This document shows, piece after piece, positions 1 through 64,000 of a stretch of 64,000 nucleotides of DNA. Source of the DNA: a virus. Its lineage: Duplodnaviria; Caudoviricetes. The stretch lies in the IMG/VR virus record IMGVR_UViG_3300037047_000162, positions 3,566 to 67,565 of that record. The stretch is one strand, 5' to 3'. The notes beneath the pieces were generated by a model, which was not told the DNA's origin, made no database searches, and saw only the letters and a program-made list of their open reading frames with translations. Numbering within the stretch: the stretch's first letter is position 1; each line of letters starts with the position of its first letter. The position numbers were made by a program, and so were the translations under genes.

Positions 1-636
1 TTCCTTTAGGTGAAATAAAAATGCCATTTTTTGGTGTAATAACAACATATCAGGCTACACAAGTCTCGATAGTCATTTTTACGAGCCGATATCTGCGTGG
101 GACGGGCGCTAGAAAAGCGACCCCAAACCTGATTACGCTGTTGGAGGGGAATGCCCGTTCTGGTCTCCTCGATCACCGATCACACCACAACCGGGCACCA
201 CCTGACATCTGAACAAGCATACCTTATACATGAACGCATGAATAGTTAGTTGGGGGGTTGGGTAAATCGCAAATCGGTAGACTACCGTTTTGCGCCGAAG
301 AGCAGCCGAAATAGCCGTTCACAAGCCCGGCAGTCTGCACTGAACGAAAGTCCCAAGATGTCGCCTAGGCCGAAAATTGGCTGTTTCGAGCCGGATTTTT
401 CCGACCGCGAGTTCGCGTATCGTCGCTGCGATATCCGACCGCGGGCCGAACCCTATCAAGGGATCTTGGAATGTCCGGATTTCGCTGCGACCTGTTGACA
501 GGCAGGAGGTTGCGTCCTCCAATCATGGGGACGGGTTGTCGCGATAGGGTGTCACTTCAGCGGCATATCGCGGATACGTCGGGTGATTACCGGTTTCGGT
601 AAATCAGTGGTTCGGCACACAGAAACGGAGGTCGCT

Positions 637-2094
637 ATGAGTGGTCCGGAAGAGAGGCGGGCAGAGGAACTCAGTCACTTGGTCCGAGAGTTTCTCGCAG
701 CCAGTAAAACGGGTATATCGGACGATGGCGAAGTCCGTGAAGACGAGAAAAGGGATGACTATGAACTCGCATCATCAATTATCAAGGCGTGCAAGGGACT
801 CGGTAAACTGAGGTCACTTTGCTCTCCAGAGGAATTCGAGAGAATCCTCTTGCTTGCCCACAACTACGGAAACCGATGGTCTGTAATGAGCGAAGCGTTT
901 GCTGAGATTGGCACGTCGAGGACCATAGGCCGCCTCATATTCGGACTCTACCAATCTTCCTATCCGGACGAAGTGAGTCGGTCCAAGTCTGCGCTCATTA
1001 CCGCTGGAAAGAAGGCCCACGTTTATCTTCTGCGTCACCTCGCCGAGGACAGAAAGAACCGAGAGTGGTGGATTCCCGTGAGAAGAGCAATCCTGGACGT
1101 ATTGGCTGCGACCGGTGATGGGGAATGTATCCCGACGATAGAGGCTGTCATGCGAGCGGACTCATCCGTACATGCTGAGGCACAAGCCGCTCTTGCCGCT
1201 ATCACCGGGGCGCGTGGAGCGGAACGAAGCCCGACGATAGAGGCTGTCATGCGATCGAACTCATCGGGACCAACTGAGGCACAAGGCGCTCTTGCAGCAA
1301 TGACTGGAGCACGCGATGCGGAACTGGGACTCCATCTGGCGGCGACGAAAGGGGATACTGGGGCAATCCAAGCATTGTTGGCCAAGGGACGTGATGTGAA
1401 CGAGCGGGAGTCCAGGGGTGGAGCCACCCCCCTGCATATGGCAGCGTCATCCGGCCAGCTCAGCGCCGCAGGGCTGCTGCTCGACAACGGAGCTGAGATC
1501 GACGCCAGGGCGCGGGACAAGGAGGGGTGGACTCCCCTTCACGCCGCAGCCCATCGCGGCCAGGCAGAGATGATCGCTTTTCTCATTAGCCGAGGCGCCA
1601 GCACTGAGGCACAAGACAAGGAAGGATGGACGCCGCTTCACGCGGCGGTTGACGGGCACCACGCGACTGCGGCAGAGCAACTCCTCAAAGGAGGAGCGAA
1701 GGTGGATGCGAGAGCATTCGGTGGAGGTGCGACCCCCCTCATTGCGGCAGCTGCAACATCTGGTGCCACTTCCGTAGCACGTGTCCTGGTCGAGCACGGC
1801 GCGAACATCGAGGCTAGGGATTCCGACGGGGGCACACCCCTCCTATGGGCGGCCTTTCGGGGCAATGCTGATACGGCAAGACTGCTTCTCGGACACGGTG
1901 CCGACCGCACTGCCACGACGAGGGGAGGCATGTCAGTGCGGTCGGCACTTGCGCAAACCGGCAACGCGTCGTTGCTGGATGCCCCGCAGAGCTTGGGTTC
2001 TTCGCGAACACGACAGACCGCTCCGGCGAAAGTTCAAGAAGCGCCTCGGGGGGCCGTTACGGCCACAAGGAAATGGTGGCAGTTCTGGAAATGA
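637..2094 (+). CDS. Ankyrin-repeat protein with N-terminal HEAT-like region
   Basis: Repeated G.TPLH.AA..G motifs. GGAGG RBS lies before ATG 637. Ends KWWQFWK. Confidence 0.9.
   Translation: MSGPEERRAEELSHLVREFLAASKTGISDDGEVREDEKRDDYELASSIIKACKGLGKLRSLCSPEEFERILLLAHNYGNRWSVMSEAFAEIGTSRTIGRLIFGLYQSSYPDEVSRSKSALITAGKKAHVYLLRHLAEDRKNREWWIPVRRAILDVLAATGDGECIPTIEAVMRADSSVHAEAQAALAAITGARGAERSPTIEAVMRSNSSGPTEAQGALAAMTGARDAELGLHLAATKGDTGAIQALLAKGRDVNERESRGGATPLHMAASSGQLSAAGLLLDNGAEIDARARDKEGWTPLHAAAHRGQAEMIAFLISRGASTEAQDKEGWTPLHAAVDGHHATAAEQLLKGGAKVDARAFGGGATPLIAAAATSGATSVARVLVEHGANIEARDSDGGTPLLWAAFRGNADTARLLLGHGADRTATTRGGMSVRSALAQTGNASLLDAPQSLGSSRTRQTAPAKVQEAPRGAVTATRKWWQFWK
1131..1323 (+). repeat. 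Intragenic 99-bp (33-aa) tandem duplication
   Basis: CCCGACGATAGAGGCTGTCATGCGA starts at 1131 and 1230; PTIEAVMR...AQ.ALAA.TGAR occurs twice. Confidence 0.9.
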
Positions 2095-2103
2095 GCGCGA
2101 CGA

Positions 2104-2161
2104 GCCGAACCAAGGAGTGCAGGCGACGCGGTATCCGCGCGCCTGACTCCTGTCGTTACTG
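2104..2161 (+). other. attC recombination site (58 bp)
   Basis: R'' GCCGAAC; arm AGGAGT(G)CAGGCG(A)CGCGG pairs with CCGCGCGCCTGACTCCT leaving two extrahelical bases; R' GTTACTG. Confidence 0.9.
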
Positions 2162-2851
2162 AACAGTCGATCTGGCGGCCCGCCAGTCAACTCCGGAGAT
2201 TCTCGCCGCTCGGTCCTGGCGGCCGCAGAAGTGATAGATGGAACGGGTCATGCACTTAGGAAGATCGGGGCGCCAGCTCGTGTTGGCGTGGGTTTGGTTC
2301 CAGCGATCGGCGAGCAGCTGGTGGAATTGGAAGTTGACGCAGAGGACGCATAGGACGGATTGGTCGCCGAGGCCCCAGGCGGGGAATTTGTGGGTGCGGC
2401 CGATGGCTCGCCAGAGACGGAACCAGGGGAGCAGTTGACGTGGGCCGTAGAGTAGCATCCCCGCGTTGATGCACTGGCGGCCGCCTGGTTGTCGTAGGCC
2501 GAGGTGCTTTGACCAGCGACGGGTTTGGTTGGAGAGCCAGCGCTCGAGCCGGTACTGCCTGGGATGCTGCAGGTCTCGACAAACGCCCAGGCGGCCCGGA
2601 TCGCACTCGGTGAACGGGCTCGGGCAGTCTTCGGCAATGAGCATGTCGGCGTCGATCTGCAGGACGTGATCGTAACGCAGCAGATGGTCGATGGCGAAGG
2701 TCTTCTGCCACCAGAAATGGCAGTCGGCCAGGGGCTCGCGGAATGCGACAAGATCGGCGCCCCATCGCTCCGCGGCGCTCTGGTACGACTCAAGGGACTT
2801 GGGGTGAAGCACTCCGTCTCCGATCGCAAGGGTTGCGATGCAGTTGGTCAT
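2156..2851 (-). CDS. GT-A fold glycosyltransferase (GT8-like)
   Basis: WWQK...VLQIDADML (DxD), INAGMLL, GDQSVL motifs. ATGA overlap with the upstream gene sets the start at 2851. Confidence 0.75.
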   Translation of the reverse strand: MTNCIATLAIGDGVLHPKSLESYQSAAERWGADLVAFREPLADCHFWWQKTFAIDHLLRYDHVLQIDADMLIAEDCPSPFTECDPGRLGVCRDLQHPRQYRLERWLSNQTRRWSKHLGLRQPGGRQCINAGMLLYGPRQLLPWFRLWRAIGRTHKFPAWGLGDQSVLCVLCVNFQFHQLLADRWNQTHANTSWRPDLPKCMTRSIYHFCGRQDRAARISGVDWRAARSTVQ

Positions 2852-3552
2852 GCGGAATCCCTGAAGGCGTGGCGGAGGCATTGGCCGAGGAAGGTGGGGC
2901 TGGCCATTAGATGGTGCTCGGGGTGGCGGGCGAAACGGCGGTAGACGATGTGATTGATCGGCCAAAGAACGGCGGAGGAGGGGTTAAGCCCTCGGCCTCG
3001 ACAGCACATCATTCGCGGAATGTTGCGGTAGAGGAACGGATAGTAGGGGCGGTCGGGAAGTTCGACCGATCTGCTGGGGTCGGTTGGGAAGGGGATGTGG
3101 GCACGCAGTAGACGATTCAAGGGGGTTTGCCTGCGGTAGGTGCGCATGACGTGGGAGTAGCGGCGGTACGCTTCGGCAAAGATCGGACTGCCGGCACGGC
3201 CGCCGAGCGGGGTCTCGCGGGCAGCGAAACCGGGGTTGCGGACGCCTACCAGGTCGTGGTCGGCGGCCAATGGTGCGAGTTCGATCGGGGCGGTGCAGAT
3301 GGTGTCGGCGTCGACCCAGACGCCGCCGTGCTGCCAGATGAGCCATACGCGAAGGAGGTTGGTGCGGAAGGCGGGTGTCAGCGGGCGTGTGATCGAGCGG
3401 ACTTCGGCGCTGGCCGGCATGGCAGCTACGTCGGCGGGGCCGATCAGACGAGCGGTGGGGTTGTGCCGCTGGATCGAGCGGATGCACAAGTCGACCAACG
3501 GCGGTTTGGGGCCTTCCCAGTAGAGCCAGATGGGCGGGATGTCATTGGTCAT
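2848..3552 (-). CDS. DxD glycosyltransferase (GT32 / capsular-synthesis-like)
   Basis: IWLYWEG...CIRSIQRHNP...LRVWLIWQHGGVWVDAD. Confidence 0.8.
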   Translation of the reverse strand: MTNDIPPIWLYWEGPKPPLVDLCIRSIQRHNPTARLIGPADVAAMPASAEVRSITRPLTPAFRTNLLRVWLIWQHGGVWVDADTICTAPIELAPLAADHDLVGVRNPGFAARETPLGGRAGSPIFAEAYRRYSHVMRTYRRQTPLNRLLRAHIPFPTDPSRSVELPDRPYYPFLYRNIPRMMCCRGRGLNPSSAVLWPINHIVYRRFARHPEHHLMASPTFLGQCLRHAFRDSA

Positions 3553-3555
3553 TGG

Positions 3556-5070
3556 TCAGTGGTTGGCGCTTACGTGGCGTTTGCTGGGGTCGATGGCGCC
3601 GGCCGCGGTGGCGAGTTGGTCGGCGGTGGGCTGCAGGCCGATCCAAGCGGTGAGTTGGGCCAGCTGGCCGGCGGGATCGGTCAGTAGGTCGTCGTAGGCC
3701 ACGCGGTACACCTGGTCGGGGATCTCGGCGGCGAGGGCGTCGCGACCTTGGGCGAGCCAGCGTTGATGGGCGGCGATCGCCTCGGCGGCTAGGCCGGTGG
3801 CGTTGGTCCGGCGAATGAGGCTGTCGATGGATTCCTGGATGGGGCGGTCGGCGATGATGATGCGGAGGCCGTCGCCGCAGATCGACCGGAGTTGACGGCC
3901 GGCTTGACAGAGCTGGGGATACTTGATGGCGGGGAGCATACCGCGGCTTGCAGATTCTCGCTGGCGGGCTTCGATGAACGCTTTGAGGTGGCGCCAGAGC
4001 CAGCGACGGGGGCGGGAAAAACCAGCGGGCTGACGCCAGCCGCTCGCCGGGGAGGGGATGGAACCGGCGGGCTGACGCCAGCCGCTCGCCGGGGATGGGA
4101 TGGAACCGGCGGGCTGACGACGGTCGGTCGCCGGGAAGGGGATGGCTTGTTCCATGATGGTGGCAAGGTGCTTGTGCTCGCCGCCCTTGGCGGGCGAGTG
4201 CTTGCCCCAGTAGCCGATCAGCTCGCCGGGTTCGCCGAACCAGAGGCCGCAGTGCCAGAGGGCTTGGGCGAGCGCGGATGATCCGGAGCTGTGTAGGCCG
4301 AGGATGGCTACGCACGATGGCGGCGGGAGGGACGAGCGGCGGTCGTCGGCGGACGCGGACGCGGCAGAACCGGCGGGCTGACGCCGGCCGCTCGCCAAGT
4401 GCTCGGCGGGGCGCCAGAAGCGTTCGGGGGGCGTCTTGCCGTTGATGTTGCTCTTGCCGCTGGCTTGGCCGACTAGCCATTCTCCGGGGCAGTAGATGCG
4501 GTGTTTGCGCTGCTGATGGAGTCGGCCGAGGTGATGGTCGATGTGGTTGCGGCGGTGCCAGTCGTGGCGCAGGAGGTGATGGTAGACAACTTGGAGCATG
4601 TCGCCTTGCAGGGCAAAGGCGTGGGTGCGGTTGACGTTGTAGGGCTGGTAGACGCCGGGGTGGATTTCGACGGGCGGGTGCCGCGCGGCGAAGAGGTGCT
4701 GGCCGCCGAGGTAGAGCATTTGCCAGTCGGCGGGGACGGTGCGGAGCCAGTCGAGAGCGCGGGCGGTGAAGCCGGGCGGGAAGAGGGCGTCGTCTTCGAG
4801 GATCAGGATCGAGCGGACGGCGTCGTTCAGGGCGGATTCGATGATCTGCAGATGGCTGCGATAACAGCCCCAGGCACCGCCGCCGCTGGTCCAGTGCTCG
4901 GGATGTCTGACTCGCTGGCCGTCGATCGCCGGGATGCGGATGGGCATGGGCCAGGGCCAGTCGGCGGGGAGCCCCTCGGCGAATCGACGCCAACGGTCGG
5001 GACGGCGGTCGAGGTTGATGCAGACGACGCGGGCGAAGGCGTGTTGGGGGTCTTGGATCGTGGTGGTCAT
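3556..5070 (-). CDS. GT25-like glycosyltransferase fused to P-loop sulfotransferase-like domain
   Basis: N-terminal INLDRRPDRW, GCYRSH, LILEDDA. C-terminal ILGLHSSGSSALA (5'-PSB-like), IIADRPIQES, VAYDDLLTDP. Confidence 0.8.
   Translation of the reverse strand: MTTTIQDPQHAFARVVCINLDRRPDRWRRFAEGLPADWPWPMPIRIPAIDGQRVRHPEHWTSGGGAWGCYRSHLQIIESALNDAVRSILILEDDALFPPGFTARALDWLRTVPADWQMLYLGGQHLFAARHPPVEIHPGVYQPYNVNRTHAFALQGDMLQVVYHHLLRHDWHRRNHIDHHLGRLHQQRKHRIYCPGEWLVGQASGKSNINGKTPPERFWRPAEHLASGRRQPAGSAASASADDRRSSLPPPSCVAILGLHSSGSSALAQALWHCGLWFGEPGELIGYWGKHSPAKGGEHKHLATIMEQAIPFPATDRRQPAGSIPSPASGWRQPAGSIPSPASGWRQPAGFSRPRRWLWRHLKAFIEARQRESASRGMLPAIKYPQLCQAGRQLRSICGDGLRIIIADRPIQESIDSLIRRTNATGLAAEAIAAHQRWLAQGRDALAAEIPDQVYRVAYDDLLTDPAGQLAQLTAWIGLQPTADQLATAAGAIDPSKRHVSANH
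4021..4396 (+). repeat. Four in-frame REP-like repeats (ACCGGCGGGCTGACGCCAGCCGCTCGCC) inside the GT25/ST gene
   Basis: Copies at 4021, 4063 and 4105 (42-bp period) and at 4369, translated as GWRQPAGS/GRRQPAGS. Confidence 0.9.
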
Positions 5071-5148
5071 GGGGCGGTTGCGGTGGCGTCGGTTGCGGTG
5101 GCAGGGTGGACAGGGCATTTGGTTTACCGGCGGCTAGCGCCTTGCCGC

Positions 5149-5724
5149 TCACTGGGCGCGGCGGATGGATTCGTCGATCAGGCTGCCGTAGACGTCGGTC
5201 AGGTCGAGACGCCAGGCGATGCCGGTCGAGACGGCCTTGGCGGCGGCGCGGGCGACGTCGAGCCAGCCGTATTCTTTGGCGTTGGTGCGCATCGCGGCGA
5301 TGATGTCGGTACGGGCCAGTCTGCAGCCGACGGCGCCCCAGGCGTTCATTCGCTCGGCCAAGCTCAGGCAGTTGCACGTGGGCTTGTGCTGGATGCCCAG
5401 TTCGGCCAGCAATCGCCACAGCTGGCTGCCGGGTTCGGTGCCGTGCATGATCTCGTTTAGCCGGACGCTGGGCTGCTGTGCAGGCTGGCGTGGCAAGAGG
5501 TGGCCGTGGTCGCGCATGATTCGCTGTCTCACCTCGGGCCTGTCGCGAGTCTGGGCCAGTGCGAGGCTGACGATTACCTCGTTGATTTGCTGCGGCGGAT
5601 CGGCCTTGTGCGTGCAAAACTCGCAGGCCGTCTTGTGCGGACGCGGGGCGGCGTCGATGTCGTACTGTTGACACAGCTGGCGGGCCAGATGGCAGACGTC
5701 GATGAATAGGTGTTTGCAGGTCAT
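5149..5724 (-). CDS. Hypothetical Cys-containing phage protein (tail-distal region)
   Basis: Continuous ORF in the late operon with CxxC motifs; function not recognised. Confidence 0.6.
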   Translation of the reverse strand: MTCKHLFIDVCHLARQLCQQYDIDAAPRPHKTACEFCTHKADPPQQINEVIVSLALAQTRDRPEVRQRIMRDHGHLLPRQPAQQPSVRLNEIMHGTEPGSQLWRLLAELGIQHKPTCNCLSLAERMNAWGAVGCRLARTDIIAAMRTNAKEYGWLDVARAAAKAVSTGIAWRLDLTDVYGSLIDESIRRAQ

Positions 5725-5732
5725 ATTTATTC

Positions 5733-7322
5733 CTACGGTTTGAAGCACGCACCTCCACTCGCTTGTTGGCCGACGTACCAACCGTTGCTGATCGGTGGAT
5801 TACAGGTACATGTCTGCCCGTCGATGGGCCAAGAGTAACATTGATTGATTGTGAGATCCCAACTGCTGCCATTCCATGTCCACCAGCAGTCTCCGGCACA
5901 GTCGTAGACGCCATTGTCGGAATCGTTGCCGTCGCTGCCGGAAGAATCGCTGCTGTCGCTACTGGAATCGCTGGGCGGCTGGTCGCTGCTGGAATCGCTG
6001 CTGGAATCGCTGTTCGAGACGTCGTTCGAGTCGTTGTTCGAGTCGTTGTTCGAGTCGTCGGAATCGCTGGGCGGCTCGTCGCTGCCCGAATCACTGGGCC
6101 GTTGGTCGCTGCCGGAGTCGCTGGGCGGCTGGTCACTGCTGGAATCGCTGGATTCATCGCACGGTCCCCAGCACGTGCCCTCGACTATCTGACCGGTGTA
6201 ATCGGGAAGTTCCCCCGGCGGCTCGCAATAGCACGGCGCGGCACAGGTCGTACCATCTTCGAGAAGGTACCAGACGCCAGATCCACCGCTATACAGACAC
6301 GTGCCGTTACAGGGGCAAGGCGACTCGCTACCGGAGTCGCTCGGTGGCGCGTCGCTGCCGGAATCACTCGGTGGCTGGTTGCTGTCGGAATCGCTCGCGC
6401 TCGTGCTGTCGCTCGTCGAGTCCGAGCTGCTGTCGTCGCTGGATGAATCCGACCTGCTGTCGTCGCTTGATGAGTCGGAGCTGTCGGACGAATCGCTGGA
6501 CGAATCGCTGCTGCTGTCATCGCTCGACGAATCGCTGGACGAACTGCTTTCGTCACACGACGGGTCCAGGGCGAGGGGCAGCCAGTCGTCGCTGGGTTCG
6601 AGTCGGACGGTGGTGTTGGCTTCGATGGACTCACAGGTGGCGTTGTAGGCGGTGACGGTGAGAAACCTGCCCCAAGCATCCGTCAGCAGGCATTGCTGGC
6701 CGATGAAGCCGGTCGGGCCGTAGAGGCTGACCGGTCCGCTGCCGAGCATCAGGCAGCGTCGGCCGCGGCGGGCGGCGGGGATGCCCGATCGGCCGACTTT
6801 GGCGACCACGCTGCGATTGTCGGCGTGGCCGATCTTGATGTGGCAGAGCTGCTCGCCGGTGACCGTGGGCGCGTTCAGCAGCTCCATCGGTCCGAAGAGG
6901 CCCGACTGGACGGTCGAGCCGCCGTAGGGGAACGCTCGACGGTGCCAGGTGGCGATGACGTTGACGTAGGCGAGCGAGACGCCACTGATCTGGGCCGGTC
7001 CGATCTTGCCGGCGGGTAGCGGGTCGAGTAGGACGCAGAGGATGTAGTTGCGGTTGGCGTCGCCCAGGCCGGTGGCGGTGATCCAGGGATGCTCGCGGGT
7101 AAGCGTGGTCAGCAGTCGCGTCTTGGTCACGGCCAGCACGTCGCCGCGGCGTTTGTCGGTCCCGGAGGCGTTGCGGACCATGATCACGTCGGTTTCGACC
7201 GGCTGCTGGCGTTCCGGGGGCCGGTCCGAGCCACGCTGATACGCGGCGACCGCGGCTGCAGTCGCGTTGTGCTCGGCGGCGGTGGGCGGTTTCCAGGTCT
7301 GTTTTGGTCGAACTTTTCGCAT
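5733..7322 (-). CDS. Putative tail-tip/fibre protein with Ser/Asp-rich repeats and Cys-rich modules
   Basis: Follows the tail genes. Two long S/D tracts (SSDQPPSDSGSD units) alternate with CPCNGTC...CAAPCYC and CAGDCWW...CTCNPP modules. Confidence 0.7.
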   Translation of the reverse strand: MRKVRPKQTWKPPTAAEHNATAAAVAAYQRGSDRPPERQQPVETDVIMVRNASGTDKRRGDVLAVTKTRLLTTLTREHPWITATGLGDANRNYILCVLLDPLPAGKIGPAQISGVSLAYVNVIATWHRRAFPYGGSTVQSGLFGPMELLNAPTVTGEQLCHIKIGHADNRSVVAKVGRSGIPAARRGRRCLMLGSGPVSLYGPTGFIGQQCLLTDAWGRFLTVTAYNATCESIEANTTVRLEPSDDWLPLALDPSCDESSSSSDSSSDDSSSDSSSDSSDSSDSSSDDSRSDSSSDDSSSDSTSDSTSASDSDSNQPPSDSGSDAPPSDSGSESPCPCNGTCLYSGGSGVWYLLEDGTTCAAPCYCEPPGELPDYTGQIVEGTCWGPCDESSDSSSDQPPSDSGSDQRPSDSGSDEPPSDSDDSNNDSNNDSNDVSNSDSSSDSSSDQPPSDSSSDSSDSSGSDGNDSDNGVYDCAGDCWWTWNGSSWDLTINQCYSWPIDGQTCTCNPPISNGWYVGQQASGGACFKP

Positions 7323-7323
7323 G

Positions 7324-8157
7324 TCAACTCCAACCGAAAACGGACGAATAGACCTTGTGCGGCCGGGGGCGGATGATCTCGATGTATTTCAACTTCTTGG
7401 CGGCGTGGGTCTTGCCATCGCTGTTGGTCTCGGCGGCAGGCTGGTAGACGGGCGAGACGACATCGAAGCCGCTCTTGCTGGCGATCGTGATGCCGCCGAC
7501 AACGAGGTTCGTCACGTTGGGGCTGGACTCGAAGCTGTAGCTGGCCGTCGCTTCACACTCGGTTTGCGAGAAGTTGCCGCCCATGTAACGCAGCTCGCCG
7601 GGCTGGTAGCCCAGGAACACGTCGGCGTTGGGATAGCCGCGGAGCGTGCCGACATTGCGGATGTACGCGGCGTTCAGGAACGCCTGGGGATGACGGTACA
7701 TGACGGTGAAGCGGTCTTCGGCCACGGGTACTTCGCAGCCGGTCACCTCTTCGCCATTCCAGAAGACGCCGCCAGAATTAGGGCATGAGTCCACTGGGTA
7801 GCCGGCGATCCGTTCCCCGGCGGTGACGTGGACGTTTCCCACAGCCTGGTCCACGGTGATCTGGTACGTGCCCGTCTGCCGGTTGACGGGCGAATAGGTC
7901 ACGCTGATGTCGTAGTGCTGGGCGTAGACGTTTTCGTGCAGCTGGATCGAGTTCCAGAACAAGGTGCCCATGTCGGTGCCGTAGGTCGCATAGCCGCCGA
8001 CGATCAGGGCCATCACTTGCGACGAAAGCCAGTCGAAGCAGTCGCCGCCGTGGAGGTACGGCAGGGTGCCGAGGACCTCGAACTTGCGCACGATCGTGAG
8101 GTTCTCGCGATCGAGCGTGAGGTCGGAGCCGGTTTTCAGGCGGAGGGTGAGGTCCAT
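7324..8157 (-). CDS. Putative distal tail protein
   Basis: Immediately downstream of the tape measure gene; beta-rich composition. Confidence 0.55.
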   Translation of the reverse strand: MDLTLRLKTGSDLTLDRENLTIVRKFEVLGTLPYLHGGDCFDWLSSQVMALIVGGYATYGTDMGTLFWNSIQLHENVYAQHYDISVTYSPVNRQTGTYQITVDQAVGNVHVTAGERIAGYPVDSCPNSGGVFWNGEEVTGCEVPVAEDRFTVMYRHPQAFLNAAYIRNVGTLRGYPNADVFLGYQPGELRYMGGNFSQTECEATASYSFESSPNVTNLVVGGITIASKSGFDVVSPVYQPAAETNSDGKTHAAKKLKYIEIIRPRPHKVYSSVFGWS

Positions 8158-8231
8158 GTTAGGTGAGAGGTGTTAGGTGTTAGGTGAGAGGGACCCGTGG
8201 GCTGACGCCGCACGGCTCGCCGGGGGTGCTT

Positions 8232-11200
8232 CTATCCGTAGGTGAAGGCGGCTAGGAAACGTTCGTACATGGTCACGACTTGTTGGTTGCTGACGTCCTG
8301 TTTGCGGCTGAGCAGGCCCAGTTCGCGGAGGGTCTTGGTCATGTCGTGGATCGAGGTGGCGATCTTCTCTTGCGGGCTTCCGCCGCTGCCCATCTGCCCG
8401 GCTGCTTGGGCGGCGGCCGCGGAGTAGGTCGGGCCGAGAGCAACGGCGTGCTGCAGTCCTGCCACAGCACCGGCAGGACCAGCAGGCGAGCTTTGCGATC
8501 CAGTTGCGCCTTGCGTTCCCGCTGCGGATTCGGCCCCCATCGCGGCCTCGAAATCCGCGGCGTATTGGTCGGTTTGCTGCTGGGTTTTCAGCCGTGCAAA
8601 TTCTGCTTCGGCTTCGGCAACGGAGAGTCCGGATTCGATCTTCGAGAGGAACGACTCGAGCGCTTCAGAAACGCGGCCTTCCCCAGCCTCATCGCCAGCT
8701 TTGGCAAGGTCGCTGCGGAGCTGGTCGGTGTAGGCTTTGACCGCCTGGCGGGCGTCGGCGAGAACGTCCACCTTCTGCTGCGGACCTCCGAGCGCGGCCA
8801 GATCGGCTTCGAGTTGCGTCGTGTCGAGACCTTCTTGCTTTCCCTGGGCGATAGCGTGTTCCAGGTTTCGCTTGTGGACTTCGCGGCGGGCTTCTTCCAT
8901 CGCTTCGGCGCGTGCCTGTTCATCGGCCATGTCCACGCCGAGGATCTTGGACATGATCGCTCCGGACAAGCCGCCCTTGGCCGACTGTTCGAGCATCCAG
9001 TTGGCCATGCTCTCGACGGCTTGCTGCCAGATTTGGGGGATCAGGCCGGCGACTTCCAGGATCGTGTCGAGAGTCGCTTTGCCCCAGTTGTTCCACTGGT
9101 CGGTCAGGAAGCCGGTCACCTTGCCCCATGCCTTGACCAGGCCGTCGCCGATCTTGCCCACGGTGCGGAGGATCGTGGCGAAGACGTTGGGAAACGCCTT
9201 TTCGATTTCGCCCAGGCCCTGGAAGACGGCCAGCTTCATGCCGGCAATTGCGAGCTTTCCGGCCATTCCCCAGTCGCCCGCAGTGATCGCGTCCTTGACG
9301 GCGCCGAAGGTGCCCTTGAACGTTTCGACGATCGGGAGCACGGCGGTCACGAGACCTTGCCAGGCCGCGCGGCCGTGTTCGGAGAACTTGACCCAGGCCA
9401 CGGCCCCGGCCACCACGCCGGCCGCGAGCAGGCCCACGGGAGACGCCACCGCGGCCACGGCCGCACCGATCGAGCCGAGCACGCCCAGGACCAGCGGGGC
9501 CATCGCCAGCATGGGGGCGAAGGCACCGCCGATGCCCATCGCCCCCAGCAGCCCGGCAGCTCCGACCAAGCCGCCGGCCGCGCCGCCGAGACGGCCGAGT
9601 CCCCGGCCCATGCCGCCGCCCATGCGAGCCATCGTGCCAACCAGGCCGGCGGCCGCGCCTCGCGCGGTTCTGAGAGCGTTGAAAAAACCGAAGACGCTGG
9701 CCCGCGCCGATCGGAACGCCACACCGGCCCCGGTGCGGACGCTGGCCCACGTCGCCTTGAGATAGGCCGGATCCAGCGAGGTTCGCAGCAGCTTGTAGAA
9801 CGAGAACGCATCGGAACGCATCGCTCGGAAGGCACGCCCCGCGGCTGCGCGGATGTCCTGCCAAGTGGCTTTGAGATAGGCCGGGTCCGCCGTGGTCTTG
9901 ATCATCGACCAGGCGCTCTGGGCCGCCGGACCGATCCCCTGCATGGCCTTGATGACAGCCGGGACTGACCGAGCTGCGAACATGGCGGTCTTCGCCGCTG
10001 CCGCCCCGACCCCGGCTCCGATCCGCTGGCCGATGGCGGCCCCGGCCGAGGCGGCTGCCGAGACGACGGGCAGAAACGCTGCGCGGGCGCCGGGCGCCAG
10101 TCCGGTGAAAGCACCCGCGGCGACCGATGCCGCGCGCCGCAGGGTGCCGCTGATGACGCCGGCCGCCGTCGAGGCCGCGGCTCCCAGCAGCCGGAACGGG
10201 AACGCGATCGTGTTGCCGATCCCGCGGGCCACAGCGCCGACAGCGCCCACGGCCATCGCCGCCGTGCCGAGGGCCACGGCCGCCAGCTTGGCGGACACGC
10301 CCAGGGCGATCAGGCCCGCGCCGGCCGCCACGAGCCCGGCGGCGACGGCGGCGGCCGTGAGCACGATGCCCTTGTGTTCCTTGACCCAGGCCATCGCTGA
10401 ACCAGCGGCGTTTTCGACCGTCTTGGCCAGCATCCGCAACGTGGGGGCGAGCGTGTCGCCGATCTCCAAGGCGAGACCTTCCACGGCCGACATCATAATG
10501 CGGATCGAACCGCCGAGGCCGGAGTCCATCATGGCGGCGGTGGACTTGGCGCGGCCCGCGGCGTTGTCGATGGCCGCCGACATCTTTTCCATCTCGGCGA
10601 CGGACGCCGAGAGCTTCATGCCCGCGGTCATGCCGCGCAGGTCGAAGACATCCTGGAAGAAGGCCAGTCGTTCCGAGTTGGGCATCTTGGCGGTGGCTTT
10701 GCCCAGGTCGATCATCACGTCGGCGATGGGGCGGAGCTTCTTGTTCGCGTCCACGGCATCGACACCGAGCGCCTTGAGTTTCTTCTGGGCGGCCGGGTCG
10801 GCGAAGGCGAGAATGGCCCTGCGAAAGCCGGTGCCGCCCATCGAGCCTTTGAGTCCCAAATTGGCCAACACGCCGAGCGCTTTGCCGGTGTCCTCGATCG
10901 AGAGCCCGGCGTCGGTGGCTACGGGACCGACATAGGCGAGCGCGTCGCCGAGGTCCTTGACTGTTTGAGCGGAGCTGTTCGCCGTGGTGGCGAGCACGTC
11001 GGCCACGCGGGTCGCTTCGCTGGTGGGCATGTTGAACTGCCGCAGGGCGGCACCGGCGATGGCCGCAGCCTCGGCCAGCGGGGTGGCGGTTGCGCGGCCG
11101 AGGTTCTGGATCGCTTCGGTGGACGCCATGATCTCTTGGGGATTGAACCCGGCGCGGCCCAGTTCGACCATCAGGCCCGCGATCTCGGAAGCGGTGTAGC

Positions 11201-11513
11201 TGGTGGTTGCTCCAAGACGTTTTGCTTCGTTGGTCAGCATTTGGAAGTCGGCGCCGGCCGCTCCGGTGACTCCGGCGACGATTCGCATCTGATCGTCGAA
11301 GTCGGCGAACCGTTTGCCGATCATGGCGATCGGTAGCGAGACGCTGGCCCCGATCGCGGCCATCGAAGCGCCGAGGCTCTTGACGGAATCGCCGAACGCG
11401 GAGAGCCGGGTCGAGGCGGCTTTGAGCGCCCCGGCGAGTTGGCTTGTCAGCTCGTTGCGAAGGTATAGCCGCACGAACGCGCGGCCGGCCTCGATGTCAG
11501 CCCTGCTGGCCAT
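8232..11513 (-). CDS. Phage tail tape measure protein (TP901-like core)
   Basis: AKRLGATTSYTASE...LGRAGF...LATTANSSAQTV.DLGDAL.YVGP...LANLGLKGSMGGT; Ala/Gly-rich, 1093 aa. Confidence 0.92.
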   Translation of the reverse strand: MASRADIEAGRAFVRLYLRNELTSQLAGALKAASTRLSAFGDSVKSLGASMAAIGASVSLPIAMIGKRFADFDDQMRIVAGVTGAAGADFQMLTNEAKRLGATTSYTASEIAGLMVELGRAGFNPQEIMASTEAIQNLGRATATPLAEAAAIAGAALRQFNMPTSEATRVADVLATTANSSAQTVKDLGDALAYVGPVATDAGLSIEDTGKALGVLANLGLKGSMGGTGFRRAILAFADPAAQKKLKALGVDAVDANKKLRPIADVMIDLGKATAKMPNSERLAFFQDVFDLRGMTAGMKLSASVAEMEKMSAAIDNAAGRAKSTAAMMDSGLGGSIRIMMSAVEGLALEIGDTLAPTLRMLAKTVENAAGSAMAWVKEHKGIVLTAAAVAAGLVAAGAGLIALGVSAKLAAVALGTAAMAVGAVGAVARGIGNTIAFPFRLLGAAASTAAGVISGTLRRAASVAAGAFTGLAPGARAAFLPVVSAAASAGAAIGQRIGAGVGAAAAKTAMFAARSVPAVIKAMQGIGPAAQSAWSMIKTTADPAYLKATWQDIRAAAGRAFRAMRSDAFSFYKLLRTSLDPAYLKATWASVRTGAGVAFRSARASVFGFFNALRTARGAAAGLVGTMARMGGGMGRGLGRLGGAAGGLVGAAGLLGAMGIGGAFAPMLAMAPLVLGVLGSIGAAVAAVASPVGLLAAGVVAGAVAWVKFSEHGRAAWQGLVTAVLPIVETFKGTFGAVKDAITAGDWGMAGKLAIAGMKLAVFQGLGEIEKAFPNVFATILRTVGKIGDGLVKAWGKVTGFLTDQWNNWGKATLDTILEVAGLIPQIWQQAVESMANWMLEQSAKGGLSGAIMSKILGVDMADEQARAEAMEEARREVHKRNLEHAIAQGKQEGLDTTQLEADLAALGGPQQKVDVLADARQAVKAYTDQLRSDLAKAGDEAGEGRVSEALESFLSKIESGLSVAEAEAEFARLKTQQQTDQYAADFEAAMGAESAAGTQGATGSQSSPAGPAGAVAGLQHAVALGPTYSAAAAQAAGQMGSGGSPQEKIATSIHDMTKTLRELGLLSRKQDVSNQQVVTMYERFLAAFTYG

Positions 11514-11800
11514 GCTGTTTCATCCTTTCTGCTACCAGTTTGCGTTCGGCTTCCAGGTCCGCCCGCGCCTGACGCATCGCGGGCGTGTCCGGCAGCGGGT
11601 AGGACTTGTAGACGGCAACTGATCCGCGTTTGACGAACTGTTCCACGTCGAATTTGTCCTGCGTCCAGATCGTGAAGCGGACGTCGAGAGCGAGCTGCCG
11701 CTGCCGCTCGCGCCGGGCGTGGGCCATCAGCCACAGGACCCTCAGCGAGAGTCCACGAGCGGGGACTCCGCACTCGCCGGCGAGGCGGTGGCAGAGGTCG
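11497..11800 (-). CDS. Tail assembly chaperone C-terminal (T/GT) segment, probably reached by frameshift
   Basis: RLAGECGVPARGLSLRVLWLMAHAR resembles GT segments. It lies in the -1 frame relative to 11742-12329. The start is uncertain. Confidence 0.55.
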
Positions 11801-12329
11801 GCGGGGTGTTCTCCTGGCCAGATGCAGACGCGGCGTCCGCGGAAATCGGCGAATCGGTAGACGCCCTGGCCTCGTCCACCAGCTGCTGCTGGGTCATCGC
11901 ATCCAGCCGCATGAAGGCTTCGGCCAGCGGCAGGATCTTCGTGGCGTTGTCCAGGCCGATCAGGTTCAGCTGGTCCGTCTGCGTCTTGCTCGACCGTCTC
12001 TTCATCAAGCTCGACTGCATCTCGGACCATTCGCTCGCCGGGAAAAAATCGGCACCCTCGTCAAGCAGCGCCTCACGCCCTCGCGGGATGGCATCGCCGC
12101 GAACCAAGCGGGCGAAGGCTCGAGCGGTCACTTTATGAGCCCGGATTTCCTCGCCGCACAGGACGGCGAGCACGCGGCCGACCGCGGCGGCATCGGTGGC
12201 GATGGCCAGCCAGCCGCCGGCGGAGATGTCGGCCAGGTCAATTCCTGTCTCGCGTTTCACCTCCTCGATCGCAAAGGCGTCCAGTTGGACTCGCCATTCG
12301 TTGCCATCGAGATCCCGAAAAATTGACAT
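11742..12329 (-). CDS. Tail assembly chaperone (G-like)
   Basis: FRDLDGNEWRVQLDAFAIEEVKRETGIDL...DFFP; lies between the tail tube and tape measure genes. Confidence 0.7.
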   Translation of the reverse strand: MSIFRDLDGNEWRVQLDAFAIEEVKRETGIDLADISAGGWLAIATDAAAVGRVLAVLCGEEIRAHKVTARAFARLVRGDAIPRGREALLDEGADFFPASEWSEMQSSLMKRRSSKTQTDQLNLIGLDNATKILPLAEAFMRLDAMTQQQLVDEARASTDSPISADAASASGQENTPPTSATASPASAESPLVDSR

Positions 12330-12390
12330 TGAAAATCCTTCCCGATTACGGTTGTTGTTGGCGATCATCACGCGGAGCGTGATGGCTACA

Positions 12391-13029
12391 TTACGAATTG
12401 ATGCCGGCCAGGATGTAGAGTGTTCCGGCTGAGGCGCTGTCGTGCGAGGCGGCGCCGTGGGTGATGCGGTTGCCGCTGAACAGGTTGGTGTCTCCGGCGT
12501 CGATGTTCCAGATCTTGCTGCAGCCGCCGTTGGCTTTTTCGTGAACGAGGTCGAGTTCCTCGATCGAGGCGTTGCCGGCGTCCTGCAGGTCGAGGTGGGC
12601 CTTGGCGCCGGTGTCGGAGGGGTTGCGGTAGAAGATGCCGATGACCTGCAAATCGTCGCCGTCGAAGTTGACTTCGATGGGCGTCTGCTTGACGACGGTG
12701 CAGGCGGTGTCTTTCGCCGGGAGAGCGTCACCGGCTCCGCCGTTTAAGCTGACGACGTTGCCGCTGACGCTGGCGAGCATTCCGAAGCGGACGCCGCCGT
12801 CCCAGTGAACGTCCACCAGGTCGCTGGTGAGGATGCCGTGGCCGGTCGAGAGGGTGGCTTCGCCGGTGTCGTCATCGGTGCGCGTGGTGAGCGAGCCGGT
12901 CTTGGCGGCGGCCACGGCAGGCAGTTCTTTCTCGACGGCCACGATGCCGGTGAAGTCGACCACGGCGGCGGCGTCTTGGAACGAGTATCCGGGGAACGAG
13001 AACGAGCGGATGTCTTGGGCGCGGGGCAT
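12391..13029 (-). CDS. Hypothetical virion structural protein
   Basis: Clean ORF within the tail operon; beta-rich. Confidence 0.55.
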   Translation of the reverse strand: MPRAQDIRSFSFPGYSFQDAAAVVDFTGIVAVEKELPAVAAAKTGSLTTRTDDDTGEATLSTGHGILTSDLVDVHWDGGVRFGMLASVSGNVVSLNGGAGDALPAKDTACTVVKQTPIEVNFDGDDLQVIGIFYRNPSDTGAKAHLDLQDAGNASIEELDLVHEKANGGCSKIWNIDAGDTNLFSGNRITHGAASHDSASAGTLYILAGINS

Positions 13030-13080
13030 GGGTTGTATCCTGGGGGGCGTTGGGGCGGGTGGCGGCGTTGGTTGGTGAAT

Positions 13081-13193
13081 ATGGCCTTCGGCCAAAGGGG
13101 GTCGCGGGGGTTGCGGTCCTAGGGCGTTGCCCTAGGCTACGGTGGATTGTGGCCTTCGGCCAAAGGGTGAATCGTGGCCTTCGGCCAGAAGCC
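13081..13193. repeat. Cluster of three GGCCTTCGGCCA mini-hairpin repeats (REP-like)
   Basis: TGGCCTTCGGCCA near 13082, 13150 and 13176, intergenic. Confidence 0.75.
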
Positions 13194-13202
13194 ATGCGGC
13201 AC

Positions 13203-13637
13203 TTAGGTCCAGGCGCGGCCGTAGGCGCTGGTGGGGTGCAGCTCGAATTCGATGACCTGGCCTTCGGCGATGGGGCCGGGGGAGCTGTAGCGGAGCCAGA
13301 AGTCGCCGTCGCGGGCGGTGGCGCCGCCGTTGTGCCGGACGAACTTGAACGCCTTGCCAACGCGGGGATTGGCGTCCGCGGCGGCCAGCAGGGCGGCCAT
13401 GTGCGTGTCGCCGTCGTGATAGGTCATGGAGAACTTCGGGGTCGCCGCCGCCTTGACGGGGTATTCGTCTTGCTGCGGCATGGTTACGCCGTCTCCGCGG
13501 GTGGGCAGGTCGACGTATTCGTCCTGGTTGCCGCCGGGATCGATGTCGACGATGTTCTTGTCGATCAGCGTGGCGGCCGTCGAACCGGCGGCGCCGTAGT
13601 ACACCATGAATTCCCAGGCAACGCGTTTCTTGGACAT
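13203..13637 (-). CDS. Putative major tail tube protein
   Basis: Position after the tail terminator and gp10-like genes; ~144 aa with a KFSMTY...FWLRYSSPGPIAEGQVIEFELHP beta pattern. Confidence 0.6.
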   Translation of the reverse strand: MSKKRVAWEFMVYYGAAGSTAATLIDKNIVDIDPGGNQDEYVDLPTRGDGVTMPQQDEYPVKAAATPKFSMTYHDGDTHMAALLAAADANPRVGKAFKFVRHNGGATARDGDFWLRYSSPGPIAEGQVIEFELHPTSAYGRAWT

Positions 13638-13667
13638 GGGTGGGGCTCCTTGGGGTTGGTCTTTTGC

Positions 13668-13731
13668 GTGGCACGGCCTACTTGTTGGCCGTGTTGATGC
13701 GAAGACACGGCCAACGAGTGGGCCGTGCCAC
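13668..13731. repeat. 27-bp imperfect inverted repeat pair (REP-like); third copy at 17322-17348
   Basis: GTGGCACGGCCTACTTGTTGGCCGTGT / ACACGGCCAACGAGTGGGCCGTGCCAC. Confidence 0.85.
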
Positions 13732-13748
13732 ACTTGCGGCTGGACGCG

Positions 13749-14183
13749 TCAGGAAATCGAGGACTTCCAGGACGCTTTGAATCGTTTCGATGCTGCTGCC
13801 AGCGCGGGGGCCATGAAGGGCCGCGCGGGGATGTATCGCTTGGTTCCTTTTTTCTTGCCTCGGAAGGTGCCGCCGCGCTCGTGCATGGAGCCGAGCCAGG
13901 GCGGCCGGCCGCCGCGGCGAATGGCCGAATAGGACGGGCCGACGGTGACGTTCGTTTCGTCTACGGAGTAACGGATGGACCGCCGCAGCTTGCCTTGGTG
14001 GGCGTGCGGCGGGGTGCCTGGCCGGGATGCTTTGGGCGCGAAGATCATCGACTCGATCGCCGCCTTGCGGATGCTGGCCGCGGCGTGCGAGAGGCTGCGG
14101 AACGCGCCTTTCTTGGCCGCGCTGTTGACCGCGCGCATCCGCTCGAAGATCTTCGCTTCCACTCCGATCGCGCCTCTGCCCAT
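13749..14183 (-). CDS. HK97 gp10-like tail component
   Basis: SRPGTPPHAHQGKLRRSIRY...IPARPFMAPAL; TGATG overlap with the upstream gene. Confidence 0.75.
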   Translation of the reverse strand: MGRGAIGVEAKIFERMRAVNSAAKKGAFRSLSHAAASIRKAAIESMIFAPKASRPGTPPHAHQGKLRRSIRYSVDETNVTVGPSYSAIRRGGRPPWLGSMHERGGTFRGKKKGTKRYIPARPFMAPALAAASKRFKASWKSSIS

Positions 14184-14689
14184 CAGTAGTCCTCGTCCGT
14201 GTGGTAGGCCACGCGCACGGTGCCGGTGACCTGCCGTAGCGTGGTGATGTGTTCCCAGTGCCAGTAGGCGCCCAGGCCGTTGGTGATCTCGGAATCCGCT
14301 CGTTTGTCGCCCGGCTCGACGTAGACCGCCAATACGCCGTCCGGCAGCAGCAGGTCTTGATGGTCGGGGTGGGCGAGGTAGTCGTCGATTTCTTCGATCA
14401 AGGAGACCGTCGCGTCGGCATTGGTCAGGTCGTCGTCCACGTCCTCGCTGAACCGCTTGCGCACGAGGATCTCGACCACCACGTCGCGGCGATAGGTGCC
14501 GTTGCTGGTCCGCTTGCGGCTGGAATGCGAGGGGACGACGAGCACGTTGACGGTGCTGAAGTCTTCGATTTCCGCCGCGGTCATGTAGGTGCGGACGGCC
14601 CCCAGCGGCTCGGTGAAGACTTCGGCTTCGTCGGCAGCGTCCAGCAGGTCGACGACGGCTTGGCAGATTTCTTGGACTCGGTTGTTCAT
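14183..14689 (-). CDS. Putative tail terminator / neck protein
   Basis: Acidic 168-aa ORF in the head-tail connector position. Confidence 0.55.
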   Translation of the reverse strand: MNNRVQEICQAVVDLLDAADEAEVFTEPLGAVRTYMTAAEIEDFSTVNVLVVPSHSSRKRTSNGTYRRDVVVEILVRKRFSEDVDDDLTNADATVSLIEEIDDYLAHPDHQDLLLPDGVLAVYVEPGDKRADSEITNGLGAYWHWEHITTLRQVTGTVRVAYHTDEDY

Positions 14690-14729
14690 TGGGGCTGATC
14701 ATCACGCGGAGCGTGATGACTACAATTTG

Positions 14730-15092
14730 TCAAACTCGTTTGGTTCTGATTTCCCATTCGTGGCCGCCTCTGTAGCTGGTGACCGCCGGACCGGCGATGT
14801 TGGGCAGGACCTCCCACGCGGCGCCGCCGGCGTCGATCAGGCGGTCGCCCTTCTGCGGTTCGACCGCTGCACCGTCGATCAGGTACGCGGTCTTTCGCAC
14901 GAGCCAAGTCCGATCGACGAGGATGACCATGCCGGCGTCGGCGCTTTCGATCCGGCCGGCCTGGTCGGTCCAGGAGGCGGTGACGTTTGGGGTCGTGATT
15001 GCGCCACGCTGCAGAGTGACCGGTTCGCCGAACAAGCGGTCGGCGGCCGGTGCGACGAATCGTTCGTACAGCGTGTCGAAGGGGGTGGGCAT
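14730..15092 (-). CDS. Head-tail joining (head closure) protein
   Basis: GEPVTL...EPQKGDRLID...WEV motif pattern; follows the capsid gene. Confidence 0.65.
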   Translation of the reverse strand: MPTPFDTLYERFVAPAADRLFGEPVTLQRGAITTPNVTASWTDQAGRIESADAGMVILVDRTWLVRKTAYLIDGAAVEPQKGDRLIDAGGAAWEVLPNIAGPAVTSYRGGHEWEIRTKRV

Positions 15093-15113
15093 GGGGATGG
15101 TGGGGGAAGGTTA

Positions 15114-15192
15114 CCAGTGGGCTAACGCCACACGGCTCGCCGAGGGCACCGGTGGGCTTACGCCACACCGCTCGCCGGGGGCACGGCTCGCC
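15114..15192 (+). repeat. REP-like GGGCTRACGCC..GCTCGCC cluster (2.5 copies); further copies at 8194-8221, 16215-16243, 33189-33216, 34980-35007
   Basis: Same motif as at 4021-4396; all copies are in the same orientation. Confidence 0.85.
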
Positions 15193-15193
15193 G

Positions 15194-16165
15194 TTAGGTG
15201 GTGATGTTGCTCAGGAGGTAGGCGGCTTCGGTGTAGAGGATCTTCTCCTCGACTTCGTGGCGGACGCGGCAGACGTCGCCGCGGCTCTGGTCCTCGTAGT
15301 AGGTCTCGATCGTGCCGCCGATCCGCGAGCCGTCCTCGCCCCAGTGAAGCGTGCGGCTCAGGCAGGGCTCTTCGATGTTGTCGGTCTCCGCGACCCGGGC
15401 GATCATGGCGTACTCGTCGCTCCAGATCGACGAGATGCTCACGGCCTGGCCTTCGTTGGCCGTGTCGCGAGCACCGCCAGCGACGATGACGTATCGCAGA
15501 TCGAATACGCTGGCCAGGACGGCGGCGGTGATCTTGCTGGGCTCGATGGACGAACCGGCACCCTGCGAGGCGATCATGTCCGTGACCTCGTCGCAGCGGC
15601 GGAGGTTGCGGAATACCTTGCGGTTGATGATCAGGGCGTTGGCCCAGAGTCCGCACGCCTGCCAGATCGCCATGACGGCGTTGTTCACGTCGGTCACGGG
15701 CGTGGCGTTGGTGAAGTCGTCCCACTCGTTGGTGACGCCCGCCGTCCGAGCGGCGAACGTGGTGGCGTTGAAGATCAGGTCGGCGACGCGCTTTTCCTGC
15801 GCCCGGAGCACGATGTCCAAGGCGGTGGCGGCGCAGACGGTCTCGAAGTCGAAGAACGAGCGGTACATCTTCGACTGGCGGCGGTCGACCGGGATTTCGA
15901 TGCCCTTCTCCTTCGTGCCGAACGTGGTGTCCTCGAAGGTGAAGTTGGCCCGGTTGTAGTTGCCGCGGCTGTCGCGGCCGACTTCCGGCTCTTGCAGCAG
16001 CTGCTTGAGCGGGATCTTGCCGAACGTGCCGGACTGGACGGCCGACTCGAAGACGGGCGCGACCTGGTTGCCGATGAAGCCGCGTTGGTTCATCAGGACG
16101 TCGAAGTCGAACATCGTCCCCAGGTCGGGACGGTATCCGTTCAGTGCGGTGCGAGGGGCTGGCAT
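15194..16165 (-). CDS. Major capsid protein (lambda gpE-like)
   Basis: 323 aa, downstream of the protease and decoration genes; FIGNQVAPV...GKEI.VD...RAQEKRVADL...CRVRHEVEEKI. Confidence 0.8.
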   Translation of the reverse strand: MPAPRTALNGYRPDLGTMFDFDVLMNQRGFIGNQVAPVFESAVQSGTFGKIPLKQLLQEPEVGRDSRGNYNRANFTFEDTTFGTKEKGIEIPVDRRQSKMYRSFFDFETVCAATALDIVLRAQEKRVADLIFNATTFAARTAGVTNEWDDFTNATPVTDVNNAVMAIWQACGLWANALIINRKVFRNLRRCDEVTDMIASQGAGSSIEPSKITAAVLASVFDLRYVIVAGGARDTANEGQAVSISSIWSDEYAMIARVAETDNIEEPCLSRTLHWGEDGSRIGGTIETYYEDQSRGDVCRVRHEVEEKILYTEAAYLLSNITT

Positions 16166-16268
16166 GGGGTGGTCTCCTTGGTGGCAGGTTATTGGTGGGC
16201 GGGGTGTGGGGATTACCCGTGGGCTAACGCCCTACGGCTCGCCGGGGGGCGTCGGGGTTCGCTGGGGA

Positions 16269-17228
16269 TTATCCTTCGACGGTCCAGGTGCCGACGCCGA
16301 AGCAGGCGACCCAATCGCCGTTTCCGTCCGCGATCAGGCGAACGCTTTCGCCTTCGTCGTCGGCGCTGATGTACTTGTTGTCCGTCTGCTTCGCGCCGTT
16401 GATGTAGATCGCGCCGGCGGCGCCCGGGTCGATGCGAAGTTCCTGAGCGGTCATCACGACGAAGTCGAAGTAGTCTCCGACAACGGCGTCCTGGGGCAGG
16501 GTCAAGGTCACGGCGGCGAGGGCGCCGAGGTTCGTACAGACCTTGCCGGTTTCGGCCTTGGTCAGCGTGTCGTCGGCGGTGAAGATTTCGATGGCTTTGT
16601 TGACGGCCGGGTCGTTGATCGCGGGGCTGGTGAGCGTCTTGTTGGTCAAGGTCTGGGCGGCAGCCGCGCCGACCAGGGTGTCGTCGGCGTCCGCCGGGCC
16701 GGTGTAGGTCCGGTTGCCGGTCAGCGTGGCGGGGGCCTGGTAGTAGGCCACGAAGTTACCGGTGCCGCCGGTCTGGCTCTTCAGGCCGGCGCGGGGCTTG
16801 CCGAGATCCGAATCGACCTGGAACGTGGCGGCCGTCGTGCCGGTGATCGCCGTCGAGATGTCGGCGTTGCCGACGGGCAGGACTTCCAAGACGTCGCCGT
16901 CGGCCGTGACCGACTCCAGGGCCTTGCCTTCGACGACGGTTCCGGTGCTGGCGACTTTGCCGTTCGCGGCTGCGTAGATTTCGTTGCCGCCGGTGATGGC
17001 GCCAGAGGCGGTCATCTTGCGGGTGCCTTGGGCGTTGGCGAGATAAATCGCACAGTCGGCGCCGGCGACGTGGTATCGCTCGGTGACGCCGATCGCCATG
17101 TCCGTAACGCCGGCATAGCCGACGGTTCTGGGCGAGGTCGTGGGGTCGGTGATCTTGACGCGGCGGAACGCTTCGAGGGCGGTCGCGGCTTTGAAGGTCT
17201 TGCGGGGGCCTTCGATGTGTTGGCTCAT
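16269..17228 (-). CDS. Capsid cement/decoration protein (DUF2190-like N-terminus) with extension
   Basis: KTFKAATALEAFRRVKI...AIGVT...ASGAITGGNEIYAAANGKVA...GKALE...GDVLEVL. Confidence 0.7.
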   Translation of the reverse strand: MSQHIEGPRKTFKAATALEAFRRVKITDPTTSPRTVGYAGVTDMAIGVTERYHVAGADCAIYLANAQGTRKMTASGAITGGNEIYAAANGKVASTGTVVEGKALESVTADGDVLEVLPVGNADISTAITGTTAATFQVDSDLGKPRAGLKSQTGGTGNFVAYYQAPATLTGNRTYTGPADADDTLVGAAAAQTLTNKTLTSPAINDPAVNKAIEIFTADDTLTKAETGKVCTNLGALAAVTLTLPQDAVVGDYFDFVVMTAQELRIDPGAAGAIYINGAKQTDNKYISADDEGESVRLIADGNGDWVACFGVGTWTVEG

Positions 17229-17355
17229 GGGTGGGGTCCTTGTTTCAAATCGTTGAACAGCAGGGAACGGAGGGAACGGAGTGGCGAGGGGGGCGATTTA
17301 GGGGCGCGCCGACTTCGGCACACACGGCCAACAAGTAGGCCGTGCCACACCGACG

Positions 17356-18708
17356 TTAATCGCACGGGACGCTGGCGTTGAAGGCGGCGAGGTAGGCGAG
17401 GTGTGCGTCGGGGTGCTGGACGACACAGGCTCGGGTGGCTTGGGCGAGGGTCTTGCCGGTTTGCTGCTCGGCTTCGATCAGCGCGTTCCAGTTGGCGATG
17501 GCGTCGGGGTCGATCGACGGCGAGCTTTTGCCGGTGGCTTTGGTGCCGACGGCCTCGACGCCGGGGCGCTGCTGGGCGGCGACGATCCGCCTGTTCTGCT
17601 CGGTCATCCAGGCGGTCTGCGCCTGGGCGAGGGTCGCGCCGGCGGCGAGCTGCGAACAGAGGAACGCCGGGTCCGCGCCGACACAGCCGGCGACGAGTTC
17701 CTGGTAGGACGCGGGACCGGCGACCGGGGGCTTGGCGAGTTGGGGTTGCGGGGCTGCGGGGGGCACTTCGATGGCCAGGGCGGCATCGACGGCCGTTTCG
17801 ACGAGCGAGGTTTGCATCGGTTCTCTCCTTGGTTTGACTTGGGATTGGAGTTCGGATAACGCCTGGTCGAAGCTGCCGATGGCGTCGATCAGGCCCAGTG
17901 TTTTGGCTTCGGCGGCGAGGTACGCGCGGCCGTCGGCCAGCTCGCGGACCCGCGCGGCGGTGAGCATCGAGCGGCCTGCGGTTACGCCAGCCAGGAAATA
18001 CTCGTTCAGCCCGTCCACCGTTCGTTGCATCTCGGTCAGATGCTCGGCGGTGATCTCGGTACCGGGGGTGCCGGCGCCTTTGAAGGCCCCGGCGCGGATG
18101 ACGTGGACCTTCACACCCTCCATCGCGGCCATGCCGCTGGTGTCCTGGACCACGCCATACGTGCCGATCGAGCCGATCAGGGCCGTTTCGTTGGCGATGA
18201 TCCGCGAGGCTTGCGAGGCCGCCCAGTAGGCGGCGCTGGCGGCCATGTCCTCGACGTAGGCCCAGACGGGTTTCTTGGCCTTGGCGGCGGCGATCTCGTC
18301 GGCCAGCTCTTTCGTGCCGGCAGCCGTGCCGCCGGGTGAGTCGATCCGCAGTAGGATGGCGCCGATGTCGGGGTCACTTGCGGCGGCTCGGATGTCGCGG
18401 CGGGCCTGGACGGTGGATGTGCCGCCGCCCATGCTGGCCTGCTGCTTCATCAGCTTGCCGGTCAAGCTAATCATCGCCACGTCGCCGGTTGTGTCGCTGC
18501 GTGAAAAGGGGACAGGACCCTTTTGCCGGAACGGCCCGGAGGGTGCTTCGCACAAAAGGGTCCTGTCCCCTTTTCGCGCAGCCTGCTGTTGCAGATGGAT
18601 GTGCAAGTCCGTCTTGCGGAACAGCTCGAGCGTTTGCGTGAGCGCGTCGGGCAGGATCGCCCACGGGCCGATCCACTGCTCGTAGTAGGGAACTTGCAGT
18701 TCAGTCAT
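17356..18708 (-). CDS. S49 (SppA / lambda gpC-like) prohead protease with C-terminal scaffold region
   Basis: ILLRIDSPGG, MAASAAYWAAS, IGSIG motifs. Confidence 0.92.
   Translation of the reverse strand: MTELQVPYYEQWIGPWAILPDALTQTLELFRKTDLHIHLQQQAARKGDRTLLCEAPSGPFRQKGPVPFSRSDTTGDVAMISLTGKLMKQQASMGGGTSTVQARRDIRAAASDPDIGAILLRIDSPGGTAAGTKELADEIAAAKAKKPVWAYVEDMAASAAYWAASQASRIIANETALIGSIGTYGVVQDTSGMAAMEGVKVHVIRAGAFKGAGTPGTEITAEHLTEMQRTVDGLNEYFLAGVTAGRSMLTAARVRELADGRAYLAAEAKTLGLIDAIGSFDQALSELQSQVKPRREPMQTSLVETAVDAALAIEVPPAAPQPQLAKPPVAGPASYQELVAGCVGADPAFLCSQLAAGATLAQAQTAWMTEQNRRIVAAQQRPGVEAVGTKATGKSSPSIDPDAIANWNALIEAEQQTGKTLAQATRACVVQHPDAHLAYLAAFNASVPCD
18503..18575. repeat. Perfect 23-bp inverted repeat (MITE/REP-like) inserted in frame in the S49 gene
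   Basis: GAAAAGGGGACAGGACCCTTTTG ... CAAAAGGGTCCTGTCCCCTTTTC with a 27-nt loop; translated KGDRTLLCEAPSGPFRQKGPVPF. Confidence 0.9.
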
Positions 18709-20374
18709 CGTCACCCTCGTTGGCTGGTTTCGGTTCGTTGGCCGGGGCGGGTTTCGAGGCGGGGCGTGACCGGCTCTTGTTGCCGGGCGTCCCGCGCTGC
18801 TGGACGCTGACCTGCACGCCTTCGGGCATCGGCCAGGTCAGGATGTCCCGCCAGGTGAGATCGAGCCCCAGGCGGGCGTTCAGCTCTTCGGCCTTGGCGT
18901 GGGCCAGCTCGATCCGCGCCCCGTGGTCGGCGACGATCTCTTCCGTCAGGTCCCCGAAGTCGATCCCGCGCGAGGCCGCCAGCCGCCGCGGGGAGGACAG
19001 CAATCCCTTGGCCTGCAGGATGTCAGCCGTCGCGTCGTCCACCGGTTGGATGTAGGGCAGCTCCTGAGCGTGCCACACGTGGGCGAACGGGTTGACTTCG
19101 CCGGCCGGGATGTAGCCGAGGGACGCGCGGAGGGAATCGGCACGCTCGACGGCCTTGCGAAGCGCACTGTCGGTCACGGCCCACTGGCGGACTTTCCATT
19201 CGTACACGGGACCGTGGAACGAGGTCATCATCCAGGACTGGATTTCACGCCACCGCTGGCGGGCCTGGTCGATCGCGCCCCGGAAGCCGCTGTAGTTCGT
19301 CTCGCTGGCGTCCAGCAGGAACACGCACAGCGGCAGGTCCAGATTCACGGCGAGGATGCCCAGCAGCATCTGCGAGTGCTCGAAGAATTGCAGCCCCGGC
19401 AGCGTCGGGACGAAGCCCCGCAGCCGCTCGCCCTTGTACCCGTAAATCTCGAACCCGGGCGCGATGTCGGTCAGGGTCCGCGTCTCGCCGTCCGGCCGCG
19501 TTTCGGTGGTTTCGCTGTGGTCCCCACCGCCGGCGAATGGCAGGACCGGGGCTCCGGCGTCCATTTCGCGGAGGATCGTGTAGCAGGATTGGATCTTGGC
19601 GGCCACCAGGTTGGCGAACTGCAGGTCGTCCCAGTGGTCGGCCGTGTCCGCCATCGGGGCGAAGGCCGTCACACCGCGGGTCTGGCTGCGGCGGTCCGGC
19701 AGGTAGTGGTGGAACACCTGGCGGCGTCCTCGCTGGTCGCGAGCGGGGATCTGCGTGATGTCGTTCACGCGGGTGACCGAGCGCCAGGGCTCGATGTCTT
19801 CCTTCGTGAACCAGTAGGCCAGGCGTCGGCGCCGTTCGTCCTGCTGGACCCCATGCACGACGTTCTTGGTCGTGTTGCGAGGCGTCTTGAGCCGATGCCC
19901 TTCCTGCGATTCGATCCCGCCGTCTCGATTCGGCAGCGAGCAGATGTCGCCGTCGATGATGACGTGCTGGAGGGTCAGCTTCTCCATCCCGTGGAAGTCG
20001 AGTTCCTGCTGATCGTCGCAGGCTTCGGGCGAGCGGGACCATTCGGCCCAGCGGTAGCCGTTCACGTCGTCGATGGCCTTGTCGCCGCTGTCGCTGTCCA
20101 GCACGAAGCCGCGGCCCACGACGTTGGCGACCAGGCGGCGGACGCCCTGCATGACCAGCGGGTTGTTGCGGGTCATTTCGCGGGCCATTTCCATCGCGCC
20201 GAAGTAGGCGGACTCGGTGCGGTAGTGGTAGTCGGCGTGGGAGCCCAGCGTCATGATGCCGGTCTTGGTCCGCTTGTACCGCGAGGCTTTCCCGATATCG
20301 TAGTCGGACTTCAGCTCGGCGAACTGCTCCAGGATGCTGCCCGCCATGCTTTGTGGTCGGCGTTTTGCAGTCAT
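18701..20374 (-). CDS. Portal protein (lambda gpB family)
   Basis: AREMTRNNP, IDGDI, QTRGVTAFAP, DASETNYSG.R, PYIQPVDD; ATGA overlap sets the start at 20374. Confidence 0.92.
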   Translation of the reverse strand: MTAKRRPQSMAGSILEQFAELKSDYDIGKASRYKRTKTGIMTLGSHADYHYRTESAYFGAMEMAREMTRNNPLVMQGVRRLVANVVGRGFVLDSDSGDKAIDDVNGYRWAEWSRSPEACDDQQELDFHGMEKLTLQHVIIDGDICSLPNRDGGIESQEGHRLKTPRNTTKNVVHGVQQDERRRRLAYWFTKEDIEPWRSVTRVNDITQIPARDQRGRRQVFHHYLPDRRSQTRGVTAFAPMADTADHWDDLQFANLVAAKIQSCYTILREMDAGAPVLPFAGGGDHSETTETRPDGETRTLTDIAPGFEIYGYKGERLRGFVPTLPGLQFFEHSQMLLGILAVNLDLPLCVFLLDASETNYSGFRGAIDQARQRWREIQSWMMTSFHGPVYEWKVRQWAVTDSALRKAVERADSLRASLGYIPAGEVNPFAHVWHAQELPYIQPVDDATADILQAKGLLSSPRRLAASRGIDFGDLTEEIVADHGARIELAHAKAEELNARLGLDLTWRDILTWPMPEGVQVSVQQRGTPGNKSRSRPASKPAPANEPKPANEGDDD

Positions 20375-20664
20375 CCTCGGAAGTTCTCCATCGACAGGTA
20401 ACGGACCCGCCCGCTGCCAGCGCCCGTGGTTGCGGGGTGGGCATCTTTCCACCGCTGGGCCGCTTCGATTTCGGCTTGCAGGGATTCGCGGGTGAACGTC
20501 TGCGGGCCACGCCCGGCGGACAGGGGCAGCCGATTGCGCAGGATGCGGCAGGCGGTGATGAAGGCGTCGGCCTTCGCGCGGCTGCTGTCCTCTTCATACG
20601 AAGCGTTGTCGTCGTATGCGGCGAGGACTTGGGCGTCGGTCGAATTGCTGCTCAGCGTGGCCAT
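20371..20664 (-). CDS. gpW-like head completion protein
   Basis: Small ORF between terminase and portal positions, translationally coupled to the portal gene. Confidence 0.6.
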   Translation of the reverse strand: MATLSSNSTDAQVLAAYDDNASYEEDSSRAKADAFITACRILRNRLPLSAGRGPQTFTRESLQAEIEAAQRWKDAHPATTGAGSGRVRYLSMENFRG

Positions 20665-21020
20665 GAACTGAGCATGAAGAAATCCGGGCGGGGCGTAAAG
20701 ACAAATGGGGGTTATACCGGAGGTATATCTGGCGGGACCGCAGAATCGACGCTGGCGGACGTGGGGGATCCTGCGAGCGCGTTCTGCCGCCGAGACCAGC
20801 GGCAGAATACTCACACCCGTTCGGATGGGATTGGACGCAAGGCACAGCGATTCCGCCGCTTAGGATGTCCAGCTGTTTACTGGCGATTGCGTATTCTGCC
20901 GCCGGAAAGTCACTCCATAAAACCGATGGCCATTCGAGGGGCCGCTGGAGAGGTATCGCCTGCATGGTATATGGACCACATAAAACGCGTACCCAGTCGA
21001 AGGGAATTCGCCGCAACAGC

Positions 21021-21049
21021 TTGCCAGACAGCCGCTTCTTCGCTAGGCT
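21021..21049 (+). promoter_or_regulatory. Sigma70-like promoter upstream of the cassette array (Pc-like)
   Basis: TTGCCA-N17-TAGGCT. Confidence 0.5.
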
Positions 21050-21232
21050 CATGACTCGGTCGATGAGCGTTCTGTGGCCAAAATCGCCGCAGTAACTAAT
21101 TATTGGTCCCGTAGAATTAGAAGTTCGTCCGCAGAACCCGGGGCCGCTGAAATCTCCGTTGGCCAGACGCCACGGTTCCCGGCATCGCTGGCTTCGGCCG
21201 GATCTGTCCGCTATCGCATCCTCTGTGTCCTA

Positions 21233-21302
21233 TTGAACAGGAGGCAACAAAGACAACAGAGGCATGCCCTGGTCTCCGTTACCTTTGTTTCCTCCTGTTC
21301 AA
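21233..21302. repeat. Long imperfect hairpin (REP-like) inside cassette 1
   Basis: TTGAACAGGAGGCAACAAAG...CTTTGTTTCCTCCTGTTCAA. Confidence 0.8.
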
Positions 21303-21521
21303 AATTTACCTGCCCTTGGCCGCGCCGTTGGCGATTCCAAGAAAAAATCCTGTTGAAAGACCGTCCGGTCGGCTACGCTGCAGGGCTCCGATGTACTCTT
21401 CCCGCTATCGCATTCCCGGAGCCGCAGAAAAACGTGCGGCTCGTCTAGCAAAACCAAGCCATCCCGGCGATGGCCCGGCCTGCCCTGAATGTCCCGCGTC
21501 CACGTCCACGGCAAAAGACGA

Positions 21522-21550
21522 TTGCCGCCGCGCCGGCCGTGCGGTAAGAT
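21522..21550 (+). promoter_or_regulatory. Sigma70-like promoter inside cassette 1, pointing at cassette 2
   Basis: TTGCCG-N17-TAAGAT. Confidence 0.55.
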
Positions 21551-21611
21551 GACGGTCGTTCGACTGGGCGACGGTCGCCCAGTCCCGTGCCGGCCGCGGA
21601 CGAACCGTGCG

Positions 21612-21701
21612 GACGAACCAAACGATGCACGCCAGCGGCGGATGGGATCGGGCGGCATGGAAAGCGTTTTGACCGCCGCGGCGTGATCGCGGTCGTTATG
21701 T
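21612..21701 (+). other. attC site of cassette 1
   Basis: R'' GACGAAC; arm GAT(G)CACGCC(A)GCGGCGG pairs with CCGCCGCGGCGTGATC with two extrahelical bases; R' GTTATGT. Confidence 0.92.
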
Positions 21702-21725
21702 CCCTTAACAGCTTTGAGACCCACC

Positions 21726-22196
21726 ATGTATCGAATTCTTGCATGTCTACTTGCTGCGTCGGCATTGATCGGATGCGGCGAAAGGCCGACGAGTCAGGAC
21801 CCGCTGGCGACGCCATCCCGCACGTCCGCACCACCGCCCACCGTCGTCCTCGAAGAGGCGAACGAACCCGTCGCCACGAACGTCACGGCCGAGCTAACGA
21901 CCGAACAGACTGACTTTGGCAATGAATGGAAAGCGTCATCCACGGAAGAGCGTCGAAGAATGGCGGATTTGGCCAAGGTGTACCCGCTATTTCAAGGCGC
22001 AACGAAGCCTCAGATCAAGGCGGCGCTCGGCGTGCCTTCCGGGGCGGGGATTGACCGATTCGGTGATGACGTGATGCGCTACGAACTTGGGGATGTGCCG
22101 GGCGCCGACGGCGGCGGTAAGTACCATTTGACGTTTGTCTTCAAAGATGACGTGGTTGTTACTGTAATGGGAAACTTTATCTCGATATCGCCTTGA
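21726..22196 (+). CDS. Lipoprotein with BamE/SmpA-like C-terminal domain
   Basis: Signal peptide with lipobox LIGC; TKPQIKAALGVP...MRYELG...LTFVFKDDVVVTV. Confidence 0.7.
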   Translation: MYRILACLLAASALIGCGERPTSQDPLATPSRTSAPPPTVVLEEANEPVATNVTAELTTEQTDFGNEWKASSTEERRRMADLAKVYPLFQGATKPQIKAALGVPSGAGIDRFGDDVMRYELGDVPGADGGGKYHLTFVFKDDVVVTVMGNFISISP

Positions 22197-22224
22197 ATCG
22201 ATTGGACATAACCAGTCGCTGGAC

Positions 22225-23031
22225 GTGCGGACTGGAAATGGTTTGTTGACAAGCGGGTGTGAACCCCGCCGGAGTAGCTCCTAGCCAGAGGCTCCGTATC
22301 GAGTGTTGCAGCGTTGGTATAAGGGCGGCAAAGTGGGTGGTAACCAGACACTCCTCCGAAGTCCAGCGTTGAAGCGTACACAGAAAGGACGCGAGGATGA
22401 ATGGACCGGGCGTAGCCGTCCGGCTGTGAATGGTATTGAGCTCCGAAATCTTGGTATCTATCGGATCCTGCCCAGGGCGTGTCCATACCTGAAGGCCACA
22501 CCGATCACCGCGTCTTGGCAAGCGGTGATCGGAGACCCGGAGTCGAAGGCCCATTCGCGTGTCACATCATGTCAGCAAGGCAACCAGTGAGGCCCTGAAG
22601 TTCTTGGACGCATCATGAAGACCAATCATGCCCGTCCGAGTATGCCCGACAAGCCTCGCAAGCAAGGGAGGCAAATGACAACAGGGAGTCCGAAGGATGC
22701 GAAGTACCGTTGAAGCTCGACAACCGATCGAGTGGATCGAAGCCGGGTAATGCCGGTGCAGGGAAGGCATCCAAGCCAGTGCGCGTGGCGACCGAGACGC
22801 CCTCCGGACACAGTGCCGGACTTTGGGCGATTTTCCGGCGTCCACGCAGCGGGCGTCAAGCCCGCAGGTGCTGGTGGGGAGCCGGGTGCGTTAACGGCGC
22901 ACGCCCGGTTCTGGGAGGGGCCAGGGGTCAATTGGACAGGGATCAAATATTGTGACACCACCAGAGGAAACGGGTGGCAACGGGGAATACAAACTTCGTC
23001 CTAAATCGCAGAGCCGTACACCCTACTCGCC
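22225..23031 (+). ncRNA. Group II intron without an intron-encoded protein (~807 nt)
   Basis: 5' GTGCG; DII/DIII-type GAAGTACCGTTGAAG...CCGGGTAATGCCGG.GCAGGGAAGG; domain V GAGCCGGGTGCGTTAACGGCGCACGCCCGGTTC (22879-22911, AGC triad); DVI ending CCCTACTCGCC. No RT ORF is present. Confidence 0.9.
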
Positions 23032-23111
23032 GGGAGCGGCGGCATCCCGGCTGTTTGAAATGGAAGCGTCATGGGCCGCCGCCCCCGTGATGCCTATTCG
23101 TTCCGCGTCGG

Positions 23112-23552
23112 CTATGGCCTTTCCTGTAGCTGCTCGATCAGCCACACCACGGCGTCGTTGCGATTGAAGACTTTTCGACCGTTGGCGAGCTTCGCCCCGG
23201 TCTCCTTCAGGCCCCACCAGAGGCGATGTAGGAGGTTGCGGCCGGTGTGACTGCGGCTCTTGATGAGCTGCAGGTTGACGTGGGCTTTGCAGAACGAGGG
23301 CGTGCCGTCCAGGCCGGGCGGGTTGTCGCACAACGGGACCTCGATCAGCACGGTTTTGATCTGGCGGATGATTTGCTGGACCGACGGAGCTGGCTGGGCC
23401 GGCTCGACGGGGGGCGGCACGTCGGCTTGCTGGTCGGTCAGCGTGATGTCGGGCAGAGGCTCGGGCTGCGCCAGTTCCGGGGCGGACTCCGGCGTGGGGC
23501 TGGGCAGGGGCGTAACGGCTAACGAGTCTTTGTTTACGGTCACTCGGGGCAT
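23112..23552 (-). CDS. Hypothetical phage protein
   Basis: ORF downstream of the terminase with a Pro-rich N-terminus; function unknown. Confidence 0.55.
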   Translation of the reverse strand: MPRVTVNKDSLAVTPLPSPTPESAPELAQPEPLPDITLTDQQADVPPPVEPAQPAPSVQQIIRQIKTVLIEVPLCDNPPGLDGTPSFCKAHVNLQLIKSRSHTGRNLLHRLWWGLKETGAKLANGRKVFNRNDAVVWLIEQLQERP

Positions 23553-23578
23553 GGGGGATCTCCTTATCGGGGTTGTTG

Positions 23579-23630
23579 AAAAAGGGGGACAGGCACCGAT
23601 CGTCCTGAACGGAGCCAGTCCCCGTTTTTC
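23579..23630. repeat. Imperfect GGGGACAGG...CCAGTCCCC palindrome related to the 18503 element
   Basis: AAAAAGGGGGACAGGCACC ... GGAGCCAGTCCCCGTTTTT, intergenic. Confidence 0.7.
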
Positions 23631-25833
23631 AACGGGGTTGAATCCATGAAGTTCCGGACGGGGTGTCTTGGTCTCGGGGCGGGGGTTTTTTGGCGGGTTT
23701 GGTCGGGGAGTTTTGTTTGGGGCGGATGGTCCACAGGCCCCAGATGGTGCGGGCGGCGATGGCGTAGGCGGTGGCGTCGAGGTAGTGGTTGGCTTTCTGG
23801 CTGCGGAGGTGGCCGGGGCGGGAGCCTTCGGGGACCCAGCGGTACGAGCCGTTGGGTTGCTTCTGCCACTCTTCGCTGAGGATGTGGCCGGCGTAGTTCT
23901 GGTGCCGCTGCCATTTCTCGCGGCCGGCTTCGTCGCGCGGGGGTGTGAACAGGGCGAGGCTGCCGACGGTGCCGAACGGCTGGAGGAAGCCGTGGTGAAC
24001 TTTCAGCTTCCAGGCGTCGGCGTCCAGGTCGGCGAGCCAGATGCCGTTGTTGTAGGACAGGTTGCACTCGGGGAGGGGCACTACGGTCTGGCTGGCGTTC
24101 CGCTGCTGCCACGGCGAGCGGCCTTTGCAGGGGAGGATGCCGCGGAAGCCGGCCTGGGCAGCCAGGATGTAGACGGGCTCGACGCCCCATTGCTTGTCTT
24201 TCCAGCCGCTGTCAATCAGCGTCAGGTCGGGGACCCAGCCGGTGCCTTCGCGGTCGTCGAGCTGGCCCCAGGGATGCGTGCGGATGCCGTCCCACCAGGT
24301 TTGCAGGCCGTCCAAGACGAGCTTTTCGCAGGCGGCGGCCGGGCGGCCCTCGGTGGCGAAGGGGACGAACGAGAAGTCGATGATGCTGCCGGCCGCGGCG
24401 TCGGACCAGGCGATGGTCACCACGTGCAGGCCGTTTAGGTTCACGTCGGCGCCGCAGGTCAGGGCGATCGTGTCGTCGGGGACCACGCCGCGTTCGTGGC
24501 CGGTGCGGCAGTTGGCGCGGATGTGGTACGTCGTCAGATACAGCTGCTGGGCGTCGACTTCGGCGGGCGGATCGTTCTGGTACTCGGTCAGGAAATGCTC
24601 CAGGCCGCGGTCGGCGATGATATTGTAGGCGTGCTGGAGCGACGAGTTTTCCAGGGGCGTGCCGTCGGGGGCCGGGTCGGTGATGTACCGCGACGGGTTG
24701 CCCGTGACGGCGCCGGCGTCCATTTCGGCTCGGTGGTCGAGGTAGAACTGGTTCGCCCCGCGGGCCGTGTCGTCGCCGGTGTTCTGGTTGGTCTGCCGAG
24801 CTTCGATGTAGCGGTCCCAGAGGTCCTTGCGGTCCGGCCAGACGATGATGAACTGCATGCGACGGCCCTTCCAGGACGGTTTGCGGGCGCGGTCGATGTA
24901 GGTGGCCGAGAGGCTGTAGCTGCTCATCGTCGTGGTGAGCATCACGCGGGCCAGCCGCTTGCCGGGGCCGCCCAGTCCGGCCAGGTCTGCTTCGATCGTG
25001 CGGGCGCGGAGGTCCGTCTGGACGCCGCTGCGGGCCGAGTCGCGGGTTTCCGGATCGTCGATGATCACCAGATCGGGGCGTTTGGTGCCGACCAGCACGC
25101 CGCGGATCGCGGAGTCGAGCCCGCGGGTGGTGATGACGGCCCCGCTGCCCAGGGACTGTTGGCCGGGGCGCAGACGCGGATCCCAATGGTCCGGCACGCG
25201 GACGGTGGGCAGGACGATGTAATCCTGCGCCCACTTCAGAAACGTCCGCTTGCCGTTGGCCGTCTGCGTGGCTCCCCGCTGGGCGGTTCCGTCCAGGGCC
25301 AGGATCGGATCGCAGATTTCGGGGTAGTCGTCGGCCAGGGCCTGGTTGCGCTCGAGCTGGTACTTGATGTTGGCCAGGATCTGCTCGGCGTTGGGGCCGG
25401 TGGCGGCGGCGATCAGCGGGAACGAGAGAATCCCGTGCATCACGCAGTAGATCGTCACGCACTGGACGATCGAGGTCTTGCCCTCGCCGCGCGGGGCGGC
25501 AATCGCCTGGTCGCCGCCGTAGCGGGCCGCGTTCAGGATGGCGGCGACCATTTCCCGGCGTTGGTCGGTCCAGTCGCCCCAGAACACGTCGGGGAAGTAG
25601 CAGGTCAGGAACGCGTAGATGTCTGCCGAGTTGGCCAGGCGGCGCTGGACGTCGGCCGGATCGCGGATCTTGACGTCCTTCAGCGATGCCCGGATCTTGC
25701 GTTTGCGCAGGGCGTCGGCCACGCGGATGCCGGCCTTCTTGTCGTCGCCGGCCAGGCCGGTGATTTGCTCGACCTGCCGCTTCAAGTCGGAAACCGACTG
25801 CTGGCGTTTCTGGATTTCGGCTTTGAGCGTCAT
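23629..25833 (-). CDS. Large terminase subunit (lambda GpA-like)
   Basis: Walker A APRGEGKTS, VIIDDPET, GADVN nuclease motif, ANHYLDATAYA. Confidence 0.9.
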   Translation of the reverse strand: MTLKAEIQKRQQSVSDLKRQVEQITGLAGDDKKAGIRVADALRKRKIRASLKDVKIRDPADVQRRLANSADIYAFLTCYFPDVFWGDWTDQRREMVAAILNAARYGGDQAIAAPRGEGKTSIVQCVTIYCVMHGILSFPLIAAATGPNAEQILANIKYQLERNQALADDYPEICDPILALDGTAQRGATQTANGKRTFLKWAQDYIVLPTVRVPDHWDPRLRPGQQSLGSGAVITTRGLDSAIRGVLVGTKRPDLVIIDDPETRDSARSGVQTDLRARTIEADLAGLGGPGKRLARVMLTTTMSSYSLSATYIDRARKPSWKGRRMQFIIVWPDRKDLWDRYIEARQTNQNTGDDTARGANQFYLDHRAEMDAGAVTGNPSRYITDPAPDGTPLENSSLQHAYNIIADRGLEHFLTEYQNDPPAEVDAQQLYLTTYHIRANCRTGHERGVVPDDTIALTCGADVNLNGLHVVTIAWSDAAAGSIIDFSFVPFATEGRPAAACEKLVLDGLQTWWDGIRTHPWGQLDDREGTGWVPDLTLIDSGWKDKQWGVEPVYILAAQAGFRGILPCKGRSPWQQRNASQTVVPLPECNLSYNNGIWLADLDADAWKLKVHHGFLQPFGTVGSLALFTPPRDEAGREKWQRHQNYAGHILSEEWQKQPNGSYRWVPEGSRPGHLRSQKANHYLDATAYAIAARTIWGLWTIRPKQNSPTKPAKKPPPRDQDTPSGTSWIQPR

Positions 25834-25840
25834 GGTCGTA

Positions 25841-25914
25841 GGTCGGAAGTCGGAAGTCGGAGGGCAGAGGGCAGGGCGAGTGGTGCTTGGTGCTTGGTGC
25901 TTGGTGCTTGGTTT
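25841..25914. repeat. Heptameric tandem repeats (GTCGGAA, GGTGCTT x4)
   Basis: Read directly; similar heptamer tracts at 8161-8192, 33677-33711 and 34269-34300. Confidence 0.75.
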
Positions 25915-25919
25915 GGGCG

Positions 25920-26015
25920 GCTGGGATTCGTTTTGGCTGCGTTGGGGGTGGTTTGGGGGTTCTGACTGCTGGTTTTCGTTTGGTTGCGTGGGAAGCGACG
26001 TTTTGCTCGTGGAAA
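25920..26015. repeat. ~95-bp dispersed element, second copy at 32309-32404
   Basis: Shared GCTGGGATTCGTTyTGGCTGCGTTGG...GGGGGTTCTGA...GCGTGGG...CGACGTTTTGCTCGTGGAAA. Confidence 0.8.
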
Positions 26016-26515
26016 CCGGCGGCTGGCGACCGCTGGGGCTGCCGGAGGGGCATTGGTTGCCGGGGTTTGACAAAAAAAGCCGCATTCCCGACGGGACGCG
26101 GCTACGAAAAAAGGGAGCGGCCGCGCCTCGTGGTGAGGCGTGCAACTCCCCATGATGTTAATCTAGCATGTACCGGGAGTGTTTTGCAAGGCAGTCCGAA
26201 AGAAGCGGGGCCTGACCGTCAGCATGTTCTGTAGGTCGATGCCGTCCTTGCTCCACCACTTCCACCGTAGTTCAGCTTTCAGTTCGACGAGTTCTTCTTC
26301 CATCGCCTTGGCATACCGTTGCAGCCACTGGTTTGGCAATATCGCGTACACGTTCCGTGCCCCGCCGACGTCCCCGGCCGTCAAAGTGCTGTTGGCTAAG
26401 GAGCAAGGCCAGTGGAAGGTAGAGCGGTTGACAGTGGAGTGAGTCTTCCGATTTGCTATACTGCCAGCCAGCGATGTCTCTCCCGCAGGTTTCCTTCAAT
26501 CCCCGGCAGCTGAGC

Positions 26516-29500
26516 ATGGACGAGCAAAAGATTCAGAAATTCATCCAACGTTGGTCGAACTCCGGCGGCGCGGAACGGGCCAATTATCAACTGTTCCTCT
26601 CCGAACTGTGCGACGTGCTGCAGGTCGCCAGGCCGGAGCCGACGGTCGAGGACGACGCCCGCAATGCGTACGTCTTTGAACGCAACGTACTGTTCGACAA
26701 TCTGGATGGCACCCACACGACGCGGCGGATCGATCTGTACAAGCGGGGGTGTTTTGTCCTGGAGTCGAAACAAGGCGTCTTGCAGCACGACGCCGCGCCG
26801 GTCCTGTCGGCTCGGCAGCAGGAACTGCGGGCCAAACGCAAACGGGGGCACGGCACGCGCGGCACGGCGGCTTGGGATGACGCCATGTTCCGCGCCCGTG
26901 GCCAGGCCGAGCAGTACGCCCGCGCCTTATCGCCCGCCGAAGGCCGCCCGCCGTTCGTCGTGGTGGTCGATGTCGGCCACTCGATCGAGTTGTTCGCCGA
27001 GTTCTCGCAAACCGGCGGGACCTACGTGCCGTTTCCCGACCCAAAATCGCACCGCATCCGCCTGGACGAATTGGCGGACGCCGAAGTCCGCGAGCGGCTG
27101 CGTCAGGTCTGGACGGAGCCGCTGAGTTTGGACCCCGCCCGCCGTTCGGCCCGCGTCACCCGCGAGATCGCCGCCAAGCTCGCCGAGTTGGCCAAGTCGC
27201 TCGAAGCGGCCGGCCACCACGCCGACGACGTCGCCCAGTTCCTGATGCGCTGCCTGTTCACCATGTTCGCCGAAGACGTCGAACTGCTGCCGCGGGACTC
27301 GTTCCGCCGCCTGCTGTGCAGCATCGACGACCTGTCGCATTTCGTGCCGCTGGCCGAGGAGTTGTGGCGGACCATGAACCGCGGCGGGTTCTCCAGCCTG
27401 CTGCGGACCAGCTTGCTGCACTTCAACGGCGGCCTGTTCGCCGACCCGTCCGCCCTGGCGTTGACGCGGGACCAGTTGGACCTGTTGATTGAAGCGGCCG
27501 GCGCCGACTGGAAGGACGTCGAGCCGGCGATCTTCGGCACCCTTCTGGAACGCGCCCTCGACTCGGTCGAACGGCACAAGCTGGGCGCGCACTACACGCC
27601 GCGGGCCTACGTGGAACGGCTGGTGATCCCAACCGTGATCCAGCCGCTGCGGGACGAGTGGGACGCCGTCCGCACGGCGGCGGTGACGCACGCCCGGGAC
27701 GGCGACCGCAAGGCAGCGGTGGCCGAGCTGGAGGCGTTTCACGACCGGCTGTGTGATGTGCGGGTGTTAGACCCAGCCTGCGGCTCGGGCAATTTTCTGT
27801 ACGTCACGCTCGAACATCTCAAGCGGCTGGAGGGCGAACTGTTTGCGACCTGGGAGAGCATCGCCGAGCGGCAGGCGCGGCTCGAAGGCGGCCATACCGT
27901 CGATCCGCACCAACTGTTGGGCATCGAGATCAACCCGCGGGCCGCCGCGATCGCCGAACTGGTGTTGTGGATCGGCTATCTGCAATGGCACTTCCGCACC
28001 CACGGCCGCGTGAATCCGCCGGAGCCGGTGATCAAGAACTTCAAGAACATCGAGTGCCGCGACGCCGTGCTCAGCTGGTCCAGCAAGCAGCCCGAACTCG
28101 ACGAGCATGGGAAGCCCGTCACCCATTGGGACGGCCGCACCACCAAACCGCACCCAGTGACCGGCGAAGAAGTGCCTGACGAAAACGCCCGCGTGCTGTC
28201 GTTCCGGTACCTGAACCCGAAGAAGGCGGAATGGCCGGAGGCGGAGTTCATTGTGGGGAATCCGCCGTTTGTGGGCGTCGCGAGAATGCGGGAAGCGTTC
28301 GGCGATGGGTACGTAACGACGTTGCGGCAGACGTATTCAGAGCTTCCCGAGTCATGCGACTATGTCATGTACTGGTGGCACAAGGCGGCGGAATTGACTC
28401 GCACTGGTGCCGTGCGGCAGTTCGGCTTCATCGCCACAAACAGTCTGAGGCAAACGTTCAATCGACGGGTCATTCAGCCTCACCTGGAGTCTAACCCTCC
28501 GTTGTCAATCGTCTTTGCGATTCCTGACCACCCCTGGGTCGATTCGGCGTTGGGCGCGGCGGTGCGCATCTCAATGACCGTGGGATGCTGTGGCGAAAAC
28601 GACGGCAAGTTGTCCGTCGTGACAGAGGAAGTTGATCGAGGTGAGATTGGAGCTGAAACCACCGTGGTGACACGAACTGGCAAAGTTCACGCCAATCTTA
28701 CCTTGGGGGTCAACGTGGATCTCGCCGAGAGTCTGCGGGCCAATTCCGACCTCAGCAATCGTGGCGTATCCCTTTTCGGAGCCGGCTTCATCGTGACACC
28801 GGACGAAGCCAAGCGGTTGGGCCTTGGTACGACGCCGGGACTGGAACGTCACATCCGCCACTATCGCAACGGACGAGACCTGACGCAGACATCTCGCCAC
28901 GTGATGGTAATTGACCTTTTCCAATTGAAGGCCGACGAGGTTCGCCAGCGATTCCCTGAAGTGTATCAATGGCTGTACGAGCGAGTGAAACCCGAACGCG
29001 ACCACAATAACCGCGCATCGAGGCGCGACAACTGGTGGCTGTTTGGCGAAACGAATCCCAAATTACGACAACAGCTTGCAGGGCTGAAACGCTACATCGC
29101 CTCGGTTGAAACTGCAAAGCATCGTTTATTTCAGTTTCTCGACGAATCAATTCTTCCGGATAACAAGCTCGTCAACATTGCCTTGGATGATGCCTACTAC
29201 CTTGGCCTATTGTCGTCGCACACTCATGTTTGCTGGGCGTTGGCTAGTGGAAGCTGGCTGGGGGTTGGCAACGACCCGGTCTACGTCAAGTCGCTCTGCT
29301 TCGAGGCGTTTCCTTTCCCCGACCCCACCGACACCCAGAAATCCCGCATCCGCGCTCTGGGCGAGCAATTGGACGCTCACCGCAAGCGGCAGCAGGAGTC
29401 GCATCCCAAGCTGACGATGACCGGGATGTACAACGTGTTGGAAAAGCTGCGGGCGGACCAACGGCTGGACGCGAAGGAGCAGGCGATCCACGAGCAGGGG

Positions 29501-29962
29501 CTGGTCTCGGTGCTGCGGCAGATCCACGGCGAGTTAGATGCGGCGGTGGCAGACGCTTACGGCTGGCCGGTTGACTTGACCGACGAGCAGATCCTGGAAC
29601 GGCTAGTGGCCTTGAATCAACAGCGGGCCGAAGAAGAGCGTCGCGGCCTGATTCGCTGGTTGCGCCCCGAGTTCCAGAACCCGGAAGGCCGGACTCAACA
29701 AGCCATCGCCGCCGGGGAAACCGAGACGCCCACGACCGCAAAGAAGGCCGAGACAGCCAAGCGGCCCTGGCCCAAGTCGCTGTCCGCCCAAGCCGCCGCG
29801 GTCCAGACCACGCTGGCCGAACTAGCCGCGCCAGCCGACGAGGTCCAAATCGCCAAACGCTTTACCGCCGCCAACAAGGACCGCATCGCCGAACTGCTGG
29901 AAACCCTCTCGTCGCTAGGCAAAGCCCGCCAACTGGACGACGGCCGCTATGTGCCCATGTGA
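26516..29962 (+). CDS. MmeI-like Type IIL/IIG restriction-modification fusion
   Basis: N-terminal [15 protein letters not shown] (PD-(D/E)xK), [24 protein letters not shown]-like C-terminus. Confidence 0.9.
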
Positions 29963-30187
29963 GCTGAAAGCTCTTGGCGGGTTGGAGCCTGGCGGGTGTG
30001 CCCCCCCGCGGTCCCCCCTACGCCTCCGGCCCAATATTGCCAGGTACTACGGCAGCACGGCGGTGGCCATCTCGTGGTTGAAGTCCGAGAAGAACGTCGC
30101 CAGCATGATCTCGATCACCGTGCGTTTGATCCACGGCTGAGGCCGTGAGCCCCGCTCCCATGATTCACTTCCAGTTTTCGATGGCAC

Positions 30188-30374
30188 TCGTCGCTGCCCA
30201 GCTCGAACTTCCCGAGGTCCTGGGGGATGGTGTCCAGGTCGAGGCCGGTCTCTTGCTTCCAGACTTGGCGAACCACGTCCACCATCCCGTCGCGGAACCG
30301 CGTCGCTGGTGGCGTCGAACCGCTGGACTTCGCAGCGGCGGACGAAGCGGTCGGTCAGCTTGTGGAGGTTGTTC
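30188..30374 (-). pseudogene. Frameshifted paralogous fragment of the 3' end of the MTase-AAA gene (cf. 31683-31867)
   Basis: NNLHKLTDRF.RRCEVQRFDATSD...KQETG.DL.TIPQDLGKFELGSDE is repeated with substitutions and one extra base. Confidence 0.85.
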
Positions 30375-30377
30375 TGC

Positions 30378-30406
30378 TCGCCACACGCGGCAGTATGTGG
30401 TATGCT
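30378..30406 (+). promoter_or_regulatory. Extended -10 promoter giving a probably leaderless transcript
   Basis: TCGCCA-N17-TATGCT with TGn; the ATG is 6 nt after the -10 box. Confidence 0.5.
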
Positions 30407-30412
30407 GTGGCC

Positions 30413-31381
30413 ATGACTAAGCCGCAGAACACAGACGGTTCGGAACGTGAAGACCGGCCGGGAAAGACCCGCACCTGGTGGCATCCGCTGTTGGCGCGGC
30501 TGCTGGATTACGAGTTGGCAACGGGCTACGCCGTGCGGGACGAGGTGCTGGTCGGCAAGTTGCCTTTGCGGGTTGATATTCTGCTGATTCGTCGTGAGGC
30601 GGGGCAGCTGTCCGAGGCCGGGCGGCGCGATCTGTCGGTGCTGGTGCCGCTCTTGAATCGCTTTACGCTGATCGAATTCAAGGGGCCGACGGACACGTTG
30701 GAACCAGGGGACTTGGCACAACTGGCCGGCTGCGCTTTCCTGTGGCACAGCCAGCAGGCGGAGCGTGTTCCGCAGGCGGACGTGTCGCTGATCGTTTTGG
30801 CGCCGAGTGTCAACGAAGGGGTCCGTGACGAGTTGCGGTGCTTGGGTTGGGAGATCCGCGAACACGAGGCGGGCGTGCATTGCATCACCGGCGGCCCGTT
30901 CACGATGTGGCTGATTGAAACGGACGTGATGGCGGAACTCGGACAGCCGGTTTTCTCGCTGGTGAGCCGAGTTTTCCTGAAAGAGCACGAGCGTATAATA
31001 GAACAACTGACGCGAACGGGCCACGGAATGCTGCTGTGCTACACGCTGCAGCAGATTGAGCAGTTTCGCAGTTTGGGGGAGGAGTTTGTCATGCAGCACG
31101 CGGACACGGAATATATGGGCGAGTTGGAAGAGGAACTGCAGACGGCGGTACTGGAGGCGATTCCCGTCGAAAGACGTTTGCGGGGGCTGCCTGCAGAAGA
31201 ACGCTTGCGGGGGCTGCCTGCAGAAGAACGCTTGCGGGGGCTGTCGCCGGAAGAGGTGCTTCGGCGTTTTACGCCCAGGGAAGTCCTTGGGCGACTCACG
31301 CCCGAGGAGCTTGCGGGTGGGCTGAGCGATGAGCAGGCCGAGCGGCTTCGGGAATTGCTGGAACGTCGGCAGCGTAGCTGA
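30413..31381 (+). CDS. Rpn/YhgA-like PD-(D/E)xK family protein with C-terminal LRGLPAEER repeats
   Basis: LRVDILL...LIEFKGP motif; tandem ERLRGLPAE repeats at the C-terminus. Confidence 0.65.
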   Translation: MTKPQNTDGSEREDRPGKTRTWWHPLLARLLDYELATGYAVRDEVLVGKLPLRVDILLIRREAGQLSEAGRRDLSVLVPLLNRFTLIEFKGPTDTLEPGDLAQLAGCAFLWHSQQAERVPQADVSLIVLAPSVNEGVRDELRCLGWEIREHEAGVHCITGGPFTMWLIETDVMAELGQPVFSLVSRVFLKEHERIIEQLTRTGHGMLLCYTLQQIEQFRSLGEEFVMQHADTEYMGELEEELQTAVLEAIPVERRLRGLPAEERLRGLPAEERLRGLSPEEVLRRFTPREVLGRLTPEELAGGLSDEQAERLRELLERRQRS

Positions 31382-31498
31382 GACGGAGCTGCTTGCGCCG
31401 TCTGGACATAACTGCCGACGGGTGAGGATGTTGCGAACGACTTTTCAGGCACGCCACCAATCGAAAGTGGCGTGCTTTTCTTTTGCTGCTGGCACCGG

Positions 31499-33646
31499 TC
31501 AGGCCCGGTTTCGCCCGCGGTTTCTGCTGGCGGGAAACTCCGCGACTTTCGTGCTGCCGTAGGATGCGACCAGCTTGGGCTTGCGTTCCTGGCGGACGAT
31601 CGGCACGGTGAAGGAGGCGGGCAGCGGATCCCCGGTGCGGAGGTAGGGGGCGATCTGCTGGAGGGCCAGCGCGATCGAGTATTCGTCGCTGCCCAGCTCG
31701 AACTTGCCGAGGTCCTGGGGGATTGTTTCCAGGTCACAGCCGGTCTCTTGCTTCCAGATCTGGCGGACTACGTCGACCATGCCGTCGCGAAAGTCGTCGC
31801 TGGTAGCATCGAACCGCTGGACTTCGCAGCGGCGGATGAAACGGTCCGTCAGCTTGTGGAGGTTATTCGTGGTGAACACGACTACCGTCTTGGCGGGGAG
31901 CTTTTCGAGGCCGTCGAGCCACATCACTTCGGCCTGTGGGGTCATGCGGTCGGCTTCGTTGATGATGACAACTTTCCAACCGCTGCCGGCCATCGGGCGG
32001 AGGTGCATTCGCCGCAGGAGGTCTTCGACCGCGCGGCCGTCCTGCGTGCCGCTGGGGATTTCGACCACGCCGCCCCAGTCCGGATCGCAGCCCAGTTCGT
32101 TGGCGAGCGCCCAGGCGGCGGCCGTTTTGCCGACGCCGCTGGAGCCGGCGAAGATGAAGGCGTTGGAATGCGGGGCGGCTGCGAAGGCGGAGAGGCTGCG
32201 GATGACGGCCGCCTGGCCGTGGATGTCCGCCAGCCGGGCGGGCTTGTGGCGGGCCAGCAGGTTGCCGTTGCGGCGTTCTTTGTCCTGTTCCGGCGATTTC
32301 TGGAGGCCGCTGGGATTCGTTCTGGCTGCGTTGGATTCGGCTGGGGGTTCTGAATCCTGTTTTTCGGCTGGATGCGTGGGGACCGACGTTTTGCTCGTGG
32401 AAAACGACGGGGTTTCGGGGGTGGTTTTCTGCTGGGCGTTGCTGGCCGCTGGGGACGCTTGGGGGGCGTGCTGGACGGCTTGGGGTTTTGGGTCTGCCGG
32501 GTGCGCGGGATGCGTGGATGGGGCGGGGTTGCTCGGGGAATGGGACGGGGGGGCGAGGGGGTTGTCGGCGTCTTGGAAAGACGCGGCTACGTGGGGGGAC
32601 CAGCCGGGTTTCTGGACGGCGACCATGACGGCCTTGACGCCGGTTCGGCGGAAGGCGTTGGAGCTGTTGAAGGCATCGTCCGGGAGTTCCACCACGTCCC
32701 CGTCCATTTCTTCCAGCCACGCGCGGAAGCCGGTTGCCCGGCTGGTCTGGCGGAAGCGGAAGCCGTTGGACATGATGGCGACCAGGCGGCCGCCGGGCTT
32801 GACGTGGTTGAACGCCTGGCGGACGTTGGCCATGTCGGCGCCCTTCTCGAACGGCGGGTTCATCAGCACGCGGTCGTACTGGCGGCCGTTGCCGGTCCAT
32901 TCGGTGAAGTCGCCGCCAACGACGGCGTGGCCTTTGGCTTTGAGGATTTTCTGCAGCGCGGGCCGCAGTTCGATGGCGTCGAGGTCGGTGTGGGGGAATG
33001 CCTGCTTGACGCGGTCGCAGATGGAGCCGATGCCGGCGGAGGGTTCGAGGACGGTCTGGCCGTCGTGCATGTCGGCGGCGGCGAGCATCAGGTCTATCAC
33101 GGGGTCGGGGGTGGGGAAGAAGCCTTCGATGTTGGCGTTGCGGAGCTGGTCGATCATGTGTTTGATTTCGAGCTGGCGGGCAGAATTCACCGGGGGGCTG
33201 ACGCCGCCCCGCTCGCCCGGCTGCTGCGCCGGAGTCTTGGCGTTGTCGGCCAGGACGCGGACGGCTTGGGCTTCGGGGGTGCCGTCGATCCAATCTGGTC
33301 CGTCCACGTAGTAGCCGTGGTAGCCGTTGCTGACCATGACGCCTTTGCGGGCGGCGATTTGCAGGAAGCGGTCTTTCGTGGGGACGAAGTTGGCGAGGGC
33401 GGCGGGGCGGTCGCCTTGTTCGAGCATGGCGGAGTAGGCGCGGATGAATTCGGCGGCCCGCTGGAGTTGGGCGCCTTCGCGCTCGGCCGAACGGGCGTGT
33501 TTCAGCATGCGGGGCGTATGCGCGGGGCGATCGCGGAACTTGTCGGCGACTTGCCGGTCGAGGGTTTCGGCGAGCCTCTGGAGGGCGGCGGGGGAACGGC
33601 GGGCGGGGGTCTTCGCGGCGGCTTTGGTTGTGTTGGTGCGGGACAT
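31499..33646 (-). CDS. Fusion: class I SAM DNA methyltransferase + clamp-loader-clade AAA+ ATPase
   Basis: FFPTP, VLEPSAGIG, VLMNPPF; then LLARHKPARLADIHGQ, FAGSSGVGKT, IINEADRMT. Confidence 0.8.
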   Translation of the reverse strand: MSRTNTTKAAAKTPARRSPAALQRLAETLDRQVADKFRDRPAHTPRMLKHARSAEREGAQLQRAAEFIRAYSAMLEQGDRPAALANFVPTKDRFLQIAARKGVMVSNGYHGYYVDGPDWIDGTPEAQAVRVLADNAKTPAQQPGERGGVSPPVNSARQLEIKHMIDQLRNANIEGFFPTPDPVIDLMLAAADMHDGQTVLEPSAGIGSICDRVKQAFPHTDLDAIELRPALQKILKAKGHAVVGGDFTEWTGNGRQYDRVLMNPPFEKGADMANVRQAFNHVKPGGRLVAIMSNGFRFRQTSRATGFRAWLEEMDGDVVELPDDAFNSSNAFRRTGVKAVMVAVQKPGWSPHVAASFQDADNPLAPPSHSPSNPAPSTHPAHPADPKPQAVQHAPQASPAASNAQQKTTPETPSFSTSKTSVPTHPAEKQDSEPPAESNAARTNPSGLQKSPEQDKERRNGNLLARHKPARLADIHGQAAVIRSLSAFAAAPHSNAFIFAGSSGVGKTAAAWALANELGCDPDWGGVVEIPSGTQDGRAVEDLLRRMHLRPMAGSGWKVVIINEADRMTPQAEVMWLDGLEKLPAKTVVVFTTNNLHKLTDRFIRRCEVQRFDATSDDFRDGMVDVVRQIWKQETGCDLETIPQDLGKFELGSDEYSIALALQQIAPYLRTGDPLPASFTVPIVRQERKPKLVASYGSTKVAEFPASRNRGRNRA

Positions 33647-33794
33647 GGTTTGGTTCGCTTTCGTTTTGAATGTGAGTAATGGGACGAATGGGACTGATGC
33701 GAGTAATGGGGTTGCAAGAACGAAAACGGGTGCCCGTGTGAAGGCGGGCACCCGTGGGGATGCTGACTGCCGAGCCGGGCGGACGCTGACGGCT

Positions 33795-34247
33795 TCAGTC
33801 TTCGTGGGGGTACATGATCGTGATGCAGGGGGCGCCGTTGTCGTCGCCGCCGATGACGGCTTTCAGGGTGACGAGCTTGGCGCGGGGGTGGCGTTCGGAG
33901 CCGATCGGGATGTTGGGGACGACTCGCAGGCGGTAGAGGATCTCGCTGCGGTCGCGGCCGCCGGAGCGGACGGCACAGACGAACATCCAGAGGACGTCCC
34001 ACAGCCGGCCTTTGATGTCCTGGCAGGGGGCGAGTTGCTGGCCGTCGCCTTCGATGGGCGAGACGCAGTCGGCGAAGGCCGTGGTGGTCATCGCGACCGG
34101 GATGGTGATGCCGACTTCGCGAACCATCGCGGGGACCCAGGCGTCGGTCGTGGCGCTGAGATCAACCAGCACGCCGTCGGCGATGGCTTGCTGGCGGGTG
34201 TAGGCGTGGATGATGGGGCCGAACAGGTTTTCTAAGGGAGTGGTCAT
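33795..34247 (-). CDS. DUF6573-like mobile-element protein
   Basis: IIHAYTRQQAIADGVLVDLS...GRLWDVLWM...ITIMYPHED. Confidence 0.65.
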   Translation of the reverse strand: MTTPLENLFGPIIHAYTRQQAIADGVLVDLSATTDAWVPAMVREVGITIPVAMTTTAFADCVSPIEGDGQQLAPCQDIKGRLWDVLWMFVCAVRSGGRDRSEILYRLRVVPNIPIGSERHPRAKLVTLKAVIGGDDNGAPCITIMYPHED

Positions 34248-34312
34248 GGTGGGGTTCCTTTCGCGGGAATGGGAATGATGGGACCAAGGGGACTTATGGG
34301 AGCGAGGGACGG

Positions 34313-34930
34313 TCAGAACAGCTCTCGCGTGGTGCGGACGGTACCTTTGCCTTTGGTCTGGGCGACAGGCTTGGCGCCGCCCCGCTTCAGCTCCCAGAGG
34401 CGGTAGGCTTCGTCTTCGTAGGGGTCTTTTTCAGCGGGCTCGGGGACGAGTCGCGTGCTCTCGGTGCGGAAGTATTCCAGGCCGCGGCCGAGGGCTTTGC
34501 CGCGGCTGGTGTGCTGGTCGCAGGTCCACTCGGGCACCTGGGGCGTGTAGCCTTCGAGCTGGCTGCGGAGGCCGACGGCGGCTTGGAAGTGGTCCCCTTC
34601 GCGGGACTTGGGGGCGCGGCATAGGGCGCGGATGGCGGTGCCGACGGCCATTCGCCACTGGCCGAGCTTGTCGGGGTTGTACCAATCGCGGGCTTGCTCG
34701 CAGCAGGTGTGGACAAGGGGGATGACGCTGGGGCAGGCGAGGCCGATGTCTTCGTGGCTGATGATCTCCAGCCGGTTGGTGAGCCACGTGCCGAATGCCT
34801 TGGACGTGTGGCCCATCTCGCAGGCCATCTCCATCGCTTCGCGCTCGAGGCCGCGGCGGATGAACTTCTGCAGCGAGCTGATGCAGTCGTGAGGTGACAT
34901 GCCGTGGATGGTTTTGGGAATCATGGTCAT
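34313..34930 (-). CDS. Stand-alone RarA/MgsA C-terminal-like domain protein
   Basis: CISSLQKFIRRG...RLEIISHEDIGLA...LCRAPKSR resembles the RarA ISA..KS.RG...RL...ASEDIGLA region. Confidence 0.75.
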   Translation of the reverse strand: MTMIPKTIHGMSPHDCISSLQKFIRRGLEREAMEMACEMGHTSKAFGTWLTNRLEIISHEDIGLACPSVIPLVHTCCEQARDWYNPDKLGQWRMAVGTAIRALCRAPKSREGDHFQAAVGLRSQLEGYTPQVPEWTCDQHTSRGKALGRGLEYFRTESTRLVPEPAEKDPYEDEAYRLWELKRGGAKPVAQTKGKGTVRTTRELF

Positions 34931-35074
34931 GGGACGGTCTCCGTGAGGTAAGGGAAGGGGGAAACACAGGGGCGAGGGACCGGTGGGCTGACGCCACACC
35001 GCTCGCCGGGGAAGGGACAGAGCCCGCCGAGGGCGTTTCACCCCCGGGGTCGGATGATCCGAGCGGGCTGGGGG

Positions 35075-35497
35075 TCAGGGGTCGAAGCCGAGTCCGGCTT
35101 CGGCCATGCTGAGGTAGCGGCCGGGCTCGCCGATGATGACGTGGTCGAGCACGCGGATGTCGAGCAGCTTGCCGGCTTCGATCAGTCGCCGGGTCAGGGC
35201 GATGTCCTGGCCGCTGGGATCGGGGTCGCCGCTGGGGTGGTTGTGGCAGAGAATCACGGACTTGGCGGCGATGCCGATGGCGGGCCGGAAGACTTCGCGG
35301 GGATGGACGATCGTTTGGTCCAAGAGTCCGAGCGTGATCAGCTCGACTCGCAGGATGTGTTGCTTCGTGTCCACGAACAGCGCCCAGAAGTGTTCCTTAG
35401 CTTGGTCAAGCTCGCTCTCGGCTTGCAGGATGGCCCAGAACACGGGGGCGACGTCGGCGGGTTGGCAGATCTGTTTTTTCTTGGTCTTCAGTTGCAT
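35075..35497 (-). CDS. radC: RadC-like JAB domain protein
   Basis: EHF, VHPREVF, HNHPSGDPDPS..D, VLDHVII. Confidence 0.92.
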   Translation of the reverse strand: MQLKTKKKQICQPADVAPVFWAILQAESELDQAKEHFWALFVDTKQHILRVELITLGLLDQTIVHPREVFRPAIGIAAKSVILCHNHPSGDPDPSGQDIALTRRLIEAGKLLDIRVLDHVIIGEPGRYLSMAEAGLGFDP

Positions 35498-35595
35498 GGG
35501 AGTTGCCTTTCGGTTGGAAGTGAGGGACTGGCAAACGAAGAGAGACAAGCGGAGCGGTTGCGCTGGGCTTGCCTCTTGCCAGGACGTGAGGGCGG

Positions 35596-36621
35596 TTAGC
35601 GGGCTTCGACGTTTTCCCGCTCGCGTTGCTTCAGCCACTGCTTCCATTCGCGGTCGGCTTTGCGCTGGGCGGCCTGCTCCGCCCGGATCTCGGCTTTGGT
35701 CTTCGGCTTCGGGGGCTCGACGTTGACCGGCTCGGGCGTGGGCTCGTCGGAGACGATGGGTTCCGGCTCCAGCTCCGGCGGCGGGGGCGGCGGGTCTCCG
35801 ATGCCGGCCAGCCGCTTCAGGGCTTCGCGGGCGAGGTAGACGGCCCCGTATTCGCTGTAGACGCCGGAGATGATGATGGCGTTGGGGTCGTTGGTGACCA
35901 GCGTGATTTCCGATCGCATGGGCGGACGCGGCCTGCCAAGGGTCTTGCAAGGGGCGCCGTTCAGGCACTTGGCACGGAACATCAGGCTGCGGTAGAACCA
36001 ACCAGAGACGGCGGCCGCGAAGGTGGCGATGTCCAGTGGGTCGCCAGCCCGCTTCAAGCAGACCGCGTTGCAGTGGCCGGTGCGATCCGAGTAGCACTTG
36101 TCCGCACAGTGAACGACCCACAATTCCACGCGGAAGTCGGCTTGTTCCAGGACGTGGGTCATGGCGATCGCGGCCGCGCCCCGCCAGAGGATGTCTTCGT
36201 GGTCGATGCTGGCGTTGGCGTTCAGGTCGATCACGATGGTGACGGTCTGCGGGCCAGCCGTGTTCTGGCGTTCGCATCGCCGCCAGAACTCTTGTCCGGA
36301 CCGCAGGCGGTCGTAATCGAGTTCGCTGCCGTCGTCCTGGGCGAATCGCGTCTTGCGTTTGCGGGACTTGGGTTTGGGCAGGTCCGTGGATTCGAGTTGC
36401 TCGACCATACGTTCCACGATCTGGCAGCCGTCGTCCCACGGTGACCGGGCGGCCGAGTAGACGTCGGGCCACGAGTAGAAGGACCGGCCAATCCAGTCCA
36501 GTCGGCCGAACGGGTTGACGTTCTTCGTTGTGCTTTCGCGAACGGCTTGGCAGCTCGCGATCAGGTCTTCCACGCTGTCGAACGTGCGGACGTGTGTCTG
36601 GTAATTCTGCTGGTAGTACAT
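35596..36621 (-). CDS. VWA-like partner of a MoxR-type ATPase
   Basis: VTIVIDL.ANAS...FRVELWV; directly downstream of the AAA gene. Confidence 0.6.
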   Translation of the reverse strand: MYYQQNYQTHVRTFDSVEDLIASCQAVRESTTKNVNPFGRLDWIGRSFYSWPDVYSAARSPWDDGCQIVERMVEQLESTDLPKPKSRKRKTRFAQDDGSELDYDRLRSGQEFWRRCERQNTAGPQTVTIVIDLNANASIDHEDILWRGAAAIAMTHVLEQADFRVELWVVHCADKCYSDRTGHCNAVCLKRAGDPLDIATFAAAVSGWFYRSLMFRAKCLNGAPCKTLGRPRPPMRSEITLVTNDPNAIIISGVYSEYGAVYLAREALKRLAGIGDPPPPPPELEPEPIVSDEPTPEPVNVEPPKPKTKAEIRAEQAAQRKADREWKQWLKQRERENVEAR

Positions 36622-36624
36622 GCT

Positions 36625-37698
36625 TCACCCCCGTGCCTTTCGGATTTCGTCGTCTCGCCAACCACTGAACAGCTTGCTGTCAACCTTGTCGTAGGACCAA
36701 CCGGCCTGAACCATGCGGTGTGCCTTGATGATGAACCGCGTGCTGACGATCCGTTCGAGGCGGTTGCGTCGGGCGTTCTCGCGGTAGGCCAGCAGGCGGG
36801 CGTACAGCTCCGCGTCCGGGCAGAGTTGGCGTTCCAAGCTCTCGTCGTAGTCCATTGGGACGGTCCCGATCCGGAAGCGATCGAGCGTGCTTTCGTCCAG
36901 CTGGTTGCGGCCCACATACTGGCGGTCCGCGCCGCGGCCGAACGTGTTGGCGGCGGCGATGCAGATGAAGTCGGGGTGCCGCTTGGCAACCGGCTTGTCG
37001 TGTCTGCTGGGGACGGACAAGTGGCCGTTGGCCAAGGCGCTGTTGATGACGAGTAGGACGTTGCTGTCGGCGGCGTCGATCTCGTCGAACAGGAAGACGC
37101 CCCCGTTCTCGTAGCAATCGAGGAACTGCGTCCCTTGGAACTCGAACTGCCCGTGCTCCCCGGCGGGGACGCAGCGGCCGAGCAGCTGCGATTCCGACAT
37201 GCCGGCCGAGCAGGAGATGGAGCCGAACCGCAGGCCGAGGGCGTCGGCGACTTGCTTGGCAAGGTGCGACTTGCCGCAACCGGCCGGACCCGGCAGGAAG
37301 ATGTCTTCCCGGACGGAGGCGAGTTCGAGCACTTCGGGGAAGATCGGATGGACGGCCCCTTCGATCCGGACGGGGTCGCGATCGGGCTGGCGGATCTCCA
37401 GCACCTTGAAGCCGCCGGACTGTTCGAGCTTGGCTTCAAGCTGTTCGACCCGGCTGGTCAGGCTGGCGATCCGTTCCTTGGCGTCTTCGGTCAGGTCCGC
37501 GGCCGGGGCCGGGTGGTTGTCTTCTCCGTCGCCGTTTCCGCCGGGGACGGCGTGGTAACAGTCTGCGTGTGCCCAGCGTTGGGTTCCGTTGGCAAACTTG
37601 CGGACGAGTCTGATCGGCTCGCCCTTTTCGATCTGCTTGAAGCAGATGGCGCACTTTGCCTTGACGGTGGCGAGTTCGTGCTGTAGGGTAACGGACAT
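36625..37698 (-). CDS. MoxR/CobS/CbbQ-type AAA ATPase
   Basis: GPAGCGKS, FLFDEIDAAD, IAAANTFG, LDESTLDRF. Confidence 0.88.
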   Translation of the reverse strand: MSVTLQHELATVKAKCAICFKQIEKGEPIRLVRKFANGTQRWAHADCYHAVPGGNGDGEDNHPAPAADLTEDAKERIASLTSRVEQLEAKLEQSGGFKVLEIRQPDRDPVRIEGAVHPIFPEVLELASVREDIFLPGPAGCGKSHLAKQVADALGLRFGSISCSAGMSESQLLGRCVPAGEHGQFEFQGTQFLDCYENGGVFLFDEIDAADSNVLLVINSALANGHLSVPSRHDKPVAKRHPDFICIAAANTFGRGADRQYVGRNQLDESTLDRFRIGTVPMDYDESLERQLCPDAELYARLLAYRENARRNRLERIVSTRFIIKAHRMVQAGWSYDKVDSKLFSGWRDDEIRKARG

Positions 37699-37796
37699 TG
37701 CATTTCTCCTTGCGTCGTAAGGGGGAATGAAAAAGGCCCGGTGCGGGGGCAACCGCATCGGGCCAGTTTCGTTTGGGGACAGGGTTCGTTTAGGGA

Positions 37797-38024
37797 CTAG
37801 GGAAGGACATCGACTTCGAGCAGCTGGCGGGCGCCGCCGCATTCGGCTTTCAGTCGTTTCCAAGCCAACTGGCGGGCTTCGGTCAGGGTTCCGGTGGCGG
37901 CCACGGTCTGGCTGCTGAAGCGGCCGTTGCCGTCGGTGAAGTGAAGGTCCAAGTACCACTGGCCCCAGCCGCGGGGCTTGTGTCCGTGGGCGAATTCAAA
38001 CTGTTCGGTGTTCGTGCGTGCCAT
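37797..38024 (-). CDS. Small conserved-type phage protein
   Basis: FEFAHGHKPRGWGQWY motif; AAAGG RBS. Confidence 0.55.
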   Translation of the reverse strand: MARTNTEQFEFAHGHKPRGWGQWYLDLHFTDGNGRFSSQTVAATGTLTEARQLAWKRLKAECGGARQLLEVDVLP

Positions 38025-38649
38025 GTGCGTGCCTTTCGTGTGAGGACTTGGGTTTCGTCGCAACTCATCAGGGCAGGCTGCGAATGCCTGCCGACCCAAG
38101 GGGGAGCGTTTACCACCGCTCCCCGATCTGGTCTTGCCTTGCTAACCAGCCGGGCCTTGTTCCGGTCTGCCACCCACAAGTGAGGAGGTCTGGTTTGGGC
38201 GTCCTTGCCGCGTAACTTGGTTGTCAAAGATCGCTTGGAGTTAGCTGACTTTGGTTCCGGCTTCTGTGTGTGCGTAGTGCCAAAGCCAACTTCCACTGTC
38301 CCTAATTTCGACTGTCCTTCGGGGGGTGACAACCCGACCTGAACGTGTTGGAACAAGATTTTTCAAAATTCCCCGACCGGGGGTGGCGCGTTGCCGTTAT
38401 TTCCCTGGACAGAATGCGTTGTGGACCGATTGGTCATTTGGAAAAATTTTTGCGAGAAGGCGGAGAAATGCCGTGTTTTGCGGGCTGCTGGCGGTCCGCG
38501 CAGGACGATTTCTGCGCTGGCGGGCGGGGACTGGACGGGGCCGCACGGGGGCCAAAGCTGGCGCGGAGCGACTGAGAAGCACGGCTGGAGCCGGGGCCGG
38601 CTGGGCGGGGAGTTGCGTTCGCCCAGCCGGACACCCGGCGATGTTTCCA

Positions 38650-39327
38650 CTACGCCTTCACGGTGTGCCGCCGGGTCGCCAGGATGTCGGCGGCCGCGGC
38701 GGCGATGTTCACCACGTCGGCGATCCAGCCGACGGCCAGCGATTGCTCGACGCGGTCGCGAGGGGCGGTGCAGAGCTGGTCGTAGTCGAGGACCGGGATG
38801 TTGAGCGCCGCGGCGGACTGGCGCATCAGGATCCAGCTCACCTCGTGGGCGCGTTTTGCCCTGGCTGTCAGGTCCCCGGTCTGGCGCACGATGTGGCCGC
38901 GGTCGGCCAGGGCGTTGTAGATGGCGTCGTACCAGGCGAGCACGCGCAGGCGGCTGGGCGGAAAGACGCTGGACGCCGCGCGGTAGAGCATGACGATGCG
39001 GAAGTGGCGGGCGTACCAGGCGACCTTGAGCGGGGAGAAGTTTTCCTTGTCGAAGTTGTACGGCTCCGCGGCCCACGTCGTGCGGTATAGCGATTCGAGG
39101 GTTTCGACCTGGCGGTCCCAGGGCACGCCGATGTTGGCGTAGCACGAGGCCAGCTCGCAGCCGAAGGCGGCTTCGAGCCTGGTCCCGTGCCGCGGGTTGC
39201 AGATCGGGTTGAAGAACTCTTTGTGGTAGTACCGCAGGCCGCCTTGCCGCGCAAGGATCGGGCAGAGCCAGTCGGTGCCCGAGTTCGGCAACGACAGAAT
39301 CAGATACTGGTCGCGTGCTTGACCCAT
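38650..39327 (-). CDS. P-loop sulfotransferase-like protein
   Basis: LILSLPNSGTDWL (PRSGT-like), HKEFFNP, MLYR..SSVF, VLDYDQL. Confidence 0.65.
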   Translation of the reverse strand: MGQARDQYLILSLPNSGTDWLCPILARQGGLRYYHKEFFNPICNPRHGTRLEAAFGCELASCYANIGVPWDRQVETLESLYRTTWAAEPYNFDKENFSPLKVAWYARHFRIVMLYRAASSVFPPSRLRVLAWYDAIYNALADRGHIVRQTGDLTARAKRAHEVSWILMRQSAAALNIPVLDYDQLCTAPRDRVEQSLAVGWIADVVNIAAAAADILATRRHTVKA

Positions 39328-40253
39328 CGGGGGATCGCCTTTCCAAGTGCCTGAGTGTGCGGGTCGCCGTAGTTCACCAGCACGGCCGCCAGCTCGTTCA
39401 TGCAGTCGGCGGGCGTGCCGGCGCGGAGCGTGACCGCGTCCACGTCCTTCCAGAAGGTCTCGTTGCGTTCGATGCCGGCGGCTTCCTTGACCAAGTTGCG
39501 GAACGGGTTGCTGGCCCGATGATGGTCCACGACGGGGAGGCCGACGGAGACATGCCAGCCGAGGTGGTCGCAGACCTTTTTCAAGATCACGCCGCCCCAG
39601 ATGTCGTCGAACCGGTCGTAGGGCTGGCCCTGTCCCATCAGCGGCAAGTACATCAGCGGCAACGCCTCGCGGCGGAACGCCACGTTCATGGTGCTGATCG
39701 GGACGTACTGGCCGCGGGCGATGATGCGGGGATACGCCACGGGGTGAAACGGCCGAAGGTCCGCAGCCAGGACCAGGCTGTGCGGGGCGTCGTAGTCGCC
39801 AACGGTCTGCCACAGGCCGGCATTGACGTGGACGGACTGGAGACAGCCCCGGTTGCGATACGGGACGCCGCGAGCGGTCATGTTCAGCGCGGACGTGACC
39901 CAGCGCGGCATCCGCAGCAGAGCGTCCAGGTGGGCCTGCATAAAGGCGTCACCGGCCGGGTAGCAGTCGTCGTCGATGGTGGCGATCACGTCGGCGCCGC
40001 GGCGGGCGGCTTCGAGGTAGCCCGCGATCCTGATGCCGGCGTTCTTGCGCGAGACGATCCAGGCGTCGTCGCCCAGGTCCCGTTCGATCGAGTCCCACGA
40101 CAGGACGCAGGCGGCCTCGGGCACGCGGGGCGCTTCCGAGGCCGGTCCGTCCCATACGACGATCAGCTCGTCCCAGTCCTTCGCGGACTGCCACCGCTGG
40201 CAAAAGGTCTCCAGGCAGTCGGCCCGGTTGCTGGGAATGACAAGCACGTTCAT
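39300..40253 (-). CDS. RGP / UDP-arabinopyranose-mutase-like (GT75) protein
   Basis: SRKN, TIDDDCY, RGVPY, GLWQTVGDYDAP, MNVAFRRE, LMGQGQPYDRFDDIWGG, KKVCDHLG, GLP...H.RASNPF.NL.KE, collinear with plant RGP motifs. Confidence 0.85.
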   Translation of the reverse strand: MNVLVIPSNRADCLETFCQRWQSAKDWDELIVVWDGPASEAPRVPEAACVLSWDSIERDLGDDAWIVSRKNAGIRIAGYLEAARRGADVIATIDDDCYPAGDAFMQAHLDALLRMPRWVTSALNMTARGVPYRNRGCLQSVHVNAGLWQTVGDYDAPHSLVLAADLRPFHPVAYPRIIARGQYVPISTMNVAFRREALPLMYLPLMGQGQPYDRFDDIWGGVILKKVCDHLGWHVSVGLPVVDHHRASNPFRNLVKEAAGIERNETFWKDVDAVTLRAGTPADCMNELAAVLVNYGDPHTQALGKAIPRWVKHATSI

Positions 40254-41026
40254 GCGTTCACCTCAAATTTGACCATCGGATTGGAGCGTTCGACCTTGAG
40301 CCCCACGGCGGAGCCGGCCTTCGACTTGATGTAGCCCGCTCGCTTGCGGGCCACGAACTGGCCCCACTTGCGATACAGCCGTTTGGTGCTCTGGTTGAAC
40401 CGGTCGTGAGACAGCTGGCCCGCATTGCCGCCGCGGCCGGCGAAGATCCGGCCGTGGTCGAAATACCACCGCATGTCCTGCAGGCAGATCCGATCTTCGA
40501 GCAGGGTCTGCAGGGCGAAGTCGATGTCGGCCCGGCCGGGCAGCTCGGGATCGAAATGCCGCTGCCGCGCCGGCCCCCGCAGCCCGAACGAGCACATGAC
40601 CGGCGCGGTGAACCGGAACGGCAGGTAATCGGGCTCGATGTTCACCACGTTGCGGGTCCGCGACCAGCAGAAGACGCCGATGTCCAGGTCCGCGGCCACC
40701 TGGTGGCCGTTGTGGATGATGTGGGCGATCAGCTCCGGGTCCGTCACCTTGACCTGCTTTCCGATCTGCGGGTAAACACCCTTCATGTCGTCGTCCACCA
40801 TCACGAGGCAGTCTTCCTGGATCGTCTGGTTCAGCCAGTTACGGATCGCGATGATGCCAGGCAGGTTGTCGTGGACCAGCAGCCGGCCGGCGCCAACCGC
40901 GGCCGCATAGTCCCGCTCTTCCCGCTTGGCCACGCACACCACGGCGTCAGGCAACAGCGAGAGCATCCGCCGCATGTTCTTGACCCTGGCCCGCGACGGG
41001 ACCACGATCTTCCGTGACTCGCTCAT
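40250..41026 (-). CDS. GREB1/TET-associated (TAGT)-like glycosyltransferase
   Basis: IVVPSRAR...EERDY...IRNWL...MVDDDM...DIDF.LQ.L...GGN. Confidence 0.7.
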   Translation of the reverse strand: MSESRKIVVPSRARVKNMRRMLSLLPDAVVCVAKREERDYAAAVGAGRLLVHDNLPGIIAIRNWLNQTIQEDCLVMVDDDMKGVYPQIGKQVKVTDPELIAHIIHNGHQVAADLDIGVFCWSRTRNVVNIEPDYLPFRFTAPVMCSFGLRGPARQRHFDPELPGRADIDFALQTLLEDRICLQDMRWYFDHGRIFAGRGGNAGQLSHDRFNQSTKRLYRKWGQFVARKRAGYIKSKAGSAVGLKVERSNPMVKFEVNA

Positions 41027-41696
41027 TGATTAACCCCTGAATCAACTCGATCAGCGTCGAGGCTTTCACGCCGCGGCCGATCCCGAATTTCGGCTTCCGT
41101 GTGCTGCGCCGAACCGTCTTCAGGTCCAGCAGGTCCATCAGGATGTTCCATTCGTTCGTGTTGCTGGCCAGCACGATCACGTAGTCGTAGTGTTCGTGCG
41201 GCCGCAGGTACATCGCTTCGGGGCCTTCGGTGGCGTCCTCTTCGCCAGTCGGTTCCTCGGCCGCCGCCCGGTCGAGCCGGGCCATCATCTCGTCGATCAG
41301 CTTGCGCAGCTCGGCTTCCTCTGCCTCCAGGCCGCCCAGCAGTTGCCGCTGCAGGTCTTCGTCCGTCTCCGCCATCTCGGCGGTCGGGTGCAGCGTGGCG
41401 ATCACGATGTCCGCCTCGGCTCGCGTCAGGTCCGTGACGGCCACGGGCCACACCTGGTCCGGACCCAGCCGCTGGCGGAGGTGGCCGTCGTACAGCATCA
41501 GCCGCGACGAGTCGCCCGCCGGCCCCAGGCCGTCCGCGGGGAAGGCGAGCGCCACGTCGATGATGCCGACCTCCTGCAGCAGGCCGGTGACGGCCGCGCC
41601 CTGCTCTACCGGATGCGTGCGGTAGTTCAGCGGGTGCGGTTCGCACTCACCGATGCGGACGCGGCGGAGTTCTTTGATGCGGTCGCGGAAGGCCAT
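40947..41696 (-). CDS. ParB/Srx-like N-terminal domain protein
   Basis: PHPLNYRTHP..Q...L.EVG...LYDGHLR; acidic linker; C-terminal YDYVIV...GIGRGV. Confidence 0.8.
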   Translation of the reverse strand: MAFRDRIKELRRVRIGECEPHPLNYRTHPVEQGAAVTGLLQEVGIIDVALAFPADGLGPAGDSSRLMLYDGHLRQRLGPDQVWPVAVTDLTRAEADIVIATLHPTAEMAETDEDLQRQLLGGLEAEEAELRKLIDEMMARLDRAAAEEPTGEEDATEGPEAMYLRPHEHYDYVIVLASNTNEWNILMDLLDLKTVRRSTRKPKFGIGRGVKASTLIELIQGLINERVTEDRGPVAGQGQEHAADALAVA

Positions 41697-41825
41697 TTGG
41701 TTCGATTAACCCCAAAGGAAGGAGTATGTATGGTATGGGGGCTATGGGGGGGGGAACTGCCCTGTTGCTGATCAATAAAGAACCTGCCCTAGGGGGGGTG
41801 TGCAATGCGTCTTTCCCCTTCGTTT

Positions 41826-42107
41826 TCAGCCCGATTCTGTGTTGCCAACGATGATGTCTCGAAACGGTTTGACGGGGCAATCTACGAGGCAGGCCGGTCC
41901 TTGCGGGGACGAGCAGCGGCAATCTTCGCACTCCAGCGTTTTAATGCGGCTCTCCAACTCTTCTGCCCTTTGAATCCTGTTTCCGTCCTGGTCGTATCCT
42001 GACGCGATGTAGGCCAGTAGGAATGGACGATAGGCCGGTCGGATTCCCTGATGCTGCAGCTGGAAGTCGATCAGGTGGGCGATTTCGGCGGCCGTGACTC
42101 GCATCAT
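41826..42107 (-). CDS. Hypothetical protein
   Basis: Short ORF in operon context. Confidence 0.45.
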   Translation of the reverse strand: MMRVTAAEIAHLIDFQLQHQGIRPAYRPFLLAYIASGYDQDGNRIQRAEELESRIKTLECEDCRCSSPQGPACLVDCPVKPFRDIIVGNTESG

Positions 42108-42122
42108 GCTTCACCCGGGGGT

Positions 42123-42446
42123 TCATGCCTGCCGTGTGTCTCGGGTGTCCCGTGTATCGCTGTCTTTCCAATTCCGGCCGCAGGGGGCGTCTTGGATCGT
42201 GTCCGAGACCCTTGCCAGCGTCCGCTCGACTCGTTCGATCAGCTGGACCAGCGTCGTGAGCGTGAAGTTGACGATCTTGTAGAGCGCCCACATCATGGCG
42301 CCGATCAGGACCAGCGTCAGGGCGGCCCACAGGCCCCAGCGTTCGGCCATGTTGCTGAACACGCCGACTTCGCTGTCGGCTGCGAGCAGCACCGTGGAAA
42401 GCGAGGCGCAGGAGCCGACGATGATGAAGTAAACCAGTTTGGCCAT
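42123..42446 (-). CDS. Holin-like membrane protein
   Basis: Two hydrophobic segments, amphipathic tail and charged C-terminus. Confidence 0.5.
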   Translation of the reverse strand: MAKLVYFIIVGSCASLSTVLLAADSEVGVFSNMAERWGLWAALTLVLIGAMMWALYKIVNFTLTTLVQLIERVERTLARVSDTIQDAPCGRNWKDSDTRDTRDTRQA

Positions 42447-42568
42447 GTGAGTTCGTTTCTATCGCTGAAGTCTATCGCTGTAGTACGGACATGATGATCG
42501 AAAGAGGCCGGCCGCAACCCGAACGTTGCGGCCGGCGGGGGGGCAACGGGCAGAACGCCAGACGAGAA

Positions 42569-42898
42569 TCAACGGCAGAACCGCCCGACGGCACGCGCGG
42601 CTCTGCGGAGCGGTTTGGCGGCTCGGAGGGCTCGGATCGGCGCAGCGGCGATGCGGGCGGCGTTGCGCAACGGTTGACCGGACTTCAGCCTCGTTGCCGT
42701 TGGCTTGGCGGCCGCTTGTGGGACGGCACAGCTGCGAGACTGGCAGGCGGCTGCGGGCGCGACGTACGCGGCGATGGGCGCGTCGAGAGTCCAGCTTTGC
42801 TCCGGGGCAACGGGCAGCGGGGCGTCGGCGTGGCTGGCGCAGGAACAGGCCGCCAGCGTCAGGGTGACCAGGGCGAGTAGCAACAGGATCGGTCGCAT
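42569..42898 (-). CDS. Exported/lipoprotein-like small protein
   Basis: Signal peptide MRPILLLLALVTLTLAAC; basic C-terminus. Confidence 0.5.
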   Translation of the reverse strand: MRPILLLLALVTLTLAACSCASHADAPLPVAPEQSWTLDAPIAAYVAPAAACQSRSCAVPQAAAKPTATRLKSGQPLRNAARIAAAPIRALRAAKPLRRAARAVGRFCR

Positions 42899-43023
42899 GA
42901 AACGGTTCTCCAAAAGTGAGGGTGGGAAAAACGGTTGGTGTTTGGTAGGTCCCCGCCTGGCGCCAAGGAGTAGGCGGGCTTGGCGCTCAGGCGGGGAAGC
43001 GGGGCACGGCCCGCGGCGTGTGC

Positions 43024-43398
43024 TCAGGCGACGGAGAAGGCTTCCGCCATCGCTTGGGCGTAGACGTTGCCGGCGTCGCCGTCAGCCAGCAGTTCTGCTC
43101 GGTCGTTCAGTTCGTCGAGCATGGCGGTCATCAGGGCGGTACCGGCCTTCTGGACGCGGCGGAAACCGTCGATGCCGGCCTCGCGGACCGCGCGGTTGCA
43201 GCGGATGCGGAGTCCGACCAGCTGCAGGGCGGAACGATCGCCTTCGGCAAACGCCTTGAGTTCACTCGGTTTGTCGAAGCACTTCGTGATCAGTTCGACA
43301 ACCGCGGGCAGAACCGCTGGCAGAACCAGTTCGATCCAGCCGACCTTTTGCGCGCGGGCCGCGACGGCACCGGCATACGCTTCCAATACTCCCGACAT
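43024..43398 (-). CDS. Hypothetical (amphipathic) protein
   Basis: GGAGG RBS; clean ORF. Confidence 0.55.
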   Translation of the reverse strand: MSGVLEAYAGAVAARAQKVGWIELVLPAVLPAVVELITKCFDKPSELKAFAEGDRSALQLVGLRIRCNRAVREAGIDGFRRVQKAGTALMTAMLDELNDRAELLADGDAGNVYAQAMAEAFSVA

Positions 43399-43410
43399 GA
43401 GAATTCCTCC

Positions 43411-44187
43411 TTAGCACAAAATATTGACCGGTTTCTTACCCCAACGACGCACTCGAACGGGGGTTGTCAATGCGCGCTCGACGCTCCACCCTAACTTCAA
43501 CCGTCCGAATATCACTAGCCTGGAAATACCAAGCATTTCTCCCCATTCAGTAACGGACCTCGTTTGGCCATTGAACGTCACTTGGGTTCCATTTGTCTTG
43601 TTCCTGTTCTGCTCCTTCACGGTTGCCCAGCGGCAGTTTTCAGGCTCGTATCCTCTGTTCACATCAATACGATCGAGAGACATGCCTTCCGGACGTGGCC
43701 CCATGTCGTTCAAGAACGATTCAAACGACGCCCACCGCTCGCAGACGACAATTCCACGTCCGCCATAATGTGAAAACTGCGGGTGTTTTTCGCTGTAACA
43801 GCGGTCCATCATGTGCTGCCATGATGCGTACTCTCGTCTATTTGAAACCGCCGCTCCTTTCCATCGCTTGTCCCTCGATCCTTCACGGCAAACGATTGCC
43901 GACTTCCCACAACCTGTTATCGCGCCAACCGCAAGATGATCGATCCGCACAGCTTTCTCGAAGCCACAAGAACACCTGCACCAAGCAACTGGACGAATCC
44001 GCTTTCCACGCTGCTCACGCCCAAGGGATACGACCGTCAAACTTCCGTACTGATTTCCAACTTGGACAGTGTCAATCAATTTGTTGCGCTTACCCACGTC
44101 GAGCCTCCGTAACAGGCTTGACCACGCCCCTGTGGTAGCCGCCACGCGGGGCAAATCTGCTAAATCACCCCAATGTTGGCAGTCCAA
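43411..44187 (-). CDS. HNH-type homing-endonuclease-like protein
   Basis: CRCSCG, W..M..RCY, YGGRGIVVCERW, SLDRIDVNRGYEPENCRWAT; lower GC; start uncertain. Confidence 0.85.
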   Translation of the reverse strand: MDCQHWGDLADLPRVAATTGAWSSLLRRLDVGKRNKLIDTVQVGNQYGSLTVVSLGREQRGKRIRPVAWCRCSCGFEKAVRIDHLAVGAITGCGKSAIVCREGSRDKRWKGAAVSNRREYASWQHMMDRCYSEKHPQFSHYGGRGIVVCERWASFESFLNDMGPRPEGMSLDRIDVNRGYEPENCRWATVKEQNRNKTNGTQVTFNGQTRSVTEWGEMLGISRLVIFGRLKLGWSVERALTTPVRVRRWGKKPVNILC

Positions 44188-44968
44188 TATCTGGGCGTGT
44201 AGCGACTTCGAGGATTACGTACATCACAAGGCTTCCAAACACTCGTTCCGAGTCATAGCCGAATCCAGAGTCTCCGAAACTCTCTCCCCAGCTGTTCGCA
44301 TAGGCGGCGACAGGGCTGTTGCCGCTGAAGTCCAAGTACACATACGGCACGCAGTGCTTGGACCGGCCGACGATGCCCGTGCGGCGTTTCAGCAGGGCGC
44401 TGGCGATCATTTCGGTGCCCTGGGCTTTCGCGGCCCGGGTGACCCGGAACAGGCGCGCGGTGTCCTTCCAGCCGGCGGGACGGGACCAGCGGTAATCCAG
44501 GCCGGGGAAGCACACCGGATAGCGGCGGCGGTTTTCGGGCGTATCCAGCGGCAAGGGACCGGTCTGCTGGGCGAAGGCCATGCCATCGGAGATGTAGGCG
44601 CCCGACATCAGCGTGCTGCCGATCTGGTCGTAGATCGACATGCCGCTGAGGGCCACGCGGTGCTTGCGGCCGTACACGCGATTGCAGTGGCTCTCGACGG
44701 CCTGGCCGGTGCCGAAGCCCACGCAGCCCGAGGTGCGCCCCTGCGAGTAGATCTCCGCGATGGTCGCCCGCAGATCGGCGCGGATCGCCAGGGCCAGGTC
44801 CCGCCACTGGGAACGAGGCACCATTTCGTCGCGGCAAACCTCGTCGTACCAGGGCAGGGAATCGTAGGCGGCCAGCAACTGGCTCTCCGGCTGCATGTTG
44901 CAACCGAGGCCGTGGTCGTCGGGGACAACCGCCTCGAAGTCCAGGTCGATCCATTGCGACAGACTCAC
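44165..44968 (-). CDS. Papain-like C1 cysteine peptidase
   Basis: QGRTSGCVGF (Gln/Cys), SKHCV (His), ANSWGESFGDSGFGY (Asn); GTGA overlap start. Confidence 0.85.
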   Translation of the reverse strand: MSLSQWIDLDFEAVVPDDHGLGCNMQPESQLLAAYDSLPWYDEVCRDEMVPRSQWRDLALAIRADLRATIAEIYSQGRTSGCVGFGTGQAVESHCNRVYGRKHRVALSGMSIYDQIGSTLMSGAYISDGMAFAQQTGPLPLDTPENRRRYPVCFPGLDYRWSRPAGWKDTARLFRVTRAAKAQGTEMIASALLKRRTGIVGRSKHCVPYVYLDFSGNSPVAAYANSWGESFGDSGFGYDSERVFGSLVMYVILEVATRPDIGLPTLG

Positions 44969-45642
44969 TTCGTCACCTCCGCGACTTTGGCTTCGATTTC
45001 CGCAGCCGTTTTGGCCAGCGGGCCGTTCCACAGCAGCACGGCTCCGTTGCCGTCCGCCTTGGCTCGCGAAATGAACACCCACGGCAGCGGTTTCCCGGCG
45101 GGGATCTTGGCGACATACGCCTTCACACGGGCATCGTCGGCCGCGGGGCTGAACTCCAGGTGCGTCACGTCGCTCTGACGGCTGTCGGACCAGGTGCGGA
45201 GCTTCGAGAGCACTTCGGCCTCGTCGACCGTCAGATCGGCTGCGTCGCGGATGATCACGATCGCCACCGGGCCGGTGGTCTGCGACGGCGCGATCGGAAC
45301 GTCTTCCGGTTTCGGCGGAGCGACCGGGGCCACGGCGCCCAGCGTCTTGACGGTCACTTGCGGCTGGGGGAACTTCTGATCCGGCGGGAAGTAGAGCACC
45401 AGGTACGCTCCGGCCGGGCCTTCCCAGACGATGCCGGCGCCCTGGTTGATCGGCTCGGCGGCGACGGGCAGCATCGAGGGCGAGGCGAACACGAGCCAGC
45501 CGCCAGCCTTCTCGGCGATCACTACGCCCACGGCCTTGTCGGGCGCGGACGGGAACTCTTTCGAGGCCGTCAGCGACTGGCCGTAAGACGCGGCCGTCAA
45601 CAGCAGAGCGGCGAGAAAGGCGAGCGGTCCGAGTGGTCGCAT
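44965..45642 (-). CDS. Exported protein with a C-terminal thioredoxin-like-fold domain
   Basis: Signal peptide; Pro-rich linker; LPWVFIS...LLWNGPL. Confidence 0.55.
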   Translation of the reverse strand: MRPLGPLAFLAALLLTAASYGQSLTASKEFPSAPDKAVGVVIAEKAGGWLVFASPSMLPVAAEPINQGAGIVWEGPAGAYLVLYFPPDQKFPQPQVTVKTLGAVAPVAPPKPEDVPIAPSQTTGPVAIVIIRDAADLTVDEAEVLSKLRTWSDSRQSDVTHLEFSPAADDARVKAYVAKIPAGKPLPWVFISRAKADGNGAVLLWNGPLAKTAAEIEAKVAEVTK

Positions 45643-45798
45643 GTTTCGTACTCCGCAAGGCCGGGCGGCATCCTGCCCGCATCTTGCTCCCGGCAAATCC
45701 AAGAAACAAAAAAAGCCCGCAGGAAGGCGACACTCCCACCCGACCATCACTGTCGGATCAAGTGCCGCCATCCTGCGGGCTCTGTTTTGAATTTAGAG

Positions 45799-46014
45799 TC
45801 AGGCGCGAGAAGTGTCAATCGCATCAGCCGATTTTTTCTCACGATGTGATTTGCATTCGTTAGTGAGTTTACGCAACTCACTGCGAACGATCGTCATATC
45901 ATCGGGCGCCGAGATCTCAAGTCTCGCTCGCCCACCCACAACTCTCACCTTGATGTGGATATGATCTCCGATATCGACGCCCTCTCCGTTGCTGCGAGTG
46001 AGTACCAGTGCCAT
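45799..46014 (-). CDS. csrA: Carbon storage regulator-like RNA-binding protein
   Basis: LVLTRSNGEGVDIGDHIHIKV...RLEISAPDDMTIVRSEL. Confidence 0.85.
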   Translation of the reverse strand: MALVLTRSNGEGVDIGDHIHIKVRVVGGRARLEISAPDDMTIVRSELRKLTNECKSHREKKSADAIDTSRA

Positions 46015-46042
46015 GTTGCTTCCTTTCGATTCGAGTACCTCG

Positions 46043-46291
46043 TTATCTCTCGCCGTCGAGAATCACCTCCGCCGCCGCATCGTCAGCATCTTCGACCCGT
46101 TCGTCGAAAGCGCCGAACCGGCTGAGCACGCTGACCTCCGGAACAACCCAGCGTTTTTCGGGCGTTCCCGCTCGTTTCCGCCGCTGCTGCTCGCTCCAAC
46201 CGGCCTGAATCCGCTCGCAGGCACGGCGGATTTCCTGCTCGGTCGGCGGGGGAACGGTTGGTATCCCATCACAATCTCGATATCCGGCCAT
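46043..46291 (-). CDS. Small hypothetical protein
   Basis: PTEQEIRRACERIQAGWS; AAAGGAG RBS. Confidence 0.55.
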   Translation of the reverse strand: MAGYRDCDGIPTVPPPTEQEIRRACERIQAGWSEQQRRKRAGTPEKRWVVPEVSVLSRFGAFDERVEDADDAAAEVILDGER

Positions 46292-46657
46292 GCGTTGACT
46301 CCTTTCGCTTGACTCGATTGCTCACTACTGGAACGGAAACGGCCTGCTGGAACGGCGGTGGAACAAAGCAAGTCGTTACGCACAATGAACTTACGTCGCG
46401 TGTTCCACCTGTGTCGCTTGTTACGCCGAAAAATGGAGGCCATACATGGAAAGATCAACTTGGGGTCACATACACGGTCATACATGAAAAAACTCATGCG
46501 ACCCTCAAAACACTGGTACAGGTGGAACAAGAGGAACAGAGGTATAAAGAGAGGAGGAGGAGAGAGAACTTAACTTATTATATATCAATACCTTATCTCT
46601 TATCTCTATTACCATTACTTCTTGTTCCACTTAGTGTTCTACCTGTTCCAGTAAACC

Positions 46658-48517
46658 TCAGAATGATTCACTATAAGAGGGGTTCTGTTGTTCATGTCCT
46701 ACCTGTCCCATGAAGGTCGAAAGAAACTCGTCCAGCTGAAAGGCGATGCAGCCGATCGGTATCTTCCCGACTCGTTGCTTGATGTACTCCGCGCCAGTCA
46801 CTCGCCGCAGGTACTGGTCGATCGGCTGTCCTTCCCATCGCGAGCCCTGCAGCAGCTTCTCTTTGATCGTTCGGTAGGCGAACAGGATCATGGTCGGTCC
46901 AGCTCGATAGAAGATCCGAATCCCGTAGCTTTCCAACGTTTCCGACCACTCATCCCGCTCGCTTTGGGAATTCGCGTGCGAGAGGATGAAGTCCAATGCC
47001 TGTGCGACGGTCTTTCGCTTGGTCTGCCACTGGACGTTCGCCGTCAACACATCCGAGATCAGCGTTGTTTCATCCGTCTCGACCGGGGTGTCCTGCTTGG
47101 TTTCCAAGAGCATGGTCTGCAGGAGTCCGGCAGCGGCTTCGGCGTCCATGCCCAGCAGCGTGGCGATCATCGCCGCTGGCACGGCGTAGCTTTCGACCAG
47201 CCGTTGGTCCACGTCGTCGATCTTTTCGTCTTTCAGCGCCAAGGCCGTTTTGCGGGCCTCCCTGCAGGCCCAGAGAGCCGCGGCGAGGCTTCGCTGGCCT
47301 AGATCGCGCAATTCGTCCGGCGACGGCAGGCGCAATTTCCCGGCCAGTTCGCTTAGCGGCTTCTGCAGGTTCAACATGATCGCCCGGTTCCTGTCGGCCT
47401 GGTCGTCATAGGACAACGAGATCCCGGCCACCCACACGAGATGGCGCAGGGTGAACTCCATCGCCTTGCCCGATCCGGTCCCGCGGAGCGCCGCCGTTCC
47501 CCGGCTGGCCGAGCGAAGCATTTCCAGGATCTCCCGCTGGCGGGCGACCTTGGCGCGATTCTTCGCATCCACCTCGTCCACGATCACCACGCTGGCGGAG
47601 TTGCAGATCTTCTGCCTCAGTCCCGCCGCGGTCGTGTCCGAGGTCATGATCACCAGGCCGTGGAACAGTTCCGTTAGCGCCCCGCAGAGTATCGACTTGC
47701 CCGTGTTGGTCGCGCCCAGCACGTCGATTCGCGGCCGCCACGCCCAGATCGTCTGGACCCACGTGGCCAGCACCAGGCCGGAGGCGATCAGAGCGTCGTG
47801 CTTTCCCTGCCAGCGCCAGCGGCGGAATAGGTTCACCAGGTCATCGGCGACGTTTTCGCGGAACGCAACGTCCTTCGCCTGATCGAGCAGGCCGACGAGA
47901 TGGTCGTAGTCGTACCACGGGGCGGCTCCGCTCTCGAACGACAGCAGCTGGCCGCGGTGGCGCGGGTGCGTGATGCGTTCGATGTGGCCGTTGTAGTGCA
48001 TCGCCTCGCTGGCGTTGACGAGCACGACGGCCTGTTCGTCGCGGCCGGCTTCGTCCTGGACCGGCCAGCAGCCGAGCCCCAGCTTGGTCTCGTCGGACAG
48101 CAACCGGCAGGACGCCAGCAGCCCGATCGCGCGGCGGACTTCGACGACAGGGTACATGCCCGGCACGTCGTCTTGTGCCGACGACAGCACGCACCGCTTG
48201 ACGGGCACGCCGAACAGTTCGACAAGGTCGTCGTACTTGAGCCGTGCCAAGCCGTTGAATCGAACCGTTCGCCGCAGGTGGGACGAGTAGGCTTCGATCT
48301 GCCGCTCCTCGGTCTTGCCAAGCACGTCGATCTGCAGCAAGTCGGCAATCTGCCGCTCGGTGAAATAGTCCAGATCCGTCACGGGTGCCGTGGCGGCGTC
48401 GCCATTGACCGCAGCGGCCGGATACTCGGGGGCCGGGGGCTGCCACACCGGGGCAGCTTCCCACAGCGCCAGCAGGTCCGCGTAGGTTCGCGGCGTCAGT
48501 TTCGTTGTCTCGTTCAT
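46658..48517 (-). CDS. Replicative helicase-like ATPase (primase-associated)
   Basis: GATNTGKS Walker A, VIVDEVD Walker B; coupled to the primase gene. Confidence 0.7.
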   Translation of the reverse strand: MNETTKLTPRTYADLLALWEAAPVWQPPAPEYPAAAVNGDAATAPVTDLDYFTERQIADLLQIDVLGKTEERQIEAYSSHLRRTVRFNGLARLKYDDLVELFGVPVKRCVLSSAQDDVPGMYPVVEVRRAIGLLASCRLLSDETKLGLGCWPVQDEAGRDEQAVVLVNASEAMHYNGHIERITHPRHRGQLLSFESGAAPWYDYDHLVGLLDQAKDVAFRENVADDLVNLFRRWRWQGKHDALIASGLVLATWVQTIWAWRPRIDVLGATNTGKSILCGALTELFHGLVIMTSDTTAAGLRQKICNSASVVIVDEVDAKNRAKVARQREILEMLRSASRGTAALRGTGSGKAMEFTLRHLVWVAGISLSYDDQADRNRAIMLNLQKPLSELAGKLRLPSPDELRDLGQRSLAAALWACREARKTALALKDEKIDDVDQRLVESYAVPAAMIATLLGMDAEAAAGLLQTMLLETKQDTPVETDETTLISDVLTANVQWQTKRKTVAQALDFILSHANSQSERDEWSETLESYGIRIFYRAGPTMILFAYRTIKEKLLQGSRWEGQPIDQYLRRVTGAEYIKQRVGKIPIGCIAFQLDEFLSTFMGQVGHEQQNPSYSESF

Positions 48518-48520
48518 CGG

Positions 48521-49639
48521 TCACTCCGTTCGGCTTGCAGCCTGTTCTCCCAACAGATAATCCCGCACGTCCTTGCCGTGCTTCCGCTCGATGTCCCACG
48601 GCAGCCGGACGACGCGTATTTCGGCGGCCACGCCGTCGAGTGCCCGGCACCACTTCTCCGCCCCCACCTGCCCGGCGTCATCGCAGTCCCCAACCACGGC
48701 GACGCGGAGCCCGGCCAGGAGCTTGGCCTGGTGGGCCTGCACTTCGGCCGTGGCGCCACCGGCCTGCGTGACGATCGCCACGGTCTCGCGTGTTTCCGGG
48801 GGCAGCGAGGCCCACAGGGTGAGCAGGTCGCTCGGGCCTTCGGTCTTCCAGACCAGTTCGATCTTGGCGCGGCGGTCCGGATCGCAGAGCAGCATCAGCG
48901 ACGAGAGCCCCATCAGCGTGCCGGCGGTGGGGCCGACCGACAGATGTCTGGCTAACACGGGAGGCTCGGTCGGCGGCATGTCTTTCGGCGTCACGTCGAA
49001 CGGCTGGCCTGTCACGTCGAAGACCTGCCACGCCACCGGATCGGCATCGAGGAACCACTGGCCGTAGCACGGGAAGGCGATCACCTGGTGACAGTTTCGC
49101 GCCCGCCGCTTTTTGCCGGTCTTCTGGTCGATCCAGCACGGGTAGTAGGCGAGCACGCCGCCCGCCGCCTTGATCGCCTCGACGGTGATGCCGGGCTTGG
49201 CCACGATGCACCAACGCTGTGCCAGCACGTCGTTGCCGGGCGTGTCCCAGCTCTGCAGTTCGAGTTTCTCTCGCCAGTCGGTGACGTTCTTGTCTCTGGC
49301 TTTTTCGCGGCCGATGGTCACGCCGACCTTCTCGGCGTAGGCTTTTCGCGCGGCCTTCCAGTCCGGGAAGCGGCCGACCTTGACGGCGAAGTCCCACAGC
49401 GACATGGTGTAAGCCGCCGCGTCGCTTCCGCCGCTGTCCCCGTAGCAGCCGGAGCGGATGTTGATCCAGGCCGACGGCGAACGGTCCTCGCGGCCGTAGG
49501 CAAAGCAGCTGACCATGCCCGACGCCCGCGGCTGGCCCCGCAGGCGGACGCCCAGCAATTCGTATTCGGCCGCGACATCAAGCCGTGACAGGATCTCCGC
49601 GTTGATTTCCTGCGGAGTGCGTTGCTCAGCCATCGCCAT
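48521..49639 (-). CDS. DNA primase-like (TOPRIM) protein
   Basis: N-terminal CF...REDRSPSAWIN; KTEGPSDLL...VVGDCDDAG...KDVRD. Confidence 0.8.
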   Translation of the reverse strand: MAMAEQRTPQEINAEILSRLDVAAEYELLGVRLRGQPRASGMVSCFAYGREDRSPSAWINIRSGCYGDSGGSDAAAYTMSLWDFAVKVGRFPDWKAARKAYAEKVGVTIGREKARDKNVTDWREKLELQSWDTPGNDVLAQRWCIVAKPGITVEAIKAAGGVLAYYPCWIDQKTGKKRRARNCHQVIAFPCYGQWFLDADPVAWQVFDVTGQPFDVTPKDMPPTEPPVLARHLSVGPTAGTLMGLSSLMLLCDPDRRAKIELVWKTEGPSDLLTLWASLPPETRETVAIVTQAGGATAEVQAHQAKLLAGLRVAVVGDCDDAGQVGAEKWCRALDGVAAEIRVVRLPWDIERKHGKDVRDYLLGEQAASRTE

Positions 49640-50177
49640 GCTCCTTCCACCATTTCAACATGACCTTGAACGCCAACAGTTCCGCCCGCCGCCGGTCGCC
49701 GGCAAACAGCCAGTGGACGCCGTACCGCTGGGGCCAGGACGCGACGGCGCCCAGGATCGACTCACTCGTGACCCGGCGACCGGCCTCCTGGTCCAGTTCG
49801 TCGCAGATCGCGGCCAGGGAGCCTTCCACGATCACGCAGGCAAAGCCCCCGGCCGCGACGACGGCCTGCATCCGCTCGTGCTCGCGCCGGAACCGGGCGT
49901 TGCCGGCCGTCACCGAGCCAACCAGGTCGGATGCCGATTTTCGCTCGACAACGAGGCGGTCTTCGCAACCGGCGATCGAGTAATCGCCGGTCTGCAGGGT
50001 CGCCACCCGGCGGCGAACGATCCAGAGCCGCCGTTCGACCAGCAATCCCTGGAACGCCCAGGGGGCTTGTTCGCGGGTGTCTTGCAGGACCGTAAAAGGG
50101 CAGACGAACAGATCGAGGTCTGCCGCTTCCCGTGCGGGCAGCTTCGGTAACGACGTTGGCAGCCGGCAAATGACCAT
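49626..50177 (-). CDS. ERCC4-domain nuclease
   Basis: DTREQAP, LQTGDYSI, VVERKSASDL. Confidence 0.9.
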   Translation of the reverse strand: MVICRLPTSLPKLPAREAADLDLFVCPFTVLQDTREQAPWAFQGLLVERRLWIVRRRVATLQTGDYSIAGCEDRLVVERKSASDLVGSVTAGNARFRREHERMQAVVAAGGFACVIVEGSLAAICDELDQEAGRRVTSESILGAVASWPQRYGVHWLFAGDRRRAELLAFKVMLKWWKEHGDG

Positions 50178-50759
50178 CTAGCTTCGCCTCTTGATTCTGC
50201 GATTGACTGTGAACCCCAGAGCTGTCTGCTCGACGATTTCGATTTCTTGCGTGACGTGGTGCCTGCGGAACTCCATCTTGTTCACGGGGTTGTCCGGCCG
50301 CCTGTCGAATCTGAGCACTTCGATCAGGCCGGCGGGAGACCCAGCCTCCCAGGACAAACCGTTCTCCGTGAGCTTGCCCCACCATACGTGGTCGTGCTCG
50401 TCCGGCCTTTCACCTGGAAGCCTGAGCACGTAGACCCCAAAGTGCCAAAGCTGGACAGGCGGTCTCTGAACTCTCTGAACCCGCACGGAATGCCCGCAAG
50501 TGCAGAGCAATTGGTGGTGGTAATACAAGATCTCGATTTGGTGCGGGTCGGGGATGGCGTTATGCGTCTTCAGTTCCACAACCATTGCCAACTGAAGATC
50601 TCGTGTGCCGCAGTTGTCCACGGACGTCTTGTACTTGTGGAACAACCAGTCTGCGTCGTTGACGGTCAAACTGTACTTGGTCGATTCAAGCTCTCGATGG
50701 CTTCGGCACCAGAACCCGAAAGGCGTCTCTTCAGCCGAGTTGAGTCTTCCCTTTGTCAT
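50178..50759 (-). CDS. Hypothetical protein (possible PD-(D/E)xK fold)
   Basis: DADWL...VVELKT; ATGA overlap. Confidence 0.5.
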   Translation of the reverse strand: MTKGRLNSAEETPFGFWCRSHRELESTKYSLTVNDADWLFHKYKTSVDNCGTRDLQLAMVVELKTHNAIPDPHQIEILYYHHQLLCTCGHSVRVQRVQRPPVQLWHFGVYVLRLPGERPDEHDHVWWGKLTENGLSWEAGSPAGLIEVLRFDRRPDNPVNKMEFRRHHVTQEIEIVEQTALGFTVNRRIKRRS

Positions 50760-52021
50760 GGCACCCTCCATACCACGATCTCGCGCGTCAGCACGAGGCA
50801 GCGTTTGTTCTCCTTCGCCCATTCGACCATCTGAGCAGTGCATTGCTGCGACTCGTAAGGGACCGAGTACCGCATCTCTACGGGCAACTTGACGGTCCGG
50901 AGCATGTCGCCAACGTGGTCTGTGAAACCACGGTTTGGGGCTTTCCATTGCGTTGGCTGGATGATGAGCGCGATGAATGCTTTCGCCAGCTTCTTGGCAA
51001 AGCCGTTGATCGCGCCGGCCAGTGCTCTGTTGAACTCATCCAACGGCATGTTGGCCAAGTCGCTGGCGTCTTTGCTGTACTGACCTTCCGCCTGCTTCCA
51101 GTAAGGAGGGTCCAGGTAGATAAGCCGAACATCTCCCCAGCGGCCTTTGAGGTCAGGCAGTCCTTCCGTGATGTCGAGCCTGCGGATTTCTTTCTCGCGT
51201 TCGACGATGGGCGAGCGGTCGCTGACGTAATAACGCCGCAATCGCCTGCGGCAAAGGTCGATGGTTGAACCGCCACCAGCAAACGGATCGACAACGATGT
51301 CGAACGGTGCTGTGTAGAGGTAGAGCAGGTTGTCCAGCCAGCGGACTTCGGAGTTGCCGAAATGACTTGATCCGGCCGTCTTGGCCTGCTGTTTCCAGAT
51401 GTTGTAAATCGGTGGCTCGAAATCGGTCGCGTGCTCGGCGGCGGCCTGCTGCGGTTTCCCAAGTTTCGGCAAGTCTGCCGTTTCTTGGGTTACTTGTCGA
51501 ACAGCTTCCTCGGTCAGGTTCACATCGTCTGCGATCTCCTTGTTGGTCCAGCACGCCAGCCACAGATCGAAGATCCTACGGTTGCGTGCTTCCTTCGCAT
51601 CCTTGTCCATTCGACTGAGCCATTCGCGGACCGTGCGTTCGGACACGGACAGAATCTTGGCCAGACGTTTTTTCTTTGCGTCACGGTCGCGCTCTGCGGC
51701 CGCCGCGTAAATCCTCCGCGCCATGTCCCGCTTGTCCGATTGCGACAGTTGCAAGCCGTGGCTCGCGTTGCGTTCAATTGCCAACTCCAGCAGTTCCGCA
51801 TCGCTGGCCGTTTTCGTGACCGTGGCTTCGATTTCCTCGGCGCCCCTTTTCTTGTGCGCCGTCCACCGGTGCCAGCCGTCAATCAGCTCCTTGTTCTGGT
51901 TTACCTCGATTGGTGGAAGAACGTCCAAGTCCTCCGCGTATTTCTGAACCGTTGCGGCCGACGTTTCGATCCGCGGGTATAGGTCGTCGCGAAAAACGAT
52001 TTCATCTACTCTGTACTTCAC
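50756..52021 (-). CDS. ParB-like / HTH / DNA amino-methyltransferase fusion
   Basis: LIDGWHRW; HTH; VVDPFAGGGS; IYLDPPYW. Confidence 0.85.
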   Translation of the reverse strand: MKYRVDEIVFRDDLYPRIETSAATVQKYAEDLDVLPPIEVNQNKELIDGWHRWTAHKKRGAEEIEATVTKTASDAELLELAIERNASHGLQLSQSDKRDMARRIYAAAAERDRDAKKKRLAKILSVSERTVREWLSRMDKDAKEARNRRIFDLWLACWTNKEIADDVNLTEEAVRQVTQETADLPKLGKPQQAAAEHATDFEPPIYNIWKQQAKTAGSSHFGNSEVRWLDNLLYLYTAPFDIVVDPFAGGGSTIDLCRRRLRRYYVSDRSPIVEREKEIRRLDITEGLPDLKGRWGDVRLIYLDPPYWKQAEGQYSKDASDLANMPLDEFNRALAGAINGFAKKLAKAFIALIIQPTQWKAPNRGFTDHVGDMLRTVKLPVEMRYSVPYESQQCTAQMVEWAKENKRCLVLTREIVVWRVP

Positions 52022-52037
52022 GAGATCACTCCTTTTG

Positions 52038-54455
52038 CTACCACAAATCCGAATCAGAAATCCTGAGCCGCACGCCGGCCTTTGCCGCCAGTTGGCGGAT
52101 TGTCTCGACCATCCAGGTCTTGCGGCGGTTGATGAATGGACGGCGACACATACCATCGGCGACGTGCTTCATTCCGACCAAGAAGGCGGCCTTTTGCGCT
52201 CTCGAAATGGACGTGTACGCCCATTCCCGACTGCACACACCGAACTCGCCAGAGGCGCCCGGATACTCATCGAGGCACGTAATCACGATGGGAAACTGTG
52301 ACCCCTGTGCCTTAAAAGTCGTGACGGCATAGGCCAGATCCAGATCGCACCCCGTATCCGCCCGCTCGTTGTCCTTTTGCGGGTCCTGCTTGCCGTTGGC
52401 CTTGGCGTGTTCGCCCTTCGTCTCGGGACCGGTGTCGTCGTCTTCGCTGTCTGATTTCCGCGAGCCCCGGAAGACGATCACCGGCTTGTCGCTGCTGGGG
52501 AACTGGACGATGGTTTTCTTTTCTTCAGCGTGAATCACGCGGCCAATCTCGCCGTTGGCCACGAGCGTCTTTTCCTCGGCCGACGTCCAGCCCTTTGATG
52601 TTGGCCGTTGCACCGCCAGCGGGATGAATGCGTTGCGCAGCTGGATCACCTTGTCACCCGCGCGAAACGGCGTCCGCTTGTCTCCGGCTTGGGGGTTGAG
52701 CAGCTCCTGCAGTTGCTTGTTCAGTAGTTTGCGGCTCAGCGTCGAACGGTCGTTGACGGCGACCAGCACCTGCACGTCCCAGATCGCGTCATACGGCGAC
52801 GAGTCGCGAAGCGATTCCAGCAGGTGGCAAACCACGGTCGGGGCGGTGGCCTTGCTGGCGGGAATCAGCATCAGATTCTTCGGGCCGCCCTCCGCCTGCA
52901 GGTCGATCTGATCGTCCGGCTGCCAGGGCTGGCCGTCGCAGATCGCGGAGCACACCCGCACAATCGTGCCCGCGTTGCGGTGGATTTCCTTCAACTCGCC
53001 GTAGGGCAGCCCCGCGGCAATCAGGTCCCGCAACGGGGCTCCGTATTCGACCGGCGGCAGCTGATTGACATCGCCCACGAACAGCACGCCACAACCGCGG
53101 GCGCGAGCAGCCAACAGCGATTTCAAGAGCCCGGTTCCGCACATGCTCGATTCCTCGACGATCAGGAAGCGGCACTTCAGCGGGTTGCGTTCGTCGTGTT
53201 GAAATCGCCAACCGCCTTCGTCGCACGAGGCCACGCCGAGCCCGCTGTGAATCGTGGTGGGTTTGACCCCGCTCAGCTTCGCCTCTGTCATCAGCTCCTT
53301 GACTCGCTGGGCGGCCTTGCCGGTCGGGGCCATGACCGCCACGCATTGACCGTGCTGGGCGAGGATCGCACGGACCAGGCGGACAAGCGTGAACGACTTC
53401 CCTGTCCCTGGCCGACCGCCCAGGATCGCAACCGGACCGGTCAACGCCGATTGAAGCTGCTCGCGCTGGTGGTCGGTTAGCTCGGCGAACTCGGGCCGAT
53501 CGAGGGACGGCCACTCGATGACCTCGGTCGCCATCGCATCGACGAGGTGACGGCACACGTAGTCTTCGGCCGCTGCGCGGCGGACATCGGCGGCCCACAC
53601 CCGGCCGTCGGAATCCTGCCGCGTCATCAGCAGCCCGCCGCGCCGAGCCAGCGTCAGCGCCTTGTCGGGCGAGACGTCGGAGCCGGCCACCGCCGCCTTC
53701 AAGTATTCGATGCCCTGTTCCCACTGCACCCAGACATGGCCCGCCTGGTCCGATTCCTTCGTGACCGCATACGTCAGGCAGTACGCCTGCCGCTTCAACC
53801 GCTGCGGTTGCTTGCCGAGGTCCAGGTAGAACTTGTCCGCTTTCAAAAATCCCACGCCGCGAAGAGCCATCGCGCGGTAGGGGTCGCGAGTCAGGGTGTC
53901 GACCGCTTCCGCTCCCCACAGCTTCAGCGCCTGCCGGACGCACGCTTTGCCGAAGCCGCGGCCGTCGAACAGGTCGTACAGTTGGATCGTGAGGTTTTCG
54001 GCCGCTTGCAGCGTTTTCAAGTCTTCAGCCGCTTCGCGGGCTTTCTCGATGGGGAACTTGGAACCAATGGCCTCGCTCGCCCTTTCCGGCTCTTCCCGGA
54101 GCACGCGGACCGCGTCGCCGCCGAACTCGTCCCAGAGCAATTCCGCGAAGGCGATGCCCACGTGACGGGCCTGCTGGAGATACTTCACGACGCCGGCGTG
54201 GCCATGCGGCTGAGCGGGTGCGAAACTGTCGAAGCGAAAGGCGTCACCGAACTGGTTCGATTCCCAGCGGCCCCAGAAGCGATACGGCAGCTGCGGCTTC
54301 ATCTCGCCCGGGTCGGCATCTCCCAACAGCGAGAATTGCCGCGGAAGCTGCTGGTTGACCGGCATTCCCTGCCGCGCCTTGGTGATCGCGAAGGACTCGC
54401 GGCGGTATTTTTCTTCGAGCGGTACGGCACAGATTTCAGTCAGTCGTGAAGCCAT
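52038..54455 (-). CDS. RecD2-like SF1B helicase
   Basis: DPY...[49 protein letters not shown]. Confidence 0.9.
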
Positions 54456-54619
54456 CGTTGCAACCCATTCCGTGTGATCTTCCCTGCCTGCAGCCGCTCA
54501 CCCGGCGCAGACAGCGAGCGCCCTGTCGGCGGCGGTGTGAAACCAAAGAGAAAGCCCGGCGGCGGGACGCTGCAAGAAACCGCCGCCGGGCGGTAGCGAG
54601 GAACGGAGCGGAAAACTCG

Positions 54620-55210
54620 CTACCAACTCATCGACGCCGCGGCGGCGGGCGTCGCGGGGCGGGCGGGAGCCGTCGGCCGTTGCACCTGGTGCTGAACCGG
54701 ATGCTGGCCGGTCGGGGCTTGCAGCATCGCCAGGAACTTCGGGTCCTTGGGGATGTCCTTCGCCTTGGCGTCGAACACGCCGAACGTGCGGAAGCCGAGC
54801 CGCGGGAACGGGCCGGGCTTCTCCGGGTCCACCTCGTACTGGCCGCTCACCGGGTGCTTCCGCTGCTTCAGTTCCATCTTGATCAGCCCGCACAGCTGCC
54901 GTCCTTTCAGCAGCGCTTCATTGACGTCCAGCCCGACGCCGGCATCCGACGCGTCCTTGCGCTGCTGGGCGGTGATCAGCCCGCACGCCTCGGCGATGTT
55001 CAGGAACATGTCCACGCGGCCATCATCCACGTTGAAGATTTCCGTGTGGGTCTTGCCGATCTGCTTCGGATCGGTGCAGCCGAGCACGCTGAACTTGATC
55101 TTGACGGCCGTGCCGTACTGGGTCTCGATCGTCGCGTCTTCGATCATCAGGTGGACTCCGCAGTCGATGTCGATCATGCGTTGTCCGGATCCTTGAGCAC
55201 ATTGAACCAT
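54620..55210 (-). CDS. Single-stranded-DNA-binding-like (OB-fold) phage protein
   Basis: Position next to the AAA recombinase; beta pattern; low-complexity C-terminal tail. Confidence 0.5.
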   Translation of the reverse strand: MVQCAQGSGQRMIDIDCGVHLMIEDATIETQYGTAVKIKFSVLGCTDPKQIGKTHTEIFNVDDGRVDMFLNIAEACGLITAQQRKDASDAGVGLDVNEALLKGRQLCGLIKMELKQRKHPVSGQYEVDPEKPGPFPRLGFRTFGVFDAKAKDIPKDPKFLAMLQAPTGQHPVQHQVQRPTAPARPATPAAAASMSW

Positions 55211-55214
55211 TGAA

Positions 55215-55421
55215 CTATCCTCCGTTGCTAAGAGAACTCGAACCAAGAACATGGGCCAACCGAGCGAGCTGGCGGCCCGTCAACTGCAAGTCGGGCGGAT
55301 AGGCAATCTCCCCGCCCTCGACAAACCAATCACAGATCGCCTGCCACACGGCCGGGCGTCCGTACACGTCGGCCAGCCGCTGGACTTCCGGCGGCCAGGC
55401 CAACGAGTCCAAGTACATCAA
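55215..55421 (-). CDS. Small hypothetical protein
   Basis: Overlaps the stop of the upstream AAA gene. Confidence 0.45.
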   Translation of the reverse strand: MMYLDSLAWPPEVQRLADVYGRPAVWQAICDWFVEGGEIAYPPDLQLTGRQLARLAHVLGSSSLSNGG

Positions 55422-57046
55422 AAAGGGAGCGATTCAGTCTCCGCCCGCGGGCACGCCAGCCGTTCCAGCTCCGCGATGCGATCGGCGGCCTGCAGAAACG
55501 TGAGCGATTGGGCGGAGCCGTACCCCAGCGAGCGAAGCCACTCTTCCTGCTGGACGGCGGCCTGGTCGGCGTACAACTCGGTCGTCAGCTCGCGGATGCG
55601 GTCTCGCTGCCACTGCTGAATCTTGCCGTTGGGCGTCTGGCCGTTGCCGCTGCTTCCGTTGCCGTTATGACTGGGCTCGGGCTGTGGCTCGGGCGGGGGC
55701 GGCGTTGGCATGGTCCGCTCGTGCTTCATCAGGTTCAGCTTGGACAGCACGCCCATCGCCTCGGCCTCGGTCAGCCCGGCCGGGTCGTTGGTCGCGGCGT
55801 TTTCCAGCAGCCATTCTTGCGCCGCCTGGCCGCTGGGGAACAATTGCCGCATGAGCCCCGGTTTTTCCGCCGAACCAACCAGTTCTGCGATCTGCTGCGA
55901 GGTAATCATCGGCTTGGTCTGGGGGACCTGTTTTTCGTCTGGGCTCGCTGTGGCGTGCGTGGGGGCCGAAAAAACCGACGTGGAGGCCGCTTGTCCTCGG
56001 TTTTGTGCCGCCTGCTGGGCTTGAATCTGCGAAAGTCCCGCTGCCGCCGCCATTCTGGCCAGCTCCAACGCCGACAGATGGGCCTGCGCCGCTTCCGCCT
56101 GGTTGCGGGCCGTTTCCTGGGCGATCAGCAGCTTCTGATCTTCCGATAGCGACTGGTCTGGCAGCCGTTCATCCGCGGCCAGTTGGGAGAAGTTTGGCGG
56201 GTTGGCGATGTACTCGCGAATCCTGTCCGGCGTGCAGACCGGCAACCGCGGCGGCAGGATCGGCCGATCGTCGTCGCCCGTGGCGCCGAACCGCACGAGC
56301 CGCTCCTTCTTCAGGATCGCGGACGGCAGTCGGGGGGCTTCCTTCCCCTTGGCCTTCGGGCTGCGATCCAACTCCAGATGGACCGTGGCCAGCTTCTCCA
56401 GCACGTCGAGCCCCTCGGCCACCTGCTTGCCGGTCTTGCTGCCGGCGGCCCATTCGTTCTTCAGGTGGACCGTCAGAACGAAGGTCTCGAACCGCAGGCG
56501 GCATTCGACCGACAGGATGTGCGAGAGCATGGCCTTGGCATCCGGCCAGAAGAACATCGTGCTGGCCTTCTGGTACTCGTTGTGCGTGCGGCCGAACGCC
56601 TCCGGATGCCGCTTCAGCCAGTCCAACATGCCGTCCTGCAGCGGCGTGAACGTATCGCACACGCCGACCGCGTACTGACCCGGCTCGACCGCCAGCAGCG
56701 ACATGAACCAGGCCCGGAACATGGCCGCGGCGGGGCTGTCGTTGCAGTCGGCGTTTTCTTTCAGGATCCGCAGCCACCGCGGGTCTTGCGGACCGGCGGC
56801 GAGGGCTGTGTTATGAACCCCCTGGGCCACGGCCGCCCGAGTGTCCTTGTGGACAAAGTTCAGCGCCCCGGCGTAACTGTCGCTCGATCCTTCCTGATCG
56901 TAGACCAGCGTCGTCGGCTGCACTTCGCTCGACGGCCGCCGCGTGTTCGGATCAACCGTGAGCCCAAACAAAGTCTTCCCCGAGTTGACAGGCCCGGACA
57001 CCATGATGACGGGAATCCGCTGGCCCGACCAAAGATTGAATTTCAT
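55418..57046 (-). CDS. Sak4/AAA_24-like recombination ATPase with C-terminal extension
   Basis: SGPVNSGKT, YDQEGS, VCDTFT, TVHLKNEW. Confidence 0.7.
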   Translation of the reverse strand: MKFNLWSGQRIPVIMVSGPVNSGKTLFGLTVDPNTRRPSSEVQPTTLVYDQEGSSDSYAGALNFVHKDTRAAVAQGVHNTALAAGPQDPRWLRILKENADCNDSPAAAMFRAWFMSLLAVEPGQYAVGVCDTFTPLQDGMLDWLKRHPEAFGRTHNEYQKASTMFFWPDAKAMLSHILSVECRLRFETFVLTVHLKNEWAAGSKTGKQVAEGLDVLEKLATVHLELDRSPKAKGKEAPRLPSAILKKERLVRFGATGDDDRPILPPRLPVCTPDRIREYIANPPNFSQLAADERLPDQSLSEDQKLLIAQETARNQAEAAQAHLSALELARMAAAAGLSQIQAQQAAQNRGQAASTSVFSAPTHATASPDEKQVPQTKPMITSQQIAELVGSAEKPGLMRQLFPSGQAAQEWLLENAATNDPAGLTEAEAMGVLSKLNLMKHERTMPTPPPPEPQPEPSHNGNGSSGNGQTPNGKIQQWQRDRIRELTTELYADQAAVQQEEWLRSLGYGSAQSLTFLQAADRIAELERLACPRAETESLPF

Positions 57047-57191
57047 AAGTCCCTCCGTTACCTCTCCAGACATACCGATCCCAGATACAGCAGGGTGGCA
57101 GCCTGCGGCCACGTTCGTCTCGCCAGCGATGCCGAAGCGAAGTCCGAAAACGTGCCCAGCAGGCAGCCACTCGTCGAAAAAACGCCCCACA

Positions 57192-57956
57192 TCACGCGGC
57201 CTCCATGCGATCCGCCAGCCGGACGCACAGCCAGACATCCTGGTGCAGATACGCCTCAGCCGCTTTGCGGTTGTCGCGCCAGAGCCTGGCGAACTCGGCG
57301 CCGCTGACCCCCGTGCCTTCCGCCTCCGTGACCTTGCCGGCAATCCCGAACGCCCTGGCCAGCCGGTTTAGTCCGATCATGTCTCGCCCGTGGAATCCCC
57401 AGACCTGCATCAGATCGACAACCAGGTCGGACCAGTAACGGCCCTTACGCAAGCCCGCCGGAACCGGCACGCCCAACAGCCACGAGCGGCGAACCAGAAA
57501 GGGCAGATCGAAGTGGCACACGTTGAAGCCGATCAGCGGCAGCCGGTCATGCAACGCGTCTTCGACGTTATCCCACCACTCCCTCAGTCCGGCCTGTTCG
57601 TCCTGGTCGCAGTCGATGATGTCCGGCGATTCCATCTGGTCATCGCGCAGGAACCCGATGGCCACCACGCGGCCGGTTGTCGCGTCCAGGGCGGCGCGGC
57701 TCTTGAAGTCCGCGAAGTGTTTTTCTTGGGCCGCGATTACATCCGCCGCGTAACGCTGGACGAGATCGTCGTGAGCCTTGCGAGCTTCCTCGATCTTCGC
57801 CTTGCCCTTTTCGCTCGTCGGTCCGCCGATGTTGCCGCACTTCACGGCCGTCGGGTCGAACGGACCGGGGGGCGGCGGCGGCTCGAACGACGGCAACCGC
57901 TCGCGCAGAACCTCGTCGTCCAGCCCGCCCGTCTCGATATCAAACGCAAGATACAT
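57192..57956 (-). CDS. DnaQ/PolB-like 3'-5' exonuclease
   Basis: AFDIET, GFNVCHFDLPFL, YLHQDV. Confidence 0.88.
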   Translation of the reverse strand: MYLAFDIETGGLDDEVLRERLPSFEPPPPPGPFDPTAVKCGNIGGPTSEKGKAKIEEARKAHDDLVQRYAADVIAAQEKHFADFKSRAALDATTGRVVAIGFLRDDQMESPDIIDCDQDEQAGLREWWDNVEDALHDRLPLIGFNVCHFDLPFLVRRSWLLGVPVPAGLRKGRYWSDLVVDLMQVWGFHGRDMIGLNRLARAFGIAGKVTEAEGTGVSGAEFARLWRDNRKAAEAYLHQDVWLCVRLADRMEAA

Positions 57957-57988
57957 CTGTCGTTTCCTCCACAGGAAAAAATGGACGG

Positions 57989-58249
57989 TTACAGAATTGC
58001 GAACGGGTCATCGCGACGGATGGCCCGCACTTGTTGAACGCCGAGGATCAGCCCCTCTCGGATCGCCTGACGTTCCATTTCCACCCGGTCGGCTTTCATC
58101 CGACCGACCAATTGCCGCCGGAATCGGCAGTAGCAGGACGGACATTGGCCGCGCCGCAGGTAACCCGACTTTCCGCAGACAAGACACTCTCCAGCCTTGA
58201 CGCAAGCTAGAACCTGAGCCAGCTTTTCCGGTTTCGCTCTCCCCTTCAT
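57989..58249 (-). CDS. Small C4 zinc-finger protein (Cro position)
   Basis: CLVC...RRGQCPSCY; AAAGG RBS; first gene of the leftward lytic operon. Confidence 0.7.
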   Translation of the reverse strand: MKGRAKPEKLAQVLACVKAGECLVCGKSGYLRRGQCPSCYCRFRRQLVGRMKADRVEMERQAIREGLILGVQQVRAIRRDDPFAIL

Positions 58250-58487
58250 CACACGCCTTTCCACCACTGAAAATATGGAAGTACCCTCCCGATTGGCGAG
58301 CGGCTCTGGGGTCTGCCGATGATGCGTTGCGACCGCCTGATCGTGCCGTGCTCGCCGCTGCGGGCCAGAAACTTCACGGATTGTAACGGCGATTAAATTG
58401 CTTTCAACGTAAGTTGCGACGTATTTGCGCCATATCTGCAACATATACGGAACGCACGTACACTTAAGTTAATGAAGCAATTAAGAC

Positions 58488-58519
58488 TTGCGTCGTGAAA
58501 AAAATTTTGGTAAATTTTT
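58488..58519 (+). promoter_or_regulatory. Promoter TTGCGT-N17-TAAATT (extended -10) overlapped by palindrome AAAAATTT-TGGT-AAATTTTT
   Basis: Read directly; ATG at 58525 suggests a leaderless mRNA. Confidence 0.6.
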
Positions 58520-58524
58520 CCGAC

Positions 58525-58881
58525 ATGAGCACAAAACACCCCGAACCGTGTCTGTCCTGCCGCGAGCAGAAGGTCATTTACGCCCGTGGGCTCTGTTCCT
58601 CGTGCTACCAGAAATGGCGGCGGGTCATGAAAATGATCCCGTCCCATCGCCGCGCCGAGGCTGAGCAGAAGCTCATCTCCGGAGGCAAGTTGCTGGCGGC
58701 GGATGCTGGCCCGAAGCCCGAATCCAACCCTTTTGTGCGGGACTTGGCGGAATTCCTGACCGGAAGCGAACGCATGGTGGAAGCGGAGGCCCAAGGCCAC
58801 CAGGGTCAGCAGTCCGAACCGGCCGCAGGCAAGAAGAAACGCGGCAGATCCAGGCAAACGGAACTTGGGCCGAAGCGCTGA
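58525..58881 (+). CDS. Small C4 zinc-finger protein (CI position), paralog of 57989-58249
   Basis: CLSC...ARGLCSSCY; divergent from its paralog. Confidence 0.7.
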   Translation: MSTKHPEPCLSCREQKVIYARGLCSSCYQKWRRVMKMIPSHRRAEAEQKLISGGKLLAADAGPKPESNPFVRDLAEFLTGSERMVEAEAQGHQGQQSEPAAGKKKRGRSRQTELGPKR

Positions 58882-59015
58882 GGCGAGCAGACATGCTCTC
58901 GGCCGACGGCAAGAAGTGCCGGGCCGAAATACGAATGTGACCAAAGGTGTCACGCAATTCCGCTAGCAGTGGAGGCATACTAAACATGTTTTCACTTCTA
59001 TAGAGGAAATCACCG

Positions 59016-59426
59016 ATGCGTCAGATTCGTTACCAGCTGTGGAGCGTGGACCCGATTGACCCCAATGATGAACGGCCGCTGTTTGGGAGCTATACCTTGG
59101 AGGCGTGTCGGCGAATCATCGCCGTCTACAACACTCGGGACCGCTGCCACCGGCTGCTGATCGCCAAGCCCGTGGAATGTCAGATCCCGGCCTGCCACTG
59201 TTACACCTGCCAGATCCACACCACCAAGTCCGACAAGGTGTTCGTCCGGAAGATCCAGGCGGCGGACGCTTATGCCGCCGCCCGAGACTGCATACGGCGT
59301 TTCCAGGCCGGCATCGACGAAGTCGCCGTCTGGCTGTACGACGAGGATCGCGAGGCCGGAGCGCTGCCCGTTCTGCTGCTTCATCGTGACGGGAAGCTGT
59401 GGAGAGCCAGGCGGATCGCGTCCTGA
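59016..59426 (+). CDS. Hypothetical protein
   Basis: AGAGGA RBS; clean ORF. Confidence 0.55.
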   Translation: MRQIRYQLWSVDPIDPNDERPLFGSYTLEACRRIIAVYNTRDRCHRLLIAKPVECQIPACHCYTCQIHTTKSDKVFVRKIQAADAYAAARDCIRRFQAGIDEVAVWLYDEDREAGALPVLLLHRDGKLWRARRIAS

Positions 59427-59484
59427 ACCTCGCCCGACCGCGGAGAACCCCGGTTGGGCGTTTTGACGAACCCCCGCGTCGCCG

Positions 59485-59781
59485 TCAGATCCCGGCGGCC
59501 GCCAGTTCGGCCTCGGCCCGGGCGATGTCCCGCGCCCGCTGCCTGGCCGAGCGGACGGGGATCTCCCGGCCGTCGGCCGCCGCGGTGCTTCGCTCGATGA
59601 AACGCTCAATCGCCTCGTGGGAAGTGAAGCGCCTGCCGCCGACCTTGATGGTCTCCAGCCGCAGGCCGCGGACGCCGTTGTTGACCCACCGCCAGACCGT
59701 GGCCACGTGCGGCCGTCCGGGGAAGATTTTGGTCGCTTCGGTGATCGTACAGAGGGTTTCGTTTTGGAATTCGATCGACAT
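59485..59781 (-). CDS. DUF1580-like HTH excisionase / directionality factor
   Basis: PGRPHVATVWRWV..GVRG..LET.KVGGRRFTS.EAIERF. Confidence 0.85.
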   Translation of the reverse strand: MSIEFQNETLCTITEATKIFPGRPHVATVWRWVNNGVRGLRLETIKVGGRRFTSHEAIERFIERSTAAADGREIPVRSARQRARDIARAEAELAAAGI

Positions 59782-60186
59782 GGATGCACTCCGACAAAAA
59801 AAGGGCCAACGAGGAACGACGACCTCGCTGGCCCATCTTCTGTTTCGAAGTGCGCAGGCAAGGTCATCACTGCCCTTGCCGGAATTCGTTTGTCGCTTGG
59901 ACATCACACGACACCGATTGTTAACGATGTCGGTCCCTTCCCTGAGTTGTCCACGAGGGGCTATCGCTTACTTGCTTCACCCCCAGACAAACGCCGCACC
60001 GGTCCGGTGACCGCGCGTCCTCAGCCCACCCCACCGCCGAGACGGCCTTCGCTCGAAAGCTACTGCATCCCGGTTCGGAGCCGGGAACGGATCAAGCTGG
60101 TTCACCGCACGCGAGCGGGTGACTCACGTGGGGATACGTACACTGTAGCAAAGCATCGCCCTGGCGTGCAAGGGTCGGCAAAAAAA

Positions 60187-61287
60187 TCATCCCACCTGCC
60201 GCGCGACCTCGACCGCCAGCCGCTGGTCCCGTTCCGCGTACACCTGCGTCACATCGGCCTTGCTGTGGCCGAGGACCACCTGGGCCGCCTCCAGCCCGAA
60301 CTTCTGGCGGACCGTCGTAGCGGCGTTGTGCCGCAACTGATTTGGATGCCAGGGCTCAAGCAACGGCTGGCCTTGCTTCCGACGTAGTCGGTTCGCTCGG
60401 TTAACGGCAGACTTAATCCGATCGTGGTACGCTCGCGAATTGAATCCTCGGGGGCTCCGCGGTGCCCGAAAACAGGGTAAGTCGTCACCGAAAAGATACG
60501 GTTTCAAGATTTCCTGCGCCTGCGGACCGATGTAGACAATCCGCTGGCGGCCGTGATGTTCGGTCTTATGTTCCTCGGGAACGAATCGCCAAACGTCCCC
60601 GGTGCGGTCGATGTCCTTCGGCCGCATACTGCAGACTTCGCCAGGTCTGGCCCCCGTGAGCCGCTGGAATTGCACCATTGCGGCGACCACGGGCTTCAGG
60701 TGTGGCAAGGTCGCATCGACCACGGCATCATCGACCGGCAGCACCGGAGCGGTTTCTCGGGCGGTGGTTTTCCCCTTAGCCAGACCGGGAACGACAATTA
60801 GGCGGTGGTAGACTTCGGCGGGGACCAATTCCTCCGCAGCGGCCCATTTGAAAATGTGCTTGATCCGGCCCGCTTGCTTGTTGACGTAGTTGCGGGAGTT
60901 ACCCGCCAAAACCATCTGGTCCCGGACTGCCTTCAAACCCTTCGGCCCGAAATCTGCGGCTCGGGTTCTGCCGTACAGGTCTTTGAGGTATCGCAGCACA
61001 ACCTTATAGCTGGCCACTTCGTCGGTGACTCGACCGCGCTTGACGTAGTGCTTGGTGGCGTGACGGAGAAACGCTCCACACACCTCGGTGATCGTGATAT
61101 CGACCGCGGGCGTGATGCGTGTCGGCCGATCATCGGCAACCCATTCGGCGATCCGCCGCTTGTATTCCTGTTTACTGGCGGCGGTGCCAAATTTCCCCAG
61201 GTAGAAGTCGCGTCCACCAATCCGTACCACAGCTTGGCCTGACGCGTGTTTGCGATACTTCGGAACGGAGTTTACGAGTCTCGGCAT
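60187..61287 (-). CDS. Prophage tyrosine integrase
   Basis: TGARPGE, HKT, NQLRHNAAT, LGHS, VY; adjacent to the tRNA fragment. Confidence 0.92.
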   Translation of the reverse strand: MPRLVNSVPKYRKHASGQAVVRIGGRDFYLGKFGTAASKQEYKRRIAEWVADDRPTRITPAVDITITEVCGAFLRHATKHYVKRGRVTDEVASYKVVLRYLKDLYGRTRAADFGPKGLKAVRDQMVLAGNSRNYVNKQAGRIKHIFKWAAAEELVPAEVYHRLIVVPGLAKGKTTARETAPVLPVDDAVVDATLPHLKPVVAAMVQFQRLTGARPGEVCSMRPKDIDRTGDVWRFVPEEHKTEHHGRQRIVYIGPQAQEILKPYLFGDDLPCFRAPRSPRGFNSRAYHDRIKSAVNRANRLRRKQGQPLLEPWHPNQLRHNAATTVRQKFGLEAAQVVLGHSKADVTQVYAERDQRLAVEVARQVG

Positions 61288-61426
61288 AGTGCAGCCCTTT
61301 CGGCAACCGGACCGCAAAATGGTAGGCTACCACTTTGCGCCCCGTTGGTTTTTCCGAAAAAACGCCGCACTTCCGAACGTCGGAAGGTATCGTAAGTCTC
61401 TACTCGGCTTGAAGTTACGTTGTCAG

Positions 61427-61493
61427 TGCGGGAAACAGGACTTGAACCTGCACGACCTTTCGGCCACTAGGCCCTCAAGCTAACGCGTATACC
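61427..61493 (-). tRNA. 3' portion of tRNA-Leu(GAG), attachment-site copy (not a full tRNA)
   Basis: GGTATACGCGTTAGCTTGAGGGCCTAGTGGCCGAAAGGTCGTGCAGGTTCAAGTCCTGTTTCCCGCA. The T-arm and variable arm are intact; no 5' acceptor strand lies upstream. Confidence 0.8.
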
Positions 61494-61652
61494 TCTTTTG
61501 GCGATTTCTGTCGCGTTGGAGCCGCATTGATTTCACGTTGTAAGTATTGCAGTGCAAAGCGTTTGCGTTATTATTACCTGAAAGACGCGTTGCGGTGACG
61601 CGGGGGTCAAGTTGGAACGGATTGCAGAAAAATTGCAGAAAAGGGGCTGAGC

Positions 61653-62915
61653 ATGGCGTCCATTCAAAAGAAGGGGGATGGCTGGTACTGCCAGTTCTTG
61701 TACCGCGGCAAACGGCACACGTTCACCATCGGGAAAGTTGATGACGAGGAAGCGGAAACCAAGGCGAATCAAATTGATTACCTGCTGATGCGGATCCGCC
61801 AAGGGCTGCTCACCGTGCCGCCCGGCATCGATATCGTGTTGTTTCTACAGCACGACGGCAATCCGCCGGAACCCGTTGCACAAGCAGAGCAAAGCGAGCC
61901 GCAGATCCTGACCCTGGGCGGCCTTCGCGACCGCTACCTGGAAACACACGGGAACGGGAGCCTGGAGCCGACGACATTGAGCTTGATCAAAACACATTTT
62001 CGGCACCTGGTGGCCACCCTCGGCGAACGGTTTCCTATCGGCGAACTGGGGATGGCGGATTTGCAGAAACACATCAACAGGCGGGCCAAAATGAAGGGTC
62101 TGAAACAGGGCAAGCTCTCGCCGACGACCATGAAAAAAGAAATCGTCACCTTGCGGACGGCGTGGAACTGGGGCGTCAACATGCGGTTCCTATCCGGCAA
62201 GTTTCCGGCGACGGGTCTCACGTACCCGAAGTTCGAGGACAAGCCGCCATTTCAGACCCGTGAAGAAATCGAGCGGCGTATCGCCGCCGGCGGCCTGAAG
62301 AAGAAGGAAATTGCCGAGCTATGGGACTGCCTGTACCTGACACTGCCCGACGTCGAGGATATCCTGAAGCAGGTTGACGAAAAAGCGATCCAACCCTGGG
62401 TCCATCCCATGTGCTGCATGGTGGCCTACACCGGGGCACGACGCTCTGAAATGCTCCGGGCATTCGTGACCGACATCGACCTGCAGAACCAGACGGTCCT
62501 GCTCCGCGAACGGAAGCGGGCCAAGGGGCGAGCGACGACTCGCCGCGTGCCGTTGGCCCCGCAACTTGTGGACGTCCTCAAAGCCTGGCTTGCGATCCAC
62601 CCCGGAGGTCAGCACTTGTTCGCTCAAGCGACGGTTGTCGCGCGCAGTAAAAGCACGCGAAAGGCTGCCACGCCGATCACGCCGGACGAGGCCCACGATC
62701 ATCTCAAGCGGGCGCTGGCCGATACCAAGTGGAACGTCATGCGGGGCTATCACGTCTTCCGCCACTCCTTCATCAGCCTGGCCGCCAGCCGCGGTATCGA
62801 CCAGCGGTTGATCGACGAGTGGGTTGGCCATCAGACCGACGAGCAGCGTCGCCGGTATCGCCACCTGTACCCGACGACGCAGCAAGAGGCGATCAGCCGG
62901 ATGTTCACCAAGTAG
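61653..62915 (+). CDS. Tyrosine integrase of a second integrative element
   Basis: YTGARRSE, YHVFRHSF, VGHQT, RY. Confidence 0.92.
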   Translation: MASIQKKGDGWYCQFLYRGKRHTFTIGKVDDEEAETKANQIDYLLMRIRQGLLTVPPGIDIVLFLQHDGNPPEPVAQAEQSEPQILTLGGLRDRYLETHGNGSLEPTTLSLIKTHFRHLVATLGERFPIGELGMADLQKHINRRAKMKGLKQGKLSPTTMKKEIVTLRTAWNWGVNMRFLSGKFPATGLTYPKFEDKPPFQTREEIERRIAAGGLKKKEIAELWDCLYLTLPDVEDILKQVDEKAIQPWVHPMCCMVAYTGARRSEMLRAFVTDIDLQNQTVLLRERKRAKGRATTRRVPLAPQLVDVLKAWLAIHPGGQHLFAQATVVARSKSTRKAATPITPDEAHDHLKRALADTKWNVMRGYHVFRHSFISLAASRGIDQRLIDEWVGHQTDEQRRRYRHLYPTTQQEAISRMFTK

Positions 62916-62967
62916 CTGCGGCTCATCGGAAGCGATGTTGATATGTCGTGGGACCGCTCAACGGGTA

Positions 62968-63255
62968 TCAGTATTCGCTTGGCAACAATGCGGTGATTGC
63001 GGACTCGCCGCCGTCTTCGATGATCCACAACGGCGTACGGCCGTCGTCTGCATCGAACGCCTGCCCGTGCTCCAGTCCGTTTGCGGCGCGGGCCGTGTCC
63101 TGCAGCGTGGCCAGACACCAAGCGATTTCCTCGCGGGTGTACGTGGCGATCGCCCCAGCCGTCACGCGGAACGGTTTCCCGTCGTCCGGCACAAACAACC
63201 AGCGTGAAGACGGATCGTCAAGCGGCGTTTCCTGGGGTCGAAGCTTGAGGGCCAT
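62968..63255 (-). CDS. Hypothetical protein
   Basis: LWIIEDG...ITALLPSEY C-terminal motif typical of small mobile-element proteins. Confidence 0.55.
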   Translation of the reverse strand: MALKLRPQETPLDDPSSRWLFVPDDGKPFRVTAGAIATYTREEIAWCLATLQDTARAANGLEHGQAFDADDGRTPLWIIEDGGESAITALLPSEY

Positions 63256-63346
63256 AGGGGTTTACGAAGCGCGATCGTGGCGGATTATATTCCGAGCCAG
63301 GTGGCCAACGCAAAGACAGACCGACGGACATCCACGGCCGCCAGCA

Positions 63347-63610
63347 TCATCGTTCCGGCAGCAACCCCTCGCGCTCGATCCGATTAAGCTCCTGGTGCGA
63401 AATCACCCACGACTGGTACTTGCCCCGGCCGCTGCGCCGTTTCTCGGCCTTGATCCGGCCGCGACGCGCCCACTCGCGCACGGTGAACTCCGCCTTCCCC
63501 AGCAGTTCGGCGACCTCGTCGGTCGAGTAGTAATCCTTCACCGTCCGGAGCTGGATCAGTGTGCCAATTGCCTTCTCGATGCGTTCCAGACGTTCCAAGA
63601 TTGCGTCCAC
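63347..63610 (-). CDS. HTH_17/MerR-like excisionase of the second element
   Basis: YYSTDEVAELLGKAEFTVREWARRGRI; AAGGGG RBS before GTG. Confidence 0.85.
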   Translation of the reverse strand: MDAILERLERIEKAIGTLIQLRTVKDYYSTDEVAELLGKAEFTVREWARRGRIKAEKRRSGRGKYQSWVISHQELNRIEREGLLPER

Positions 63611-63699
63611 GATTATCCCCTTGAGTTGCACCACGATTCTGTTTTCAGAAGAAACGACGGTGGCCCCCTGGGGCCACCGTCGCTCGGCCCACCGGCCGT

Positions 63700-63864
63700 C
63701 TACTCGGCCTCGGTCTCCTGCGGCTGCTCCCGCAGCTTGTCCCAGACGTGCTTCAGGCACAGCACGCCGCGGAACGACTTATCGCCGAACTGGACGACGA
63801 CCGTCCGCTCCGTCGTGCCGCAGATGAAACACCGCTTGTCGCTCACCTCGCGAATCGTCAACAT
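63700..63864 (-). CDS. Small Cys-containing protein
   Basis: MLTIREVSDKRCFICG...VLCLKH; AGGAGG RBS. Below the ORF-track cutoff. Confidence 0.55.
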   Translation of the reverse strand: MLTIREVSDKRCFICGTTERTVVVQFGDKSFRGVLCLKHVWDKLREQPQETEAE

Positions 63865-64000
63865 GCTTCCTCCTTTGCTTTTCGAGTTCAGTCAGCAACC
63901 AATCGATCAACACGTTCTGCGCCCGGATCACCTGCTTCTGGCTGCGGATCACCGAGCGGACACTCCGCTTTTCCACGAATCATCCTCCTTTCGTTACGAT

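Follow-up and report, generated by a model that had tools for sequence, protein, structure and literature searches.

An integron platform lacking its integrase in a temperate phage of Pirellulaceae, with cassettes probably exchanged by host integrases

In the analyzed window, the whole 64,000-nt stretch of phage DNA, we identified a promoter-like sequence, an attI-like site and two cassettes (Table 1). We consider it highly likely that they form an integrase-less integron platform in a temperate Pirellulaceae phage, whose cassettes are exchanged by the integron integrase (IntI) of the host and whose array is carried between cells. Sequence comparisons support such a platform by the homology of the module, the structure of the attC sites, the G/TT boundaries (the slash marks the crossover) and the many different first cassettes starting at one nucleotide. 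Integrons are usually tied to chromosomes, transposons and plasmids. Reports of phage-borne integron parts are recent and mostly concern single genomes (PMC9892861).

Table 1 Features of the integron array and its phage neighbourhood; positions refer to the window.
Feature	Position	Strand	Details
Portal-side conserved phage DNA	18701-20731	-	lambda-type portal gene, ORF of ~97 aa (ATG 20664) and edge palindrome
Platform module (5' conserved segment without intI)	20732-21123	+	common to phage relatives L003 and L015 and to 19 metagenome contigs
Pc-like hexamers	21021-21049	+	TTGCCA (21021-21026), 17-nt spacer, TAGGCT (21044-21049); read from sequence
attI-like site	21094-21125	+	AT-rich imperfect inverted repeat ending GAATTAGAAG/TT; crossover 21123/21124
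Cassette 1	21124-21695	+	no convincing ORF; ORFs without Pfam or PHROG match
REP-like hairpin in cassette 1	21233-21302		>40 dispersed copies in host G003
Promoter-like site in cassette 1	21522-21550		TTGCCG-N17-TAAGAT
Palindrome in cassette 1	21562-21584		23 nt
attC1	21612-21701	+	R'' GACGAAC (21612-21618), L stems with bulged G and A, G/TT 21695/21696
Cassette 2 (TT...G)	21696-23100	+	start GTTATGT, exact complement of its own R'' ACATAAC (22206-22212)
Gene of cassette 2	21726-22196	+	predicted lipoprotein, 156 aa; signal peptide ending in lipobox LIGC
Terminal attC2, 5' arm	22206-22224	+	R'' ACATAAC, spacer CAG, TCGCT, bulged G, GAC, then intron
ORF-less group II intron	22225-23030	+	806 nt, 5' GUGCG; sense strand, within the L'' arm of attC2
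attC2, distal half and R'	23031-23106	+	CGGGAGCGGCGGC, loop, GCCGCCGCCCCCG, TCG/TTCCGC; G/TT 23100/23101
Phage late ORF	23112-23552	-	146 aa, adjoins TerL; from ORF list; kept in all phage relatives
TerL	23629-26145	-	ORFs and Pfam/PHROG matches

The array is borne by a temperate phage of the Pirellulaceae (Planctomycetota) and occupies a slot between the terminase and portal genes. Its immediate phage neighbours are the 146-aa ORF beside TerL and the ~97-aa ORF beside the portal gene. The latter gene was recognized by Pfam Phage_portal_2 (E 1.5e-52), the portal-side edge of the hotspot carries a conserved palindrome (TATACCGGAGGTATA), and homology with all relatives picks up again at ~20728-20731. 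At the opposite edge, the last G/TT had been placed about 10 bp from the stop of a phage gene by an earlier reading made from the letters alone (the sequence-only reading); this gene is the minus-strand 146-aa ORF, whose stop (23112-23114) lies 10 nt from the last GTT of the array (23100-23102). Judged from sequence and ORFs, the array is oriented antisense to the packaging and head-gene region, and coordinates and strands agree with the earlier description of an array antisense to the late operon.

The two hexamers with their 17-nt spacer and the AT-rich inverted repeat ending in G/TT were all found where they had been described. The arms of the repeat are AACTAATT (21094-21101) and AATTAGAAGTT (21115-21125), and the 3' limit of the module is the G of the attI crossover. 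Positions 20889-21152 match a contig of a host genome (G003:C23:112836-113099) 0.6 kb upstream of intI and divergent from it. Identity amounts to 94.8% over 20990-21124 and 97.5% over 21085-21124 and falls beyond the crossover. The same layout of intI and module was observed in L072, with another first cassette and an IntI 99% identical to that of C23. These alignments show homology between the promoter/attI module and the DNA next to intI in chromosomal integrons of the hosts (G003:C23, L072). The distance between module and intI in the hosts (0.6-0.9 kb) is larger than in class 1 integrons. Both hexamers are retained in C23, L003 and L015, with a variable spacer between them, and may act as a working promoter. 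They are weak when measured against the consensus of E. coli, and a generic sigma-70 promoter scan called neither this site (21021-21049) nor the one within cassette 1. A coding function of the module was also considered, and the ORFs at 20594-21052 (minus strand) and 20865-21095 (plus strand) were rejected; most substitutions relative to L024 alter the encoded residue.

No IntI was detected in the 67.6-kb phage record, in which the best match to TIGR02249 reached 23 bits (cut-off 265) and the sub-threshold matches correspond to ordinary tyrosine recombinases at the record end; the sequence-only reading had likewise recognized none in the window. Because intI is missing, the element is a cluster of attC sites lacking an integrase (CALIN) that has kept an attI, and not a complete integron. 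The host metagenome-assembled genomes (MAGs) reached via the phage terminase are Pirellulaceae. Among them, integrases above the TIGR02249 cut-off are encoded on G003:C23, G003:C154 and G004:C14 (443-459 bits) and on G004:C410 (387 bits), and the C23 protein shares 50% identity with IntI1. Given that the phage record is without an integrase, we infer that host IntI acts in trans on the phage copy.

An attC site is an imperfect palindrome of ~57-141 nt with an R'' box ending in AAC, an R' box beginning with GTT, an unpaired spacer and an L box with extrahelical bases. Using two covariance models of the attC family (R1 and R2), a kind of check that the sequence-only reading had suggested, we obtained matches in the window at 21605-21704, 2097-2164 and, partially, 23032-23085. 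attC1 scored 98 bits with R1 and 87 bits with R2, at E values of about 1e-23 to 1e-25. The match at 2097-2164 belongs to a second locus, 611-2155, which had been proposed as a further cassette and indeed is a genuine one with its own attC. Phage relatives carry four (L003) or two (L015, L012) such sites, always in cargo orientation. In the four host MAGs, sites of the same family form arrays, with 18-69 sites each; sites found by R2 adjoin intI in G003:C23 and G004:C410, and a six-site array on G002:C216 has as its neighbour a partial match to intI (224 bits, under the TIGR02249 cut-off).

Members of this family are 58-90 nt long. Between their AAC and GTT ends they have an unpaired spacer of 3-4 nt, three stems with a bulged G and a bulged A separating them, and a loop that varies. 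Pairing was observed in 92.8% of cells, compared with 69.5% in shuffles and 25-54% in slid controls, and 15/21 pairs show compensatory changes. The R boxes keep AAC and GTT, while the remaining four positions are typically (G/C)NCG (e.g., GACGAAC, GCCGAAC). They thereby read NNCGAAC and GTCG/TT, departing from the full consensus RYYYAAC and GTTRRRY, which may represent a lineage-specific variant. Rfam contained no attC-like family matching the region, only the group II intron, and direct- and inverted-repeat searches near host intI did not reveal the family. A scanner based on R boxes, complementarity and folding energy found the aadB attC in a class 1 integron, missed most sites of a Tenderia array and of the host arrays, and was set aside.

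Invariance among relatives, which the sequence-only reading had named as grounds for refuting its view, does not hold for this locus, and that view is essentially borne out. In the 19 metagenome contigs bearing the module, the sequence is conserved up to GAATTAGAAG/TT and continues immediately afterwards into at least 12 different first cassettes; the crossover reads GTC instead of GTT in L003 and L087. This metagenome scan was the informative one, as a scan of a viral collection for the attI motif returned L003 only. Since related phages bear different cassettes at the same site, the phage probably transports integron cassettes between cells. Phage portal-side DNA runs directly into the module in at least six distinct assemblies, the junction being present in the window, L003, L015, L074, L076, L078 and L090. 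All data stem from metagenome or MAG assemblies, and attC sites, REP elements and introns are repetitive sequences at which contigs often break, so that an assembly chimera of a phage contig with a host integron has to be considered. We regard such an artefact as next to impossible, since the array has phage genes at its two ends in the window, L003, L012 and L015 and the junction between phage and module recurs in L074, L076, L078 and L090, which derive from other samples.

C23 and C113 share the 3' part of cassette 1. A diverged copy of this cassette stands first in the C23 integron, and homology to this integron ends exactly at 21697. The predicted lipoprotein of cassette 2 gave one weak PHROG match (phrog_3135, E 1.5e-4) and matched no Pfam family, and a search of four host MAGs with the window protein as query did not find it.

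Since integron recombination takes place between G and TT, the first bases of a linear cassette should be complementary to its own R''. Such matches had been described for both cassettes and were located here: the start of cassette 1, GTTCGTCCGC(A), has complements of 10-11 nt at 21596-21605 and 21608-21618, and the start of cassette 2, GTTATGTCC (21695-21703), finds a 9-nt complement at 22204-22212. Taken alone, these inverted matches are weak evidence, because the same 2.3 kb contain 27 inverted pairs of at least 9 nt. This background favours the alternative that the slot is a plain accessory-gene ('moron') hotspot with gains by illegitimate or homologous recombination and chance occurrences of GTT and inverted repeats. 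The relatives L004, L005, L011 and L014 are in line with such a hotspot, as both flanks are present and enclose other cargo; no attC of the family was found in the examined loci of these four or of L007. In L004 and L005 the cargo consists of large antisense genes, encoding an NHL-repeat protein and a Ser/Thr kinase fused to an FGE-sulfatase domain. The attC-less relatives with other cargo thus indicate that the hotspot is remodelled by other routes, too. At the locus studied here, however, the attC sites are structured, covarying and common to intI-linked host arrays, and different first cassettes depart from a single nucleotide. Moreover, the start is an exact 7/7 complement of the cassette's own R'' in 14 cassettes, including cassettes 1 and 2 and the 611-2155 cassette, with nine different variable 4-mers; exceptions to this rule are cassettes 1 and 3 of L003, L012 and L080. 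Compared across these 14 cassettes and with the covariance model, the inverted matches are, by sequence criteria, far beyond chance. Our initial reading as chance matches in a plain hotspot plus an intron was overturned by the host module homology and the comparison of the attC family. A mere accessory-gene hotspot is contradicted at this locus, where we consider it very improbable, but may still apply to the attC-less relatives.

The interval assigned to cassette 2 by the sequence-only reading is indeed a cassette, but it also contains an 806-nt group II intron. Domains D1-D4 were recognized by Rfam RF02005 (22260-22552, 111 bits, E 1e-30; gathering score 49) and are followed by D5/D6, which matched RF00029 at 22877-22999 with 34.5 bits, the gathering score being 40 and the host copy L019 reaching 42.5; together with GUGCG at 22225 this order fits the definition of a group II intron (ordered domains, 5' GUGYG, a bulged A in D6). 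The 5' end was set by four other insertion sites (L024, L025, L026, L081) and the 3' end, which reads GC in the phage copy and AC in the host copy, by L023 and the empty site L009. The intron is inserted 12 nt 3' of R'', where it follows GAC of the L'' arm. Introns of L024, L025, L026 and L081 occupy the identical position, and the L003/L028 lineage is 2 nt off. D4 (~320 nt) contains no ORF, and RVT_1 is absent from the phage record; a full-length relative in L081 is 87% identical and encodes a 499-aa intron-encoded protein (TIGR04416, 362 bits). We read the phage copy as an ORF-less derivative of a mobile group II intron directed at the L'' arm of such attC sites, which entered the terminal attC later.

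Group IIC-attC introns are a lineage found recurrently within attC sites, frequently that of the final cassette of the array; their insertion site is R'' (TTGT/T) on the bottom strand, so that they run antisense to the cassettes, and they encode a reverse transcriptase of their own (PMC3001079; PMC7923331). The phage intron resembles them in lying within the attC of the last cassette of its array. Unlike these introns, it is inserted in the sense strand of the L'' arm, is ORF-less, and matches Rfam D1D4-6 in D1-D4. It does not match the definition of group IIC-attC introns, as the sense-strand position 12 nt 3' of R'' differs from bottom-strand insertion at R''. The literature naming the Rfam D1D4 models offered no mapping onto intron classes. 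A survey of phage group II introns, in the part available, reports ORF-less and intergenic introns as well as prophage copies with close relatives in host genomes, and proposes mobilisation in trans; this part of the survey does not describe an intron inside the attC of a phage integron.

The interruption bears on the function of attC2. Its uninterrupted homologue is L009:594-694 (...GAAC CAG TCGCT G GAC^CGGAG...). R2 matched attC2 only in part (model positions 27-77, E 0.002), and after removal of the intron the distal stems alone pair. Therefore, attC2 may recombine poorly, and with its terminal attC split in this way the array of this particular phage may be partly frozen. Such degeneration would fit a capture in which a piece of a host integron was taken up once and is now inert, arrays being swapped as a whole by homologous recombination between the module and terminal sequences that they have in common with chromosomal platforms. 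A 380-nt module common to phage and host could indeed allow homologous recombination to exchange entire arrays without IntI. Also L080, in which non-phage genes adjoin a stretch made up of the module, a single cassette and 72 nt from the 3' end of the 146-aa gene, indicates that the array and its flank move as a block. Such a one-time capture nevertheless appears improbable to us: the phage copies agree in the point where phage DNA meets the module and in their distal junction (GTT/CCGCGTCGGCTA, identical in the window, L003 and L080), cassette number and content differ from the first nucleotide past G/TT onwards, for which site-specific exchange is the simpler explanation, and the hosts possess intact IntI genes.

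For cassette exchange at the platform by host IntI, we propose the following scheme. Circular cassettes would enter the phage attI through the action of host-encoded IntI (attI x attC), and recombination between attC sites by the same enzyme (attC x attC) would remove or swap them. The Pc-like promoter and promoters within cassettes would then drive the cassettes against the late operon, presumably in the lysogen; both this promoter activity and the timing of expression are deduced from the arrangement. Finally, packaging of the array with the phage would carry it to new cells. With less confidence, but still leaning in its favour, we suggest a more specific picture: an intI-less attI/Pc platform kept at a fixed slot and reloadable in trans by host IntI, through which cassettes routinely pass between the chromosome and packaged phage DNA, and which has been colonised by previously undescribed sense-strand group II introns of the L'' arm, including ORF-less ones.

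The sequence-only reading had doubted that phage vectors for cassettes are commonly described, which is only partly right: phage genomes with integrons and CALINs (attC clusters lacking integrase) were reported in 2023 by Qi, Rajabal, Ghaly, Tetu and Gillings (PMC9892861). One CALIN of a Shewanella prophage had its own attI, some of the phage attC sites were tested in a recombination assay, and phages were proposed as a route of cassette transfer (PMC9892861). The Pirellulaceae phage shares with these phages an attC array without integrase. It differs from them in its Planctomycetota host, the fixed hotspot between terminase and portal, and an attI module traced to intI-linked host integrons. 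Furthermore, whereas the earlier work dealt with single genomes, the variation of related Pirellulaceae phages at the same G/TT provides sequence-based evidence of turnover at the population level. As in sedentary chromosomal integrons (Vibrio-type arrays, PMC9892861), each host genome holds dozens of sites of a species-group attC family with conserved sequence and structure, and cassettes are mostly of unknown function, some being gene-less or equipped with their own promoter. In contrast to those integrons, the Pirellulaceae copy is phage-borne, without intI, and has its own form of R boxes.

Altogether, one phage group with one insertion site, many cassettes and a site traceable to the integrons of its hosts offers a natural system for asking whether cassettes are transduced, whether a platform on one replicon can be served by an integrase encoded on another, and which role cassettes play in the lysogen. 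The sense-strand intron targeting attC adds a further interaction between retroelements and integrons, and the well-documented biology of integrons is extended to the Planctomycetota.

The gap of about 2.4 kb that separates the 146-aa ORF from the portal side lies in a 67.6-kb IMG/VR virus record with about 65% G+C, and all of its features are oriented on the plus strand. A sequence-only reading had described an integrase-less mini-integron here (21021–23106), and each of the sequence elements it listed was found at its place in the window. Measured against the E. coli consensus, the putative promoters are weak, and a generic promoter scan called none of the promoter-like sites. Initially we read the locus as a plain accessory-gene hotspot in which the GTT matches had arisen by chance, because an intron fills much of the second unit, 27 inverted pairs of at least 9 nt fall within the 2.3 kb and the same gap holds quite different DNA in related phages. 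This reading was reversed after comparison with host genomes. A home-made attC scanner, which was insensitive on known arrays, was dropped.

Features of the phage locus in window coordinates (a slash marks the crossover point)
Feature	Position	Strand	Remarks
Single second cassette	611–2164		Starts G/TTCGGC at 610/611
Ankyrin-repeat ORF	637–2094		Inside the single cassette
Short attC	2097–2164		Covariance-model match; other locus of the sequence-only reading
Same short attC, R'' and crossover	R'' GCCGAAC 2104–2110; G/TT 2155/2156		58 nt; 47.6 bits with covariance model R2
Lambda-type portal	18701–20452	minus	
S49 protease		minus	
TTGCCA	21021–21026		17 nt before TAGGCT (21044–21049)
AT-rich inverted repeat	G at 21123		Ends GAATTAGAAG/TT
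Start of first unit			Complementary over 10–11 nt to 21596–21618
attC	21605–21704		Covariance-model match
Complementary segment	21695–21703		Complementary over 9 nt to 22204–22212
Second attC	23032–23085		Covariance model, distal half alone matched
Last GTT	23100–23102		10 nt from the 146-aa ORF stop
146-aa ORF	23112–23552	minus	
gpA-type large terminase	23629–26145	minus	ORF and Pfam/PHROG

All relatives of the terminase among genomes were located in Pirellulaceae MAGs, whose integron integrases score 387–459 bits (TIGR02249 cut-off 265); one of them is NCBIfam-confirmed and 50% identical to IntI1. Compared with these host genomes, the left part of the locus (20889–21152) matched position 112836–113099 of contig C23 in MAG G003, a segment that points away from an intact intI and lies 0.6 kb upstream of it. 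The identity is 94.8% at 20990–21124 and 97.5% at 21085–21124, drops to 70% directly past the crossover, and the homology restarts at 21511 to end exactly at GGTCGTT (21697). The metagenome contig L072 shows the same arrangement of intI and module (the conserved promoter and attI-like segment) with a different first cassette; its IntI is 99% identical to that of C23 and in two pieces, possibly frameshifted. The distance between module and intI in the host is unusually large. Judged by these alignments, the module comes from a host integron. The sole TIGR02249 matches in the phage record, weak at 11–23 bits, are two ordinary tyrosine recombinase genes near its end (window about 60200–62900, record 63776–66441), likely the phage's own integrases.

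Two further host loci of G003 were recorded. On contig C154 (L048 1320–1454), three tandem 45-nt repeats lie just past the start of an intI, and attC sites follow downstream on the same strand, so that intI and cassettes are co-oriented. On contig C26, a 365-nt direct repeat with 93% identity (L024 4658–5020 and 6786–7150) encloses a host copy of the module's promoter part, a 70-nt 5' intron stump and three small ORFs, one of which looks HYD1-like by eye.

To align the attC family, the window element was set beside its counterparts on three further host contigs and at the end of the array in the related phage locus L003. R'' ends in AAC and is followed by a 3–4-nt unpaired spacer, stems of 5 bp, 6 bp and 7 bp (GCGGCGG) interrupted by a bulged G and a bulged A, and a loop of about 34 nt, with return arms ending GTCG/TT. 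Over 22 sites, 92.8% of cells pair, compared with 69.5% in shuffles and 25–54% with slid partners, and 15 of 21 pairs show compensatory changes, figures that come from an alignment fitted to the model and thereby favouring the structure; seven covarying pairs were already present in the first five sequences aligned with MAFFT alone. Covariance models found sites in the relatives L003 (four), L015 (two) and L012 (two), all oriented with the cargo, and 18–69 in each host MAG. Host arrays adjoin intI, for example on contig C410 of G004, or a partial intI match (contig C216 of G002), and no attC of this family was present in the searched loci of five relatives. In a host array on contig C295 of G001 (2593–5653; plus-strand sites at 2593, 2898, 3412 and 5554), two of the sites enclose a minus-strand match to a group II maturase (GIIM; 4419–4651), possibly a classical antisense attC intron.

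Integron recombination cuts R' between G and TT, so the first bases of a linear cassette should be complementary to the R'' of that cassette. This relationship holds over 7/7 positions for both cassettes of the locus (GTTCGTC with GACGAAC, GTTATGT with ACATAAC), for the cassette at 611–2155 (GTTCGGC with GCCGAAC) and for eleven more from relatives and metagenome contigs, with nine different variable 4-mers; exceptions are cassettes 1 and 3 of L003, L012 and the metagenome contig L080. The second locus, which the sequence-only reading had also taken for a cassette, is thus borne out by its start and by its attC; as no attI module accompanies it, the insertion point was a secondary GTT site next to a minus-strand gene. 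Cassette 1 (21124–21695) has no convincing ORF. It carries a promoter-like TTGCCG-N17-TAAGAT (21522–21550) and, after it, a 23-nt palindrome (21562–21584), both kept in the host contigs C23 and C113. The cassette also contains a 70-nt hairpin, an imperfect palindrome (21233–21302, TTGAACAGGAGG...CCTCCTGTTCAA) of a dispersed REP-like type, which G003 has in over 40 copies and G004 in over 12; such a palindrome also occurs near 17247–17286. The product of cassette 2 is a predicted lipoprotein of 156 aa without family assignment. Products of further phage-borne cassettes include small membrane proteins, a DnaJ-type zinc-finger membrane protein and a protein that is weakly BamE-like, under the Pfam cut-off.

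In a scan of public metagenomes, the attI motif was recovered from 21 contigs, 19 of them with the module. All module contigs stay conserved as far as GAATTAGAAG/T(T), and past this point their sequences are completely divergent, with at least 12 different first cassettes. Portal-side phage DNA runs straight into the module in the window, the relatives L003 and L015 and the contigs L074, L076, L078 and L090, so the phage-module junction is common while the cassettes differ. At the distal end, the window, L003 and L080 share an identical junction, GTT/CCGCGTCGGCTA, although their last cassettes differ. Variable content among relatives is what the sequence-only reading had named as support for its claim. 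An assembly chimera, joining host and phage DNA artificially, is very unlikely, because both junctions recur with differing cassettes.

According to Rfam, a group II intron makes up much of the second unit, with D1–D4 (RF02005) at 22260–22552 (111 bits, E 1e-30) and D5/D6 at 22877–22999 (34.5 bits, slightly below the gathering score). Its 5' end, GUGCG at 22225, comes after the GAC in the 5' arm of the attC; in L024, L025, L026 and L081 the copies are placed after the corresponding three bases of other attC sites. The 3' end at 23030 (GC in the window, AC in a host copy) was fixed by the host copy L023 and the empty site, a target homologue without interruption (L009:594–694). The L023 copy (contig C106 of G003, about 2100–2297) is reduced to the last ~190 nt, and a stretch just upstream on the opposite strand resembles a transposase C-terminus, judging from the letters only. 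No reverse transcriptase was found in the intron or the whole record. L081 and L088 carry the full-length form of this intron (87% identity in the RNA parts), with a 499-aa group II reverse transcriptase/maturase encoded in D4; this marks the window copy as a deletion derivative, one that could move only if helped in trans. In L003 and L028, a second ORF-less lineage, which is diverged, occupies other attC sites at a position 2 nt away. Whereas known IIC-attC introns insert into the bottom strand at R'', antisense to the cassettes, the introns described here occupy the L'' arm and are in sense orientation. Once the intron is taken out, the terminal attC of the window pairs in its distal stems only and may be a hybrid or decayed site.

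The terminase-portal gap is a general cargo hotspot, its edges being the palindrome TATACCGGAGGTATA (about 20716–20731) and the stop of the 146-aa ORF. Four of the five attC-less relatives carry other cargo there: a 940-aa NHL-repeat protein (L004 2069–4891) and an 837-aa Ser/Thr kinase fused to an FGE-sulfatase domain (L005 3090–5603), both antisense, and further cargo in the module-less L011 and L014. Besides that, L080 (1–5206) holds the module, one cassette, a terminal attC and a 72-nt piece of the phage 146-aa gene, its 3' end. Beyond this phage flank follow non-phage genes (haem-oxygenase-like, methyltransferase, DUF2817) and, past them, a second, inverted module copy (4956–5118). Module, cassette and 72-nt phage flank among non-phage genes indicate that block transfer by homologous recombination also happens.

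Among 10,705 phage genomes, Qi et al. (2023) found three complete integrons, one In0 and 17 CALINs (attC clusters without integrase), one of which lies in a prophage and has an attI of its own, and they suggested phages as vehicles of transfer; elements of this kind are therefore already known. The features that are new relative to that survey are the planctomycete host, the fixed site between terminase and portal genes, the sense-strand attC-targeting intron, a direct link to intI-bearing host platforms and population-level evidence for cassette turnover at a phage-borne attI.

Follow-up and report, generated by a model that had tools for sequence, protein, structure and literature searches.

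A group II intron without a reverse transcriptase gene in an attC site of a phage-borne cassette array, and its probable Planctomycetota lineage

The cassette slot of the phage and its interrupted attC site

The analysed stretch of DNA (64,000 nucleotides, here called the window) is contained in a 67.5-kb IMG/VR virus record. A lambda-like head module lies on the minus strand of the window. It includes an S49 protease (17356-18714), the portal gene (18701-20452), a gene for a 146-aa protein (23112-23552) and the large terminase (23629-26145). The terminase gene is adjoined on the plus strand (26453-29962) by a gene for an MmeI-type restriction-modification fusion protein of 1169 aa, with all four MmeI domains. 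The record encodes two ordinary tyrosine recombinases. An integron integrase was not found in it (TIGR02249, 23 bits vs. a cut-off of 265), and a PF00078 profile search across the whole 67.5 kb found no reverse transcriptase (RT). In terminase searches, the best hits in Planctomycete genomes were only 33-36% matches, a weak pointer to the host, and the host was not revealed by a portal protein search of the atlas. Nucleotide searches gave no match in phages and, in plasmids, nothing beyond a match of 85 nt in Clostridium.

Between the portal gene and the 146-aa gene there is a cargo slot (window 20730-23100), in which the GC content is below that of the phage and the phage-type GC3 signal is absent. 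Three further phages, L004, L005 and L006, are ~90% identical to the window in the terminase, the 146-aa gene and the portal. Their cargo in the same slot (L004:5563-9290, L005:1656-5402 and L006:2919-5774) is entirely unlike that of the window, with homology breaking at 20728-21124 and at 23098-23128. The slot is hypervariable, and each of the four phages carries its own cargo. G|TT-type junctions delimit the cargo in L004 and in the window (at 21124 and 23100), as they would in a cassette array lacking an integrase. Because the phage has no integron integrase, the array is CALIN-like. Both attC sites and integrase-less arrays have been reported in phages before (PMC9892861). In a phage variant from a groundwater run, a different last attC (...GGCCGCCGCCGGTTGAA) is joined at window position 23098, which indicates cassette turnover at that junction.

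Two attC sites of this array, both on the plus strand, were analysed. The first belongs to the preceding cassette, is intact (21616-21697, 82 nt) and served as the in-window reference; it fits exactly the motif of arrays found beside intI. The second belongs to the last cassette, whose ORF (21714-22196, plus strand) encodes 156-160 aa of no known family. This ORF has a coding-like codon-position composition, a GC content below that of the phage, and homologues. The attC that follows is interrupted by the intron. Its 5' arm, the 5' exon of the intron (22205-22224), is composed of the R'' box GACATAAC (22205-12), a spacer (22213-17) and the L'' box (22218-24), with the intron-binding sequence IBS1, TGGAC, at 22220-24. 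The remainder of the site, the 3' exon (23032-23106), was recognised from its sequence, from A+4 and G+5 of the 3' exon consensus and from the point at which homology to related phages resumes (23098-23112). It contains a stem (23032-43 pairing with 23075-86), the L' box GTGAT (23087-91), a spacer (23092-99) and the R' box GTTCCGC (23100-06).

Joining 22224 to 23032 yields AAC-CAGTCGC-TGGAC-GGGAG-stem-CCCC-GTGAT-N8-GTT, an attC of 86 nt, within the accepted range of 57-141 nt. The L box pairs at only three of five positions, and the restored site has an extra or mismatched A at 23035 (+4) and an extra G at -4. The start of the last cassette, GTTATGTC (21694-21701), is exactly complementary to the R'' box of that cassette. 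The same is true of the preceding cassette, which starts with GTTCGTCCGC (21124-33) and has the R'' box GCGGACGAAC (21609-18). Complementarity between a cassette start and its own R'' (the G|TTRRRY rule) was found in L004 as well.

Integron integrases (362-433 bits, cut-off 265) are encoded in all five Planctomycete genomes in which the nearest relatives of the intron reside. In three of the five, a site of 82-84 nt, AAC-N7-TG(N)AC-SGGAG-stem-CCCC-GTGAT-N6-7-GTT, forms arrays upstream of intI (20 kb each). The general motif, with the window included, is AAC-N7-TGNAC-SGGAG...GTGAT-N6-8-GTT. In these three arrays (L224, L225 and L226), 6, 9 and 15 sites were located on the strand leading away from intI, vs. 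0, 2 and 0 on the other strand and ~1 in shuffled sequences. In 20 of 25 cassettes, the longest ORF likewise ran away from intI, and it often ended 1-30 nt ahead of R''. Both in these arrays and in the intact site of the window, the L box has as its extra base a conserved coding-strand G (AT[G]CAC with GTGAT), which is C on the bottom strand. In the textbook attC, the extra G is on the bottom strand. Measured against that rule, the coding-strand G of the Planctomycete sites counts against the attC reading. Judged by its sequence as a whole, the interrupted site is an attC.

The intron, its ends and its class

Positions 22225-23031 of the window (plus strand, 807 nt) are a group II intron without an RT gene, as delimited by Rfam model RF02005, foreign flanks and homology to relatives. 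An ORF-less group II intron had been proposed here by the first-pass annotation, and the Rfam scan bore this out: RF02005 (group-II-D1D4-6) matched the domain I core (22260-22552) with 111.4 bits (E 1e-30, cut-off 49). The intron starts with GTGCG (22225-22229), which fits the group II GUGYG. Domain V (DV, 22879-22911) is 33 nt long and has an AGC triad, an AC bulge and a 5-nt terminal loop; the loop, UAACG, was identical across 22/22 copies. It is followed by an extended domain VI (DVI, 22915-23028) with a bulged branch A at 23025, the 7th base from the 3' end of the intron. Both the long DVI and this branch point, already suspected from the letters, were recovered in a consensus fold of 22 copies, in which compensatory changes occurred at 17 of 39 pairs over ~117 nt. 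The score with RF00029, 34.5 bits, was under its cut-off of 40 because the DVI is ~117 nt long. When DV and DVI of the window were folded as a single sequence, the result was no better than shuffles (z = -0.8) and DV was mis-paired, and the comparative fold was used instead. Three DVI pairs are broken in the window copy (22921-23 with 23018-21), beside the basal/branch helix.

Domain IV holds a relic of the RT N-terminus (22615-22713, plus strand), as identified by comparison with the full-length relatives L089, L074 and L092. It consists of 32 codons (MKTNH..SMPDK..KQGRQ) and a stop, after which ~1.3 kb of the ORF is deleted. Together with the empty RT search of the record, this upholds the earlier statement that the intron has no RT ORF.

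The ends were located with Logan contigs from three groundwater DNA runs. In these, foreign 5' flanks stopped at 22220-22223 and a foreign 3' flank began immediately past 23031. Relatives outside the lineage terminate in ...CUACUCGAC, so homology sets the last intron base at 23031, and the intron ends with CC in place of the group II 3'-terminal AY. Ends of CC or CG were found throughout the lineage, and the outside relatives end with AC. The CC end and boundaries that restore an attC, both read from the sequence in the first pass, were thereby confirmed. Six contigs encoding an identical cassette protein all had the intron 5' end after the same exon. Five of these, all short, broke 28-110 nt into the intron, which implies that the intron is repeated in those samples.

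The RNA is probably IIB-like, and class-E-like in its RNA and RT traits, rather than IIC. All scanned RT relatives carry RF02005-type RNA. In relatives from outside Planctomycetota, DVI is short, the exons are unrelated and of homing type, and only one intron follows a hairpin, which argues that the RNA class is not the hairpin-targeting IIC. The RTs of solved IIA, IIB and IIC introns (PDB) were about equally distant from the RT of the lineage. Published descriptions of IIE/IIF introns give them a 5-nt DV loop and a compact ribozyme resembling IIB (PMC3753933); of the class E/IIE traits, the lineage has the 5-nt DV loop and an RT without a D/En domain. Relatives from Sinorhizobium and Clostridium appear to fit class E (PMC5894124).

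Relatives, target site and exon recognition

Full-length relatives encoding an RT, the search for which had been recommended in the first pass, were found, and they use the same attC target. They are 2064-2109 nt long, with an RT of ~510 aa. The RTs of two of them, L089 and L060, have the Pfam domain RVT_1 and a weak GIIM only, with no endonuclease domain (D/En). Among the genomes searched, RTs at 61-80% identity were present in Planctomycetota only (Ca. Kuenenia, Planctomycetaceae, Novipirellula and Pirellulaceae), and identity fell to <=50% in Firmicutes, Acidobacteriota and others. Several copies of the intron 5' part (9-20 matched pieces) are present in each of the five Planctomycete genomes, some of them beside intI. 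In a Pirellulaceae genome, two full-length introns of the lineage (L226:5132-5280 and 7209-7357) lie within the cassette array, ~12-14 kb from intI and on the same strand as the attC sites. A twintron of 4121 nt (L019) was also seen, in which domain IV of a lineage member is occupied by a second, different group II intron that encodes a 440-aa RT with a strong GIIM. The lineage is large, apparently undescribed, and Planctomycete. The literature search found no paper joining Planctomycetes, attC and group II introns. Exact patterns of the intron's DV, 5' end and 3' end had no match in viral contigs.

ORF-less copies were common and fell into size classes of 384, 724-809 and 842-900 nt. Six of them (the window, L027, L041, L077, L018 and L079) occupy six different sites, are collinear through the deletion in domain IV and are 87-96% identical. 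Six sites with a shared deletion argue that one derivative multiplied and spread in trans, as had been supposed for the window intron. A second ORF-less group (L039, L049 and L086) shares another junction, and L083 is deleted close by. In the Thermosynechococcus elongatus family, ORF-less group II deletion derivatives that have kept the ribozyme proliferate using the RT of autonomous relatives. The present case differs from that family in that the targets are integron attC sites and that one copy is phage-borne. In the phage L004, another attC of this slot holds a diverged ORF-less intron of RF02005 type (72 bits; L004:7149-8154, minus strand of that locus), in the orientation of the window plus strand. 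It is located directly 5' of the hairpin ACGCG[A]GGCGGCG, and its 5' boundary is uncertain. This intron appears decayed: its DV triad reads AAC, many of its pairs are broken and a clear GUGYG is missing.

The first 21 nt of the intron had more than 120 occurrences in JGI metagenome contigs, from which a consensus was built on 73 non-redundant 5' exons and 27 3' exons. AAC was present at -15 to -13 in 60 of the 73 5' exons, and T-5, G-4, A-2 and C-1 were each present in 67-70 of them. The 3' exons, a hairpin plus GTGAT..GTT, had A+4 (22/27) and G+5 (20/27). The consensus places the insertion point 12 nt past the AAC of R'', where L'' meets the variable stem, on the cassette-coding strand. That a non-IIC lineage targets attC, as had been proposed, is supported by this single L'' consensus of 73 insertion sites and by the homing-type RF02005 relatives. 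The proposed co-orientation was likewise recovered, the intron strand being the cassette-coding strand. Upstream of 47 metagenome sites, the ORF on the same strand was longer than that on the opposite strand in 30, which is a weak orientation test; orientation was judged relative to intI and by the cassette ORFs instead.

The exon-binding sequence EBS1 is GUCCA (22481-22485, plus strand), in the terminal loop of the hairpin 22470-22497, and it is the perfect complement of the exon UGGAC. Across the lineage, this loop reads GU(N)CA, and covariation links the base at its centre to exon position -3. The pairs observed were G:C 19, U:A 9, U:G 3 and C:G 1, with 10 mismatches (Fisher p = 0.006, main classes). 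The window copy alone has GUCCA, matching its unusual exon. Two other exon-binding segments had been suggested for the window and were not retained. The segment GTCCAGCG (22361-68) was rejected, as it forms one side of a helix, covaries with 22310-18 and remains unchanged in copies with other exons; the loop GTCTTG of the stem 22501-32 gave way to GUCCA as the true EBS1. Neither an EBS2 nor an EBS3 could be separated from the attC's own conservation. The conserved AAC of R'' and A+4/G+5 may reflect that conservation and not recognition by the intron. A few ectopic copies, in sense orientation, were seen in protein-coding genes containing TG(N)AC: L143:3633-5704 is inserted behind codon 2 of a short-chain dehydrogenase gene, and L075 lies in a kinase-like gene.

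The known attC-specialised group II introns are the IIC-attC introns, which insert into the bottom strand at R'' TTGT/T, antisense to the cassettes (PMC3001079, PMC7923331). Like the present lineage, they (S.ma.I2, E.c.I7, Kl.pn.I1 and Ge.s.I1) have an endonuclease-less RT, are specialised on attC and insert near its 5' end. However, they use the folded attC as an upstream stem-loop, whereas in the present lineage the other arm of the hairpin is downstream. The lineage further differs from them by the coding strand, the L''/stem position, the RF02005-type RNA, the 5-nt DV loop and the 117-nt DVI. The window intron is neither on the bottom strand and antisense nor at an R'' TTGT/T after a stem-loop. 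Introns of other classes in print near attC are truncated class E introns in CALIN, one IIB1 and one odd IIC (PMC7923331). The truncated ones are H.ha.F1/F2, in a Halorhodospira CALIN (PMC7923331). Class E introns, including these, share with the lineage the 5-nt DV loop, the endonuclease-less RT, the compact IIB-like ribozyme and the association with cassette arrays (PMC7923331, PMC3753933). The published class E cases are 5'-truncated fragments without a defined target rule, whereas the present lineage, probably of class E, has a precise target and an EBS1. UHB.I2 (IIB1/CL1) and the Enterobacter cloacae IIC intron in an attC top strand are cassette-sense, like the window intron (cited in PMC7923331), but they are single cases of other classes, and UHB.I2 is located after the attC, not inside it. 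The IS1111-attC elements (ISPa21 and ISPst6; PMC3001079) are attC-specialised like the lineage, but they are DNA transposons and insert antisense.

Origin, activity and consequences of the insertion

The reading that we favour, with a probability of roughly 0.85, is that the window intron is a non-autonomous deletion derivative of a ~2.07-kb, IIB-like and probably class E intron of Planctomycetota, which homes to the top strand of attC at L''|stem and receives its RT in trans. Target recognition would depend mainly on the EBS1 loop GU(N)CA, pairing over 5-6 bp with UG(N')AC of L''. Reverse splicing and retrohoming would be carried out by an RNP with a trans-acting RT/maturase, supplied by full-length copies in host genomes. 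The intron would be co-transcribed with the cassette, which makes its splicing from the RNA possible. With the intron in place, L'' is parted from the rest of the attC, and this should block integrase recombination at the site.

Three other explanations of the locus have far less in their favour. An ordinary IIC-attC intron of the S.ma.I2 type would also be found in an attC, and, like class C RTs, that of the lineage is without an endonuclease domain. This reading is hardly tenable. The insertion is on the coding strand and not the bottom strand, at L''|stem and not R'' TTGT/T, and no stem-loop lies directly upstream; related RNAs belong to ordinary homing introns, whose exons are diverse. A DV of 33 nt with a loop of 5 nt and an RT of ~510 aa also speak against it. 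Slightly less remote, and still highly improbable, is that the hairpin is a terminator or a REP-like repeat and the position of the intron incidental. The location of the intron between convergent genes, in a phage without IntI, would agree with this. However, the same motif recurs in intI-side arrays with cassette-sized spacing and co-oriented ORFs, each cassette start complements its own R'' box, and 73 independent insertions have a common spacing to AAC. It is also very unlikely that the ORF was lost separately at each site after insertion of a full-length intron, with no mobilisation in trans. The several size classes of ORF-less copies could be taken in this sense, but six copies at six sites are collinear over the whole deletion region, and L039, L049 and L086 share a second junction, with L083 deleted nearby.

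Present activity was considered from contigs. No contig skipping 22225-23031, as an empty site or as spliced exons, was present in three DNA runs and one RNA run, and contigs cannot show absence. In an ice metatranscriptome compared with window 22224-23005, contigs covered the intron only and came from relatives. One of these RNA-library contigs had an intron 3' end (...CUACUCGCC, ...CTCTACTCGCC) joined head-to-tail to GTGCGG, which could be an intron circle or tandem copies. The same head-to-tail arrangement exists in DNA (L050:2597-2640), and since tandem copies occur in DNA, the RNA contig proves nothing.

It is quite possible, though slightly less probable than not, that the window copy is an inert relic: an old insertion in a chromosomal attC, carried into the phage with its cassette, which now neither splices nor moves. 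Three of its DVI pairs are broken, and decay is plain in the intron of the related phage L004, which lacks GUGYG and whose triad is AAC. The ORF-less subfamily is 87-96% identical, so that its burst would be old. Moreover, the intron is past a stop codon, and splicing would therefore not be under selection. Against this, the 5' GUGCG, the AGC triad, the AC bulge, the branch A and the basal DVI helix are all intact, and the unique EBS1 GUCCA exactly fits the unusual exon UGGAC.

Alongside the derivation from a Planctomycetota intron favoured above, a broader picture can be drawn, to which we give a little less than an even chance. The introns may form a class-E-like lineage of their own in Planctomycete integrons, recognising L'' on the coding strand and able to splice because they are co-transcribed with the cassettes, unlike the silent antisense IIC-attC introns. 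Their MITE-like ORF-less mini-introns may have spread through cassette arrays, and may reversibly disable single attC sites and travel into phages along with cassettes.

In print, attC targeting by group II introns is the property of one monophyletic IIC subgroup, which inserts antisense and is reported to be untranscribed in its host. Here, a second, apparently unrelated lineage reaches attC by another rule, using the coding strand, the L'' box and a covarying EBS1, which would be a case of convergent retroelement specialisation on integron sites. The case adds a Planctomycete lineage that has its own target site and a long DVI, and of which one member is phage-borne. The locus documents that integron cassettes, parasites included, moved into a phage genome. 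Splicing from cassette transcripts would be possible in principle, and RNA-based ideas on cassette formation and repair thus become testable, as does the idea that introns switch single attC sites off.

Follow-up and report, generated by a model that had tools for sequence, protein, structure and literature searches.

The 64,000-nucleotide stretch of DNA analysed here (the window) carries four overlapping genes, G1 to G4, that make up a modular phage cassette; with an even balance of confidence, we propose that this cassette glycosylates a macromolecule of the phage, and post-replicative phage DNA is the most probable target. The cassette is likely a variant form of phage sugar hypermodification, DNA target included. 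All four genes lie on the minus strand: G1 (40947–41696) encodes a ParB/Srx-fold (ParB-CTPase N-domain) protein, G2 (40250–41026) a TAGT-type GT-A glycosyltransferase, G3 (39300–40253) a GT75/RGP-family NDP-sugar pyranose–furanose mutase, and G4 (38650–39327) a sulfotransferase-fold protein of 225 residues. A preliminary description had already proposed four overlapping, co-oriented genes of the ParB, TAGT-like glycosyltransferase, RGP/GT75 and sulfotransferase-like families; the genes are real, as judged by third-position GC, ORF lists and conserved order, and the family names hold up on profile, residue and fold evidence.

The overlaps measure 80 nt between G1 and G2, 4 nt between G2 and G3, and 28 nt between G3 and G4, so that the four genes are coupled in translation. 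The order is kept in many independent loci and is therefore no chance pattern of open reading frames. For G4, the listed frame of 387 residues is overlong and was set aside in favour of the ATG at 39327, where the alignments of its relatives begin. All four proteins lack membrane segments, and a promoter and terminator scan around the cassette gives nothing exceeding chance. The surroundings are replication and DNA-modification genes, outside the structural operon, and include, on the same strand, a CobS/MoxR-like AAA_5 ATPase gene (36625–37686; Pfam AAA_5, 2e-18; PHROG 249), its partner gene for a DUF7192 protein (35596–36621; Pfam DUF7192, 3.6e-20), which has no relative in the PDB by sequence, and a gene for a RarA/MgsA C-terminal-like protein (34313–34930, reading frame open to 35041; Pfam MgsA_C, 8e-7). 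Integrases at 60187–61317 and 61653–62915 mark the phage as temperate. The cassette had been placed upstream of the packaging genes; as direct neighbours this does not hold in the window, where the large terminase (23629–26145) lies ~12.5 kb downstream, with an MmeI-like R-M gene on the opposite strand and at least eight other genes in between, whereas in relatives the cassette does abut the terminase.

G3 matches the Pfam family RGP at 6.9e-38 (131 bits, threshold 23.8) and, at ~1e-18, the PDB entries 7yua, 7xpr and 8cid, which represent MtdL-type GT75 mutases and UDP-arabinopyranose mutase. Mapped onto the description of GT75 enzymes in PMC9937993, G3 has the full catalytic set of a GT75 mutase, i.e., the DDD motif, the catalytic arginine, the Mn-binding histidine, and the aspartate and arginine residues that surround the sugar. 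Asp94–Asp96, Arg128, Arg135, Asp153, Arg214, Asp217, His244 and Arg246 are conserved across 36 relatives. In fold family and in these residues G3 is like the plant UDP-arabinopyranose mutases (RGPs) and the bacterial enzymes MtdL and Hyg20; unlike them, it is phage-borne and coupled to a ParB–glycosyltransferase pair and a sulfotransferase-like gene. The position of MtdL Asp87 is occupied by a residue other than aspartate, as in the plant enzymes, and the alignment is ambiguous at the nucleotide-specificity positions Thr13 and Ser86 of MtdL. Arg128 corresponds to the arginine that is autoglycosylated in the plant enzymes, and members of the G3 family share an N-terminal PTIR consensus that resembles the plant one. 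There is strong support for the proposal that an unusual nucleotide sugar comes from the RGP-like protein, because two other types of UDP-galactopyranose mutase (UGM) replace G3 in related cassettes.

The set recurs in over 30 loci from phages, prophages and metagenomes, where it frequently stands beside terminase genes and, in several phage backbones, abuts them. The core of the set is the ParB-like gene and the glycosyltransferase gene, usually with a RarA-C-like gene, and the mutase and G4 form an optional module. G4 relatives nearly always stand directly after a pyranose–furanose mutase (in 21 of 26 informative metagenome loci). The preceding mutase is of the GT75 type in the window and at least 14 metagenome loci, a GLF-type UGM in L019, L020, L022, L025, L034 and seven metagenome loci, and a eukaryote-type UGM in L015 (E 6e-153 to 4dsg). 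Since GT75, bacterial and eukaryote-type mutases interchange beside G4, their shared contribution would be a furanose donor. The set is also shuffled: with ST denoting the G4 relative, the order is GLF-ST-ParB-GT-RarAC in L047 and UGM-ParB-GT-ST in L015. RarA-C-like homologues adjoin it in at least 15 loci, in varied phage backbones and on either strand, among them gp91 of Microbacterium phage Teamocil, and the AAA_5 ATPase gene follows the cassette in L001, L004, L005, L011, L013, L014, L036 and L041. Unassigned reading frames in L022 and L006 were ruled out by hhalign as relatives of G1, G2 or G4, and blastn of the 3-kb cassette against cultured phages returned no match.

G2 lies at the edge of the TAGT family: its own score against Pfam TAGT (PF20691) is 26.7 bits, under the gathering threshold of 27.5, yet TAGT is the sole family matched by 27 of its 31 relatives (best 1.4e-11). 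PHROG 842, annotated as beta-glucosyl-HMC-alpha-glucosyltransferase, matches G2 over its full length at 4e-13, and a search of the PDB with the G2 profile gave noise only. The net basic protein carries an N-terminal PSRxR motif, an invariant DDD (residues 78–80) and an [AE]DxDF motif; Arg62, Asp78–Asp80 and Asp167 are invariant, and Asp169 and Phe170 are kept in at least 90% of relatives. These residues are comparable to the R...DDD...EDY/F motifs of JGT-like GT-A enzymes.

In G1, a ParB/Srx N-domain is joined by an acidic linker to a C-terminal domain that is small and conserved (PHEHYDYVxVLA...). The profile built from 25 relatives matches Spo0J (1vz0) at E 4e-4. In the AF2 model (pLDDT 81), residues 1–145 superimpose on PadC with Z 9.9 (rmsd 3.3, 121 residues aligned), on KorB-CTP with Z 8.7 and on sulfiredoxin with Z 7.8. 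Asn24, Arg26, His28 and the stretch Asp70-Gly71-His72-x-Arg74 are invariant or nearly so among relatives. Because the model has no HTH, and the arginine patch that reads GERRxR in canonical ParB is DGHLR here, we regard G1 as an orphan ParB-fold protein rather than a partition ParB. In two relatives the C-terminal domain is replaced by an N6_N4 DNA methyltransferase domain.

By single sequence, G4 has no match in Pfam (sulfotransferase models included), NCBIfam or the PDB, and tblastn against cultured phages finds none. The AF2 model (pLDDT 97) resembles TPST1 (Z 11.7, rmsd 3.4, 182 residues aligned) and TPST2 and a tick TPST (Z 11.2 each); the five best fold matches are all sulfotransferases, and P-loop kinases follow slightly lower, at Z up to 9.0. 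The only matches of the G4 profile are the PSB loops of SULT enzymes (E ~0.08), four of 78 relatives match Sulfotransfer_3 (best 1e-5) and three match Sulfotransfer_1, and the nearest named atlas clusters are sulfotransferases throughout. The PSB-like loop LPNSGTDW takes the form LP[NS]xG[ST]DW in relatives, with the glycine invariant, and the Lys/Arg position of the 5'-PSB loop (PKxGTTW / RSGTT) is Asn or Ser throughout the family. Glu37, 22 residues past the loop, is invariant, and Lys94 and Arg116 are nearly so; by spacing only, these three pair with Glu99, Lys158 and the 3'-PB arginine of TPST2, in which Arg78 of the PSB loop is catalytic (PMC10951654). An APS-kinase-like gene carrying the motif LGFSEADR directly follows the G4 homologue in L025, which supports the use of PAPS; such a gene is seen in two loci only. 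A sulfate role for this protein, put forward earlier, is thus backed by fold, by profile and atlas leads and by the neighbour in a relative, but not by the catalytic 5'-PSB Lys/Arg, which is missing.

Together, these features suggest the following scheme. G3, from its residues and context, is very probably a Mn-dependent GT75 mutase that would convert a host NDP-pyranose, probably UDP-galactose or UDP-arabinose, to the NDP-furanose. G2, a JGT/TAGT-type GT-A enzyme, is expected with good confidence to move the furanose onto the acceptor. By analogy with the ParB-like proteins that accompany phage thymine dioxygenases, G1, a ParB fold without HTH, could well be an activator or targeting partner of G2. 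The TPST-like G4 may, on balance, carry out PAPS-dependent sulfation of a furanose-specific hydroxyl. Its substrate would be either the residue already transferred or the NDP-furanose; in the latter case sulfation would lock the ring and so pull an unfavourable equilibrium. DNA would be the acceptor with about an even chance. A more specific, tentative version is that phage DNA bears a sulfated furanosyl hypermodification of the galactofuranose or arabinofuranose type, laid down by a ParB-activated TAGT on an acceptor for which no known enzyme of the ThyA or TET/JBP type is responsible, with a furanose-dedicated, possibly ring-locking, sulfotransferase-like enzyme. To our knowledge, neither a nucleic acid bearing a sulfate ester nor such an acceptor route has been reported.

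The DNA target is favoured because relatives of G1 are fused to an N6_N4 DNA methyltransferase, because the PHROG that G2 matches is that of a T-even DNA glucosyltransferase, and because elsewhere JGT-like GT-A enzymes glycosylate 5hmC in phage DNA and ParB-like proteins activate phage DNA thymine dioxygenases; the scheme as a whole gains from the terminase genes abutting the cassette in several backbones and from the lack of membrane segments in G1–G4. It is weakened by the 12.5 kb to the terminase in the window, by the missing 5'-PSB Lys/Arg of G4 with kinases scoring only slightly lower, and by the failure to find an enzyme for making the usual acceptor. The full record is complete (CheckV 100%) and serves as the basis for these negatives: it holds no ThyA homologue (PF00303), no C5-methyltransferase (PF00145) and no 2OG-Fe(II) oxygenase (PF13532, PF13640), each with a working control. 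TET/JBP (PF12851) gives no match in the complete record, its positive control being equally silent, and ThyA and TET/JBP give none in five related records, again with no working control for TET/JBP. The preliminary description had seen neither TET/JBP nor a hydroxymethylase; for the complete record this is borne out, with working controls for the three families above and as a blank search for TET/JBP. 'Packaging-coupled' and 'DNA mark' are interpretive labels for the cassette. The TAGT family does not fix the acceptor, because its superfamily includes GREB1, which is reported to glycosylate a protein.

A protein target is a rather unlikely alternative: the cassette would glycosylate, and perhaps sulfate, a protein of the virion or of the host, or else its ParB-like or RarA-C-like partner. 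Arginine is a possible site because GT75 enzymes glycosylate their own conserved arginine, which G3 keeps; protein tyrosine sulfotransferases are the top fold match of G4, GREB1 supplies a precedent within the TAGT superfamily, and the record lacks an acceptor-making DNA enzyme. Mycobacteriophage glycosyltransferases in structural operons have been proposed as capsid modifiers (PMC4351075), but the virion-glycosylation clusters described there are not linked to a ParB-like gene. The cassette, in turn, sits with replication and DNA-modification genes outside the structural operon, is tied to a RarA-C-like protein, and has a ParB-fold partner with close relatives that occur as fusions to DNA methyltransferases. 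Far less probable is lysogenic conversion, in which an envelope polysaccharide is remodelled to block superinfection. The phage is temperate with two integrases, furanose sugars and sulfate esters are characteristic of glycans in the cell envelope, and the likely hosts, Planctomycetota and Verrucomicrobiota, are rich in sulfated-glycan metabolism. Against this stand the lack of membrane segments, of a flippase and of a lipid-carrier transferase, the coupling of the genes inside a lytic replication-to-late operon rather than in a moron by the attachment site, the ties to ParB-like and RarA-C-like genes and terminase, and a related ParB–glycosyltransferase–sugar-enzyme set in Microbacterium phages.

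It is also possible, though we doubt it, that G4 is not a sulfotransferase and that the furanosyl mark is unsulfated; G4 would then be a degenerate or repurposed P-loop-like binder of a nucleotide or of the NDP-furanose, e.g., a mutase–transferase chaperone or channel, or another group-transfer enzyme. The family-wide Asn or Ser in place of TPST2 Arg78, the absence of a Pfam match for G4 itself, the kinases in the fold search and the restriction of the APS-kinase-like gene to two loci fit this reading. The sulfotransferases that fill the five best fold matches and the nearest atlas clusters, the exclusive profile match to SULT PSB loops, the TPST-like spacings of Glu37 (as Glu99 follows Arg78 in TPST2), Lys94 and Arg116, and the LGFSEADR motif of the neighbour speak for sulfation. 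Walker A GK[ST] is absent, and with sulfotransferases ranking higher by fold, a P-loop kinase identity was rejected.

The link between ParB-like proteins and TAGT enzymes was reportedly first predicted by Iyer et al. in 2013. In the post-replicative 5hmC route, a C5-methyltransferase and a 5mYOX make 5hmC, which a JGT-like GT-A/TAGT enzyme then glycosylates in phage DNA (bioRxiv 10.1101/2023.12.21.572611; PMC8256090). The cassette shares with it the viral setting, the type of glycosyltransferase (R...DDD...[AE]D[FY]-like motifs, Pfam TAGT) and the ParB-like, terminase and sugar-modifying neighbours; unlike that route, the record has no match for 5mYOX (a search without working control), C5-methyltransferase or ThyA, and the donor would be tailored by a sulfotransferase-like protein together with a GT75 mutase, neither of which a term search of the preprint finds. 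Arabinofuranose occurs on 5-hydroxycytosine in RB69 and DLP3 DNA, and the DNA-glycosylation cluster of Pootjesviridae includes a phage UDP-galactopyranose mutase (PMC13326640). A phage pyranose–furanose mutase in a glycosylation cluster is thus a common feature, and there the furanose is found on DNA; however, those phages are lytic with full base replacement, make the acceptor as a mononucleotide by a ThyA homologue, and use other glycosyltransferases, and the Pootjesviridae mutase is an FAD-dependent UGM rather than a GT75 enzyme. A term search of that report finds mention of neither sulfotransferase nor ParB. ParB-like proteins are needed as activators of phage DNA thymine dioxygenases (PMC13229309), and G1 is similarly a small ParB fold of an NBD and a C-terminal domain, with no DNA-binding domain, beside a putative DNA-modifying enzyme; its partner is a glycosyltransferase instead of a 5mYOX, and its activation of G2 is putative.

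Sugar hypermodifications of phage DNA decide the fate of phages facing restriction, CRISPR or type IV nucleases. They also supply enzymes for epigenetic sequencing chemistry. To these the cassette would add a viral source of furanose donors in the form of a metal-dependent GT75 mutase, a sulfotransferase-like family almost confined to the neighbourhood of pyranose–furanose mutases of any type, and a ParB–glycosyltransferase core that works without a recognisable base-hydroxylating enzyme, pointing to an unrecognised acceptor or attachment chemistry. A related core is found in Quhwahvirus (Microbacterium phages, e.g., Teamocil gp88–gp91), where consecutive genes at the end of the genome encode a ParB-like protein, a homologue of G2 with 26% identity, an enzyme that modifies NDP-sugars and a RarA-C-like protein; there, the third gene is annotated as UDP-glucose dehydrogenase instead of a mutase, and a homologue of G4 is absent. 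Since these phages are cultured and easily grown, the target of the ParB–TAGT core is directly testable in them.

The four genes of the cassette overlap on the minus strand. Third-position GC places G1, the ParB/Srx-fold protein, at 40947–41696, G2, the TAGT-type GT-A glycosyltransferase, at 40250–41026, G3, the GT75/RGP mutase, at 39300–40253, and G4, a sulfotransferase-fold protein of 225 residues, at 38650–39327, with overlaps of 80 nt (G1/G2), 4 nt (G2/G3) and 28 nt (G3/G4). G4 begins at the ATG at 39327, where the coding signal starts and from where its relatives align; the same two lines rule out the 387-residue ORF listed for this gene, which begins too far upstream. The interval given in the preliminary description, 38650–41696, is thus correct.

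G3 is clearly a GT75 member by sequence, matching Pfam RGP (6.9e-38) and, in the PDB, MtdL-type and plant UAM enzymes (~1e-18). The catalytic residues mapped on MtdL (PMC9937993) are retained, i.e., the DDD motif at 94–96, Arg128, Arg135, Asp153, Arg214, Asp217, His244 and Arg246, and nearly all of them are invariant across 36 relatives, so that G3 appears to be active as an NDP-pyranose/furanose mutase. Formation of UDP-Galf has been shown for a GT75 enzyme from a plant (PMC9937993). We note that a G3 homologue with 46% identity lies at 7001–7927 of a 595-kb uncultured megaphage (L039; LR756511.1), with no relative of G1, G2 or G4 within 7 kb, which indicates that phages carry GT75 mutases outside the cassette too.

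By sequence alone, G4 has no match in Pfam, NCBIfam or the PDB. In an all-against-all structure search with its model (pLDDT 97), tyrosylprotein sulfotransferases occupy ranks 1–3 (Z 11.7, 11.2 and 11.2) and two further sulfotransferases ranks 4–5, below which P-loop kinases (Z ≤9.0) are intermixed with sulfotransferases. The named atlas clusters nearest to G4 are all sulfotransferases. There are 216 relatives among cluster representatives, a few of which match Sulfotransfer_3 or Sulfotransfer_1, and the only matches of the family profile, weak ones (E ~0.08), are to the 5′-PSB loops of cytosolic sulfotransferases. The corresponding loop of G4, LP[NS]xG[ST]DW, has no Lys or Arg at the position of Arg78, which is catalytic in TPST2 (PMC10951654). 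The invariant Glu37, together with Lys94 and Arg116, is spaced like Glu99, Lys158 and the 3′-PB Arg of TPST2, and this spacing suggests that the residues may be equivalent.

The gene neighbourhood is the most informative line of evidence on the cassette. The order G1–G4 is retained on other phage backbones and in prophages. In the related loci L010–L014, L016 and L017, by contrast, the ParB–GT pair stands on its own, with neither G3 nor G4: the pair is the core, and G3 and G4 are an add-on. The pair adjoins terminase genes of differing types in L003, L010, L012, L015, L018 and L021. An MgsA_C-like (RarA-C-like) gene lies close to the cassette, on either strand, in at least 15 loci. In cultured Microbacterium phages, Teamocil among them, four genes in a row encode a ParB-like protein, a homologue of G2, a protein annotated as UDP-glucose dehydrogenase and a RarA-C-like protein; the ParB–GT–sugar-enzyme set is also present in the Microbacterium phages Metamorphoo and RobsFeet.

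A mutase gene precedes the G4 relative in 21 of the 26 metagenome loci with sufficient upstream sequence (14 GT75, 7 GLF), and the viral and genome loci show this arrangement with three exceptions. The mutase is of three types: GT75, the bacterial GLF-type UGM (Pfam GLF, 1e-53 to 1e-71) and, in L015, the eukaryote-type UGM (E 6e-153 against 4dsg). Gene order is also shuffled, being GLF–ST–ParB–GT–RarAC in L047 and UGM–ParB–GT–ST in L015, where ST denotes the G4 relative. The exchange of mutase type with retention of the rest of the set argues that the cassette would require a furanose donor, and that G4 would act on something furanose-specific. In L025, the gene following the G4 relative is APS-kinase-like (Pfam 1e-13; PDB APS kinases 3e-9; LGFSEADR motif), and L012 contains an APS-kinase-like ORF at 7032–7757 with 35% identity to that of L025; the two genes support the putative use of PAPS. 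The L012 ORF is situated between the genes for the large terminase and the portal; the phage in question has the ParB–GT pair, and no G4 homologue was detected in the stretch examined.

G1 has no Pfam match, and its family profile (25 relatives) matches Spo0J with an E value of 4e-4. Residues 1–145 of the AF2 model (pLDDT 81) match the ParB fold of PadC (Z 9.9), KorB with CTP (Z 8.7) and sulfiredoxin (Z 7.8), and an acidic linker then leads to a C-terminal domain that is small and conserved; there is no HTH. Like G1, the ParB-like activators that have been shown by experiment to switch on phage thymine dioxygenases comprise an NBD and a C-terminal domain without a DNA-binding domain (PMC13229309). 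In two relatives, an N6_N4 DNA methyltransferase replaces the C-terminal domain. The net basic G2 scores 26.7 bits against Pfam TAGT, just below the threshold of 27.5, and TAGT is the sole family matched by 27 of 31 relatives; over its full length G2 matches PHROG 842 (4e-13), named for the T-even beta-glucosyl-HMC-alpha-glucosyltransferase. The family motifs, PSRxR, an invariant DDD and [AE]DxDF, resemble those (R...DDD...EDY/F) of the JGT-like GT-A enzymes by which 5hmC of phage DNA is glycosylated (bioRxiv 10.1101/2023.12.21.572611).

DNA is predicted to be the likeliest target of the cassette, given the fusion of G1 relatives to DNA methyltransferases, the proven role of ParB-fold proteins as helpers in phage DNA modification, the membership of G2 in a DNA-glycosyltransferase family, and the RarA-C-like and terminase genes kept as neighbours. 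None of the four proteins has a membrane segment. With working controls, searches of the complete record for homologues of thymidylate synthase, for C5-methyltransferases and for two general families of 2OG-Fe(II) oxygenases found none; ThyA was absent from five related records, and a Tet_JBP search of all six records was blank, as was its control. By these searches, all published routes to a hydroxylated pyrimidine acceptor are missing.

JGT/TAGT-type DNA glycosyltransferases and ParB-like helpers are already known, as are phage DNA that bears furanose and a DNA-glycosylation cluster that includes a phage UGM (PMC13326640). Apparently new are a GT75 mutase in the furanose-donor role of a ParB–GT cassette, the near-obligate pairing of mutase and sulfotransferase-like protein, tailoring by the predicted sulfation, and a ParB–GT core lacking an acceptor-making enzyme, none of which was found in the literature searched. 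The cassette offers a real chance of new chemistry. The MAGs of named relatives belong to Planctomycetaceae, Pirellulales, Thermoguttaceae, Verrucomicrobiaceae, Chthoniobacteraceae and Acetobacteraceae, which makes a host within the Planctomycetota–Verrucomicrobiota group likely. One Planctomycetaceae MAG, CAWGNG01, holds seven copies (L026–L031 and L035) on separate contigs, four of them 190–440 kb long; compared alongside the related locus L004, the copies have 92–96.5% nucleotide identity. In the pairs compared, the common unit is just ~4–5 kb (the cassette plus ~1.4 kb upstream) with unlike flanks, and G2, G3 or G4 is split in some copies; resident prophages may share the cassette as one unit, through movement or recombination.

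The 67.6-kb IMG/VR virus record, 64 kb of which form the window (GC ~64%), has a CheckV completeness of 100% and is the genome of a temperate, siphovirus-like phage. In minus-strand reading order, the integrase gene (60187–61317, minus) is followed by genes for a RecD2-type helicase, a DNA methylase, an ERCC4 nuclease and a Toprim primase, an HNH gene, the cassette, AAA_5 and DUF7192 genes and then, in turn, a RadC-like JAB domain, the MgsA_C-like gene, DUF6573 and a methyltransferase–AAA+ fusion; beyond an MmeI-like R-M gene (26453–29962, plus) lie the gpA-type large terminase, lambda-type portal, S49 protease and tape measure. The stand-alone MgsA_C-like gene (34313–34930), which accompanies the ParB–GT pair on unrelated phage backbones in both orientations, is also near the gene (31499–33751) in which a methyltransferase is joined to an AAA+ domain of the clamp-loader type, and may serve either system. 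The type IIL MmeI-like gene is complete (N-terminal, helicase-spacer, methyltransferase and target-recognition domains) and lies antisense within the late region, between the methyltransferase–AAA+ and large terminase genes. Between G4 and AAA_5, ~0.95 kb (37687–38650) has no clear codon bias, and only ~330 bp of it (~37785–38110) is conserved with the related locus L001 (77%), where a 75-residue ORF is called. At one prophage end, the integrase gene and a second tyrosine-recombinase gene (61653–62915, plus) stand head to head, and the opposite end encodes a 503-residue ankyrin-repeat protein (583–2094, plus).

Follow-up and report, generated by a model that had tools for sequence, protein, structure and literature searches.

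To our knowledge, nearly all characterised phage repressors are helix-turn-helix (HTH), ribbon-helix-helix or integrase-like proteins. In phage P2, the switch proteins C and Cox are both of the HTH type and are expressed from promoters that lie face to face, with Cox acting both as an excisionase and as the lytic-side repressor. The Ogr and Delta proteins of phages P2 and P4 are late-promoter activators that contact the alpha subunit of RNA polymerase, and they are not located at the immunity switch. We know of nothing reported about how lysogeny is controlled in phages that infect Planctomycetota or related uncultured hosts. Here we describe two small proteins, ORF A and ORF B, that may together form a lysis/lysogeny (immunity) switch with lambda-like logic and a zinc-finger fold. 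We infer this function from the position of the pair only, and we put its probability at about one half. An immunity switch is a known kind of system; the protein family behind this one is undescribed. We found no description of such a switch in the literature that we searched, which does not prove that none exists.

The locus lies in a 67.5-kb IMG/VR virus record that is rated complete by CheckV. We analyzed bases 3566-67565 of this record, a stretch of 64,000 nucleotides with a GC content of ~64% that we refer to as the window and whose numbering is used throughout (Table 1). The window encodes a lambda-type portal, an S49 protease, a gpA-type large terminase (TerL) and a tape-measure protein, together with a replication block that comprises a RecD2-like helicase, a Toprim protein, an ERCC4 nuclease and an exonuclease. 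Judged by its gene content, with structural genes, replication genes and an integrase in the same record, the phage is temperate. Its host is probably a member of Planctomycetota, on the basis of a DUF1580 protein, a family whose distribution we take to be planctomycete, and of an ORF A homolog from a planctomycete metagenome-assembled genome (Candidatus Anammoximicrobium, Pirellulaceae). Nearly all phage genes are on the minus strand, from ~2.8 kb to 58.25 kb of the window. Within the late region, the opposite strand encodes an MmeI-like type IIL restriction-modification fusion with all four MmeI domains (26453-29962, plus strand), which is a defence moron. The phage also encodes, in the middle of the prophage, a 71-aa CsrA homolog (45799-46014, minus strand; Pfam CsrA E 4.3e-13) that could reprogram host post-transcriptional control.

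Table 1. Features of the divergent locus and its surroundings, in window coordinates.
Feature	Position	Strand	Description
3'-5' exonuclease	57192-57956	-	first early gene after ORF A
ORF A	57989-58249	-	86 aa; A-type zinc-finger protein; heads leftward early/replication operon; proposed Cro-like regulator
ORF A 5' leader	58250-58373	-	~120 nt, 62% GC; conserved in L005
P_A (predicted)	58380-58407	-	-35 TTGAAA (58407-58402), 16-nt spacer, -10 TACAAT (58385-58380)
Inverted pair AATTGCTT / AAGCAATT	58396-58403 and 58475-58482		candidate operator
Direct 9-mer repeat ACGTAAGTT / ACTTAAGTT	58407 and 58462		55 bp apart; candidate operator
AT-rich inter-promoter core	58408-58487		candidate operator repeats
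TTGCGNC candidate repeats	58414, 58425, 58488		first two 11 bp apart
P_B (predicted)	58488-58516	+	-35 TTGCGT (58488-58493), 17-nt spacer, extended -10 TGgTAAATT (58508-58516)
Palindrome AAAAATTT-N4-AAATTTTT	58500-58507 / 58512-58519		overlaps P_B -10
ORF B	58525-58881	+	118 aa; B-type zinc-finger protein; ATG 58525; proposed CI-like maintenance repressor
ORF3	59016-59426	+	136 aa; Cys-rich; after ORF B
DUF1580/HTH_17-like gene	59485-59907	-	DUF1580 E 2.9e-18; HTH_17 E 1.5e-3, below Pfam cut-off; phrog_66
Tyrosine integrase of prophage	60187-61317	-	type and orientation differ from integrases after B in relatives

The original prediction, made from the DNA alone, had placed two small, head-to-head, paralogous ORFs at this locus, and our comparisons bear this out. 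ORF A and ORF B are 33% identical over 51 residues (BLASTP, E 5e-5), and their family profiles align with a probability of 96.6% (hhalign, E 6.8e-10, 66 columns). The profile alignment spans the four metal ligands together with the subsequent basic helix and a C-terminal [DN]PF motif, and on this evidence we consider the two proteins to be real paralogs. The predicted metal ligands are Cys 23, 26, 37 and 40 in ORF A (numbering of P0001) and Cys 9, 12, 24 and 27 in ORF B; beyond its finger, ORF B has an acidic linker and then a disordered basic C-terminal tail. Translation of ORF A most likely starts at the ATG at 58249, because its homologs are 87 aa long and have the same first residues. Many A-type database entries (P0041, P0048 and others) carry a spurious N-terminal "QISRWIAM"; as this peptide is the translated Shine-Dalgarno sequence plus start codon of leaders such as those in L045 and L046, their starts were called too far upstream.

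The AlphaFold2 model of ORF A (pLDDT 81.6) begins with a helix, which is followed by two zinc knuckles and then by three more helices, while that of ORF B has a core of residues 7-55 with pLDDT >90 and a disordered tail at residues 93-118. Fold searches of PDB and BFVD with both models gave no match at E <= 1e-3 or Z > 4, and the weak top rows were zinc ribbons, a nuclear-receptor DNA-binding domain and actinophage HNH endonucleases. At the sequence level, neither protein matched a Pfam, NCBIfam or PDB family, and Pfam scans specifically gave no match to an HTH domain, to an HNH catalytic domain or, at E <= 0.1, to an Ogr/Delta-type family. The sole sequence resemblance was between the ORF B finger (residues 7-36) and the N-terminal part of phrog_20467, a family of HNH endonucleases (E 1.6e-4). 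In the basic tail of ORF B the R-G-R-P core of an AT-hook is not preserved, the sequence reading RGRSR with the core proline lost; seven close homologs have an RGRPK AT-hook at the same position, and in more distant B-type proteins the tail is merely rich in Lys, Arg and Pro.

A profile built from both proteins matched 728 cluster representatives (clusters defined at 50% identity) at E <= 1e-3 among 1.84 billion proteins, 102 of them at E <= 1e-10. Family members are nearly all 75-140 aa long and have one of two architectures. A-type proteins have an N-terminal helix and a finger that begins at about residue 23-37, and they terminate 1-7 residues past [DN]PF, with no tail; in B-type proteins the finger is at about residue 7-16 and [DN]PF is followed by a tail of 35-75 residues containing 8-19 Lys/Arg. 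A strict pattern for the finger, C-x2-C ... G-x-C-x2-[CH]-Y, was present in 100 of the 147 family matches scanned. The finger had originally been described as a C4 type, which is correct for this phage; as a His occupies the fourth ligand position in most relatives, the term is limited to the lineage of this phage and CCC[CH] describes the family. Neighbors in the ESM Atlas were unnamed clusters, mostly viral, and tblastn found no homolog of A or B among GenBank phages. By these searches the family appears unnamed and undescribed, with no solved structure in the databases searched.

Two further occurrences of the finger bear on what it might bind. The finger alone, often repeated, is also found in HNH endonucleases, which are larger proteins encoded at other loci and have an HNH match. 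In addition, the metagenomic protein P0055 (444 aa) contains an RstR-like HTH_3 repressor domain followed by at least six copies of the same zinc finger, a fusion that links the finger to phage repressors. Its presence in HNH endonucleases and in the RstR-like fusion points towards a DNA-binding role for the finger. Zinc fingers can bind RNA or protein too, and zinc binding and DNA binding are predicted properties of A and B. That both are DNA-binding regulators of the divergent promoters we consider likely.

We looked for relatives of the locus in IMG/VR by means of degenerate DNA patterns for the finger and scored the ORFs with A-type and B-type HMMs; peptide patterns for close relatives found none in viral or genome contigs and one in metagenome contigs (L005). 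A divergent A/B pair was present in eight further loci, namely seven viral records (L033, L029/L045, L022/L046, L023, L049, L057 and L064) and L005, so that the survey for such a pair that had been proposed at the outset did find it at the boundary between integrase and early operon. Overall, an A-type gene was present in 11 loci. In 9 of these a divergent B-type gene lies at a distance of 100-300 bp, and two (L072 and L077) have an A-type gene and no B. When four viral records were searched over their whole length, each contained exactly two family members, the pair itself; one of these four is a complete 59.8-kb phage genome with direct terminal repeats (G001). The relatives that carry the pair range from 49% to 61% GC, compared with 64% for the window, and are otherwise diverged.

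A heads the early operon in every locus and is followed by replication or recombination genes, and in all seven loci with enough flanking sequence a tyrosine integrase gene lies downstream of B in the same orientation, with 0-3 genes between. A small HTH_17-type gene often comes directly after A, as in L049 (Pfam E 2.3e-9) and, by eye alone, in L023, L045, L046, L064 and L072. The B operon of L045 also holds an HsdR_N-like nuclease (Pfam), with a homolog in L046 recognized by eye. We found no co-divergence of A with B in a Mantel test (r -0.04), and A-B identity was 0.31 both within and between phages. It is almost certain that the pair is conserved at the switch position. As a separate observation, the B operon of several relatives (L046 3935-4432, L057 1166-1627 and L064 1906-2343) encodes, immediately before the integrase, a conserved family of ~145-165 aa proteins without a Pfam match, which could be a recombination directionality factor.

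Within the window, the 275-bp gap between A and B had been described as AT-rich as a whole. This holds for its right part (58380-58524, ~145 bp, 37% GC) and not for its left part (58250-58379, 62% GC); the left is the leader of ORF A and the right holds both promoters. A and B are predicted to be transcribed divergently from two back-to-back promoters (Table 1). In a promoter scan P_A matched the consensus at 10 of 12 positions, and both of its hexamers are kept in L005 although the spacer between them has diverged. Near-consensus equivalents of P_A, with leaders of 95-150 nt, are present in L033, L045 and L046. We also considered an RNA element in the ORF A leader and rejected it, as its fold was no better than that of shuffled sequences (z -0.09) and there was no Rfam match.

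For P_B, the hexamers, their spacing and the ATG 8 nt past the -10 that had been read from the sequence were all recovered. No Shine-Dalgarno sequence precedes this ATG, and the P_B transcript is predicted to begin at or beside it and thus to be leaderless. The same arrangement recurs in the relatives: in 9/9 loci the start codon of B is 5-8 nt past a -10-like hexamer and lacks a Shine-Dalgarno sequence, on which ground its mRNA is predicted to be leaderless in all nine. The spacer of P_B contains an A7T4 tract (58498-58508), and a homopolymeric A/T tract occupies this spacer in 8/9 loci, the commonest word being GAAAAA(A). GAAAAA was found in eight of nine extracted regions, compared with a maximum of six in shuffled sequences (the L064 region was wrongly extracted). 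The -35 of P_B reads TTGCxx in most loci, and the hexamers of both promoters are conserved while their surroundings diverge.

Several short repeats lie between and over the two promoters and are candidate operators (Table 1). The TTGCGNC word occurs at five sites in 296 bp compared with 0.23 expected, for a motif that was chosen post hoc. The palindrome originally reported over the -10 of P_B was confirmed, and its 8-mer has four strand-wise matches, at two places in the 64-kb window, compared with 0.65 expected. Relatives have repeats in the same place, with three 9-mers spaced at 11 + 11 bp in L045, two at 11 bp in L046, and spacings of 22 bp in L057 and 56 bp in L033; these spacings, like those in the window, are multiples of about 11 bp, for motifs picked by eye in few loci. 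The repeat sequences vary from phage to phage, and what the loci have in common is limited to the A/T tract and a TTGCG-like word; a shared motif beyond these two was not significant against shuffled sequences (nine regions, L064 being wrongly extracted). Differences of this kind are what immunity-specific operators would show, and we treat the repeats as candidates. The AAAAATTTTT palindrome recurs just once elsewhere in the 64 kb, at 38442-38451, in a ~700-bp gap upstream of an AAA_5 gene and downstream of a ParB/glycosyltransferase block, and it could be a second target of a factor that binds the A/T tract.

We also searched the record for regulators of the known kinds. Searched in all six reading frames, the 67.5-kb record gave no match to HTH_3, Peptidase_S24 (PF00717), an ImmA-type M78 protease or an ANT antirepressor, while positive controls worked in each of these searches and the HTH_3 control was found in 14/14 genomes. 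The claim that the phage encodes no autocleavage domain is upheld by the PF00717 result. The broader claim that it has no HTH or S24 repressor outside the pair stands for HTH_3 and S24 and fails for the gene at 59485-59907, whose DUF1580/HTH_17 product had been overlooked; likewise, a CI/Cro-like switch is favored by the position of the pair in eight further loci and by the lack of HTH_3, S24, ImmA and Ant matches, and is qualified by this protein. Six-frame matches to HTH_17 occurred at three places only: this gene (20.4 bits), 63347-63760 and a weak stretch at ~51.6 kb. Pfam scans of ~60 ORFs revealed no other DNA-binding regulator.

The gene at 59485-59907 adjoins the tyrosine integrase, downstream of it on the minus strand, and its product is probably an excisionase or AlpA-type factor. 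The integrase module of the window is inverted, lies outside the B operon and has its own DUF1580/HTH_17 gene, a difference from the relatives that is ordinary phage mosaicism. ORF3, once suggested as a possible HTH repressor, has no family match; it is conserved after B only in L005 (L005 897-1310) and is predicted to be co-transcribed with ORF B. Between ORF B and ORF3 is a GTGAC-N7-GTCAC hairpin (58937-58953) with a terminator-like score on the minus strand, which could stop antisense transcription from the integrase side. Immediately past the integrase of the prophage, another tyrosine integrase (61653-62915, plus strand) is followed by the HTH_17 protein at 63347-63760 (minus strand) and a 54-aa C-x2-C...C-x2-H ORF (63700-63864, minus strand; GC3 0.95); the region 61653-63864 probably represents either a tandem second integrative element or the point where the record has its true edge.

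We propose that the two proteins are regulators with zinc-dependent, sequence-specific binding to DNA and would act jointly as the immunity switch. In the prophage state, the leaderless P_B transcript would supply B, and B would bind short repeats in the ~110-bp AT-rich inter-promoter core through its finger and basic recognition helix, with its basic, AT-hook-like tail aiding binding on the A/T tract. This binding would shut off the strong P_A and with it all genes of the leftward early/replication operon. Once the prophage is induced, or upon infection, A would be the first product of P_A. As A has the DNA-binding domain of B without the tail, it would bind sites that overlap those of B and shut off P_B. 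Both the direction of repression and the identity of the operators we infer from this layout, and on the specific roles, with B as the CI-like and A as the Cro-like protein, our judgment is evenly poised. Oxidation of the zinc thiolates, proteolysis directed by the tail and an unrecognized antirepressor are speculative candidates for the trigger of induction.

Several observations count against the switch reading, namely the candidate operators that vary between loci and were picked by eye, the lack of co-divergence of A with B, the A-type genes without B in L072 and L077, the location of the window's integrase outside the B operon and the loss of the AT-hook core proline in the window's B. 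As HTH_17-type genes are nearby, a Cox-like HTH regulator could also take part in the switch or itself be the actual switch. A and B might be regulators without being the master switch, with B an integrase-operon regulator or accessory factor (CII-, Xis- or RDF-like), A a regulator of early genes, and immunity conferred by the Cox-like HTH_17/DUF1580 protein, ORF3 or an unrecognized repressor. The constant linkage of B to the integrase would fit this arrangement, as would the HTH_17-type gene right after A in L049 (Pfam) and five other loci (by eye), the DUF1580/HTH_17 gene of the window and the loci that have A alone. However, HTH_17 proteins beside integrases are usually excisionases, that of the window lies away from the divergent promoters, scans of ~60 ORFs revealed no other DNA-binding protein, and it is the pair and not the HTH_17 gene that is invariably at the divergence point. 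We regard this alternative as unlikely, albeit one to be taken seriously.

Roles that are reversed or otherwise unlike those of lambda are a less probable reading, in which A, as an early regulator of the activator or antiterminator-like type, would work through its long leader and B would be a negative autoregulator only. The leader of A is conserved at 95-150 nt in several loci and the A/T tract is within B's own promoter, both of which would fit this reading; yet the leader has no significant structure or Rfam match, and the layout still fits CI/Cro logic best. Still more improbable, in our estimation, is a non-regulatory pair, in which A and B would be nucleic-acid-binding accessory proteins akin to the fingers of homing HNH endonucleases (with a superinfection-exclusion, anti-defence or partition-like function) that lie at a module boundary because morons collect there. 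Although the best database resemblance is indeed to the N-terminal finger of HNH endonucleases and no transcription-factor family was matched, A and B have no catalytic domain, and in every locus the early operon begins with A. Morons, moreover, are not normally kept as a divergent pair of paralogs with conserved promoters in phages of 49-64% GC.

Returning to the lambda-like switch, we tentatively extend it to a class of phage immunity switches that would be widespread and so far undescribed, a generalization about which we are somewhat more doubtful than about the switch itself. This class would be characterized by a CCC[CH] finger, helically phased direct repeats, a leaderless repressor mRNA and induction without RecA-mediated autocleavage or known antirepressors. 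If this is true, a new DNA-binding fold joins the lysis/lysogeny decision, and the question is posed of what triggers induction without an S24 domain. It would also give initial access to the control of lysogeny in phages that infect Planctomycetota and related uncultured hosts, and prophage-annotation pipelines could recognize temperate phages that now look "repressor-less". Two small proteins and ~150 bp of DNA would, in addition, make a compact, orthogonal and directly testable set of parts.

Among known proteins, the closest to A and B in sequence are the N-terminal zinc-finger DNA-binding modules of phage HNH homing endonucleases (e.g. phrog_20467; C-x2-C...G-L-C-x2-H-Y), which share the finger and the basic helix after the second knuckle. 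Unlike these enzymes, A and B lack a nuclease domain and have a helical C-terminal part ending in [DN]PF that is absent from the endonucleases. They resemble Ogr and Delta in being small, phage-encoded Cys4 zinc-finger proteins, but differ in having no match to an Ogr/Delta-type Pfam family at E <= 0.1 and in being placed at a switch position. As with Cox of P2, an excisionase-family HTH gene lies beside the switch in several relatives, where a double role is conceivable; in contrast to P2, the HTH_17 gene here is second in the operon or beside the integrase.

The layout is most like that of lambda cI/cro, in which two small divergent regulators with back-to-back promoters lie where the integrase/lysogeny side meets the early replication operon. 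As for lambda cI transcribed from PRM, the mRNA of the lysogeny-side gene B is predicted to be leaderless, and the accessory gene for an HsdR_N-like nuclease in the B operon of some relatives recalls cI-rexAB. The division of domains is also shared with lambda, since the lysogeny-side B combines the common putative DNA-binding domain with an extension while the lytic-side A is minimal. Unlike the lambda proteins, however, A and B have neither a helix-turn-helix nor an S24 autocleavage domain, and consist of a CCC[CH] finger followed by helices. Finally, where lambda has three 17-bp palindromes (OR1-3), the candidate operators of this locus are short, helically phased direct repeats.
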